This document shows positions 1-64,000 of a stretch of DNA of 64,000 nucleotides, one piece after another (the stretch's first letter is position 1; the number at the start of each line of letters is the position of its first letter). This DNA is from Heterodontus francisci (taxonomy: Eukaryota), in assembly GCF_036365525.1 (NCBI RefSeq), contig NC_090380.1, positions 82,469,658-82,533,657 on the forward strand, given 5' to 3'. Below the pieces are notes generated by a model that did not search any database, was not told the DNA's origin, and was given only the letters and a program-made list of their open reading frames with translations. The position numbers and the translations under genes were made by a program.

Positions 1-1327
1 ATTACTGAGCTGCCAGCCCGCTGATTAGCCAGCAGCTCTTGGGGTGGGTTCTTTTCCCTTAAAGGGGACAGCAGCTCCGATGGCGGGCAGTTAATTACCT
101 GCCCACCTTTGAATTCAGCGGCGGTTGACAAATGGCCGAGGTGGAGTCACCAGCCCTGCTTTCTGGACTGTCACTGAAACCCCCGTTGCCTAAATAAAAC
201 TTAGCCAGCATGTTCAGGAAAGATAGGGAAGGAAAGAAAGAGGAAGAATAGCAGTATTGATTAGGGAGAATATGACAGTGTTGGAGACAGAGGATGTCCT
301 GCAGGGGTCAGAGACAGAATCCATTTGCTTACAGCCAAGAAACAATAGAGGTGCCATTACACCACTGGGTGAATTTAATGGCCACAAAACAGAGTCTTTT
401 TTTTATTTCACGACACAGAAGGAAGCCATTAGGCCCATCGAGTCCATGCTGGCTCGCCACAGAGTAATCCAGTCAATCCCACTCGCCCACTCGATGCCCG
501 TAGCCCTGCAAGTTTATTCCCTACAGGGGAGGTGGTGATGTAGTGGTAATATCATTAGACTAGTAACCCAGAGCTCCAAGCTAATGGCCTGGGGATATGG
601 GTTCGAATCACACCACAGCGGATGGTGAAATTTGAATCCAATTAATAAATCTGTAGTTAAAAAGCTAGTCTAGTGGTGATCATCAAACTATTGTCCATTG
701 TTGTAAAAATACATCTGGTTCATTTTATGTCCATTAGGACAGGAAATCTACCATCCTTACCTGATCAGGCCTACATGTTACTCCAGACCCACAGCAATGT
801 GGTTGACTTTTAAATGCCCTCTGATATAGCCTAGCAAACCACTCAGTTTGTATCAAACCGCTATAGAGTCCAAGAAACGGTATGAAACCAGACAGACCAT
901 CCAACATTGACCTAGGCACTATAAACGACAATGGCAAACCCAGCCGTGTCGACCCTGCAAAGTCCTCCTTAGTAACGTTTGGGGGCTTGTATCAAAGTTG
1001 GGAGAGCTGTCCCACAGACTAGTCAAGCATGACATAGCCATACTCACGGAATCATACCTTACAGACAATGTTCCAGACACTGACATCACCATCCCTGGGT
1101 ATGTCCTGTCCCAACGGCACACACACCAGAGGTGGCGGCACAGTGGTACACAGTTGGAAGAGAGTTTCCTTGGGAGTCCTCAACATTGTCTCTGGAACCC
1201 ATAATGTCTCATGGCATCACGTCAAACATGGGCAAGGAAACCTCCTGCTGATTACCACCTACTGCCTCAGCTGATGGATCAGTATTCCTCCATATTGAAC
1301 ACCAATTGGAAGAAGCACTGAGGGTAG

Positions 1328-1809
1328 TGAAGTGGGATCAGTAGGGCAAAATTAGTAGATTATTTAGCATTAGGATACGTTAACAGTCTTAGAAGAAAGA
1401 TGGAAATACTGTAGTTGTGGGAACCAGGGCATGAGGGGTTGCGTGGCAATGGGCATGGGAAGTTGTACAACCCAGAAGTCTAATTGCCTTCGCATCTGTG
1501 TAAACATACTGTCCTTGAGATAAGAATATGAAAACATCAATCCTCAAGGATGGGGAGGAGACGACAGGGGAATGATTAGTGAGACAATACAATCCAGTTT
1601 ATTGATCAAGCTACAGCTTGGAATGTGTTGGGGGGTAGTGTGGACAAATGAGTAATGGTTATTGTATTCTATAAATGTTTACTACAAACTCTGTTTCATT
1701 GAGAAATCTCTGGATGTTTCACCAGACACTTCTCCCTTGTGCCGGTGCTTGAATAAACCTTTACTACTTTAATCCCGTGGACTTGAGAGCAGTTATTTTC
1801 TCCATAACA
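1328..1809 (+). repeat. 5' LTR
   Basis: Direct repeat of 7183-7666; TG...CA ends; internal AATAAA. Confidence 0.92.
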
Positions 1810-1812
1810 ATT

Positions 1813-1830
1813 TGGCGTAGTTGGAAGGAT
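1813..1830 (+). other. Primer binding site complementary to tRNA-Ser
   Basis: TGGCGTAGTTGGAAGGAT versus the tRNA-Ser 3'-end complement TGGCGTAGTCGGCAGGAT (2 mismatches), 3 nt after the 5' LTR. Confidence 0.8.
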
Positions 1831-2187
1831 CCTCAAGACTCAGTCACGGTGCCCGGTCGAAGGTCGGCCTCAGAGAGCAGGTGAGTACATTTACTTTACC
1901 ACCCATTAGAAAGGGAGGTCAGTGTTGGGATGGGAAGCTGGCGGGCCGATTTGAGGATCCGAACCAAAGGACGGGCCCACGGGTGGAGTAACTAAAGGCA
2001 GCACAGCGCCGGGATCACGGTTCCTTCAGTAACTGAGGATGTAATATGTTCTTGGGGTTAACCAGGCGAAGTAAGAACGATCGGAGAGTAAACGAGAGGT
2101 CCGTTTCCCATGTAGGAATGATCATAGGGTAACAAGAGGTCTGTACCCACCAAATAGTAACAACAGTCAGACTATAAAACATCAGCC

Positions 2188-2427
2188 ATGGCAAATAATG
2201 ATCCAGAGTGGGGACCCAAAGGGTCACTCACCAAATCTTTGGCAGCCAAAAACAAGAGAACTTTAGATAAAATGATCAGGAAGATTGGGATCCCTCGAGG
2301 ACCTCGGATAAGTATAACAAACGGTGAAAAGAACAGACAAAAGGGAATAACTATATTATGCAAGTGCTACTTTACCATGTGTCAGTCTGGAAAGTCTCAA
2401 TTAGCTAGGCTAAGTTACAAGTGTTAG
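2188..2427 (+). pseudogene. Putative gag N-terminal remnant of the ERV-like element
   Basis: Basic ATG ORF (MANNDPEWGPKGS...) at the position expected for gag, after the PBS and leader. No capsid motif recognised. Confidence 0.35.
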
Positions 2428-4588
2428 AAGGGCGAGAGCCAAAGTGGGAAAGTGAGACTATCAGGTTAAGGTAAGAGGGACATCTTAAACAAGATGCTTT
2501 AATGAAATTTAAAAGTGATAAAAACAAGTTACTGTGTCTTTGTTCGAGTCTGCATGAATGTTGGAAGCTTCTACTTGTCTGTGTAGCTGTGTGCTGTGGA
2601 GCTGACAGTCATTAACTCTTTGTTGTCTGGCTTTCATGTTGAAAGTATGAGTCTGTTACTTGTTCTCTTGCCCGATTCTTGCACCTGTATATTTCTGTAG
2701 GAATCTTGAGTCATGATTTGGGTGTGAACTAGCTGAACCTGTGTGTGTTTCTTGGGCTGGGGACTGGGAAGTTAATGCAGATTTTTGGTACTTTGAATTC
2801 ATAACCCATTACAGGAATCAATATTTCTAAGTTGTATGGAATTAAGGAAGTGTGAATGTGATTGCTGAGTGTGTTCATTTCAATTTAAAATTGTGCACTC
2901 AGAAATGAGATATAAAACTGAATTATATTTTAAATTAAAAATTGTGGTGGCATGTTTATTTTTATTTTAAAAGTCGGTTTTGAAACTCTGAAATGCCAAT
3001 GCACAATTTTGTAAGAGATAAGCTTCAGCCTTGGAGGCTTGGAAATGTCTGGCTGAAATCCAAGTTGAAGTTTTTAAATGCTTTGCTTTAATTGGACCAA
3101 AGTTTAAAACCTACTATTGCTTTTTTGCAGTTTAAAGACATATCTTACTGACTGTTAAAGGATAAATAAAGGAGCTAGTGAAAAGATTTTAAAGTTAGTT
3201 TAAGAGGCTGGTGTTAAGTCTTCATTGTAAGAATATTAAATAACCTTTTCTTTAGTTCTTAGTTTATTACAGTCATCTGAAAAGATGCCAGAAGAAAGAA
3301 CATGAAAAAATTATGTAATTTACCTTTTCTTTTAAAAGATAATGTATTATTCTGTTCTATGTGTAGTTAATAAGCATTGGTTTGAATTAAATTTAAATTA
3401 TTAAGGATAACTGACCTGTTAAGTTGGGAAGACTGGAATTTCATTAGTGACCTTCCAGATATAAGGCTCGCTCATATATAACATTGGCAGTTTTGACTTT
3501 AAAATGTATAGTGCTGTGAATTGGAATTTGGAATCACCTTCATTGTATTACAAAAATTCCTTGAGGTAGGAACCTCTTACAAAATGTTAAAAGTTTGGAA
3601 ACAATTGGAGTTTAATCTAAAATGCTGTTTTCCCTGATAGAGATGTTTTGAAGTTTAAGGGGAAAAGCAAATTTAGACAAACTAAAAAAAAAAATTCTAA
3701 GTGGTTTCTATGAATATAGAGAAATGTTGCCTTTGGGAAGAAATCAATGGAACATTAACAAAACCTGTGATCCCAGCAACACTGTTATTTGAATTTGGGA
3801 TAACTTTGAGGTGCAAAAAGTCCAGTGTAATTTAGCAAGTTACTTTTAAGAAACGAAAATGTCATCTAGGATAAAGAATAAACAAATAGACAAAGGATAC
3901 AAAGGAAAAGGGAATTGTAGCTCTGTGTCATGGGCACATAAGGCCAAGAGAGTGGGTGCGCGTGTGCAGCAGTCATGAGGAAAGATAAATGATCTAAGAA
4001 GGTCACAATAAATAATTTGGGGTTGTTTTACCATTTTAGGGATCTGTCTTGAACAGACATAGACAGAAGTCAGAGAAGGGTGAGGAGGAATAAAGTTGGA
4101 AGCATCACAGTAAATTAAAATGCTGTCGGAAAAGATAAAAAAGGAAGAAAACTTGTGTGTGCATAAGTTTATATTTGTGTATTATATTAGTGTACTGTAA
4201 TTTCCTCGTCTGTCTGTGTTAGCTCTGTTTGTGTCACCAAACTAATGGCTTATTAACCCTCAGTGGCCTGGTCCTGCATGATGTTCTAAACTTTTGATAG
4301 CTGTATAAAATGGATGAGAAGCTGTTAAAGTACACAGTTTGTTTTGGCAAGGGGAGAGAGAGAAGGATTCCTTTAAGGGCGAACAATAGGTAATGATACT
4401 CGGCACTGTCAATTCGATTGTTCCTGTGGATAAAAAAACCTCGAAGACCACCCTTTCCTTCCCCCAAGCTTGTGAGAGGCCGCTGTTTGAAGTTTGGCAG
4501 ATTTAAAAGAAGGAACAAGACCACTGATGCACTATATTTCCTTTGTTTTCTTTCTTTCATCTTAAGTTGTTAAGTTGAATTAGTGTTA

Positions 4589-5383
4589 TAGAGTCATCGA
4601 GTCATACAGTCAGAAACAGGCCCTTCAGCCCATCTTGTCCATGCCGGCCATCAAGCACCTTTTTTATTCATTCATGGGATGTGGGCGTCGCTGGCCAGGC
4701 CAGCATTTATTGCCCATCCCTAATTGCCCTTGAGAAGGTGGTGCCTTCTTCAACCGCTGCAGTCCATGTGAGGTAGATACACCCACAGTGCTGTTAGGAA
4801 GGGAGTTCCAGGATTTTGACCCAGCGACAGTGAAGGAACTGCGATATAAGTCAGGATGGTGTGTGACTTTGAGGGGGACTTGCAGGTGGTGGTGTTCCCA
4901 TGCATTTGCTGCCCTTGTCCTTCTAGTTGGTAGAGGTCATGGGTTTGGAAGGTAATGTCTAAGGAGACTTGGTGTGTTGCTGCAGTGCATCTTGTAGATG
5001 GTACACACTGTTGCCACTGTGCGTTGGTGGTGGAGGGAGTGAATGTTTGTACCTATTCTAATCCCATTTCCCAGCACTTGGCCCATAGCCTCGTATGCTA
5101 TGGCATTTCAAGTGCTCATCTAAATACTTCTTAAATGTTGTGATGGTTTCTGCCTCTACCACCTCTTCAGGCAGTGTGTCCCAGATTCCAAAAATCTTTC
5201 CTCAAATCCCCTCTAAACCTCTTGCCCCTTACCTTAAATCTATGCCCCCCGGTGATTGACCCCTCTGCTAAGAGAAAAAGTTTCTTCCTATCTAATCTAT
5301 CAATGCCCCTCATAATTTTGTATACCTTAATCATGTCCCCCGTCAGCCTTCTCTGCTCTAAGGAAACCAATCCTAGCCTTTTC
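4589..5383 (-). mobile_element. CR1 LINE 3' fragment inside the ERV, itself containing a 3' fragment (4661-5050) of the tRNA-headed LINE family
   Basis: CR1 C-terminal SLEQRRLTGDMIKVYKIM; the nested piece is flanked by an ACCT duplication. Confidence 0.8.
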
Positions 5384-6290
5384 AGAAGTTGCAGAAATTG
5401 TGTGGATAATGTATGTGTGTAAGTTTTAATGTGCTTCCTTCCCTAAATGGCAGTTGCTCAAAAGGGGGACCAGCACACAAAAAAAGGAATTTCACAATGG
5501 GAAATGTGAGTTGGATCAAAAGGAAGATCTAAACAAACGAAATGTTTAAGTTATAAGATTTGAATGGAGATTTCTGGCCAAGAATCACATTTTGATAAAC
5601 GTGGGAATTTTAATCCAGACATAAATGCATGCATGTGAGAACAAGGTAATTTTTAATGTTCAATACTGCTAATTGGGAAATTTCTTATTTGTCTGAAAGG
5701 TACGTGCTTAGACTATTCCATAGCTCATGGTTTGTTCTGTCTTCGTAGGTAAACAGGTGGTGACATCATCACTAGTCCATCTGAGATGGGTCACCCCACC
5801 CTCTTTCAGACGTGCAGAAAGTTAACCCTTTCCGCTAGCAGTTAAAGCTGACCATACAACTTTCAAAATTTATTGCAACAACATTGCTGACAGCTTCAGG
5901 AATTTGATCAGATATCTGCAATAAATTGAAGGTGATGAATTAAATTACATTAATTTGAGTTGGTATTCTAACCTGAAACTTAAAGAGATTCTAGGAAGCA
6001 ACAAAACCACACACACAGTCTTGGTGGTTTCTGCTTGGTCAACAGTAAATATTGGACTAAATAAGAAAATAACATCACTGTGTATCAGCTCAGAGGTTTG
6101 GTACAGGTATATCCTGAACAGACAGATTGAAAAGGAAAAATCTTAAAGTAATGGGATTGGTATTTTATTTTCCAGGAATGCCGTACGGGATGACACCACT
6201 CCCAGTGGTCTCAAGACAAACTACATGACTCACATTCTGTTTCTGCCAGCAGGAGGGCCAGCAGCAGATCTCTTAATTATTTTGTTTCAG

Positions 6291-6976
6291 GTAAACCACA
6301 AGAGCAATGGCAGCCCGATCACCCTCCTGGTAACCACGGTAACAAGAGAGGCGCCCACCATAAATATCCACGGAAGCACTTGCTTGCATCCAGGACAGTA
6401 CGCGCAACTACCGAAAGGAGGCAGCACCTCGAGGGCATCCAACACCAGAGTGAACATCATGGTGGGATGGACTAATCTGCCTCCAGTTGTTTGAGAACTC
6501 AAAGGGAAGGGCCTGTGACATGTTGGCTCAGGACTTGATGGATAACATTGTTTCAGATATTGAAGATATAAGATTTTGTACGGCCCCCCGACACATACTG
6601 TGTCAGGCTGTGAAAAGATTAGACCTTACTAAACTGCATGCCCTAGCCACCACTAGAAGGTTTATAGAACAAAACCATCAAGCAATCGTGAGAGACAAAG
6701 TGCAGGTGAACCTAGCCAAAGGAGTGGCTAGAGTATTGGAGGACTTGGCCAGCAATTAAGCCGAGATGGCAAGAATGACATTATAACTGGTAGGCAGTGG
6801 GAAGGATCGCTACAGCCATTGTGGTCCTGTTAGTTGGTCTCTGTATTTGTTGCTGCCAAAGGCTGTTGATATCCCAAGTGGTGCAGACAGTAATGCTGGC
6901 CAATAAAGGGTACACCTCGGTATCCCCTGCGGTCGGAGCCCCTCTCCCAGGGAATATAAAACATGAATATTTATAA
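6291..6976 (+). pseudogene. Degenerate env-like membrane protein of the ERV-like element
   Basis: Preceded by splice acceptors (6175, 6290). Frameshifted fragments end in a TM-like AIVVLLVGLCICCC segment just upstream of the PPT and 3' LTR. Confidence 0.45.
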
Positions 6977-7182
6977 AGATTGCACTATATAACGGGATAG
7001 AGGTTCCAGGCCTAGCCCAGGTCAATAGGACTTTGGTGAAGCCATAAGAGAATGTTAGGGTAGGAGATCCGAAGCTCACTGAACTCCAGTAGGATCCCTG
7101 GAACAATCAGCAAGTGGAGGATGTAGGGAATGTCCCACCTGGGCCAGGTGGTGTGCCTGACCAGGGGTCCAAAAGGAAGGAC

Positions 7183-7666
7183 TGAAGTGAGACCAGTAGG
7201 GCAACATTAGTAGATTATTTAGCATTAGGATGCGTTAACAGTTTTAGAAGAAAGATGGAAGCACTGTAGTTGTGGGGAATCAGGGCATGATGGGTTGCGT
7301 GGCAATGGTCATGGGAAGTTGTACAACCCAGAAGTCTAATTGCATTTGCATCTGTGTAAACATACTGTCCTTGAGATAAGATTATGAAAACATCAAACCT
7401 CAAAGATGGGGAGGAGATGACAGGGGAATAATTAGTAAGACAATACAATCCTGTTTATTGATCAAGCTACAGCTTTGAAATATGTTGGGGGGTAGTATGG
7501 ACAAATGAGTAATGGTTATTGTATTCTATAAATTTGTATACAGACTCTGTTTCATTGAGAAGCCTCTGGATGTTTCACCATACACTTCTCCCTTGCGCCA
7601 GTGCTTGAATAAACCTTTATTTACTTTAATCCTTTGGACTCGTGAGCAGTTATTTTCTCCACAACA
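7183..7666 (+). repeat. 3' LTR
   Basis: Direct repeat of 1328-1809, preceded by polypurine tract AAAAGGAAGGAC (7171-7182). Confidence 0.92.
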
Positions 7667-8601
7667 GTAGCAAGGGCACAAAATGTACTCTGGGTGGGGG
7701 ACCTCAACGTCCATCACCAAGAGTGGCTCAGTAGCACCACTACTGACCGAGCTGGCCGAGTCCTAAAGGATATAGCTGTTAGACTGGATCTGCAGCAGGT
7801 AGTGAGGGAACCAACAAGAGGGAAAAATATACTTGACCTCATTCTCACCAATTTAGCTATCGCAGATGCTTGTCCATAACAATATTGGTCGGCGTGACCA
7901 CTGCACAGTCCTTGTGGAGACAAAGTCCCGTCTTCACATTGATGATACCCTCCATCATGTTGTGTGGCACTACCACCGTGCTACATGGGATCAATTTCAA
8001 TAAGATCTAGCAACTCAAAACTGGGCATCCATGAGGCGCTGTGGGCCATCAGCAGCAGCAAAATTGTATTCAACCACAATCTGTAACCTCATGAACCGGC
8101 ATATCCCCCATTCTACCATTACCATCAACCCTGGTTCAATGATGAGTGTAACAGGGCATTCCAGGAGCAGCACCAGGCATACCTCAAATGAAGTGTCAGG
8201 CTGGTGAAGCTACAACAGCAGAAGCAGCATGCAATAGACAGAGCTAAGCAATCCCACAACCAATGGATCAGATCTAAGCTCTGCAGTCCTGGCACGTCCA
8301 GTCGTGAACAGTATTGAACAATTAAACAACTAACAGGAGGAGGTGGCTCCACAAATATCCCATCCGCAACGTTGGGGGAGCCCAGCTCAATAGTGCAAAA
8401 GACAAGGCTGAAGCATTTGCAACAATTTTCAGCCAAAAGTGATGAGTGGATGATCCATCTTGGCCTCCTCCTGAGGTCGCCAGCATCACAGATGCCAGTC
8501 TTCAGCCAGCCAATCTGATTCACTCCATAATTATATCAAGAAATGGCTGAAGGCACTGGATACTGCAAAGGCTATGAGCCCTGAGAACATTCTGGCAATA
8601 G

Positions 8602-8937
8602 TCATAGAGAGATACAGCACTGAAACAGGCCCTTCGGCCCACCAAGTCTGTGCCGACCAACAACCACCCATTTATACTAATCCTACATTAATCCCAAATT
8701 CCCTACCACATCCCCACCATTCTCCTACCACCTACCTACACTAGGGGCAATTTGCAATGGTCAATTTACCTATCAACCTGCAAGTCTTTGGCTGTGGGAG
8801 GAAACCAGAGCACCTGGCAGAAACCCACACGGTCACAGGGAGAACTTGCAAACTCCGCACAGGCAGTACCCAGAAGTGAACCTGGGCCACTGGAATTGTG
8901 AGGCTGCGGTGCTAACCACTGCGCCACTGTGCTGCCC
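8602..8937 (-). mobile_element. HE1-type shark SINE (V-SINE)
   Basis: tRNA-like head gggcagcacagtggcgcagtggttagc and CR1-derived tail; near-identical to other copies in the window. Confidence 0.85.
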
Positions 8938-10363
8938 GACATGTGCTCCAGAACTAGCCATGCCCCTGGCCAAACTGTTCCAGTACAGCTACAACACTGG
9001 CATCTACCCAGCAATGTGTAAAACTGCCCAGGTATATCCTGTGCACAAAAAGCAGGACAAATCCAACCTGGCCAATTTCCACCCCAGTCTACTCCCGATC
9101 GCCAGTAAAGTGATGGAAGGTGTCAGCGCCAGTGCTATCAAGCAGCACTTGCTTAGCAATTACCTGCTCATGGATAAAAGAACTGAACTCAAGAGGTGAG
9201 GTGAGAGTGACTGCCCTTGACATCAAGGCAGCATTTGACCGAGTATGGCATCAAGGAGCCCCAGCAAAACTGGAGTCAATGGGAATCAGGGAAAAACTCT
9301 CCACTGGTTGGAGTCATACCTAGCACAATGGAAGATGGTTGTGATTGTTGGAGGTCAATCATCTCAGCTCCAGGACATCACTGCAGGAGTTCCTCAGGGT
9401 AGTATGCTAGGCCCAGCCATCTTCAGCTGCTTCATCAATGACCTTCCCTCCATTTTAAGGTCAGAAGTGGGGATGTTCGCTGAAGATTGCACAATGTTCA
9501 GCACCATTCGTGACTCCTCAGGTACAAAAGCAGCACATGTCCATATGCAGCAAGACTTGAACAACATCCAGGCTTGGGCTGTTAAGTGTCATGTAAAATT
9601 TGTGTCACATAAGTGCCAGGCAATGACCATCTCAAACAAGAGAGATTCTAACCATCTTCCCTTGACATTCCATGGCATTATCATTGCTGAATCAACATCC
9701 TGAGGGTTACCATTGACCAGAAATTGACCTGTATCAGACATATAAAATGCTGTGGCTACAAGAGCAGCTCAGAGGCTGGGAATTCTGTGATGAGTAACTC
9801 ACCTCCTGACTCCCCAAAGCCATCTACAAGGCACAAGTCAGGAGTGTGATGGAATACTCTCCACTTGCCTGGATGGGTGCCGCTCCAACAACACTCAAGA
9901 AGCTCGACACCATCCAGGACAAAGCAGCCTGCTTGATTGGTACCCTATTCACAAACATTCACTCCCTCCATCACTGACGCACAGTGGCAGCAGTGTGTAC
10001 CATCTGCAAGATTCACTGCAGCAGCTCACCAAGTCTCCTTAGACAGCACCTTCCAAACCCGCGACCTCTACCAACTAGAAGGACAAGGGCAGCAGTTGCA
10101 TGGGAACATTACCACCTGCAATGTCCCCACCAAGACATACCACACGACACCATCTTGACTTGGAACTATATCTTTGTTCCTTCAATGTCGCTGGGTCAAA
10201 ATTCTGGAACTCCCTTCCCAACAGCACTGTAGGTGTACCTACACCCCAAGGACTGCAACGGTTCAAGAAGGCAGCTCACCACTACCTTCTCAAGGGCAAT
10301 TAGGGATGGGCAATAAATGCTGGCCTGGCCAGCGATGCCCACATCCCATGAATGAATAAAAAA

Positions 10364-11937
10364 GGTGCCCATCCAATTTCCTTTTGAAATCATTGATTGT
10401 CTCTGCTTCCACCACCTTCGTGGGCAGCGAATTCCAGGTCATTACCACTTGCTGCTTAAAAAAGATCTTCCTCACATTCCCTCTGCATCTCTTGCCTAAG
10501 CCTTTATACTGTGTACCATAGTTCATGTACCATTAGTTAATGGGAAAGTTTTTCTTGTCTAACTTATCTAAGCCTGTCATTATCTTGTGCACCTCGATCA
10601 AATCTCCACTCGATCTCCTTTGTTCCAGGGAGAACAACCCCAACTTTTCCAACCTAACCTTGTAGCTAAAATACCCTATCCCTGGAAAATCTCTGAAGTG
10701 GCCAATTAAGGGCCGCTCAAATGCAGCTTCCTGTCTTTTCTTCCATTTAACTAACATTGGAAGTGCTTGCTGCCACCTTGCGACACTGCCAGGTGAAACC
10801 TGGCGGCTTCCTCACGTGCTCGGTGGGGGGGGGGGTCCCTCCCTTAGGAACAATCCATGGCTCAGGGAGGAAGGCCTTGCCATCACCCACGCACCCGCTG
10901 CGGTGATGGCCGCCCCCACGGCAAGAACCCGCCTGCTCTCACTAACCACACCCCAACTCCCTCATGGGGCCTGCCTGACTGGCCCCAGTAACATTGACCC
11001 CACTTGTATTGGTCCCAGGGTATTGTCTACGATGCTGCTGCAAGTTGACTGCAGTCTCAGCAGTGTCCACCGCTCCCAATGGCACCGCTGGGACTGCTGA
11101 GCTACACCATTTCAAGGACCCTCACATCCTTCCTAAAGTGCGTTGACGAGAACTGGACACAATACTGTAGTTGGGGCCTAACTAGAGCTTTATAAAGGTT
11201 CAGCATTACGCCCCTGCTTTTGTACTCTATGCCTCTATTTACAAAGCCCAAGATCCCATGTGCTTTGCTAATCACTCTCTCAATATGTCTTGCTACCTTC
11301 AAAGATCGACATACATGCACCCCAGATCCCTCTGTTCCTGCACACTGTTTAGAACTGTGCCATTTAGTCTATATTGCCTCTCCCTATCCCTTCTGCCAAA
11401 ATGCATCACCTCACACTTGTCCGATTAAATTCCATCTGCCACCTGTCTGCCCATTCTGCTAGCCTATCTATGTCCTGTTGCAGTTGATCGTATCATCGTC
11501 ACTGTTTGCCATTCCTCCAGGTCTGTTTTCATTGGCAAATTTTAAAATTCTACTCTGTATTCCAAGATCCAAGTCATTCTTATGTAGAAAAAAAAGCAGT
11601 GGTCCCAGCACTGGCCCTTGGGGAATATCTGTGTCTACTATCCTGCAATTTGAAAAACAACTATTTACCATTACTTGCTGTTTTTCTGTCCTTGAGCAAA
11701 TTTTTTATCTGATCGGACACAGACTCCCCTATTCCATGAGCCTCAATTTTGTTAACCAGTCTTTTATGTGGTACTTTGTCAAATGCTTTCTTAAAATCCA
11801 TAAAATCAACATCCACTGCATTCCCTTCATCAGCCTTCTCCGTTTCTTCATCAAAAAATTCAATTAGATTAATTCGGCATGATCTGCTTTTTACAAATCC
11901 GTGCTGGCTCTTTAATTAACTCAAACTTCTCCATGTG
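10364..11937 (-). mobile_element. Degenerate CR1 LINE (RT and 3' part; its tail is at ~390-525), with a MITE fragment at ~10690-11102
   Basis: ORF fragments PQGPVLGPLLF, LYKALVRPQLQYCVQF, LGLFSLEQRR. Confidence 0.8.
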
Positions 11938-14136
11938 CAAATACATCTCACAGGTGACTGTGCCATGTTTGCACTGAATTATGCAGACTTTACAACTGAT
12001 GAGGCCAGACATAATGAGTGTTGCTCAGTTTTGTGGCTGTAGCTGGCTTCTTACAGGTCCAGGGAGTCATCAACTGCACACATGTGGCAGATCACTCTGG
12101 AGTCTTCTTTAACCAAAAGGTCTTCTACTTCATCAAGGTGCAGCTCATGAGCAAGCACAAAAAGAACTTCATGTATGTTTGTGCAAGATTTCCAGGGAGC
12201 TGCCATGATACTTTCATTCTGCGCCAGGCAAGCCTCCCTGAGATTTTCACACCTCGAAGCTGATGACACTTGTCAGGACACCAGACAATGATGCCCAGGA
12301 GAGATACAATCGAAGCCACCTGACCACAAGAGCTGTCATTGAGCAAGCAATCAGGATACCGAAGATGTGCTTTAGGTGCCTGGAACAATCCTTCAGTATG
12401 CACCAGCCCAAGTATCCAGATTGATACTGGTCTGCTGTGACATAGCACAGCAGCGAGGACTAGAGCTCCAGGAGGAAGAAAGTGATGAGATCACTACCAA
12501 TGCAGTAGTGGAGGAAGAAAAGAGGAGCAATATGATAAGCAGGAAGAGGAGGAGGAACTTGATGTGGCGAGGGCACGAACAGCAGCGGACGTAGCTGATG
12601 GGGATGCCCAGGATGCCCTAATTCTGCCACAGTTCAGTTAGACTGAAGCAGTGAACCCAACAGCTGAATTTTGTACCAACTTGATCCCCACCGCCCCCCC
12701 CCCACTATTTCCCAACTCAAAACAGTCCAACATTCAACAAAGCATCCCTGTCACAGATTGCTCGTCTTTAACTCTCGTCTTACCATTCATCACAAGCGAG
12801 AAGGTCAGTTGCCAGGCTGCAGGCAAAAATGGTCAATTTGGGAAAATAAAAAAAACAAATAATTTTAATGATGCAGAAAAATTAAACAGAAAATGAATAA
12901 TCTAACTGTGTTAAACACCATCTGCATAGCTTTATGCAACTACAATTTCTTGATTTTCTTTTTTCTATTTCTGCTACTTGGTAAAATCCCAAAGGTTTCA
13001 GCAGAGGTAGAGGCAAGCTGCTCAGACCCCTGCTCAGACTGCTGAGATGCTCTCAGTCGACATTCGCTAGGTTTTGGCGCCCATGAGAGTCCCGCCAATG
13101 ACTGTCCCGCCTGCACCTGTCCAGCAGCAGGCCTGGCCATCAGGACAAGAGGCAGCATGTGAGGCACTGACTGAGACGGGCAACGGGTGAGGTGGAAGCA
13201 CTTTGAGCAGCATCCCCAGTTCCATGACCCTTTCTCCATCTTCCCTCTCATGGCCCACCCACACCTTCCTGCTGACAATGAGTTGGGAGGGCTGAAGGGC
13301 TGACGTGAGGTTTTCATCACCTGTTTAAGGTGGCACTCATAATGTGCAAGCCATTGATGAGGGCCAGCATGCACTCATTTTACTACCGTGTCTGATGTTC
13401 CATTGCAGGTGGCCATTCTTTCCATGGACGTAGATATCATCACGAAGGCCTGCGGCATCATGGCACTCATGTTGGAGATGGATTCCTCCAATTTCTGTCC
13501 AAACATGTACAGTGCAGCTGGAAAGGCTGATAGAACCTCACACATTTTCTGCTGTTGCTCCAGAATTGTCCTCTTCAACGACGGCTCCTGAGGCTCAGCA
13601 TTTGCATCCAGCTGAGCAGATCTTGAAGTGTACCTTTCCTCTAGTGGGGACTCTCCACTGCTGTACCTGTTGCCACCACCTGCTCTTGCTCATTTTCGAT
13701 GTGTGAGACATCAAGTGAAAACTGTAAGAGGTTCCATTCCCCCTGACGATGGTTCTTGGACTTCAGGAATTACAAGAACAGAATGCACATGATGCAGAGT
13801 TTGGCTCAAACATAAATTTGTTGTTTTATTGAACCCACTAATATCCCTAGTACAGATACCTCTAAGGTTAGTTGAAAAGAAATAAACAAACTGTCCCCAG
13901 TACAAACCTTCTGAGGTTACCTAAAATTGGCACGTCCAATTCCCAGCTGAACTCTTCTGTGATTCGACCACTGTTCCCAGTTATACAAAACAAAGTCACT
14001 GTGACTTCATTTAAAACTTACAAAATACAGGCAAAACCACTACGCTTTTGTCCCAAAACCTTACAAAACCCTCAGACCAATACGATTCAGCTGAAAACAC
14101 TTACACAATGCAGGCAAAAACACTACACTTTTGTCC

Positions 14137-15321
14137 TGTTACGACCACAGTGGGAGCAACGCACTGTTAATTCATTCCCACTACTCAACAGGTCATAGCA
14201 TATTAGTAAAGTTTCCCACCTACCGGAAAGTTGCCAAATTAAACACTCTATTTGTTCCCCAGGATAAAGCACACCAAACCAGGTTTCTTTAAACAACAAC
14301 AAAATTAACTATTTATTCATAAACTAAATCTCAAACAATAATGAGATAACTCTATATATGAAAAAGATTCTTTTAAAACTTCTTATCCTTCCTAACCCTC
14401 ATGCATACACACATACATTTTTTAAAAAGGTTACCCGGGGAAAAAGGCTTCTTTGGTTTACAAATGTTTCTTAGGAATAATAAAATAATTGAGTTGTCAT
14501 GGTCTGGTAGGATATTTCCAGGTCGGTGAGGTGTCGCGGAGTCAAATAGTTGGATGCCACTTGAAGTCTCTCCAGGCGAGGCTGTTGAACAGTCTGTGAT
14601 GGGTAGGCTTTCAAGGCAATTTGTCTGCAGCAGGCATTACACAGGTCTTTCATATTTCCTGTTGTTCATGTTGGTCAGGTGTCCATACTTTACCTTAGTA
14701 AAGGTATAACAAGAGATCTGCTTGGGTTTTGAAGTAACAGTCTAGCAATTGAAGCTTTCTTGGGATTTCAGGATCTCCCAAAACACAAAAGGCAACAGGA
14801 ATCTCTCTTGAGGCAGAGATTTTCCAGAGACTGGAGGCAATAGGAATTTGTTACCTTTAGAATTGCAAGGGCTTTCTCTCTGCAAAGTAGTTTTCCTCCA
14901 CAGAGTAGCAACTCCTCTTTTCCTGGGTCTTTTCTCTCTCCAGGGATCTTTTCCTCTCTCTGGGCAGACCACAGCCACACCTCAAATGTAGGATTTCTTT
15001 TTCCAAGAGAGGCACATTTTCTTTTACTGAGAGCAGGTCTTTTCTCTGGTCTGCAAACAGATCCCAGCCAGCTCACTGCATGCTGCTGGTCCAGCGCCAC
15101 TTCTTTCAAATGAAACTAAAACCCACAATCACATCATGTGACAGTCATAAATCTTCCTGTCATTTCCCCGTTGAGCTGCTTGGCAACAGGTGCCTTGCAG
15201 TCTGTGCACTCAGTTCAAACACCAAGTTTCAACATTCAATGCTCATGGAAAATCCTTTGTCTCAATTTTTAAAATACACAGAATTCTAAGCTTTCAAATA
15301 AAAATCAAAACTTTTGTGATA
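14137..15321. mobile_element. Solo LTR (inner, Gypsy-like) nested in the outer LTR
   Basis: TGTTACGAC start, degenerate GTGATA end, TSD GTCC/GTCT. It interrupts a tandem-repeat unit (ttttgtcc|caaaaccttacaaaacc) of the host LTR. Confidence 0.7.
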
Positions 15322-15976
15322 GTCTCAAAACCTTACAAAACCTTCAGACCAATATCGCTACAATTTGGCTGAAAACACTTACAATCCCCAAAACAGCTGG
15401 TCTGTCCGGGTGTTGATTATAAGTCCAGAGACAAGATGACCAATCCTCACCCTTCTTCCGACTGCAGACCCATCACTCCGATATGCCCTCCTTTTTATAT
15501 TGATTCAACTCAAACATATCAAACATATTTCCTGTTGTTCATGTTGTTCAGGTGTCCAGTAGTTAACACCTCTTAGTTTATTCTACCAAATGAATATGAT
15601 CAGTTCATACTGGTTGAAATAATAGTCATTCCATGAAAAAATAGCCGAGATGAATATGATCAGCTCTCATATCGTTAAAACAATCTTCCTGCTTTTTTGA
15701 GGCAATACAGTAAAAGCACCTGGCTCCAAGGTTGATGAAGGTGTGAATGATCCATTTCTCTCCTCAAGAGGAACCAATCATAGTTACAATGGCCAGATTC
15801 CAGCACCATTGTCTATGATGCGGGCCTTAGTTGTATTACAATTCCTCAACTGGATTATCTCAATGGCATGTTTCTTGCACCATTGTATATGGTAATCAGT
15901 CTGTTAATTGCATTACCCAGTGGTATTTCCCTGGTACCATTGTCCCATGATTGTAATCAATGTCTGAATCCTTTTG

Positions 15977-16079
15977 AAGTTCCAAAGAAGGGTCACTGAC
16001 CCGCAACGTTAACTCTGCTTCTCTCTCCACAGATGCTGCCAGACCTGCTGAGTATTTCCAGCATTTCTTGTTTTTATTT
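15977..16079 (+). mobile_element. Penelope-like element terminal fragment with a decayed hammerhead motif
   Basis: Same family as 39531-39750; 14-bp TSD CTGAATCCTTTTGA. Confidence 0.65.
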
Positions 16080-17500
16080 CTGAATCCTTTTGATGAGCGA
16101 CTATCTTTTACTAATTGTTCAAATTAACTGCTTGCTGCCCAGTCCTGTGCTGTTGGCTACAGCTTGGCTTTTGTATTTTATAGTTCAAAAACATGAGGTC
16201 AAAATATGTCCATGGGCCTGGATTTTTATATTCCATAAATTTCCCAGTTGGAGGGGATTCCAATCCTACAAAACCCAACTACTTGTCTTGGCCTTTCCAC
16301 CAAGGTACGTATATCTAACCTGGTGTATAGTGTGAACATGTCGTGTGAGTGTAACCTCATCTGAGGATCCTTCATCTTCCTCTTGCACTGCCTCCTGAGG
16401 GATACGTGATGGGCTTGTGGAAGATGAAAGACATGAATTAGAACTGACAAGGTAAGAAGATATTCAGTCATCATTGCGCACATGATCATATTTCACTGGC
16501 TACTGAAATCAAGTCAGCATGTGTGAATATTCCTGTGATGTTTAATTCTGTCACCAGGTAGCTGAGACACTCCTATTTTTCCACCTCTGACATCCAGGCA
16601 TATCGAGACTCGGCTTATCTCCAGCACCACCTCCTCAGCAGCTGTCTGTATGGAGATGGCAGGAGGGCCACCTCCAACTTTCTGCCTCCTCCTGGTGTTC
16701 TGTGGTCTCTTCTGCAAGGAGGGAAAGAAGAGAACTATGGGTAAGAGTAATGGAATGTGCTGAATGGATGGATGAACAACATTTGTTGAGGGTGACTATG
16801 AAGCTAACTATGCTTTAAGATGAGGATGTGTGTCAGTGGTGCTTAGTCAGATGGGGATGTAAGGAAGTGACTGAGATGGGTGGGTGCACCTGTAAATTAA
16901 ACTGGTATCATGTGCAGGAGTAGGCTTAGGAAGGCAGAGTAAGGGGAGGATTGGGGTGAGACCCACATCAGGATATATTTGAATGGGCTATGTCATTTAC
17001 CTTTCCTGCCCTGATTAAGTCATTAAATATCTTTCAGTACTGTACCCAGGAGTATGGCATCACACTCCTGCTGCTAATCTCCTCAGTGATGTCCAACTAT
17101 GCCTTCTTTTCCACTGTGGCAGGCTTCTTCCTCCCATTGGCAGGTAACAGAATCTCCCTTACAGTCCACAGTATCATCTCTCGGGAGGCATCAGTGAAGC
17201 AAGGTGCTGCCTTGCAATGTTGTGTGTCCACTGCTGTACATTCTTGCTATGTTGAAACACACAGGAAATTCTTCAAGTTTCATCCTAGCAGGATTCTTTT
17301 AAATATTTCAGCAGAATTAAACTCTCGTGAGTTATTACCATGCTTGCTTGCGCTAATTTGTTGGGAAATCTCAAAAGTCAGGTGCAAATACAGTGGCTGG
17401 GTTAAAAAGCCACTGACAACTGTGTTGCTGAAACTCCCGGGTTCCTGAAACACTACCAGGCTCCCCCAATGCCAGCATGTCAAAAAGTTAAAATGCAGCC

Positions 17501-19769
17501 CCTACTATCCTCCTCACCACTTACTTAACAACCTCGCTTTGTATCATTAGCGAACATGGATACGTTATACTCGATCCCTTCATCTAAGACGTTAATATAA
17601 ATTGAAATAACTGAGGCCCAGCACTGATCCTTGCAGTACTCCATTAATTATTGCCTGCAAACCTGAAAATGACCTGACGATTACTACTCTCTGTTCTCTG
17701 TCTTTTAACCAATCCTTTATCCATATTACTCCCAACTTCATGAGCTCTTATCTTGTGTAACAGCCTTTTGTGTGGCATCCTATCAAATGTCTTCTGAATA
17801 TATAAATACACTCCATCCACTAGTTCTCCTTTATCTACCCTGTTAGTTAAATCCTCAAAAAAATTTAATAGCTTTGTCAAACAGAATTTTCCTTTCATAA
17901 ATGCATGTTGACCCTGCCTAATTTTCTAAGTGCCTTGCAATCACTTCTTTAATAATGGATTCCAGCAATTTCACAATGACTGACATCAGGGTAACTTACC
18001 TGTAGCTCCCTGTTTACTTTCTCATTCCTTTCTTGAATAGATGTGTTACATTTGCTACCTTCCAAGCCATGGGGGTTGTTCCAGTAATCTAGGAAGTTCT
18101 GGAAGATCACAACCGATGCATTCCACTATCTCTACAACCATCTCTTTTAGACTCTAGGATGTAGGCCATCAGGTCCAGGGGATATGTCAGCCTTTAGTCC
18201 CATTAATTTCTGCACTACTTTTTCTTTATTAATATTAATTACTTTGCTTTAGTTCCTCACTCACATTAGATCCTTGATTCCCCATTATTTCTGGTATGCT
18301 TTTATTTCTTCTACTGCGAAGACAGATACAAAATATTTGTTTAATGTCTCTGCCATTCCTTATTCTCCATTATATTTTCTCCTTTTTCAGCCTTGAAGGG
18401 ACCCATGTTTAATTTTGTTACTCTGTTCCTATTTACTTGTAGAAGCTCTTACAATCTGCTTTTTTTCTTGCTACTCTCATTCTATACACATTTTATGCCT
18501 ATGTAAGTTTAACACTCTAGGCTCGGACTTAAGTACCTCACTCTTGGTCTCAATGTGAAATTCCATCATATTGTGATCATTCTACCCCAGAGGATCCTTT
18601 AGTATGAGATAGCCTATGGTTGGTTCCATAATGTATTGTTCTAGGAAACTGTCTCAAATGCATTCCATTAACTCGTCCTCCAAACTACTATTGCCAATTT
18701 GTTTTACCCAGTCTATGTGAAGATTAAGGTCCCCCTTAATTATTACATTATCTTTGTTACAAGCTCTTAATTTTAATTAATACTCTGTTCAACAGTAGAG
18801 CTACTGCTAGGGGACCTATAAATTACTCCCACCAGTGTTTTCTGTCCCTTGTTATTTCTTATCTCCTGCCATAACAATTCTACTTCCTGATCTTCTGAGA
18901 CTAGATCCTTCCTCACTAGAGTCCTAGAGTCATTTACGGCATAGAAGGAGGTGATTCAGCCCATCGAGTCTATGCCAGCTCTCTGCAGAACAATCCAGTC
19001 TGTCCTACACCCCTGCTTGATCTCGATAGCCCTGCAAGTTTATTTCCTTCAAGTGCCCATCCAATTTCCTTTTAAAATCATTGATTGTCTCTGCTTCCAC
19101 TATCCTCGGGCAGCGAGTTCCAGGTCACTACCACTCGCTGCATAAAAAAGATCTTCCTCACATTTGCCCTGCATCTCTTGCGCAAAATCTTCAATCTGTG
19201 TCCTGTAGTCCTTGTATTATCAGTTAATGGGAACAGTTTTTCCTTGTGTAACTTATCGAAGCATGTTAAAATCTTGTACACTTTTATTAAATCTCCGTTC
19301 AATCTCCTTTGCTCCAGGGAGAACTACCACAGCTTTTTAAACCTAATCTTGTAACTAAAATTCCCCCCATCCCTGGAACCATTCTGGTAAATCTCCTCTG
19401 CGTCCTTTCAAGGACCTTCACATCTTTCCTCAAGTGTGGTGACCAGCACTGGACGCAATACTGTTGCGGGGCCTAACCAGAACTTTATAAAGGTTCAGCA
19501 TAACTTCCCTACTTTTGTACTCTGTGCCTCTATTTATGAAACCCAAGATCCCATATGCTTTGCTAACCAGTCTCTCATTATGTCCTGCCACCTTCAAAGA
19601 TTGATGCACATGCACGTCAAACCCATTTATGTCTATCTGTGCCATTGGTGCATTTATCTTGATACAAATATTTCGTACATTGAGATAAAGTACGTTTAAT
19701 GCCAACATATTACCACTTTTCCCTGATTTGACCTCATTCACTGCTGCACTAATTACCAATAAACTCTCT
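17501..19769 (-). mobile_element. Degenerate CR1 LINE(s); a younger CR1 3' fragment (~18918-19617) is nested in an older copy that continues at ~20589-21240
   Basis: KGKFCLTKLLNFFEDLT...; YKVLVRP; VLYLNVRNI (endonuclease start). Confidence 0.75.
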
Positions 19770-20588
19770 GGACTGAATTTTATTAGCTCACCGTCGTTCT
19801 CAGCGGCGAGCTTCAAAAAGTGCATGGCACACAGCCACCGCGACATCTCACACTGTGGCTCATTAACATGGAGGGGGCAGAATGCCCACCCCCGATGACG
19901 TAGAGGGGGCAGGCGCTTCGCCCCGGCAATGGTACCCAGCGCCAACGCTCAGGTGTCACGCCATTTTTAAAGGGCTTCCAGCCCTGAGAGGTCATTTTAA
20001 TTTTTAAAGGGACAGGTTTGGCAAAAGATTAATCTAAAATTATACTCACACTTCCAATACCCTCTCCCACCCCTACCCCCAATGAATAAACTGTTTATTA
20101 TTTGTCCTATCACCTCCAAAAAAGTCAATTTTCACTCACGACCTTCCCCCCCGAACTTTATTCCCTTTGACCCTAAACCCCTTCCCACCATCCCCGTAAC
20201 CAATCCCGTTGGTTTTTGCATCTCCCTCCCCTCCCCCAGCCCTGAAAAATTCACTCATCCCCCCTCCTCACCAGTATCATGCCTCGGACCTCCAAACGGA
20301 GATCCAAAGGCATGGGAGTTCCGGCAACCGACCGGAATATTGGTGTGGGACAGCTGTCACTACAAGGTAAGTCATTATTCATTCATTTAATGTAATTAAC
20401 ATATTTAAATAAAGCCTCCATCACCATGTGGTGGGGAGGCCACCCTGAGGACTTGCCACTGCCAGTAAAATAGGGCAGGGCCCTCCCAGTGTCAAAGCCC
20501 ATGGCTGGCCCCTTCTGGAAGAATTTTCCAGGCCCCCCCCACCCCCCACCACAACTCCCGACATAGGGGGGCTTATAAAATTCAGCCC
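19770..20588. mobile_element. Harbinger-type MITE
   Basis: TIRs GGACTGAATTTTA / TAAAATTCAGCCC; similar to 28243-29111. Confidence 0.7.
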
Positions 20589-20804
20589 TTCTCTCTCCCT
20601 TCCTGTTACTCTCTGCTCATCTTTACCTAAATCACGACACTGCTCCATGTCCTTGCCTTTTTTCTTTCGATTTATAAATTTCCCCCACCTGAGAACTCCA
20701 CCCACTTTTTTAAATTTAAAGTCCTACCTACAGCCCTGGTTATTGATTTGCCAGGACACTGGTCTTAGGTTTGTTTAAGTGGAACCCTTCTCAATAGAAT
20801 AGAT

Positions 20805-21146
20805 TTAGAGAAACAGCACTGAAACAGGCCCTTCGGCCCACCGAGTCTGTGCCGACCATTAACCATCCATTTATACTAATCCTACACTAATCCCTTATTC
20901 CTACCTCGTCCTCATCTGTCCCTATATTCCCCTACCACCTACCTATACTCGGGGCAATTTATAATGGCCAATTTACCTATCAACCTGCAAGTCTTTTGAT
21001 GGTGGGAGGAAACCGGAGCACCCGGAGGAAACCCATGCAGACACAGGGAGAACTTGCAAACTCCACACAGGCAGTACCCAGAATTGAACCCGGGCCGCTG
21101 GAGCTGTGAGGCTGCGGTGCTAACCACTGCGCCACTGTGCTGCCCC
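20805..21146 (-). mobile_element. HE1-type SINE
   Basis: High similarity to 8602-8937. Confidence 0.85.
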
Positions 21147-22821
21147 AGTAGCTCTGCCTTTCCCAAGTATTGGTGCCAGTGCACCATGAATCAAAACCTT
21201 TGTCTCCCACACCACTCTATCAGAATCTCTAGCTCTACCTATACGGTTGCTTCCTCCCATTTCTCCTCATAGCCCCCAGCAGAACAGCAAGGGAGGAGTC
21301 ACTGAAGTGCAACATGTTCCTTATCATACCTGCTGCTGCAGATTGGACAGTAAACCCAGAAGTAAAATGTTAATCAACTGGATAAGTTAAAAAGCCTTTG
21401 ACAGACACGCCAAACTTTCTTCAATGTTTCTTCTTCAGGCACCCCTGCTCCTGACATGTTTCTGAGTAAATATTGGGGCCATCAAGTCCACGATCAGAGA
21501 TGGGGTGGAGGCCCAGAGCAGGGAAGGCCAGCTCCTCCTAGCCAATAAGAAACCTTATAAAAAATGGAAAATTACTTACCTGACCCTGGATTCCTACTGC
21601 CCTGAACTTTTGCTGATGCACCGGAGACCAGGAAAGCCATAATTAGGTCCACAGTTAAGATGGCGACACGCCCCAATGACATGTGATAGCTATCTCAGCT
21701 GTACGAAAAAGCATGTGTTGGTAGGCAGTACTGCGGACTTACCTCATAGGAAAAGAATATATTGGAATAGAAATTGAATCAAAGAATTTTATAAAGAAGT
21801 CTACTACTGAAGTGAATTTTATTCAAATCTAAATTCAGGTTTGTGCCAGTCAGAAGGTTAAAGGCCCGGGTATTTTTTTTCTTCCTTTTTAACTTCATTC
21901 TTATTACTAAGTTCAAAGCCAGTGCTTGTAAAAAAAATGTGCTCTGCAGGGCTGGTTAAGAACACATTAGATTTACTTTCACATTTCTGCATTTGATCAG
22001 TTATGGCTATCTGCTTCTTAATCCAGGTCAAGGATATGTAAAACTGCAGTGCTGCTATCTTTTCATTCATCTGCATATCTAGAATTAACTGATAACAAGT
22101 GTATTAGCTGAGCTGTTGTTCGTGACTGAAATTCAACAAACTAAGAAATCAAAATCTAAGCTTGAATTTCAGGGAATTTTGATTTTAGGAATGGTCAAAA
22201 TATGACTTCTAGCCCATAATAAGTTCCTCTGATATTACCTGCTATCAGAGACTTGGTTTGTGAGGCACGATTGAAGAAACCAAAGCTTTACAGCTTTAAA
22301 GAAGGTGACCGAGAGGTGACCGAATAGAGATATTCAAGATAGTAAATGTTCCCGGAAAGTAAACACTAATTCAAGTTAAACTGTAACAATACGACAAGGA
22401 AAAACAAGTTCAAATTGGCAAAAAGAAAATTTAGGGATCATGTCAGGAATTTCATCACACAAAGGGATGGATTTTAACTTTTGGAAGGCCGACCAGTGGA
22501 GTCTTCTCGCTGGTGACCAGTTCTGGTGGCAAAGAAGCTCCCACGATTTTGCGGCCCAGGCTTCATTTGAATCCAATTGGTGAGCTGGGTTTAAGTGGCC
22601 GAAGTGCATAGAAACTTCAGTGCAGCCTGAAAAAGACACTTCAGTCCACACACTTAATCAAAAGACTGAAAGAGGTACACCTACATCACATTCCCCATGA
22701 ACAGAGCAAAGCAAGATGAGAGAGCACTATGCTTTGTAACGAATGACAAGCTTTCCCTGGTTTCAAGGTTTCATTGATTGCAATTATAGTGCCTTGCGTG
22801 CTCTCCATCAGTACGCTGGCT

Positions 22822-23192
22822 TGTTTAGTTTAGTTTAGTTTAGAGATACAACACTGAAACAGGCCCTTCGGCCCACCGCGTCTGTGCCGACCATCAACCA
22901 CCCACCTATACTAATCCTAGACTAATCCCACATTCCTACCACATCTCCACCTGTCCCTATATTTCCCTACCACCTACCTATGCTAGGGGCAATTTATAAT
23001 GGCCAATTTACCTACCAACCTGCAAGTCTTTTGGCTTGTGGGAGGAAACCGGAGCACCCGGAGGAAACCCACGCAGACACAGGGAGACTTCACACAGGCA
23101 GTACCCAGAATTGAACCCGAGTCGCTGGAGCTGTGAGGCTGCGGTGCTAACCGCTGCGCCACTGTGCCGCCCATTGCGCCACTGTGCCGCCC
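22822..23192 (-). mobile_element. HE1-type SINE with duplicated 5' head and (TTTAG)n tail
   Basis: Similarity to other copies; gcgccactgtgccgccc occurs twice. Confidence 0.85.
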
Positions 23193-23589
23193 TTTCTTCC
23201 ACAAACACTTTGCATCTGTTTTTACCAAGGAAGATGCTGCCAAAGTACTCATTTAGTGCCTCAGCCATGCCCTCTGCCTCCTTGCATAAATCCCCTTTTG
23301 GTCCTTTATTGGCTGCAATCCTCCTTTTCCACATTTTACTATTTATATGCCTGTTCAAGACTTTTGGATTCCCTTCTATGTTAGCTGCCAGTATCTTCTC
23401 ATACTCTTTGTTCCTCATTTCTTTATTCACTCCCCTTTGAACTTTATATATTCTTATTGGTTCTTATTTGTATTGTCCACCTGACATCTGTCACCATCTT
23501 TCTGCTTCACTTACTCTCTTTCATCATCCAGGGAGCTCTTGTTTTGCTTGTTTACCAATAAAAAGATTGCTTTGTTTGTGACCACAGGC

Positions 23590-24130
23590 AGTGTATCAGA
23601 TGGGCCCATTTTATGGCAGCCATCATGCTTTATTACTCTTGCACCAGTCCTCTGTAGTGCTTTTGTTTCAACCAGGCCATCAGGTCACAGGCTGGCTCCT
23701 TGGTGACAGGAAATATCCTCCTGACGTGCTTTATGACTGGTGTGCCCACTACGCTGTGCAGATGCACAGCCGTGCAGCAGTTTGGAATGTATCATGCAGT
23801 GCAACAAACAGGCTGTGCTCAACAAAGAAAAGTTACAGGGAACACTGCTTAATGACTGCTGTCAGGAACCCAGACACAAATGTAGAACATGTCTACAATG
23901 AGAGGCATGCTGTCACCAGAAATCTCATTAATCATAATATCGGGGTGTTTAAGCAGCACTTATGCAGACTGGACCATTTTGTAGCTCAGCAATACACTCC
24001 TGAGCACCTTTCCAAATGTGTAACCCCATAGTCTACATTGTATACCTTTGAGAAAATGAGGGACCAGCCCATATCACCACCTGGGCAGCAAGAAGTATAG
24101 GAGAAGGAACAGCCTGAAGAGCAGCATTGA
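23590..24130 (+). pseudogene. Decayed Harbinger transposase (HARBI1-like) fragment
   Basis: GWLLGDRKYP, LMTAVRNP...YNERHAVTRNLI...IGVFKQHLCRLD. Confidence 0.65.
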
Positions 24131-24844
24131 CTACGAGTGATAATGGAATGCATAGATAACTTTTGTATAGATTTTCACATTTAATGAAGTACTGCATAAA
24201 AGATTAGTTGCAAAATTAGGACATTGATTTTAAATTGGAGCATGCTTCTAGTAGGAATCTGCTCCAACAAGTTTATTTCCTGCATGCCACTGGCAGCAGG
24301 GGGCCATGTGATTTTAACCGCCATGGTTTAATTGCACATTACTGGCGGGAAGATAGGGTTGCCCTTGGCCACCCTCCGGCTTCAGGGTAAGTAGCAGGAG
24401 GTTCCAGGGTGGTCCTTTGAGAGGGAAGGGGGAAGAGTTTGGAGCAGATGATTCCGCAACTTTTCCTGTGGAGCATTCCTGCTCCTTCTGACCCCACTAA
24501 GTACAGTTATTCATGTACCTAGAGTACCTCGTCAGTCTTCCCAACAGTTGGTGACTTGCCTCAGCATGGCAGAGAAGTTCTTACTGTGTTTTAAAGGGGT
24601 GCTGTCTTCTCAAAAAAGCACTTAGCCAATTTTTGTTCAGAGATAGATGTTACAAAAGTGCTTCTATATTTTTTGTTAAGTATATGTTTTTGAGGACTTA
24701 TATTTAAATTGTGCAGATGGATTTGTGGAGAAGGCTGAAGATTTCATAGAAGCTGCACTTGGCTTTGTTACTGACAGTTCATTGAAAGGACACTGAGATG
24801 CTGTTTAAAAACAGCCTTGCTGGAAGTCATGTGCTTTAAGCGTA

Positions 24845-25780
24845 AGCAGCATGCGAGACAGAGCTAAGCAATCCCACAACCAACAGATCAGATCTAAGCT
24901 CTGCAGTGCTGTCACATCAGTCGTGAATGGTGATGGACAATTAAACAACTAGCTGGAGGGGGTGGCTCCACAAATATCCCCATCTTGAATGATGGGGGAG
25001 CCCAGCACATCAGTGCAAAAGATAAGGCTGAAGCATTTGCAACAATCTTCAGCCAAAGGTGCCGAATGGATGATCCATCTCGGCTTCCTCCTGAAGTCTC
25101 CAGCATCACAGATGCCAGTCTTCAGCCAATTCGATTCACGCCATGTGATATCAAGAAACAACTGAAGGCATTGGATACTGAAAAAGCTATGGGCCCTGAC
25201 AACATTCTGGCAACTGAAGACCTGTGCTCCAGAACTTGCCGTACCCCTAGCCAAGCTGTTCCAGTACAGCTACAACACTGGCATCTACTCGGCAATGTGG
25301 AAAATTGCCCAGATATATCCTGTATACAAAAAGCAGGACAGATCCAACGCAACCAATTACTGCCCCATCAGTCTACTCTCGATCATCAGTAAAGTGATGG
25401 AAGGTGTCATAGACAGTGCTATCAAGCAGCACTTGCCCAGCAATAACCTGCTCAGTGACACTCAGTTTGGGTTCAGCCAAGGCCACTCAGCTCCTGACCT
25501 TATTACAGCCTTGGTCCAAACATGGACAAAAAAGATGAACTCAAGAGGTGTGATGAAAGTGACTGCCCTTGACATCAAGGCAGCATTTGACCGAGTATGG
25601 CCTCAAGAAGCCCTAGCAAAACTGGAGTCAATGGGAATTAGGGGGAAAACTCTCCACTGGTTGGAGTCATACCTCGCGCAAAGGAAGATGGTTGTGATTG
25701 TTGGAGGTCAATCATCTGAGCTCCAGGACATCACTGCAGGAGTTCCTCAGGGTAGTGCCCTAGGCCCAACCATCTTCAGC
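24845..25780 (+). mobile_element. Internal fragment of the same CR1/L2-group LINE family as 526-10363
   Basis: RT ORF 25295-25825 (NYCPISLLS, LDIKAAFDRV, GVPQGSALGP); collinear with ~8220-9430. Confidence 0.85.
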
Positions 25781-28242
25781 TCATTCTTACAAGCAAAAGA
25801 ATGCATAAAGCAAGGTGGGGCATAAAGCTCCAGTCAGGTTCTCCCTTTATGGTTCAGTTACTAATGCAACGCCATTGGCAGATCCTCAAAGACTTGTTCC
25901 CTGCCTACACTGGCTATTCTGCTGCCAGTTCCTGTTGAAGTGTATGTGGCAGAGTTTGTGACATTATAGGGCTTCCACTAACTCCTTAATGTCAGAGTAC
26001 ATAACCACTGTGTTGATATGGCTGGTTCAGTTAAGATTTTGGTCAATTGCGGCCCACAAAATGTTGATGGTAGGGAACTTGGCAATAGTGCTGCCATTGG
26101 AGGTCAAGAGGGGGTATTTGGACTTTCTCTTGTTCAGGCTAGCTACACCCTGGCATTTATGCAATGTACACATTACCTGCCACTTGGCAACCCACAGCTG
26201 ATGTTTTCCAAACTGGACCAGTCACATAAAAGCTGCAGCTACTATGGTAAGTCAGAGACTGGGCATTCTGTGGAGAGTGTCTTACCTCCTTAATGGAGGT
26301 GAGTCCCCAAAGAGTGCTGTTCCTGGGCCTCCAAAACACTTCACCCCATTTTGACCTATTTGAGGTCACCCCACCTCTGCCCTAGTATCGCTGGCCTTCC
26401 TCTTGGCAAGCTCAAACAGAACGCCCTGCTTGGCATCTACAGCTTGCCAGCAGCATGCCAATGATGCCTGGGTCTCAAAATGGTTCAGGCCTCAGGTTTG
26501 CACAAAACAGACTTTGCACCCATTTGAGGCAAAATCATCCCTAATGTCTCAGAATGTTTTACAAGAGGGAAGAGAAGGACACCAGGCATGAAATGAGAAA
26601 TTAAACTGTCAAAGAGATGTGTTTTTTTAAGAGGTAGTGGGTTTTGAAGTGAGGGAGAGAGATAGCAAGGCAAAAGGATTTTGGGAGAACTGTGACTGAA
26701 ACCCTGGTCTTCAAAGGTGGTGCAAGAGTGTGTAGGGACTTGCAGAAATCTAGACTCAAAGAGTTCAGAGTGCAAACTGGGAATTGCAGGTAAATGCCAA
26801 ATTTGTACAAACAGTTATAACCTTTAGTTACTTATTTCTCATAAAAGCAGTGAATAGGAGCCATCTCAGTGATCAGGAGCGATTAAAAGACCAACAATTG
26901 TAGGAGAAAATGGGAATGTTGTACACAACCATTTGTGTTTAAAATATATACATTTCATATTCTGCCTCTCTGAACAAGGATGCTTTCAACAATCTTCATT
27001 GGAAATGGGGTGTAATAGCTGTTGATTTATATTGGATCTTCATTGTCCTACTTGTAATCCACAGATGTTGAAAGTGTGAAGCATTGTTTGGTAATTTGAT
27101 ATGTCTTTAGATGGTGCTGACTCCAAGGTTATTTATTCTTAAATTACAGATTTATAACTTTAAAAATAATCAATGTACATCACAATTCCCAATAACAATT
27201 TCTGGGGATGGATTCAGTCGCAGGTTTACATTTAAGGCTTGTTCTTTTTTACCCACCGGGCCTTATCTGTATGCCAGTCAGCTGCTTGCCCAAAAGGGTT
27301 TAAAGTGCCAGCAGCCAGTAGCTAGTGCAATCATTTGGGTGATTGGAGGTCACCACCTGGCATCAAAGGAAAGATAGCCAGCAAGCAGGTAAATCACAGG
27401 TAATGGGTGGTCTTGTGTGAGGGCAGGGGGGATGGGGGAAATATGGGGTTAGGGAGGGTGCTACTGTCCTTGGGGGAGCAGGAGAAGTGCTGCCAAAAAT
27501 CCGTTTTTGTTATAATCCCATTTCATGTCCACTTCAAATACCTATGCGTAATCTATCTACCTTTCCTCCCACCATCGCACCTATTATATTGGTAATATCA
27601 GATTGTGTTGGCTGAAAGAAAAAATTAAGTTAAAATAGGGATCTTAAATGGAAAGAAGATAGGAGGGGATAATTTTTTTTTAAATATATGGTCGAACTGA
27701 GACATGAAGAACACTGACCTATGAAACAGATTACTGACTAACTTTTCTTTGATTACCCTCCTGTATGATGACCATTGTACCAACCAGTATGTACAGCGGG
27801 CAAATTGTGTTAGTACCAACATGACTGCTATAAGCAGTGGGGACTGTATATGCATAGGTCTTGCATAAGCCTCAAAAGATAATTATCCAAGACCATCTAT
27901 TTCTAGTCACAATATAATAATAAAGATTATAGTCTGTACACGTAGATGGATATTTATGATGTACTGACAGGAAACCACTTGCGTGGCAAAGTTTTTAGAA
28001 CAAGCGTGCAAGTGGGCAATGCACAATGCTTACACCAAAGGTATACATCTCAATGAACCCAAATATAAATATATTATTCCACCATTGAGCAAGTTTAAGT
28101 TGATTTTTTTGTCTGTGAAAGAGCTTGTGAATTTTTACACGGCTGAGAAAACAGTTGGAAGAAAATATTAGAAGTGTTTGAGAAAGGCAAAAAGGAAAGA
28201 TACACGGAAGAATTTTTCAGCTGAGCAGGAAGTAGACACAGT

Positions 28243-29111
28243 GGGCTGAATTTTTAAAGCTCACCCCCGCCCCCCCCACGATAACGTAGAGGGGGCAACC
28301 GCTCCATCCCCCACAACAATGTCTGGTACCACCGCGCAGGCCACCGCCCATTTTAAAGGGCTTCAAGCCCTTCAGTGAGAATCACATTTTTAAAAGTACC
28401 GCTGTCAAAAAAAACCTTTTGATTGCACTTTGAATCCACTCTCTCACCCCCCAATGAGGAATCAATATGCAAATTGCCCTCTCGCCCCAAGAAAATCCGA
28501 AGGCGCTGGAATTCCGGCATTCAGCTAGAATATTGACGTGGGGCGGCCATCACTACAAGGTAAGTCATTGGTCTTTCATTTAAATTTAATTAACATATTT
28601 AAATTACGTCTCCGTCGCCGTGCGGTGGGGAGACCGCCACAAAGCCTCGCCGTTACTGGTAAAATATGGAGGTGCCTTCCTGGTATCGAAGCCCGTGACA
28701 GGCCAGGACAGGACTACGTGCTGAGGGACGCACTAAAGCTAGGGGCAGCTGCGGCAAAGGCTCAATGGGGAAAGACCACGGTAAGGTCCCCCCGCCAAGG
28801 TGAACTGAGAGGCTGGATCCATGGGAAACCCCTCAACTGTATCCAGAAAATATTGTTTTGCTGTAAAATGTACATGGCATTTCAAATGAAATGAAAGGGT
28901 TGTGAGGCAACTCACTCCTGTATTGAAGGAAACTGATCTCCTTTGCACTCTTTGTATTGTTAGACTTTGTGCTTTTTGGAACTGTTTTGTAATGTATTTT
29001 TTACAGTTTTTTATGAATAAAGTATATTTTGGAAATTTTAAAAAAATTCTCCCAGAAGTATATTCCCCCCACCATGACCCCTGACATAGGGGGGCTGGTA
29101 AAATGCAGCCC
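28243..29111. mobile_element. Harbinger-type MITE containing a Tx1/L1-like 3' fragment (~28706-29046)
   Basis: TIRs GGGCTGAATTTT / AAAATGCAGCCC and 3-bp TSD AGT. The insert encodes QDYVLRDALKLGAAAAKAQWGKTTV, then AATAAA and an A-rich tail. Confidence 0.75.
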
Positions 29112-29944
29112 AGTATCACAGGCTGTGTTAACTCTTCAATGAACAGCTTGAGTGGAAACATTATGGAGAATCAAAAACTACCAAATGTGTTGAATTAATT
29201 CTTCGCAAATGAAAACTGGTTAAAGTTTGTCTCAGGAAAATAAAGTTTGTAGAGGTTCAGGATAGCATTGTCTGAAGAAACTCAAGGAAGTCTACAGGGC
29301 ACCTGGAGTGGAGATGAAATCTTCAGGAAAATGAGTGAGGAAACATGCAAGCAAGGGGAATTTGTTTTAGGAGTTTTCTAAACACTACAGTAGTAGTAGA
29401 CTCGCCAACTTTAAGGGCATTTAAGTGGTCATTGGATAGACATATGGATGAAAATGGAATAGTGTAGGTCAGATGGTTTCACAGGTCGGCGCAACATCGA
29501 GGGCCGAAGGGCCTGTACTGCGCTGTAATGTTCTAATTCTAATCTAACTACAGTTATGCCTGAGGACCGAAGATAGCAAATATTTTTTAAAAATGAGGGA
29601 TACTTCAGGCAACTATAAATGAATGAAGGCACCCTGCTACACTCAGATTAATTTATCCATGTGATCTGAATACTGAGTCTAGTCAACAACGCTGCAAATC
29701 TAAAGCTAAAAGTGATTTTGTTACACTACTACAGCTTGCATTACCACTTTCTTGTTCAGTTATCAGTTTTGCATCTTTGTGGAATGTGGCAAGTACAGGT
29801 ATCTGTTAATAGACTTTCACTCAATTTAATATTAATTTTATCTTTGAAATAAGGTTTAATACTGAACTTTGCAGTAGTCAGAAGTTATATTGTCAAAGAC
29901 AAAGATTTTTCGTCATCCGCATTGTTTAGCAGCAGGTTTCATAT

Positions 29945-30052
29945 CACCTGTAATCATTTATCTCCAAAAGAGGAAGTGTTAACAATAGTTACTGAGAATT
30001 ACTCTCCTGATTCAGCAGCATCACATATATTCATCCTTAACTTCATGTAAGT
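29945..30052 (+). promoter_or_regulatory. Candidate promoter and non-coding first exon of the IgSF receptor (PU.1/Spi ETS site, E-box, splice donor)
   Basis: AAAAGAGGAAGTG at 29966-29978, CACCTG at 29945-29950 and donor GTAAGT at 30047, in non-repetitive DNA. The leader exon has an upstream acceptor, so a 5' UTR exon is expected. Confidence 0.35.
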
Positions 30053-31078
30053 GTTTTATTTTATTGTCCTTTACAGAGGGTTTTCTGGGGTATTAAATAG
30101 CATGACGATAATAATGTACAAATCAGATTTTTATAACCGACAGTTTGCTGCATTTAGACGACAGCTGGGTACAAACGGACAAATTTCCAGCTGAATATTC
30201 TGCCTGGTAAACAGGTTCAGAGGCAGAAGGAGCAGTGGCTGAAGCATTGCCACTGGTATTCTCGGTATTCCATGGAACATTTTCCTTTCCCTGCATTATT
30301 CTGCAAGGTCCGTGATTACTTTTCCATTTTCATGTTTGAATAATGGGTAAAAATGGAAAGTTTGACATTTTTGATTTTATTTATTTTGGCACTGCTATTT
30401 ACAATATCTATAAGCTTCTGTTGATAATATATTTTTCTTATGAATTTGGGTATATTGTAAGGTACTAAACTAGTTTGTAAATTCTGTGTTAACTAATAAA
30501 TAGGACTTATGTTGCAGGGCGGGGTGTGCCCACTGAATTTGGTGAGGGATCCCTTCCCGATTATCATTTAAAAGAAAGAAACTGCAAATGTTTCAAATCT
30601 GAAATTACACAGCGTGTACAATAATATTTCAGGTTGAATGAATCATCAGAAATATGTCTTAGACTGTTTGACAGCTCTTGTTTTGTCCTTGGGAAATATT
30701 GCTTGGTTCAGAGCAGGATTTTAGGGGTGATTGCTGTAAGTCATTTTAGGTCAAAACTTAGAATTGAAACTTCCTACGTTCACATTTATAATAGGAAAAC
30801 CATACATTGGAATTCTACAAAGAGAAAAAACTATCTCAACATGTTAACATTTATATTGGCAAACTGTATGTGAACATTTATAATGGGAAAACCATACGTA
30901 CCTATTTTACGTTCTCAGATTGCTGATAAACATTCATATCACCTAAAATACGGTTGGAAAAGGTTTGACATGCTATGTTTTTGCACAGTAATTGAAATTT
31001 CTATGTCCAAAATGGAACTTTAAAACAACATTCAAAAAAATTACAAATGTTTTAATTATATGACTAAATTTATCCATT

Positions 31079-31731
31079 GGGCTGGCTTTTAAGAAGCCCT
31101 TGATGTCGGGATCCGTAGTGGGGGAGCCTGAAGATTGCCCCGATGAGGCCTGCCACGGACGTTGACACTGGTAGGGCTCAGCCCAATATTACAAGTGGCG
31201 GCGAGGCCTCATGGCGCCCCCCACCCAAGCCCACCCCACACACCCCATCCCGCCCCCGCCCGGCAACCAGACCACAATTTATATATTTAAATAAATTAAA
31301 ATACCATCGCCTTGGATGTCCTGTCATGATCTTCACCCCTGTGACCAGATCCCTGTCCAGGGATACGAGGCACAACACTTGTGGGGAGAGGGGAGGAGGT
31401 AACTTTCTCTGAGCGGGAGTGGTGGGGGGGAGAGTGGAGTCAAATTAACATCTTGGGTGTAGGGGATGGTGGAAGGGGTTATAGTTGAAAGTTTGTGCAG
31501 TTGCGGGGGGGGCGAGGAAGGTCAGATCGTAAAGGTAAGTGTTTTGGGGGAAGGGCAAATAATTAATTTAATTGTTATTGGGATGGTGGGAGAGAGGGAA
31601 AAGAGATGAATTTATTTAATTTCATTTAATCTTTCCTTAAGTATTTAATTATTCCGGTGAGCTGCTGCGTGGGAGATTGCGGCGGCTCTTTGGCCTGCGG
31701 GAGATTGCGGCGAGCTACTAAAATCCAGCCC
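31079..31731. mobile_element. Harbinger-type MITE
   Basis: TIRs GGGCTGGCTTTT / AAAATCCAGCCC; same family as 49404-50170. Confidence 0.7.
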
Positions 31732-31861
31732 ATAGTAAAACAATGCAGTGCTGTAGTTGCAATGTACTTTAATTTAAAAGGTAGCCTTAAAAAGAAACTA
31801 CTTCAAGAATTCTCATACATTTTCCCTATTCAATTAAAGTCTACAGGTCTGGTAACACTGA

Positions 31862-34800
31862 GGGGCAATTTTCAAACACTGCTGAAAGTGGGAGCAGGTG
31901 TGAATGCAATTTGAAGATCACATTTTCAGAGGTCAGCACTGGGTCCTGCTGCCTCTGGAAGGTGATGCAATTTTCAAAGTGCAGCCGGCAGGGATGGAAC
32001 AGGTCAGGAGCTCGTGTCCAATTAAGTGCCTGTTGAGCTCATTAAAGAGCTCATTAACAGGCTTGTCAGGAACAGGGATCTGTTTTTAAAGGCTGGAAAA
32101 AGGGAAAACGCCATGGAGGGAATACAACAGGATTGTGAAGACGTGAGCAGTGTGGAGGACCATGAGGGCTATGGGAAGGGCTGATTAAAATAAAGCAGAA
32201 GCAGCAAATAAATCTTAGCTGCTTCAGATGTGTCTCAGTGTGGATATTGTTGCAGCTGGAAGAGTTAAATGTTACATTGGAGAGTACCATGAAACTGGAT
32301 AGGGAAGTGTGCTTGCTGCCATCACTGTGGCAGCTAGGGTTGGCATGGGAAGGCCTGGTGAGCATTCAAGGCCCAGCTGATGGAGGTCAGATGGGATCAG
32401 GCTATTCTGACATTGGACAGAGCAGCTAGGATGAGCTGCAGCATATAGACCCTCCTGGACAGCAGGAGGCCAGGAGAGCACAGTGGGTGGGCAACACTGA
32501 TTCAGCCATGCTTCACCTGATCTCAACCTAATCCTTGTAGCTGAGAAGCCCAACTACTCATCTTCCACCATGCAGAACTATTGCACCACTTATTTCCTAA
32601 ACTGAAAGGTTCCATTGTCAGCCATGAACATGCATGTGGAACTTTCCTCCATCCATATATTTGCAACATTGAAAAGCTTGGTCAAATAGCAGTCTCAGAT
32701 CTCCATGCTCCCTCCACCAGTATCATATTGCAGCATCCACTTTTCCAGAGGACACATCAACAACACACATGTCTGAGTGATGATGAGAAATTTGTATTGT
32801 GAGGCATAACAAAATAAAGACAGAAATGACCATAAGCACCCAGGTGACCCCAGAAGTAAAATCAGCAAAGTGGCACCTTCCTCTCCTTTACATTTCTACA
32901 GGATGCTCCCAGCGTAGCAGAGGATGAGGTGGAGGCAGCCTGCTCACTCTTCTCTGTCACTGGCTGAGACACCTTTGGCTTCTGTCTTCATCTGGCAGTT
33001 GCCCATGGGGCCCCCTCCACAGGATGCTGTGCCTGCGTCATGGCAGAGGCTGCCTGTCACAGGGCCCTGGCACACAAATGGCTCCTGAATTAGAGGGGAC
33101 GAAGGGCCAAAGGGTGATGCCGGAACCCCCTGAGCAGTTGCCCTGTCATCACCTGTGAGGTCCATCTCAGCCCTTTCCTGGCACTACTGGATGCTAGAAG
33201 CAGTCACCGGCTGGGACGCAGCTGTAACCACTCTGAGCACCTTTGCACCATCAGCGACACTGAACGATCTATGCTGCAGAGAGGTTCACTCTTTATGCAC
33301 ATATCAGCGCATTGGTCCTGTGCCCACTAAGAATGGTGCTGCATTTGGCTCTCCAAGAGGTTGCCAATCTTATGGAGGAGCTCATATGATTGAAGCCCTG
33401 GGTCATAACATTGCACAAGTGCTGCATGGACTCCTCCATTGCTTGCCCATGGCTCTGCAAAGCCTGAGGGAATTCAGACAAATGGGAACTTATCTGCCTC
33501 TGGTTCTCGAGGAAAACCCTGCTTGTTTGTGACAACTGAGGGGCAGCATCTTCGTCCAGTGAAGCATTGCTGTGTCTGTCCTCCATCCTCCAAGGGGGAC
33601 TGCCCATAGGTGACTCTGCCTCACCCTCCTCTTCCTGCTCATGAATGCTGTGAGGTTCACCCAGTGATGCTCCCCTTTCTACGCTAAACTGGGGTCCAGC
33701 CGAGATGAGTGTGTCCATGCTGGTGGAGGGTGCAAGGTATCATGTCATAGTGCATTTGCCATGTACCCGTCGCCAGATACTGATGTCGGTGCCAAGAAAG
33801 AACATTGCCTTGGAAGCCTCTCTACCATTGGCCCTGTGAGAGAGAAGACAATGGTAATGAGAAGTGGTTCTAATCACCAAGTGCCCTAGCACATCCAGTC
33901 CCTTATAAGACAGCCGTCTTAAATCCAAAGTTCACACTGGGCAGGAGTCTCCTCCTGATGTAATGTTGCTTTAATTGCTTTAATACTGATTAACATACTG
34001 CTGACTGTGTAAATAATTTAGTATACATTATCACAGGACATGATGCAAGTTAACATGTGATACAGTAGTTGGAACAGTTAGCAAGTAGCATGCATAGTGA
34101 AGAGTTCTCCTAGAATCCTGTTATTCTTCATTAAAGAACACTTTGTTTAGTTTACCAATCAATGTTATTGTGTTTAGTACGCATGTGTTAAGAGCCAAAA
34201 GTACAACACCTCCATGCCCTTCACCTCAAGGAAGAGTTACCCAATGATCCTGCTGCTCATGGCCTCCCATCTCGCCATCCCCCACTGATTGCTGGATTGG
34301 CACCCTGGTGATATCCAGCACTGCCACCTCCACTGAAGTTAAGATGTGGAGCTGGGCCACTCCACCTCCCATTCTGGCCATCTTCCTTGCAATATGGGCA
34401 CTGTTCTCCTGCAGGGTCAGATGAGAGAGATCCATAAATATGCTGCCTGCTCCCTCATCTCTCTCAGCCTGTCATTCAAATGGGCTTATGTCCCCCTCAG
34501 TGATGTCCCCATCTGAGTGTCTCTGTACAGTGAGCACACACTTAAACCGATGTATGTATGGACATGATATGAGGTCTTTTTGTGGCTTTCTACTGCTTGG
34601 AGAATTTCTGCCCATTCAACCAGATACCGATGGCCACTTACCTGACCAGACTACAATAGATCATTAAACCTGTTGCTGCACTGCAGCTCGGTCCTTCTCA
34701 TTGGCCCCTGTTTGCTGACCTCCGTGGCCACCTCCATTCACGCCGTCCTGGTCTTGTTTTGGGGGGTTCCTCCTCTCTGAGGCTGGGTAGAAGACCTCTC

Positions 34801-35117
34801 TTCACTTGGACACAGCATGTATTAGAGCCTCCAGAGAGCATCGGAAGAGTGAAGTGCTGCCCAGGGATGCGTTCCCATTGCCTATACAGGCCTTCTGAGA
34901 TCCCTGGTGACTCATTGGTATAGGCAACGGCAAGTCCAGTGAAAGCTGCAGCTTGCCTTTAAAAATTGCTGTCAATTGCCTGTTATTGCCTCCATAACCT
35001 TCCAGTGCCTCTAATTGGGTGCCAGACTTGATCCCAGGCCAATTACTCAGCATGCGTTTAAAAATAGTTGTAACTGCTCCGGTCATCGTGGTCCTGACCA
35101 GAAAACGAAATCCAGCA
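31862..35117. mobile_element. Decayed PIF/Harbinger element with Myb/SANT-like gene remnants on the - strand
   Basis: Same exon layout as the minus-strand gene in 11940-17500 (ENSAHIARKMARMGGG; VFLENQRQ...MEESMQHL). Confidence 0.6.
33956..34208 (+). mobile_element. Short solo LTR
   Basis: TG...CA ends, ATTAAA signal, 5-bp TSD CCTCC on both sides. Confidence 0.7.
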
Positions 35118-37311
35118 CTTAGAGTTTAATAATTAGGTCAGTTTGCATGAAAAATTAGTAAGCTTTCTACAGTTATTCACATTGCTTAAAAAGGACACCA
35201 TTTAATGAGGATTTCTAGAACCCACGCAAAATTTAAAACTGTTTATCACACACTCACAACACCAGCTATCTCTCTCTGCCTCTTCCATTGATTCAAAGGC
35301 TGTCACTACTCACTCCTGTCTGACATCAAGGCCTGGGTGAGCTAAAATTTTCACCACCAAAACTAAAACAATATTGTCCACTTCCCCCTCTACTTTTCCT
35401 CAATGAATCTCCTTCCATGGCATCCTTCGCCTTTCTGCCTCTGTTCCTGCCTTCAAATTCTCCTCCAAACCTCTTTTTCAACTACGCCATTAGTGCCCCA
35501 TCCGAAAACTTTACTTTTTCTTTTTCTTTTTCCTGCTGTTTTTTCTGCTTGTTGTGAAAACTCAGTTGAGCGATCTTCCTGCTCATGAGGCATGTCATGG
35601 AAACGCAAAGTGTTTTCTAAACCTGTTGACTACAGGGGAGGTAGGATAAATTGAAAAGTTATTGCTGTAAGTGCTGAACTATTACAGTAAATTAACCTTG
35701 CTCTGAAAGTACTTCTCATTTAATTGATACTTTAGTGGATTTACAGATTCCCAATTAGAATAAGTGTTTGCAATAGTCTGTTGCAGTTGCAAAGGCCATT
35801 CTTCCCTGTCTTTGGTAAATTAGGCCTAGTCATGCATGGAATAAATTAATGAACCTGATGAACTAAATTTTATTTTAAAAATTTGATTCAGTAAATGGCA
35901 GCACAAAGTGAGATTTATGTGGTCTGCATGTGGTATTACACTTTCTGTGCCAGTGTACCAGCCCAATTCTGTTCATCCTGTTTTTAATTAAATTAGTTTC
36001 ATTGAGCTGTACTGAAAAAATATACATTTTGACTGAAAATGACACAAACCGTTCTGCTATTGGCCTAGAGTAACTGTGACCAAATCACAATCCATGAGCT
36101 ACATGTGGCTCCAGAGCTTCAGAAATCCAGTCCTTGCAGCTGAGGCAATTCTAGCTTATATAGATATTTATTGGTTGGTTTATGGTGTTTGAATTTTGTG
36201 ATGCTGGAACTTTGGAAATTGCTGTTCTTAGTGCCTTTGCTTCATTATCGGATTAATGCTAAATCAGGGCATCAAGATCCTTTAGTATTAATTGAGAAAT
36301 GCGCAAATGAATGGGGATTGTGATCAAAATTAAATATGTCTCTCCCACCGCATTCTATACACCTATACGGCCTGCAGGTAAGTGTAGACACTCACTGTGA
36401 GAATAAAGCTATCACCCAGTACTAAATAATATAGAACAGAAGATTGCAGATTCAATCTGCACTCTGTACTCAATCGTTTGATCTCAATCAGGGCAGTAGT
36501 TGAACAATTCACTTCAGCATCAGGGCTTACAATAATCAGAATTCGCACCAGAGATCATGCTTGGTGACCTCTTCAGCCTGTGAGCAAGTTGGAGCTGTTA
36601 GTTGCTTCGAGGAATCCAACACCAAAAGCCACAGGTGGAGAAGCTGATCAAGACATTTCAAAGAGTTATTTATAAATGGCAGCAGTGCACACACATTAAA
36701 ATCAGTCAATTCAAATTTCTCGGACTCTGGGGAACCACACTGATCTGTTAGGTTTAATGAACATATTCTACTAATGGTAATTGACTCCCAGAAGAGTCTC
36801 ACACACCCCAATGCCACCTTTGCCAACAGACAAATTAACTACTGGCTGACAAGAAGCTCTCAGGTTAACATTGGATTGGTACTCTCCACAAGTCAACACC
36901 AAATAGTGCAATACAAAAAGTGATTGTGTGTTCAATGAATATATCCACAGCTCTTGTTCCTGCCTTTTTCCCTGACCATTAGAATAATGGTCTTCAGAGC
37001 GAGGCTGTGTATTTGTTTCACTCCACTTGTCTAACACATACAATGAACAGTAAAAACAAGGACTAGAGATATTCACTGGGTGTGATAATAACAAGAAATA
37101 ATAGATACTCTATCACAACAATGTTTCAACACTGTAATTTTAATAAAATACAGAGAAATTTCATGTTAATGACGAGGAATGACACATGATAGCATCTACC
37201 AAATATTCCTGTTCCATTTCTAGTGCCAATGTCACTTCCAAAATAATATCTATTTCCATTATATTGCAAAACAATTTCCATTTTATTGATTAATTGGGGT
37301 CCATTATATTG

Positions 37312-38920
37312 CTTTGCCTCTGCTGGGTTGAGGGAGCAGTACCACAGGACATGCGCGATGCCAATATCATCACCCTCTATAAGAACAAGGGTGATCGCGG
37401 TGACTGCAACAACTACCACGGAATCTTCCTGCTCAACATAGTGGGGAAAGTCTTCGCTCGAGTTGTTTTAAACAGACTCCAGAAACTGGCTGAGCCTGTC
37501 TACCCTGAGGCACAGTGCGGCTTTCGAGCAGAGAGATCCACCATTGACATGCTGTTCTCCCTTCGCCAGCTACAGGAGAAATGCCACGAACAGCAGATGC
37601 CCCTCTACGTTGCTTTCATTGATCTCACCAAAGCCTTTGACCTCGTCAGCAGACGTGGTCTCTTCAGACTACTAACAAAGATCAGATGTCCACCAAGGCG
37701 ACTAAGTACCATCACCTCATTCCATGACAATATGAAAAGCACAATTCAGCATAGCGGTGCCTCATCAGACCCCTTTCCTATCCTGAGTGGCGTGAAGCAG
37801 GGCTGTGTTCTCGCACCTACACTGTTTGGGATCTTCTTCTCACTGCTGTTCTCACATGCGTTCAAGTCTTCAGAAGAAGGAATTTTCCTCTACACAAGAT
37901 CAGATGGCAGGTTGTTCAACCTTGCCCGTCTTAGAGTGAAGACCAAAGTACGGAAGGTCCTCATCAGGGAACTCCTCTTTGCTGACGATGCTGCATTAAC
38001 ATCTCACACTGAACAGTGTCTGCAGAGACTCATCAACAGGATTGCGGCTGCCTGCAATGAATTTGGCCTAACCATCAGCTTCAAGAAAACGAACATCATG
38101 GGACAGAACGTAAGAAATGCTCCATCCATCAGTATCAGCAACCACACTCTGGAAGTGGTTCAAGAGTTCACCTACCTAGGCTCAACTATCACAAGTAACC
38201 TGTCTCCTCGATGCAGAAATCAACAAGCGCATGGGAAAGACTTCCACTGTTATGTCCAGACTAGCCAAGAGAGTGTGGGAAAATGGCACACTGGCACGGA
38301 ACACAAAAGTCTGAGTGTATCAAGCCTGTGTCCTCAGTACCTTGCCCTACGGCAGCGAGGCCTGGACAACGTATGTCAGCCAAGAGCGATGTCTCAACTC
38401 ATTCCATCTTTGCTGCCTCCAGAGAATCCTTGGCATCAGGTGGCAGGACCGTATCTCCAACGCAGAAGCCCTCGAGGCGGCCAACATCCCCAGCATATAC
38501 ACCCTACTGAGCCAGCGGCGCTTGAGATGGCTTGGCCATGTGAGCCGCATGGAAGATGGCAGGCTCCCCAAGGACGCATTGTACAGCCAGCTCGTCACTG
38601 GTATCTGACCCATCGGCCGTCCATGTCTCCGCTTTAAAGATGTTGCCAGTGATCGCCAAAGCTGGCGGACAGCCATAAAGGTGGGGCTAAAGAGTGGCGA
38701 GTCGAAGAGACTTAGCAGTTGGCAGGGAAGAAGACAGAAGCACAAGGGGAGAGCCAACTGTGTAACAGCCCCGACAGCCAATTTTATCTGCAGCACCTGT
38801 GGAAGAATCTCTCACTCTAGAATTGGCCTTTATAGCCACTCCAGGCATTGCTTGACAAACCACTGACCACCTCTCGGCGCTTACCCATTGTCTCTCGAGG
38901 CAAGGAGGCCAAAGAGAGGG
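37312..38920 (+). mobile_element. 5'-truncated RTE (BovB-like) LINE
   Basis: RT ORF (PEAQCGFR, FIDLTKAFDLV, GVKQGCVLAP, LLFADD), C-terminal CxxC...H zinc finger, 9-bp TSD ATTATATTG. Confidence 0.9.
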
Positions 38921-39263
38921 ATTATATTGTCGCTCTTTTGATCTGTCACAATTTCAGTGATAATCACTCATTTTGTTGAAAAACGGCAAGCTATTTTAAT
39001 GAAACTCCTTCTTAGAAAGAAATCAGTTTAAATGGACTTGCAATCTGTCTAACTCTTAAGTCTCACTCCAATATTTCGTCAATGTTGATGGCCTTGATGT
39101 CTGGATACTTACTTTTAAAGATGAAAATTAAGTGTTAGAGATAGAGGGTTGAATTTCACTAAATCATCCAATCTCCACTGCAAAGTGTGTAAGAAAATCT
39201 GCAAGACAGTTACCTTTCAAAGTTCATTGCTTTCTTTTCTATATTTTCAGAACTCATCAAATA

Positions 39264-39327
39264 ATGTTACTGCTGAGAAATCACGGTGTCCAGCTTCCTA
39301 TTTTACTGCTTATCCTTCTCAGTGCAG
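39264..39327 (+). CDS. Leader (signal peptide) exon of the IgSF receptor: MLLLRNHGVQLPILLLILLSA
   Basis: Acceptor tttcttttctatattttcAG ends at 39250; ATG at 39264; hydrophobic core; phase-1 donor GCAG|GTGAGG at 39328, in frame with the V exon (...LSA-V-KS/QNLT). Confidence 0.8.
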
Positions 39328-42300
39328 GTGAGGGAGCTTACAATGTCTTCTTCTAATTCACATTTGAAAGTTTGCAAAAATATTCTCTTATTGTTTTATG
39401 CAACACAATACATGTCCAGATTTTGAAAGCTGAATGGGTATTAATTCCCCAAATTCATGGTCTTTATTCTTTCCTTCCCCGATCTGTCTCCTCTGATTGC
39501 CATTTTTACAGCCGGCTGTAAGATGAATGTAAAAGCAAAATACTGCAGATGTTGGAAATTGGAAGAAAAACAAGAAATGCTGTAAATACTCAACAGGTCT
39601 GGCAGCATCTGTGGAGAGAGAAGTGGAGTTAACGTTTCAGGTCAGTGACCCTTCATCAGAGTTCTGATGAAGGGTCACTGACCTGAAATATTAACTCCGC
39701 TTCTCTCTCCACAGATGCTGCCAGACCTGTTGAGTATTTGCAGCATTTTATGTAAGATGAATGTTCCTCACTTTTTCTCCTCTCCCCCCTTTATTGTTAC
39801 ATTGTAGCTGGTGTTAGTGCAGGGTTTTTAATCCCGTTAAATGTTGTTTTCTTACTGACAGATTAAACTTGTTCAGTTGAAATGAAGGTTCCATTGGAAA
39901 CGTTGAACAGACTTTCTCTTTCAGATGCTGATTAACCCCAGTTCTGCTTTGATTTCAAGTTTCTAGTATGGTTGTCTTTTCTTTTTATCTTGTCTGCAAA
40001 ATAATTTAAAATACAGACTTTATGTTTGTTTGTGGTGCTGTTAAGAGAAATTTCTACAAAAGAAGACTCTATTGGTACTGCAGCTGTTTAAATGTAATAA
40101 AATATGAAATGATTAAAAATGCATTTGGCTCATGAACCCATTCCAGAAGTGCCGTCGTTTGGATGAGACTTTAAACTGAGGCCCTGTCTGCTCTCAATCG
40201 GATGTAAAAGATCCCATAGCACTATTTGAAGAAGGACGTGGGCGTTTTCCCGCAGTGTCCTGGCCAATAATTATCCCTCAACCAACATCACTAAAACAAG
40301 ATTATCTCATCATTGGCTCATTGCTGTTTATGGGACCTTGCTGGGCACAACTTGGATGCTGCATTTCTTCAGTGGCTATAAAACATTATGGGATGTCCTA
40401 AGCTTCTGAAAGTCACTATATAAATCAAGTTCTTTCTTTTGCTCTTTCACTATCTGATGGCAATCATGGAAATATATACGGCAGGATTTTGGTGCCTATA
40501 TGGTGTTGGAACGGAGGCAGGCAGGTACAGAATTTCCTGATGCCGGTTGGCGTTCCAGTTCCCCTCCCCAGTCCCTGCAAGAGGCAGGAAGCTTAAGAGG
40601 CCAATTAAGGCCATTGATAAGAGGCTGACTAGAAAATGTCCCCCCAGCTTCGAGAGTTCACCTGATGCCCCTAATTGGCAAGTGCGCTCTCTAACCATTA
40701 ATTGGCCAATCCTTCCGAAATCATGTCAATTGACTGTTGCTGACACAGTGCAGGGTGGGGATCTAGATTTGATCCTGACATTGGAGTCCCGAGCCCAGAG
40801 GGGAAATCCTGCAGTTGGCTCCTAGTCAAGTAACATCTTGATTTTAAAATTCTCATCCTTGTTTTCAAATCCTTTCATGGCTTGATCCCTCCCTACTTCT
40901 GTAATCTCCTGTAGCCCCACAACCCTCTGAGATATCTGTGGTCCTCTAATTCTGGCCTCTTGTGCATCCCTGATTTTAATCGCTCCACCATTGTTTGCCA
41001 TGCCTTCAATTGCCTGGGCCACAAGCCCGGGAATACCTTCCCTACACCCCTCCGCCTCTCCACTGCACTTTCCTCCTTTAAGACACTCCTTAAAACCTAC
41101 CTCTTTGACTGAGCCTTTGTTCATCTGACCGAGTATCTCCTTCGGTAGCTCGGCATCATACTTTGTCTTGTAATGCTCCTGTAAACCTTGGGATGGTTTA
41201 TTACGCTAAAGGTGCTATATAAATATAAATTGTTATTGTTGTTGAGTGTACAGTGTACATAGAACATAGAACAGTACAGCACAGTACAGGCCCTTCGGCC
41301 CACGATGTTGTACCAAACCTTTAACCTACTCTAAGATCAAACTAACTACCTACCCTTCATTCTACTACCATCCATGTACCTATCCAAGAGTCGCTTAAAT
41401 ACCCCTAATGTATCTGCTTCTACTACCACCGCTGGCAGCGCATTCCATGCACCCATCACTCTCTGTGTAAAGAACCTACCTCTGACATGTCCCCGAAACC
41501 TTCCTCCAATCACCTTAAAATTATGCCCCCTGGTGATAGCCCTTTCCACCCTGGGAAAAAGTCTCTGGCTATCCACTCTATCTATGCCTCTCATCATCTT
41601 GTACCCCTCTATCAAGTCACCTCTCATCCTTCTTCGCTCCAATCAGAAAAGCCCTAGCTCCCTCAATCTTTCTTCGTAGGACATGCCCTCCAGTCCAGGC
41701 AGCATCCTGGTAAATCTCCTCTGCACCCTCTCTAAAGCTTCCACATCCTTCCTATAATGAGGCGACCAGAACTGAACACAATATTCCAAGTGTGGTCGAA
41801 CCAGGGCCTTATAGAGCTGCAGCATAACCTCGTGGCTCTTAAACTCAATCCCCCTGTTAATGAAAGCCAACACACCATATGCCTTCTTAACAACCCTATC
41901 AACTTGGGTGGCAACTTTGAGCGATCTATGGACATGGACCCCAAGATCCCTCTGTTCCTCCACACTACCAAGAATCCTGTCTTTAAGCCTGTATTCCACA
42001 TTCAAATTCGACCTTCCAAAATGAATCACTTCACACTTTTCCAGGTTGAACTCCATCTGCCACTTCTCAGCCCAGCTCTGCATCCTGTCAATGTCCCTTT
42101 GCAACCTACAACAGCCTTCCACACTATCTACAACTCCAGCAACCTTCGTGTCATCGGCAAACTTGCTAACCCAGCCTTCCACTTCCTCATCCAAGTCATT
42201 TATAAAAATCACAAAGAGCAGAGGTCCCAGAACAGATCCTTGTGGAACACCACTGGTCACCAAGCTCCATGCTGAATACTTTCCATCTACTACCACCCTC

Positions 42301-45300
42301 TGACCTCTATGGGCCAGCCAATTTTGTATCCAGACAGCCAACTTTCCCTGAATCCCATGCCTCCTTACTTTCTGAATGAGCCTACCATGGGGAACCTTAT
42401 TAAACGCCTTGCTAAAATCCATATACACCACATCCACTGCTCTTCCTTCATCAATGTGTTTTGTCACATCTTCAAAGAATTCAATAAGGCTTGTGAGGCA
42501 TGACCTGCCCCTTACAAAGCCATGCTGGCTGTCTCTAATCAAACCATGCTTTTCCAAATAATCATAAATCCTGTCTCTCAGAATCCTCTCCAATAATTTG
42601 CCCCCTACCAACATAAGACTGACTGGTCTATAATTCCCAGGGTTATCCCTATTCCCTTTCTTGAACAAGGGAACAACATTTACCACCCTCCAATCATCCG
42701 GTACTACTCCAGTGGACAGTGAAGACGCAAAGATCATCGCCAAAGGCGCAGCAATCTCTTCCCTCGCTTCCCATAATATCCTTGGGTATATCCCGTCTGG
42801 CCCCGGGGACTTATCTGTCCTCATATCATTCAAAATTTCCAGCACATCCTCCCTCTTAACCTCAACCTGTTCGAGCATATCAGCCTGTTTGACGCTGTCC
42901 TCACAAACTACCAGGTACCTCTTACTAGTGAATACTGAAGCAAAGTATTTATTTAGGACCTCCCCTACCTCCTCCGACTCCAGGCACAAGTTCCCTCCAC
43001 TATCCCTGATCAGCCCTACCCTCACTCTGGCCATCCTCTTGTTCCTCACATAAGTGTAGAACGCCTTGGGATTTTCCTTAATCCTACCCACCAAGACTTT
43101 TTCATGTCCCCTTCTAGCTCTCCTAAGTCCATTCTTCAGTTCCTTCCTGGCTACCTTGTAACCCTCTAGAGCCCTGTCTGATCCTTGCTTCCTCAACCTT
43201 AAGTAAGCTTCCTTCTTCCTCTTGACTAGCTGTTCCACATCTCTTGTCATCCAAGGTTCCTTCACCCTACCATCCCTTCCCTGCCTCATTGGGACAAACC
43301 TATCCAGCAGTCGCAGCAAGTGCTCCCTAAACAACCTCCACATTTCCGTCGTGCATTTCCCTGAGAACATCTGTTCCCAATTTATGCTCCCCAGTTCCTG
43401 CCTAATAGCATTGTAATTCCCCCTCCCCCAATTAAATATTTTCCCATCCCTTCTGCTCCTGTCCCTCTCCATGACTATAGTAAAGGTCAGGGAGTTGTGA
43501 TCACTATCACTGAAATGCTCTCCCACCGAGAGATCTGCCACCTGGCCTGGCTCGTTGCCAAGCACCAAGTCCAACATAGTCTCCCCTCTAGTCAGCCTAT
43601 CTACATATTGAGTCAGGAAACCTTCCTGGACACACCTGACAAAAACTGCTTCATTCAAACTATTTGCACTAAGGAGGTTCCAATCAATATTAGGGAAGTT
43701 GAAGTCACCCATGACAACAACCCTGTTACTTCTGCACCTTTCCAGAATCTGCCTCCCAATCTGTTCCTCCATGTCTCTGTTGCTAATGGGGGTCTATAGA
43801 AAACTCCCAATAAAGTGACTGCTCCTTTCCTGTTTCTGACTTCCACACATAATGACTCAGTAGACAAACCCTCCTCGACGACCTCCCTTTCTGCAGCTGT
43901 GATACTATCCCTGATTAACAATGCCACTCCCCCACCTCTTTTACCTCCCTCCCTATTCCTTTTGAAATGTCTAAACCCCGGAACATCCAACATCCATTCC
44001 TGCCCCTGTGATATCCACGTCTCCGTAATGGCCACAACATCGTAGCTCCAAGTACTGATCCATGCTCTAAGTTCATCACCCTTATTCCTGACACTTCTTG
44101 CGTTAAAATAGACACACTTCAACCCTTCATACTGGCTGCAACTTTGCCCTGTCAACTGTCTAACCTTCCTCACAGACTCTCTGCACTCGATATCTGCCTG
44201 TTCAACAGCTACCCCATCCACTGATCCGTGGCTCCAGTTCCCATCCCCCTGCCAAACTAGTTTAAACCCTCCCAAAGAGCTCTAGCAAACCTCCCGCCCA
44301 GGATATTGGTGTCCCTCCAGTTCAGATGCAACCCGTCCTTCTTGTACAGGTCCCAACTTCCCCAGAAGGTATCCCAATGATCCACATATCTGAATCCCTC
44401 CCTCCTACACCAGTTCTGTAGCCACGTGTTCAGCTGCACTCGCTCCCTGTTTCTAGCCTCACTAGCACGTGGCACCGGTAACAATCCTGAGATTACTACT
44501 CTGCTCGTCCTGCCTTTCAGCTTCCAACCTAACTCCCTATATTCGCTTTTCAGGTCCTCATCCCTTTTCCTAGCTATATCATTGGTACCAATATGTACTA
44601 CGACCTCTGGCTGCTCCCCCTCCCCCTTAAGAATCCTGTGGACTCGATCCGAGACATCCCTGACCCTGGCACCCGGGAGGCAACATACCATCCGGGAGTC
44701 TCGTTCGCGACCACAGAATCTCCTGTCTGTTCCTCTAACCATTGAATCTCCTATCACTATCGCTCTCCTATTCTCCCCCCTTCCCTTCTGAGCCACTGAG
44801 CCAGGCTCAATGCCAGAGACCTGGCCACTGTGGTTTTCCTCTGGTAGGCACCCCCCCGACCGTATTCAAAATGGTATACGTATTATTGAGGGGAACGGCC
44901 ACAGGGGATCCCTGCACTGTGCGCCTATTCCCTTTCCCTCCCCTGACGGTCACCCAGCTATCTTTATCCTGTAACTTAGGCGTCACTACTTCCCTGTAAC
45001 TGCTCGCTATCACCCCCTCAGCATCCTGAATGATCCGAAGTTCATCCAACTCCAGCTCCAGTTCCCTAACGCGGTCTGCGAGGAGCTGGAGTTGGGTGCA
45101 CTTCTCACAGGTGAAGTCAGCAGGGACACCAGTGGTGACCCTCACCTCCCACATCCTGCAAGAGGAGCATGCAACTGCCCTAGCTTCCATCCCCTCCGCA
45201 CTAAATTGACAACAGAGATTTAAAAAAAAGGAAAACCTTACCTTACCAAACCCTCCACACAAGAGTCCTTTTTTTTTGGTTAGAGGAGGAGGATGGGTGG

Positions 45301-48300
45301 GAGACATTACACATGTAGTGTTTCGGGGTTAGTCACTGCCCGAATATATAGGTTTACTTACCCAGCAGTCCCCGTGTCCGCCGAAACAAAAGATAAGTTA
45401 TTTTAAACTGAAACTCACCTTCCCAGCTGACACCTCGCTCGCACTATCGCTGCTTCAGAAAAAGCTGCTGAAACAAAAGGTAAGTTATTCTCAAGGTAAG
45501 TTTATTCTAAATTTTCTTTGGAAATGCGAATGTGCCGTTTCTGTAAAATTGACAGTGGCTGATTATCATTACTAGGACTGGATTTTATGCAGGAGGTGGG
45601 GCTCCCGGCACCGGGCCAAAAAGACAGGGGGAACCCAGCCTCTGCATTTTTTCTGACCCCCGGAGTAATCCTCTGGTCTTTTGGGGTCAAAGTTTAAGGA
45701 GACAGGATCCCCATCCCTTTAAACACTTTAATAGGGATGAGGATCCCACCTCCAAGAGCTGCCGGCCAATCAGAGGGCCAGCAGCTCAACAGTATGGGCA
45801 GCATCACCGGGAGCGATGGCCACTACCGGTACTGCAGAGGCCTCGGACCCAGGCCCAACGTTGGAAATCCGGACCTGAGGTAGGTGAGGCGGGGTCGCTG
45901 GAGCCGGACAAGGGGGATTTGGGGGGGCGTGGTCATTCGGTCCAAGGGGAGCGGGGTCCCAGGGGGGTACAGTGGTGCCTGTGGGTGACCTCTATGGGCC
46001 AAGAATTGCCCATGAAGGGGGGACGTAAGATCCCAGCGGCAGGAAGAGGCCCTTAATTGGATGTCAATAGGCCACTTAAGGGCCTCAATTGGCCTCTGGG
46101 TGGGAAGGCCGCGTCAGCCTATCCTGCTCCCAGAAAGAGTGCACCCAGCAATCCCAGTGTCAGGTTCCATGGTGGACGCTGCTGCTCCAATTCTCGGTCC
46201 CCCCACTGCCACCCACCCCCCCCCCCAACCACGGAACCTGACGTCAGGCTGGGAACAAAATCCAACTCCTAGTGTGTGATTTAGAACTCGTGCTAATTGC
46301 ACCAGAATTGTTATTTTAATAGCCCTCAAACTTTGCGATATTATTAACAACTCCAGGTAGAGATTTGAACAGGGGCAGGGAGCACATTAGTGCTGGGAGC
46401 ACAAAATCATGTTACCAAAGTAATGCAAACATTTTGATATAGAGAAAGAAATTTCATTTATACAGTAACGTACCATGTCTCTCAGAAATATTGCAAAGCA
46501 CAACATATATAATGAATTACATTGCGCAACCATTATTTTTATGGTTAAACATGACTGCTGTTTTACACTCAGCAAGTTCCCACAAACAACAGAGATGAAT
46601 GAATCTGGTTATTTTGATGGTGGTTGAGAGAGGAATACTGACCAGAATATTATCATCTCATCTTCATCTTTGGCCTCCTTGTCTCGAGAGACAATGGGTA
46701 AGCGCCTGGAGGTGGTCAGTGGTTTGTGAAGCAGCGCCTGGAGTGACTATAAAGGCCAATTCTAGAGTGGCAGACTCTTCCACAAGTGCTGCAGATAAAA
46801 TTGTTTGTCGGGGCTGTTACACAGTTGGCTCTCCCCTTGCGCTTCTGTCTTTTTTCCTGCCAACTGCTAAGTCTCTTCGACTCGCCACGCTTTAGCCCCG
46901 CCTTTATGTTTGCCCGCCAGCTCTGGCGATTGCTGGCAACTGACTCCCACGACTTGTGATCAATGTCACAGGACTTCATGTCGCGTTTACAGACGTCTTT
47001 AAAGCGGAGACAAGGACGGCCGGTGGGTCTGATACCAGTGTCGAGCTGGCTGTACAATGTATCCTCGGGGATCCTGCCATCTTCCATGCAGCTCACATGG
47101 CCAAGCCATCTCAGGCACCGCTGGGTATTCAATGGATTCACAAAAGAATTAGAAGAATATCATTGCTAAGAAACTCTTCTGGTAAACTGAAAAAAGACAA
47201 AAATGCCGTAAATAACTGAAATTACTCCGGGCTTTTCTTAAAAATGAATTTTCTAATCTTTGAAAGTTTAATTTTCAAAAGTAGAGTATTCTATGAATTT
47301 GGTGCTTTGTTTTGTGATGGTTTAATGGGGCAAACAGTGTTTCGGGGTACACTGTACAGTGCCCACTAGGTTTGTACCTGTGTGCCATTGTATAAGGTTA
47401 TACAACACTCCACAGGTTATACTGGTAGATTCATTTGGGGAGATTTTAACACTGCCCTCCTGATGGAAACAGGTGAGCTGACAGTTAAACTCACCCATGG
47501 GACTTACTCACCAAGATCTTCATGTGGGTTCTAATTTTAACCTGCTCTTCTGAGCAGACAAGAGAGACGTTTGCTGAAACCTGGTGGGGTCCTCCTTAAA
47601 TAGGCAATTCGGGTACTGATGATGCCATTGAGGCCCCACTGTGATTTTAACTAGAGGCTTGTACAGGGAAGTTGGTATTCTTGTTAGGCTAGTCTACCAG
47701 CAAGAGTAGGGGCCAGAAGAGGTCCAAAAACGAAGTCTTTTTAATTTTTTTGATTTCCTGGTGAGTCCAGGAGGAGCAGGAGCTCTCCTGCAATCCTGAA
47801 CTTCCAAAGATATTCTGGGCATTTAGTACCTGATTTCAAGAATATTAAGAGCATGTTGCATTCTCTTAGCAAACAAACATAAAATCAGCAGTGTGTGAAT
47901 ATTGGAGTGAAGTGATTACCATCAAAATGAACTGAACCTGGATTTTAAATGGGTTGATTTGTGATATGTGAGCAGGGTGATGGGTTGTTCATGTTAGATT
48001 TTCTGGATTAACTAATTATCATTTTTTTTTTGTTCCAAGTAAAAAGCCAAAACCTGACAGCTTCCCAGAGACCATCTGTGATCAAAGCATTAAAAGGACA
48101 GACAGTGAAGATAAACTGTTCATACAGCTATGAAAATGGAGAACAGTTGAGGATTAAATGGAAAAGAAAAGACAGTGCACAAGGGATTTGTGATTACACT
48201 TACAATAAAAATAATGCAAAATATACATTATGGCATTGTACAGGACATGCTAATATTACAGTGGACCTCTCAACAAACTCGTCATCTTTAATAATCTACG

Positions 48301-51300
48301 ATCTTCACTTAAATGACTCCACCATTTACATCTGTCAGGTTTCTATTGAAATACCTCCCCCTACACAAATAGCAGAAGGTAAAGGCACACGCCTCACAGT
48401 GGAAGGTGAGTTTAACATAGTGACGGCTCACGATGTAAATTGACACCAAAATTGAAAAGAAGGACTTGCTCTTACAACATTACAAAAAATATTTAATTGG
48501 CTCTGAAGTGCTTAAGAATGTCCTAAGATCCTGAAAGACACTATATACATGCAAGTTCTTTCTTTCTGTTTTGTTAGATGGCTCCAAGTTTGGGTTTTTA
48601 AACCATGCAGGTTAGAAGAAGAGAGGACTGTTGGGAAGTGTTTTAATCCAGGAGTGAGTTGTATCAATGAGATGGAAAAGAGAAAAGATTTGCTCATAGA
48701 GAAAGAATTTGAAGGTTCGAAGTATGAAAAAGATAGGTTATTTTTTCTTCTCAATAAATGTGAAAGAGATGCTGGAAGAGCCTCCTGAGATATTCGGGCA
48801 GGTGTTCAGGTTTAGAATGAATTTGGAGTCAGTACAGTTTTAAACATGGGGGAGAAATTGATCTGGGGCGGTAGTTCAAAATAAGCCTTGACACATTGGC
48901 AGCCCATTTTACACGCTGACCATTTATTTTAGGACAGCACTGGGTGGAGCATGCACAGCACATATTCTGCTCAGTATCAGCTGGTGGTCCCGCTGAAGAG
49001 AAAGAAAAGACTTGGACTTATGCAGAACCTTCCAGAGGAGATAGTGAATGTCAACAGAGGAAGGAAGAAAATTTATGTAGTGCTTGATCACATCCCAAAG
49101 TGCTTCACATCCAGTGGATTATTTTTCAAAGTGTTATCACTATTGTACATAGGCAAATACAGCAAGATCCCATAAATGACAGATAAGACGAGTAACCAAT
49201 TAATCAGTTTTTGATGGTATTAGTTGAGGAGGAGATGTTGACTAGGAAACCAGAAGAATTTACTGCTCTTCTTCACATAGTACAATGGGAATTTTACATC
49301 CGCTTGGATGGGCAGACAGGACCTTTACTGTGCCTCTGACAATGCAAGACTCCCTCAGCACTGCATTGACATGTTAGACTAAAACTATGTGGTCGTCCGG
49401 TAAGGGCTGGATTTTAAGCAGCCCTCGACGTTGGGGGTAGGGGGTGGGTGGGGGGGGGGGCGTAGCGACGGGGTGTTGGGGAGACCTGAAGATGGCTCCG
49501 GATGAGGTCTTCCATGGACCTCGACACTGGCAGGGCCCGGCCTGATCTTCTTGGTGGCAGCAAGACACCTTGGCAGCTTCCCCCGCTGCTCAGCGACGGG
49601 ACCACAATAGCCATATTCAAATTAATAAAATTAATGGATCTACACATACTTACCTCAGATCTTGAAGGTCCACCGGCACTCCTGCGCCTTCGGATCCCCA
49701 GTGGGGATGGGAGAGGAGGTAGGTTTATCAGTGAGGGGGCGTTGGGGGTGGGGGGAGCAGGGTCAAATAAACGTCATGGGTGTAGGGGATGGTGGGAAGG
49801 GTTGTACTTTAAACTTTGTACAGTTTGTGGGGGGGGGGTGGTGGTGGTTAAGGTCAGATGTTAAAGGTAAGTATTTTGGGAGGGGAAGAGCAAATAGTTA
49901 ATGTAATTATTATTGGGGGGGTGGAAGAGGAACAAAAGAAATGTATATATTTAATTTTATTCACTATGTCTTTAAATATTTAAATAAGCCATTAGGGCTG
50001 ACTGTACAGGCAGCTGACACCATTTGTGGGGACTGACAGCCCGCTGACTCCATGTGATTGGCGGGAGCGGGTCGCCCGACTATTTAACTAAGCTGCCGCG
50101 CTTAAGATCGCGGTAGTTCTTTGGCGTGCAGCCCGCCATTTTTTGAGCTCGCCACCAAAGAATCCAGCCCCTAGAGTGGGATTTGAATACACAACCTTCT
50201 GACTCAAAAATGAATGATTTGACTATGGATGGAGCCAAGGGTAAGAACCAATGATTTGTTGGACTTTGACAACTTAAAAGCTCAATACATTTATAACACT
50301 TTTAATTTTATAATTTTATGAAGTTTCTATCTCACAAGTCAGCATTTTTTCAATATGTTCCAGTAACAGAATTTACAAGGACAGGAAGCATATGCTGGAC
50401 AATCTATTTCACATCTTGAATAGACAGAGTATGCTTCAAAGACAATTTTTTCTCAGAATCAGTAGATCGCCAATAGATGACATGCTACATTCCATTATCG
50501 GCACAATAATCTAAAGCTCCACGTACTCAAGTGGGGGAAGAGGAATCACAGCAGCCATTTTGTGCATGTACTGGCCATGTAGTCTGCTGCTGTTTTGGTC
50601 ATTATTAATTTCATGATCACCATATTGTGCAAAATGATGCAGCTGCTCTCAGCTGAACTAAAAAGAAAATAACTAAAGTAAACCAACATATGTCGATACA
50701 TCAAGCTGGTAACATTAACGGTCTCCTCGTTAAAAGGAATAACATAAAGATGAACTAAAATTTTGACCTGGATTCACAGTTATTCCCATCAATAACATGT
50801 GGCTGAATTTTCCTGGCCCATTGGAGACAGGCTGGGAGGCGGGAGGGCTGGCAATATGGTGGGGAAAGGCATTGGGAGGGGAACCTGATATCTTCCTGCT
50901 GCCACGGCATATTGCCAGCAACGGGAACCTTAGAGGCATGGCCAACTGAACCACTTAATGGACAAATGAGGGCCATCTCCTGCCACGGTGAAAACCCACT
51001 GCTACGTGGGGAGACTGCCAGGTAAATGCTGGCAGCCTCCCAGCATGTTTGTAGGGGACTCCCTCTTTAACAGGTGCTTCACAACCCACAAATGCCCCCC
51101 CTGGCGGCAACAACCTCACCGCCCCAACAGCGCCACCGCACCCGCCCCCCCCCCCCACCCATCACTGGGGCCTGCCTGCCTGGCCTTGACTTCCCCAAAG
51201 ACACTTACATATCTTCGAGGGCGCCTTACCATTGAGGTGCCCTCATCCTATAGCCGCAGCCTCAGCACTGCCACTGCTTGTGGTGTGGCTGCTGAGGCTG

Positions 51301-54300
51301 CTTAGCTGCTGGCCCAGTCAGAGGGCCAGCAGCTCTTGGGGGTGGGCCACCATCCTCAATTGAATCATGGCCCCAGTGATGGCCTGTTACTTGGTCATTG
51401 CCGGCAAAATGTTGCCCCAGGTAAAGGCCTGCTACCCAATGGGACGTGTCAGTTTCGGGTCAGGTCGGGTTGCACGTCCGGGTCCAGCATTCAGGCTCGG
51501 GTCGGGCACGCTCTATCACAGGTAAGTGACTCCAATGTTAATTTAATTTTTGGACTAGAGAGGTGGTTTTGTTACAGTTATTTTTAGCTTGTGCAGATCA
51601 GCAACAAAGTGAAAAATGGAAGGTAAGTTAACTGATGGTCGGGTGGGGTCGGGTCAGGTGCGGGAAAAAATGGAAGGGCTCGGGTCGGGGTTTTTTTTGC
51701 AGACCTGAGCAGACCTTTAGCCCCAGGGTCCTGCCGCCCACTGGAGCAGGGTGTCTCCTGCTTTTGCCCCTGCGGCAGAACTTCAGCCTCCCCCGAAAAT
51801 TTCTGCCCTTGGTCGTGGGAACAGCCATTGCTACAAAGGGACCCCTTCATGGGCCATGGAGCACCCATTAAGAAGGGAGTCCCGCATGAACCAGCTGGGA
51901 GCCTGCCAGTATTTACCTGATGATCTCCCCACCTAGTGGCGGCCCCCCCCCACAATGGTGGGAGATGGCCCTCATTTGTCCATTAAGTGGTTCAATTGGC
52001 TATACCGCCAAGATACCCGCCACTGGCAATATGCCATGGCAGCAGGAAGATGTCGGGTACCCCTTCCAATGCCTACTTTAGCAGAATTGAGTGGATGCTG
52101 TCCCGGAATTAACCAAAATCCTTACAGGAGGTCCAAATCATTTTAGAAATCTGCTTTGGCTATTTATTTGATTGACATCTACTGATTGTGAATTCCCAGG
52201 TGAATGCACGTGAACAGTTATTGCAATTTAATCCAAAGATTGTTCACATCTCACTTCCAACCCTCCAAAAAAGCAGATTAACTTTGTGCCTGTGGTTGTT
52301 TTTTAACTCCAAAGTTTTAAGGATAATTTCTTAATTTTATCCATAATTAAATCAAATATGTTTAAATCTCTAAGGCCTAAAACTCCTTTTAGAAGAATCC
52401 AAGTATAGAAATACTTCAATCAAATTACCAATAGAAGCTGTTCACAACATTGTCCTAGGTGACAACTTCCAATCCAACCTCGAGTTGGTCTGTTTTTAAC
52501 TTTTTGTTTTAGAAAGTAAGGAGACAGATTTAAAGATGCTGAGACAGAGCCAGTGTCCATTCCAACCATAACCCTTGCCTGGTGTTGGTCCTCATCTTGA
52601 TACCTTCTTTATTAGACTGCATCAAGGAAATCAGCAATTTCAGTCATCGACCAACAGCAACACATGAAAGAGAGTGGAGTCCTGAGAAGCAAAAGGAATC
52701 AGGGGTATTCAGGCTAGGAGCAAACAGTAGTAATGGTGTTGGACTATGTCCTGGGACAAACCAGATAGCCTAGGAAATGCAACAAGGCCTTGGAAGAAAC
52801 AAGTGAAACAAGGGGGGGAGCCAGTCAGATCTTGTATCTGAGAATGCAGTGTGATGGCATTGGAGATTTTGATGAATGCCTGGGGAACTTAGTGCAACCT
52901 ATTGCAATTTTTTATTTCTGAAGTTGGCTTTTTAACACAGGTCTCAGAGTAAAACATAATGTAACGTTAATTAAACAGTTCCTAAATCTCACAAAGTAAC
53001 AGTTGAAGTAAGAGCAGAAAAAAATGACAGGCAGCATGAACAATGGAAATAAAAATTTTAATAGCATACTACAATTGATTTTCAGCGCCTCCAATCGTCC
53101 AGTTAAGAGCAGAGGCTCTACCTTACCCGAATGAAGGTATACAGCTAGTGTGCAATTCACTGGAGTTCTATCCTGGCAACATTCAAGTATCCTGGTTTGA
53201 AGATGGACAGCTAATCACCAATGGCACTGAGAATGGAAACCTCTATGCTAACAGTGACGGCTCATTCTCCATCACAAGTTTCCTGAATCTTTCTATATTG
53301 GACTGGAATGAAGGTGGAAATTATTCCTGTCAAGTGAACCATTCAACATTGTCTGTACCCATTACGCATCCTGTCAGTAACCTAGGTAAGAATTTGTTTT
53401 TATTTGTTCGTGGGATGTGTGCATTGCGAGAAAGACCTTATTTATTGCCCATTCCTAATTGCCCTCGAGAAGGTGGTGGTGACCCAACTCCTTGAACCAC
53501 AACTTTTCTATTAGGGCTTAATACAATTGAGTGTCTTGCTGGGCCATTTCAGAGGGCAGTTAAGAGCCAACCACATTGCTGTGTGTCTGGAGTCACATAT
53601 AGCCCAGGCAGGGTCAGGACAACAGATTTCCTTCCCTGAAGGACGTTAGTGAACCAGCTGTGTTTTTACAAAATCCAGTCATTTCACGATCATCATTACT
53701 GAGACTAGCTTTTTTATTCCAAAGTAATTAATTAAATTTAAATTTCCCCAGCTGTCACAGTGGGATTTGAACTTGTGTCCCTGGAGCATTAGCCCAGTTT
53801 CTGGATTACTAGTTCAGTAACATTATCACTAAGCTACCACCCCCTACAGAACGTAAGAGTGTGTTCTATAGTACAAATGTTTTTAAATATAATATCTTAT
53901 CAGTAAAATACATGATTGATTATTTGATGCTTTAGCTCCTGATTAGCGTCACTGCACAGCATAGTTTATCCTTTTCTTGGTGCTGAGCGAGAGAAATGAC
54001 TATGAAGACAATTGGAGAACTTCCTGTACTTCTTTGAATAGTGAGATCTTTAATGTTCACCTGAACAGGGGCTTTGGTTTAATGTCTCATCTAAAGATTG
54101 ATTTTGGCTCCCTCAGTGAAGTGTGAGCATAGATTGTGCACTCAGGTTCTGCCTGACTGAGGGTGCTACCAACTGAGCCAAGATGACATCAATAAAATCA
54201 ATTCCGTTGTAGCATTTCCGAAATACTCAAATATTTTCTATCCTGCAGGAAGGGAGTAAAACAGTTTTCTCAACAGTGCTCTCAAGGAAAGCAAAACAAT

Positions 54301-55882
54301 GCAACACTTATATTTGTAGTAATTCTTTATTGGTCATTATCTGTCCTTTAAGTTCTCCAAAGTTTCATCAGGGAAAACAATGCGAACTTTGCGTTCAAAA
54401 CTCAAATAAACTACAAGCAGAAGACAGCCATTCTCACAGATCCAAGTCTTGGCACCATGCTTTTATAATATTGAAGCTGAAGCTTTGAAACATTTCCAAA
54501 TCTCAATTATTTTCAACCATTGTATTCCTATACATATACTGCTGTGGAGAATGAATCTCACCCCAAAGATCCAAACCCAAATGCATACAGATTTTTTTCT
54601 ATTTTACACTACAAATCCAGTATTTACTACTTGTTTTTTCTTTCTTTCACTTCTTGCTTTCATTTCAACTTTTAATTTCTTTCCCTCAGTCGTTTCTATT
54701 TTGGTTCATTTCCTTATTCATTGTTTTTCTTTTCATTTTGTTTACCCAAGTTAGCTCGGCAGGTCTGCCTTTGCAATTTAAGTACTATCCTCCTACCACT
54801 AGGAGATGCTGACAGAAATTACAATGCGAGTGCAAGTACCCAACTTTGAGTGGCGATAAATGGGGCACCAACTGCTACAGATGTGAAAAGAATGGATTAA
54901 ATAGATATGTTTACACATCAGTGTATTTTTAGTTCAACCCAGATGAAAATTTGGAGAACTTAAATGACAGACAATGGCCAATAAAGAATTACTACAATTG
55001 TAAGTATTGCATTATTGAGTGAAGGAAATAAAAATCAATTATACCCATAATCTCTGCATTCAAATGTGTGTATTCTGGTAAAAAAAATTGGAGATGGAGA
55101 TCTCTATGGAACAATACTATTTCTATGTCTGTCTCTCGGTGGATAGTCATATGATGCCTTATCAATAACTCTTCACAGATAAAAGCAATGGCAAAAGTAT
55201 TAAATGGACAATAGTACTAAGAAGCATGACCCTTGCTGTGGCAACGCTACTTGTGATGGCAGCATTTGTTTTATATTTCAGACTTCAGGTAAGTATTCCC
55301 ACTTATTATCATTTTATGAAGCATGTGGTGTCTGCTGGGTCACTAAGTTTCTTCCATGACCAGTGGGCCACTGCATGAAATTTTAACTTACCCCATTTGT
55401 ACCATTTTATATTAACTTATTAAATTTTTGCTTTAGAGGAAACAACTCAGATTGCCAATTCCCTTCCCCAGATTTGTTTTGTGGTTTTTCTTCTTTCAGG
55501 GAGATATGTGTTTGTATTCCATTGGGATTAGGTTCTCCTAATCCCACAAATTCACCAACCTACTTAAAATAGGATGTCTGCTCTCCATATATCTGGTCTC
55601 CAGCAGTGTATTGAATAATCCCAGGTATGAAAAGCATCCCTATTCTCCCATCAGTCACCCATCGGCATGATAATTCATCATACTGAATAACGTCTTCAAA
55701 AGTGAACTAGATCAATAGGTCATCGTAAAAAGAGACAATCAAATGTCAAATACAAATCGGTCATCTTAGAATAATGTGTGTTACAACATTAGAGAGAGTT
55801 TTGGGGTTTGCCCTTCTTTGAGATTTTGAGGTGATTATTATTTCTTCAGGAGATTATAGAAACTAAAAGAAGCACACGATAA
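39264..55882 (+). CDS. Multi-exon non-rearranging Ig-superfamily receptor (leader-VJ-C1-TM-short tail); NKp30/CD28H-like V domain plus SIRP/tapasin/antigen-receptor-type C1 domain
   Basis: Four exons join in frame with GT-AG sites (intron phases 1,1,1,0) and give 280 aa without stops: signal peptide, V-set domain with J-like G strand, C1-set domain, TM helix. The last exon, and so the end coordinate, is uncertain. Confidence 0.85.
39531..39750. mobile_element. Penelope-like element end forming an inverted repeat, in the leader-V intron
   Basis: Arms of ~85-90 bp inverted about 39662; 14-bp TSD TGTAAGATGAATGT (39517-39530 and 39751-39764). Confidence 0.8.
39659..39697 (+). ncRNA. Minimal type I hammerhead ribozyme motif (Penelope-associated)
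   Basis: Stem I GAGTT/AACTC, core CTGATGA, stem II, GAAA, palindromic short stem III ATAT, cleavage-site U. Confidence 0.55.
40130..40435 (+). mobile_element. DeuSINE (SacSINE1/AmnSINE1-like)
   Basis: Deu core gtgccgtcgtttggatgagac...aaagatcccatagcact...gtgtcctggccaa. Confidence 0.65.
40813..41240 (+). mobile_element. L2 LINE 3' fragment
   Basis: FKILILVFKS motif, ctccttaaaacctacctcttt, tail gtgctatataaat; similar to 56935-57420. Confidence 0.7.
41346..44256 (-). pseudogene. CR1 ORF2 (endonuclease/reverse transcriptase), one frameshift near 43780 and an in-frame stop at 41643-41645
   Basis: ORF track pieces 43655-44275, 41643-43772 (709 aa) and 41346-41642 are collinear. Confidence 0.9.
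44257..45190 (-). pseudogene. CR1 ORF1 (esterase type), one frameshift near 44800-44850
   Basis: ORF track pieces 44807-45307 and 44257-44796. Confidence 0.85.
45575..46268. mobile_element. Harbinger-type MITE
   Basis: TIRs GGACTGGATTTT / AAAATCCAACTC; 3-bp TSD CTA. Confidence 0.7.
46660..47128 (-). mobile_element. RTE LINE 3' fragment, inserted in a DeuSINE
   Basis: LRWLGHVSCMEDGRIP...CSTCGRVCHSRIGLYSH; same family as 37312-38920. Confidence 0.85.
48040..48405 (+). CDS. Ig V-set exon with germline-joined J-like strand (VJ domain)
   Basis: Acceptor tttttgttccaAG ends at 48039; donor G|GTGAGT at 48406; 366 nt, phase 1/1. Canonical B-strand C, C-strand W, DSTIYIC, and GKGTRLTVE. Confidence 0.93.
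49404..50170. mobile_element. Harbinger-type MITE inserted in a minus-strand DeuSINE (~49065-50240)
   Basis: TIRs GGGCTGGATTTT / GAATCCAGCCC. Confidence 0.7.
50800..52125. mobile_element. Harbinger-type non-autonomous element(s)
   Basis: GGCTGAATTTT start, internal inverted similarity between the two ends, similarity to 1-205 and 10690-11100. Confidence 0.55.
53086..53385 (+). CDS. Ig C1-set exon
   Basis: Acceptor attttcAG ends at 53085; donor G|GTAAGA at 53386; 300 nt, phase 1/1. Motifs LVC...FYPGNIQVSW...NSDGSFS...YSCQVNH (C1 signature). Confidence 0.93.
53397..53843 (-). mobile_element. tRNA-derived SINE sharing both head and tail with the LINE at 526-10363
   Basis: The reverse complement matches 526-850 followed by ~10260-10363. 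Confidence 0.8.
55179..55288 (+). CDS. Stalk + transmembrane exon (DKSNGKSIKWTIVLRSMTLAVATLLVMAAFVLYFRLQ)
   Basis: Acceptor ctcttcacAG ends at 55178; donor CAG|GTAAGT at 55289; in frame with the C1 exon. Hydrophobic helix with an Arg near its N-terminal end. Confidence 0.85.
55850..55882 (+). CDS. Candidate terminal cytoplasmic exon (EIIETKRSTR*)
   Basis: Acceptor tatttcttcAG ends at 55849, phase 0, stop TAA at 55880-55882. Alternative exon starts exist at 55500 and 55860. Confidence 0.35.
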   Translation, partial: EIIETKRSTR

Positions 55883-56124
55883 TGTAAATTATACCCAATG
55901 AAACATCTTTGATTCCTGAATGGCCTTTTTCATTTTGTACTTTGTGTGGTATATATTCCTCCACTCACTAAAACTAGTAAAAAAGTCATGTGATGAAACT
56001 TACTCTATACTCAATAACCTTTTAAATAACAGCAGCAAACAGAGGAACGTATATCCCATTTGTTTATACATCTTGATTTCGAATCTTTGATTGTAGAGGA
56101 TGTTCAGAATTCCAAAGAAATAAA

Positions 56125-56545
56125 GAATAAACTTGCATTTATATAGCACCTTTCATGCCCTCAGATGTCTCGAAGCACTTTACAACCAATTGAGTACTTT
56201 TGAAGTCTAATCACTGTGCAATGTGGCAGCCAACTTTATCACAGCCAGGTCCCATAAGACAATGGCCAGCTAATCTGTTTTAGTGATGTTGGTTGAGGGA
56301 TAAATCTTAGCCAAGACGATGAGGAAAATCTCACTCCCTTCTTCGAATAATGAATCTTTTACGCCCACCTGAGAGAGCAGATGATGCCTTGCTTTAATGT
56401 CGAATCTGAAAGATGGCACCTCTAATAGTGCATCAGTACTACACTTAAGTGTTCGCCTAGACTACATGCTCAGGTTTCTAGAAAGGGGACTGAATCTTTG
56501 AACTTCAGATTCAGAGGTGAGAGTGCTACCACTGGCCCAAGGCAA
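56125..56545 (-). mobile_element. DeuSINE
   Basis: Reverse-complement similarity to 40130-40435; tRNA-like head. Confidence 0.65.
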
Positions 56546-56934
56546 ACACTTAATAAACAACACAGGGATAACGACAAATCCATTTTCTCAATTCCTACCT
56601 GTTCTGGTACAAGTTTTCCTACTATTTTAATTACTGTCCCAGTGATCTGCTCTAAAATAGACACTTACTGTAAAATAAAAGGATGACTTTTCACAAAGTG
56701 GGCCATAATTTGCTGTAGTAGGGAAGCTGACAGCATCTGCCATTAGTTAGATTTGCCCTTGCACACTCAGATACTTTTATTTTTTGCATGGCAAGTTGCT
56801 GAAAGTACGAGGGATATCAGGCACCTGGGACCAGAGTGACAGGAAAACCAACTGTGTGTCTCCTTAACCAATCAGACTGAAGGATTGTGAAATTAACAGT
56901 GCAAAGACAGAGAAGGAAGTGTGCATTGGAGTGG

Positions 56935-57420
56935 TTGAATACTCTACTGCCTATGTCATTACTCGCACCAAGTCTCATTCACCCATCGTTTCTGTGCTCA
57001 TTGACCTACATTGGCTCCCAGTTAAGCAATGGTTCAGTTTTAAAATTCTCATCCTTGTTTTCAAATCCCTCCATTTCTGCATCCCTCTCTATCTCTATAG
57101 TTTTCTCCAGCTTCACAACTCTCTGAGGAATCTGCACTCATCCAATTCTGGCCTCTTGAGCATCCCCGATTTTAATTGCTCCACCATTGGTGGCCATGTC
57201 TTCAGTTGCCAAGGCCCTAAGCTCTGGAATTCCCTCCCTAATCCTCTCCATCTCTGTACTTCTCCTTTTAGACACTCCATAAAACCTACCTCTTTGTCCA
57301 AACATTTGGCCATCTACCCTAATGTTTCTTTATGTTACTTAGTGTCAAATTTTAAAACTCCTGTGGAGCACCTTGGGGCATTTCATTACATTAAAGGTCC
57401 TATATAAATACAAGTTGTTA
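56935..57420 (+). mobile_element. L2 LINE 3' fragment
   Basis: SPIVSVLIDLHWLPVKQWFSFKILILVFKSL...GPKLWNSLP. Confidence 0.8.
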
Positions 57421-57959
57421 TTGAATTCAATGTCAAAACAGTTACAGAGAGACAAATAAAGAGAAGGAAAGAAAGATTGGATTAAGACGAGAAAAATAAG
57501 AGAAAGGAAAAGTTAAACAAATTTAAATTTAATATTTTACATTTTTTACACTTCCAGCAATTAAAACCTGAAGCAGTGAGACTCCAGACTTGTAATCGTA
57601 AATTTTCAGTACCAGAAATGTTGATTGGCAATAATTAACAATTCTTACATTGCTAAAAGGGTATTTAGACTTGAAATGACAAGACATAATTTTCAGCAGT
57701 GAGTTTAGTTTGTATCTTCTGCGTTATTACCACAACGTCACACTGTTCATTGCATTTGAGGCGTTATCTATTTCGCTGTGGAGTAGTCCCAAAATCTCTG
57801 AGGCTCCTCTGTTGTCAGTCATGTAGGTAAAGGTATTAAAGGAGATGCAAGTAGATGGAGGCAGACTATTTATTTAATCTCCCTGATAGAGGACAGTTAG
57901 AGATCTCCAGGAGTGAGAATTAAAGTCTATTGCAGGACGTCAGAGTTGGAGCATGGAGG

Positions 57960-58275
57960 ATCTGACCACACTAGAACTAGGGACACAGTTTCAAATGAAG
58001 GGGTCTCTCATTTAAGACAGAGATGAGGAGGAATTTTTTCTCTCAAAGGGTCGTTAGTGTTTGGAATTCTCTTCCCCAGCAAGCTGTGACGGCTGAGTCA
58101 TTGAATATATTCAAGGCTGAGTTAGACAGATTTTTGATTGACAAGGGAATCAAGGGTTAAGGGGGACATGCAGGAAAGTGGAGTTAAGGCCACAATCAGA
58201 TCAGCCATGATCTAATTGAATGGCGGAGCAGGCTCAAGGGGCCGAATGGCCTACTCCTGCTCCTATTTCTTTTGT
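57960..58275 (+). mobile_element. CR1 3' fragment
   Basis: RNFFSQRVVSVWNSLP and a CR1 tail ggccgaatggcctactcctgctcc. Confidence 0.75.
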
Positions 58276-58423
58276 TCATTATTGGAACCAGGAACATAAG
58301 TACATCAAGGGGTGGGGGGGGGGGGGGAACAGGGAAAGGAGAGGCATAAGAGATGGGGAGTGAAGAGCGGTGACAAAAAGGAGAAGGGAAAGATGATGGG
58401 GAAAGGGGAAAAGGGCAAGAGGA

Positions 58424-58840
58424 TTTTTTTTATTCTTTCATGGGATGTGGGCATCACTGGCACGACCAACATTTGTTGCCCATCCCTTATTGCACTTCAC
58501 AACTGATTGGCTTGCTAGGCCATTTCAGAGGGCATTTAAGAGTCAACCACATTGCTGTGGGTCTGAAGTCACATGTAGGCCAAACCAGGTAAGGATGGCA
58601 GATTTCCTTCCCTAAAGGATTTTAGTGAACCAGATGGGTTTTTACAACAATTGATGATAGTTTCATGGCACCATTACAGAGTCTAGCCTCCAATTCCATA
58701 TTTTTTTTTATTAATTGAATTTATCAACTGAATTTTAAACTCCACCAGTTACCATGGTGGGATTTGAACCCGTGTCCCCAGGGCATTAGCCTGGGCCACT
58801 GGATTACTAGTTCAGTGACATTACCTCTACATGACCTTCT
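58424..58840 (-). mobile_element. tRNA-derived SINE, same family as 53397-53843
   Basis: The reverse complement matches the head 526-850 joined to the LINE tail. Confidence 0.8.
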
Positions 58841-59097
58841 CTCTGGGTGTGGGATAGAAGTTGGAGTAAACAAATGAGAGTCAAAAGAAAGATGGAACTC
58901 AAAAATGCATTGAATAAATAAGTGGGTTTCATGAATTTAAAGTGGTACTAAACAGAATGAGAGGGAGCAGTACCAAATAAATTACTTAGAGTTGGCAATG
59001 GCACGGAAAATTAATTAAATAAATTTGGGAAATCTTGAAAAACATAATTAAATAAAGAGGTGGGGGTTAATGAATTAGAAGGTGTTTTACATACCAG

Positions 59098-59853
59098 GGG
59101 CCGGATTTTATTCCCGTCGGCGGGCGCAAAAAATGGCTGCCACGCCACCGCGATCCTGAGGGCGGCCACTCATTTAAATATGCAGGGCGGTTGCCCCGCC
59201 CCCAATCACATGGTGAGGGTGGTCTCAGGGCCACCGCAAATGGTGTCAGCTGTCTTTACGCAGGTGCTGGTGCCATTTTTAAAGGGCTGCCAGCCCTGCT
59301 CAGAGAATGCAGAGTTGAACTCGTACTCCCCCCACTACACCGAAAATAAATGTTTGGCCCGTCCCCCACCCTCAATACACTAGAATTGAAGAGTTGGCCT
59401 CTCTCCCCCCTCCCCCCACAACTGCACAAAGTGCAGAGGTCACCCCTTTCCCCCTCGCCCACACTAAAAGTGCAGACTTGACCCCATCCCCTACCACTAC
59501 ACTAAAAATACTCTGATTCCCCCCCTTCCCCAGCTCGGTGGTGCCAGCTTTCCTGGGCTGGAAAGTGAAGACACGAGTGCCGCCCATTGGACTGAAGATC
59601 CGGATCCAATGGTAAGATCGCGGGGAACTGGATTTAAATGTATGCATAAAATTAATTTTAATATTTAAAGTCATGTCCCATCGCCGAGCAGCAAGGGGGT
59701 GGGGGAGGGCAGTCTGCAATGGAACCTTGCCACTGCCGGGAAGATTGGGCCCGGCAATCCCAACACTGGCCTCCTTGGTGGGCTGCTGCCACTGTAATAT
59801 TCCAGCCCCTCCACCACAGATCCCAATGTTGGGAGCGCAACAAAATTCAGCCC
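59098..59853. mobile_element. Harbinger-type MITE
   Basis: TIRs GGGCCGGATTTT / AAAATTCAGCCC; 3-bp TSD CAG. Confidence 0.75.
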
Positions 59854-60249
59854 CAGGAAAATTAATTAAATAAAGTGCAGAGCTTCCATCAGGGAAATTA
59901 AGTAATTAAGCAGTGGGTCTCCACCTCCTTTAATACCTTTACCAACATGGCTGACACCACTGGTGCCTCAGAATCTTAGCTTGATCCACAGAGAAACCCA
60001 GTGTCTGTTGCCGGTAACTGAAATCAGCATAAAATAGCAGCCATTATCACCCAACTTTAACATTGAAACCATCCATCATAATGCCAGTTGTAACAGGTAC
60101 TGAGGTACACGTGGACACAGAGGTTGGCTGATACAGAAGTTTTCAATTCATTTTGAAACTGAATGTTGCAATTCCCCAACCAGAAATTCTAATATTTAAA
60201 ATGGCATAATTTATCAATGATTCTTTAATACATATATCTAATATGATTA

Positions 60250-60553
60250 AGCTCCAGCGACCCGGGTTCAGTTCTGGGTACTGCCTGTGTGGAGTTTGCA
60301 AGTTCTCCCTGTGTCTGCGTGGGTTTCCTCCGGGTGCTCCGGTTTCCTCCCACATGCCAAAGACTTGCAGGTTGATAGGTAAATTGGTCATTATAAATTG
60401 CCCCTAGTGTAGGTGGTAGGGAAAATATAGGGACAGGTGGGGATGTGGTAGGGAATATGGAATTAATGTAGGATTAGTATAAATGGGTGGTTGATGGTCG
60501 GCACAGACTCGGTGGGCCGAAGGGCCTGTTTCAGTGCTGTATCTATGACTCTA
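60250..60553 (+). mobile_element. HE1-type SINE, 5' truncated
   Basis: Reverse complement of the other HE1 copies. Confidence 0.85.
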
Positions 60554-63420
60554 TAACTACAGGGGCATCGCACTCCTTAGCGTCATGGGGAAGGCCTTTG
60601 CTGGGTCATACTTAAAAGACTCCATTTACTTGCAGACTGAGTGTACCCGGAAGCGCAGTGTGGATTGCATGCCAGCAGATCTATTGTGGATATGATCTTC
60701 TCCATGCACCAGCTACAAGAGAAGTGTAGGGAACAGAGTATACCCCTTTACCCTACTTTTGTAGATCTCACTAAGGTATTCGACACCATCAGCAGAGCAG
60801 GGCTCTACAAGATTTTGGGAAAAATTGGCTGTCCACTGAAGCTCCTCAGTCACATTTGCTCCTTCCATGACAACATGCACTGCACTGTGCAGTTTGATTG
60901 CTCTACTTCCAACAGTTTCAGAGTGAGGAATGGAGTGAAAGAACAGGGCTGTGTCCAAGCCCCCACTCTGTTCAGCACGTTCTTCCCCATGCTTCTGACT
61001 TTTGCCTTCCCTGAAGATATGGAAGGAGTCTACTTGCACACTAGGTCAGGTAGCAAGCTCTACAATCTATCAAGGCTCAAAGCGAAGACAAAAACACATC
61101 ACGCCCTGATCAGAGAACTCCTCTATGCTGATGATACTGCGCTAGTCGATCGCACGGAAACTCAGCTACAAAGACTCATGGACTGTCTCTCCTGTGACTG
61201 TAACCTGTTCTCCTTGACTATAAGCATCAAGAAAACTGTGGTCATGGGACAAGATGTTGCATCTCTAAATAACACCCCACTTGAAGTGGTTAGCAAATTC
61301 TGCTACCTTGGGTGACACATCATAGAACCAGAAAAGTTACAGCACAGAAAGTGGCCATTCAGCCCATTGTTTCGGCGCCGGCTGAAAAAACTAGCTGCCC
61401 ATTCTAATCCCACCTTCGAGCACCTGGTGCATAGCCTTGCTGGTTACAGAACTTCAGGTGTAGGTCCAGGTACCTTTTAAATGAGTTCCCTGTGGCTTTC
61501 CAAAGGGCTCAGTGTTGGGTCCCTTGCTGTTTGTGGTATATATTAATGATTTGGACTTAAATGTGAGAGGCATGATTGGAAAATTTGCAGATGACACAAA
61601 AATTGGCTGTGTAGTTGATCGTGAAGAGAATAGCTGTAGACGCCAGAATGATATCAATGGGCAGTGAATTCCAGACACCCACCACCCTTTGGATGAAAAG
61701 GTTTTTCCTCATGTTCCCTCTAATCCTTCTACCAATCATCTTAAATTTGTGCCCCCTGGTAATTGATCTCTCCGCTAGGGGAAACAGGTGCTTCCTGTCT
61801 ACTCTATCTAGGCCCCTCATAATTTTGTACACCTCTATTAAGTCACTCCTCAGCCTCCTCTGTTCTAAGGAAAACAACCCCAGCCAACCCAATCTTTCCT
61901 TATAGCTGCAATTTTTCAGCCCTGGCAACATTCTTGTAAGTCTCCTCTGTACTCTCTCCAGAGCAATTATGTCTTTCCTGTACTGTGATGACCAGAACTG
62001 TTCGCAATACTCCAGCTGTGGCCTAACCAGCATTTTATACAGTTCCAGCATTACATCCCTGCTTTTGTTTTCTATACCTTGGCCAATAAAGGAAGGCATT
62101 CCATATTCCTTCTTCACCACTTTATCTACCTGTCCTGCCACCTTCAGGGACCTGTGGACAAGCACTTCAAGGTCTCTCACTTCCTCTACCCCTCTCAATA
62201 TCCTCCCGTTTATTGTGTACCCCCTCGCTTTATTTGCCCTCCCCAAATCCATTATCTCACCCTTCTCCGGATTGAATTCCATTTGCCACATTTCCACCCA
62301 CTCAACCAAACCATTGATATCATTCTGGAGTCTACAGCTATTCTCTTCACGATCAACTACACAGCCAATTTTTGTGTCATCTGCAAATTTCCCAATCATG
62401 CCTCTCACATTTAAGTCCAAATCATTAATATATACCACAAACAGCAAGGGACCCAACACTGAGCCCTTTGGAAAGCCACAGGGAACCGCTTTCCATTCAC
62501 AAAAACATCCGTCAACCACTATCCTTTGTTTTCTGTCAATGAGCCAATTTTGGATCCAACTCGTCACATTCCCCTGTATCCTATGGGCTTTTACTTTTCT
62601 GACCAGTCTGCCATGTGGGACCTTAACAAATGCCTTACTAAAATCCATGTAGACAACATCCACTGCACTACCCTCATCAATTTACCTTGTTACTTCCTCA
62701 AAAAATTCAATTAAGTTAGTAAGACATGACTTGCGAAAAGCACATGGGATAACACCAAGCTGACCCTTAGGACCAAGCTATGGTTTATAAGGCCTGTGTT
62801 CTCAGCACCTTGCTGTATGGCTGTGAAACATGGGTGACTTACAGCCAGCAAGAAAAGAAGCTCAAAAGTTTCCATCTTCGCTGTTTGCTGTGAATTATGG
62901 GTATATCCTGGCAGGACAAAATCACAAATGCAGTCCTCTCAAGCATGTTGGCACTAACCAAACAAAGGCAGCTTTGGTGGATCGGACACTTCCGCAGGAT
63001 GGAAGATGGTTGCATACCCAAGGACCTTCAGTATGGTGAGGTAGCTGGGGCTACATGACCAATTGGGTGCGTAAAACTCCACTTCAAGGATGCTTGCAAG
63101 CGTGACAAGAAAGACCTAAATACCGACTTTCATACCTGGGAGTCACTAGCTGGCGAAAGAGGGAAATAACGATACATCCTGTGGACTGGTGTGCACTACC
63201 ACGATGACCAGTTGTTACAGCAGGTTGGCAACGGCTGCCAATGCCAAAAATGACCCATAGCCTCACTTGGCAGCTTCACATGCAGCACTTGTGGCAGCAC
63301 CTGCCTCTCAAAGATTGGCCTTCACAGCCATTAATAAAGGTGCACCAAGAGAAGAACACCCCACCTGAATGGATTGTTTGCTGTATGTCCACCATCTTTC
63401 GTAGATGGAAGGATGCCAAT
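60554..63420 (+). mobile_element. Degenerate RTE LINE interrupted by a minus-strand CR1 (~61320-62735)
   Basis: RTE RT ORF 60641-61315 (PEAQCG, LLYADD) resumes at ~62736; CR1 RT ORF 61557-62663. Confidence 0.85.
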
Positions 63421-63429
63421 TCTAATCTA

Positions 63430-63700
63430 TAAACATTTGGTAGCAGTGTTGCAGGTGCCTGGTGAGATCAGGAGACATATTACACTGCAACCCGGCCTGA
63501 ATCTCAAAGGCTATTGGTGTCTACTGCATGCTGTGCGACTTTGCCATCCAGAGAGGCCTAACATTGCATAAGCAGGGGATCCACCTACAGCTAATAACAG
63601 AGAAGGACCCCAACATTGGCCCAGAAGACGTCTGTACTGAAGCATGTTTGCAGACAGGAAAAGTTATGGAAGGAGCGCTCATAGACAAGACAATTACCTG
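63430..63700 (+). pseudogene. Harbinger transposase C-terminal remnant
   Basis: RCLVRSGDILH...YCMLCDFAIQRG resembles the HARBI1 consensus RCLD...CCMLHNFA. Confidence 0.5.
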
Positions 63701-64000
63701 AGATTGAACCACCCAATACACTCATACACCTGTCAATAATATGAAATTAGTGGTTTAGTATGAGACATTAAACCAAGACTCCATCTGCCCTCTCAGGTGA
63801 ATGTAAAAGTAATATCATACTATGAGATCTCAAACAAAGTCATGAAATTCAGTCTGGAACTTAATTTTAATCAATATGTAAGAGTAATGAGGCTCATAGC
63901 CTCACTCAGTCCCTCAAAATTGCCCACTGTAAATGGCAGCATGCAGTGACTCAGCCATGCAGTATCATACACCCGCTGTAGCATACCAAGATCTTCACCA

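What the first reader, a model, noticed from the sequence alone, without database searches (positions are those of the whole stretch)
55179..55288. NKp30-style arginine in the transmembrane helix suggests an activating receptor using an ITAM adaptor
Seen: the TM reads WTIVLRSMTLAVATLLVMAAFVLYF, with one Arg near the outer end. The stalk has no Cys, and every candidate tail is short. Established: NKp30/NKp46-type receptors use an N-proximal TM Arg to pair with CD3-zeta/FcR-gamma, whereas DAP12 partners such as SIRP-beta1 use a central Lys. Inference: this is an activating receptor combining an NKp30-like TM with a V-C1 ectodomain, whereas mammalian NKp30 has a single V domain.
Basis: partly seen in the sequence, partly recalled or inferred. 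Interest (0 to 1): 0.7.

Follow-up and report, generated by a model that had tools for sequence, protein, structure and literature searches.

The report
Activating shark CD28-like receptor beside HHLA2
This exon encodes the membrane anchor of a non-rearranging shark immune receptor; its arginine, kept in other sharks and a ray, likely makes it the activating member of a three-gene CD28-like family that sits next to a likely copy of the immune-checkpoint gene HHLA2, its possible ligand.

Summary
The exon is real: 55179-55288, canonical splice sites, one outer Arg (55220-55222), no stalk Cys. It belongs to a leader-VJ-C1-TM-tail gene whose tail exon starts 221 bases past the window end (43 cytoplasmic residues, no Tyr). 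The Arg sits at the same place in 5 of 5 other shark or ray models that have this exon. Two paralogues within 250 kb have uncharged membrane helices: B (V 63%, C1 75% identical) with one ITIM-like YSLL, and C with CD28H-type YxN motifs. So the likely reading is an activating partner in a paired family, signalling through CD3-zeta or FcR-gamma; that step is inferred, not shown. The NKp30 label is weak. The V domain carries the CD28H-family YxCQxxxEIPPP..GxG motif, and the locus is CIP2A - HHLA2-like - B - C - this gene - BBX (human 3q13), not the MHC. Neutral, YxxL-bearing members occur from chimaera to alligator, the range recalled for PRARP (paper not held). An outer Arg is ordinary; a CD28H-like V-C1 triad beside its likely B7 ligand is the interesting part. 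Caveat: the 19 residues after the Arg could span the membrane alone.

The parts
39264..39327 (+). Leader exon, coding part (ATG at 39264, GTGAGG donor)
   Evidence: tblastn matches to leaders of zebra shark, white shark and bamboo shark models; splices in frame
48040..48405 (+). Single-exon, germline-joined VJ domain with CD28H-type YxCQxxxEIPPP and GxG motifs and an extra Cys pair
   Evidence: Pfam V-set E 6.7e-14; motif as defined in PMC11599192; splice sites
53086..53385 (+). C1-set domain exon
   Evidence: Pfam C1-set E 2.4e-18; splice sites
55179..55288 (+). Stalk and transmembrane exon (the finding)
   Evidence: splice sites and frame; predicted helix over model residues 247-281
55220..55222 (+). 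Codon of the membrane arginine, 20 residues before the stop-transfer Arg
   Evidence: conserved in alignment A4
55289..64000 (+). Last coding intron, which runs out of the window; the cytoplasmic tail exon follows OUTSIDE the window at L045:279-401 (221 bases past the end; 40 residues, no Tyr, acidic DDEFExP motif)
   Evidence: homologous tail exon in 5 of 8 other putative orthologue models

Best explanation
The exon is the membrane segment of a non-rearranging VJ-C1 receptor that is likely the activating member of a three-gene CD28H-like family, and its outer arginine is predicted to pair with the membrane aspartates of a CD3-zeta or FcR-gamma dimer, whose ITAMs would signal for a tail that has no tyrosine. 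Shown: gene anatomy, Arg conservation, two neutral-TM paralogues with tyrosine motifs, a B7-type V-C-V gene next door, and a zeta/gamma-type adaptor exon with its Asp in the same genome. Inferred: the Arg-Asp pairing, activation, inhibition by paralogue B, and a B7-family ligand (most likely the neighbouring HHLA2-like protein) bound through the PPP loop.
For: Arg at the same column in 5 of 5 other models that have the TM exon: catshark, Mustelus, stingray and two bamboo sharks of one genus (names). Three more putative orthologue models (P0003, P0004, P0006) lack a usable TM exon and were not counted. Tail exon spliced directly to the TM exon in P0001, P0024 and P0173, with no YxxL/I/V/M motif. 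Of 22 rows scored, 11 have a helix uncharged except at its inner end, and 10 of these 11 carry a YxxL/I/V/M tail; 7 have an outer Arg (6 of this family plus a distant axolotl protein); 4 have no credible helix. Of 15 further rows, 11 have a credible helix, none with an outer Arg, all 11 with YxxL. Paralogue B: V 63%, C1 75%, neutral helix, tail AIYSLL. Paralogue C: neutral helix, tail with YVNF and YENT. Adaptor TM exon with Asp at C10:79.53 Mb, best PDB match CD3-zeta, E 3.4e-11. Arg-with-zeta/gamma and Lys-with-DAP12 rule: PMC6514059 and PMC6557307 passages.
Against: The 19 uncharged residues after the Arg are the best 19-residue hydrophobic window, so the Arg may be only an interface anchor. 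The NxxR motif of LRC-type FcR-gamma partners is absent: position -3 is Ile or Thr. The two bamboo shark models carry a second basic residue (Lys) near the inner end. The sawshark model ends in a YxxL (EVYNSL) and catshark has Tyr in the acidic motif, so some orthologues may signal directly. The catshark, Mustelus and stingray models do not join the TM exon to this tail exon. The stingray protein is not placed inside the Arg clade, which has 92/85 support. B's motif is non-canonical in this species (Ala at -2); the sevengill orthologue has canonical VIYSLL. All other-species Arg-type sequences are automatic gene models.
Confidence: 0.65

Rival explanations
1. The Arg is a topological or interface residue, or holds a non-ITAM partner such as a paralogue; the protein is a non-signalling decoy or adhesion form that competes with B and C for ligand.
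For: Nineteen uncharged residues follow the Arg and could span the bilayer alone; no NxxR motif; the tail has no known motif.
Against: Basic residues flanking a type I helix are expected on the inner side (established positive-inside rule). The outer Arg is fixed at one column across sharks and a ray and is preceded by 4-5 more mostly apolar residues. None of the 22 neutral-helix family rows has it.
Confidence: 0.2
2. The receptor signals mainly through its own tail (acidic DDE[F/Y]ExP motif, or a YxxL in some species), like other CD28-family members, with the Arg secondary.
For: The acidic motif is conserved in 5 of 8 other models; Tyr in catshark, terminal YxxL in sawshark.
Against: No Tyr at all in this genome's tail exon; no YxxL in bamboo sharks.
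Confidence: 0.1
3. It is a shark NKp30 (NCR3) family member that gained a C1 domain.
For: Single-exon VJ domain with GxG and an outer TM Arg; NKp30 is itself counted in the wider CD28 structural group (PMC6514059).
Against: CD28H-type EIPPP loop; locus between HHLA2-like and BBX rather than the MHC; closest kin are the neutral-TM V-C1 paralogues.
Confidence: 0.04

Closest known systems
CD28H/TMIGD2 and CD28HL1-3 (PMC11599192: text parts 2-4 of 6, supplements 1 and 4 read whole, all 9 supplements searched for 5 terms)
   Same: YxC[polar]xxxEIPPP followed by GxG in the V domain; 32% identity to the genome's CD28H-like V exon L005; paralogue C has the YxN tail typical of CD28H; CD28H's ligand is HHLA2 (PMC10173190 passages).
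   Different: Those have a single V domain, their own Tyr motifs and other synteny blocks. This gene has V plus C1, a charged helix and no Tyr. Its motifs EQLRI and LYFR and two orthologue accessions were not found in that paper's supplements.
PRARP (Fu et al. 2019, PMID 30770416; paper not held, only its citation seen; features recalled)
   Same: Non-rearranging VJ-C1-TM genes with ITIM/ITSM-like tails in bony fish, amphibians and reptiles (recalled); the family found here has that build and range.
   Different: PRARP is recalled with two Tyr motifs and no activating form; identity could not be checked by sequence or synteny; no bird protein among 13 hits.
NKp30/NCR3, NKp46, GPVI, FcalphaRI, activating LILRs (PMC6514059, PMC6557307 passages)
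   Same: Membrane Arg, tail without ITAM: the mechanism it likely works like.
   Different: Different ectodomain and locus; no NxxR motif; not MHC- or LRC-linked.
UrIg/UrIg2 (PMC12227049: part 1 of 8 and passages)
   Same: Non-rearranging VJ exon followed by C1-type domain in elasmobranchs; UrIg2 is the top PDB hit of the C1 exon.
   Different: They have 3-9 C1 domains and lie in the MHC or the antigen-receptor complex.

Membership tests
Activating receptors using CD3-zeta/FcR-gamma | Basic residue (Arg) in the outer part of the TM helix | tested here: met
   depth in the bilayer uncertain
Activating receptors using CD3-zeta/FcR-gamma | Tail without ITIM or ITAM | tested here: met
   genomic tail exon has no Tyr; no transcript seen
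Activating receptors using CD3-zeta/FcR-gamma | Physical, Arg-dependent association with the adaptor | not testable with these tools
   needs co-expression and co-precipitation
LRC-type FcR-gamma partners | NxxR motif in the TM | tested here: not met
   motif from PMC6557307; absent in all 6 rows of A4
NKp30/NCR3 | Single V ectodomain | tested here: not met
   V and C1 exons
NKp30/NCR3 | MHC linkage | tested here: not met
   flanks are CIP2A, a B7 V-C-V gene and BBX, a human 3q13 block; the MHC itself was not mapped in G000
NKp30/NCR3 | V domain groups with NCR3 sequences | tested here: inconclusive
   no named NCR3 sequence was available for the trees; NKp30 is not among the best 60 PDB rows shown of 228 and of 359, where CD28 and CTLA-4 appear below TCR-alpha
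CD28H/CD28HL subfamily | YxCxxxxEIP(PP) CDR3 loop with GxG | tested here: met
CD28H/CD28HL subfamily | Single extracellular V domain and cytoplasmic Tyr motif | tested here: not met
   C1 domain present; tail without Tyr
CD28H/CD28HL subfamily | One of the published synteny blocks | tested here: not met
   flanks here are none of the listed markers; prkab-type genes are on C23 and C8
CD28H/CD28HL subfamily | V domain clusters with CD28H-like genes | tested here: inconclusive
   deep forks open in the V tree
PRARP | Germline-joined VJ plus C1 plus TM (recalled) | tested here: met
PRARP | ITIM/ITSM-like tail (recalled: two motifs) | tested here: not met
   none in this gene; one motif in paralogue B and bony-vertebrate kin
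PRARP | Orthology to the chicken genes by sequence or synteny | not testable with these tools
   papers not held; no named PRARP sequence returned

The most novel reading that the evidence does not exclude
Sharks keep an ancient receptor-ligand cassette at the BBX-HHLA2 locus: three TCR-chain-shaped, non-rearranging CD28H-like receptors that read the neighbouring HHLA2 in three ways, through a zeta/gamma ITAM adaptor (this gene), an ITIM-like motif (B) and a GRB2-type YxN motif (C). This would be a CD28-family receptor wired to the TCR's own adaptor, and a forerunner of the activating/inhibitory HHLA2 pair that humans build from TMIGD2 and KIR3DL3.
Probability: 0.25. Interest if true: 0.8.

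Novelty: new variant of a known kind. Interest (0 to 1): 0.52.

Why it matters
An outer Arg in a short-tailed Ig receptor is a common design. What matters is where it occurs: in a non-rearranging V-C1 family with a CD28H-type binding loop, linked to its probable B7 ligand, with a likely inhibitory twin. If the adaptor and ligand predictions hold, the gene joins features of antigen receptors (VJ-C1, Arg-zeta coupling) and of co-stimulators (PPP loop, B7 ligand) in one germline molecule. That bears on the origin of both and is testable with simple transfection and binding assays.

Tried and rejected
Complex prediction of the TM segment with two copies of the adaptor TM: no answer, score 0.02 against a mark of 0.34, controls not folded; no evidence either way. 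RNA: no RNA holder listed; the three same-sample runs laid on the TM-to-tail stretch covered mainly repeats and no exon joint was among the rows shown. Fold searches returned generic Ig, TCR and B7-H6 chains and did not discriminate; the V-only model was weak, pLDDT 61. PDB search with the turtle V domain gave nothing under E 0.005. L011 could not be named as NCR3. CD47 profiles found nothing in G000 and rang in no control, so absence is not shown. IFT57 maps to C2. A DNA search with the TM exon found only itself. ESM Atlas gave unnamed or loosely named V-C1 clusters. Rejected: the NCBI model's first exon at 36311-36391, since a leader homologous to other sharks lies at 39264; intron read-through as the real tail, since a conserved tail exon exists; rearrangement, since V and J-like parts share one exon and the one heptamer in it is coding sequence. 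One search used exon ends off by one to three bases and gave a broken frame; corrected. Literature: of 10 searches, looked for this family; no listing named it (most hits were judged from the listing only), but seven look-ups for key papers (Fu 2019, Ohta 2019, Flajnik 2012, Dornburg 2022, Kinlein 2021 twice, Memmer 2016) were not held, so it may be in print.

Full report
Observation. The Arg codon is 55220-55222. The stalk of about ten residues has no Cys. The gene is leader (39264-39327), VJ exon (48040-48405, Pfam V-set E 6.7e-14), C1 exon (53086-53385, C1-set E 2.4e-18), TM exon, and a tail exon 221 bases beyond the window. The five exons splice into one open frame of 320 residues. A protein record identical over V, C1, TM and tail (P0001) is labelled Heterodontus francisci by its source but uses another first exon.

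Is the Arg in the membrane? It lies 20 residues before the inner basic residue in 4 of 4 proteins measured. The best 19-residue hydrophobic window begins right after it; the best 21-, 23- and 25-residue windows in this protein include it. The AlphaFold model has one helix over model residues 247-281. So the Arg is in the helix, at or near the outer leaflet. This does not prove a buried charge.

Conservation. Eight other putative orthologue models were found. Five contain the TM exon and all five have Arg in the same column: catshark, Mustelus, stingray and two Chiloscyllium species. Three (zebra shark, sawshark, white shark) lack a usable TM exon and say nothing. The tail exon with DDE[F/Y]ExP is in 5 of the 8 and is joined directly to the TM exon in the two bamboo shark models. 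It has no Tyr here. The sawshark version ends in YxxL and catshark has Tyr in the acidic motif, which counts against a purely adaptor-based reading in those species.

Paralogues. In 555 kb read around the gene, tblastn with nine queries found two more V-C1 genes of this family, both on the other strand. B (C10:82.28-82.31 Mb) is 63% identical in V and 75% in C1, has an uncharged helix and a tail with AIYSLL; its sevengill orthologue has canonical VIYSLL. C (82.43-82.46 Mb) is 35% identical in V, has an uncharged helix and a tail with YVNF and YENT, like the YxNx motif of CD28H. Beyond elasmobranchs the family reaches chimaera, sturgeon, gar, bowfin, conger, loach, lungfish, caecilian, turtles, tuatara and alligator. 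Of 22 rows, 11 have a neutral helix (10 with a YxxL/I/V/M tail), 7 an outer Arg and 4 no credible helix; of 15 more, 11 have a credible helix, none with outer Arg, all with YxxL. One of the 7 Arg rows is an axolotl V-C-V-C protein that falls elsewhere in the V tree. In the V+C1 tree the shark Arg-type genes form a clade (92/85), B with sevengill 95/82, C 100/100, bony vertebrates 97/94; the stingray protein is unresolved. The Arg form thus looks like an elasmobranch duplicate of a neutral, Tyr-bearing ancestor (inference; no root test run).

Family. The V domain ends in YICQVSIEIPPP..GKG, the motif given for CD28H, CD28HL1 and CD28HL2, with PPP typical of cartilaginous fish (PMC11599192). Four other genome loci with such loops (L004-L007) look like the published CD28H, CD28HL and CD28X genes; this gene is none of them and has a C1 domain that they are described as lacking. 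Its build and range match what I recall of PRARP; the paper is not held, so this is a lead at about 0.55.

Neighbourhood. Behind B lies a B7-type gene with V-C-V domains, the layout of HHLA2 (PMC10173190), although its best named hit is B7-H4. Beyond it is CIP2A; on the other side of this gene is BBX. BBX, HHLA2 and KIAA1524 (CIP2A; synonym recalled) share one human 3q13 domain (PMC8254995 passage), which supports HHLA2 orthology. This is not the MHC setting of NCR3. A CD3-zeta-like TM exon with its Asp lies 3 Mb away.

Mechanism. Established: Arg-bearing receptors pair with Asp of CD3-zeta or FcR-gamma, Lys-bearing ones with DAP12, and paired families combine such forms with ITIM forms. Inferred: this protein binds a B7 ligand through its PPP loop and signals through a zeta or gamma dimer, opposed by B. 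I put the activating-adaptor step at 0.65 and HHLA2 as ligand at about 0.35.

Earlier notes. After this analysis, two unreviewed notes on other genomes with a similar reading were listed. They are not independent support.

Verdict. Real and well supported as a conserved charged TM exon of a likely activating paired receptor; mislabelled as NKp30-like in lineage; a new variant of a known kind. Interest 0.52.

Noticed in passing
window 36311-36391 and 39264-39327: The public gene model P0001 starts with an exon at 36311 that does not look like a signal peptide; the leader homologous to other sharks is at 39264.
   Followed up: yes
G000:C10:72.64-72.82 Mb (L012, L056, L057, L061): Two near-identical, inverted non-rearranging V-C1 genes of another type flank a B7-like V exon at 72.78 Mb, near a mannosidase gene at 73.2 Mb: possibly a second V-C1 receptor beside a B7 gene (B7-H4 position recalled). 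Their TM exons were not settled.
   Followed up: partly
G000:C10:82.244-82.267 Mb (L036, L052, L064): B7-type V-C-V-TM gene, likely HHLA2, whose basking shark orthologue is named VTCN1-like.
   Followed up: partly
G000:C10 between BBX and HHLA2-like; G000:C2:151.9 Mb: The three receptors occupy the interval where human has CD47 and IFT57 (order recalled); IFT57 is on C2 here and CD47 was not detected.
   Followed up: partly
window 48040-48405: Extra Cys pair in the V domain (precursor C72, C88), kept in most family members; a second disulfide in CD28/CTLA-4 is recalled.
   Followed up: no
L045:279-305: Acidic DDE[F/Y]ExP motif at the start of the tail, conserved across sharks; function unexplained.
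   Followed up: no
L004, L005, L006, L007, L009, L010, L011: Other single-exon VJ genes in G000: CD28H-, CD28HL- and CD28X-like loops in L004-L007; L009-L011 unassigned.
   Followed up: partly
protein P0063 (axolotl): V-C-V-C receptor with PPP loops, an outer TM Arg and an 18-residue tail: perhaps an independent activating form.
   Followed up: no
window 37294-38634, 41646-43793, 61560-62681 and others: Long reverse-transcriptase-like frames of LINE-type elements (judged by eye) fill the introns and flanks.
   Followed up: no
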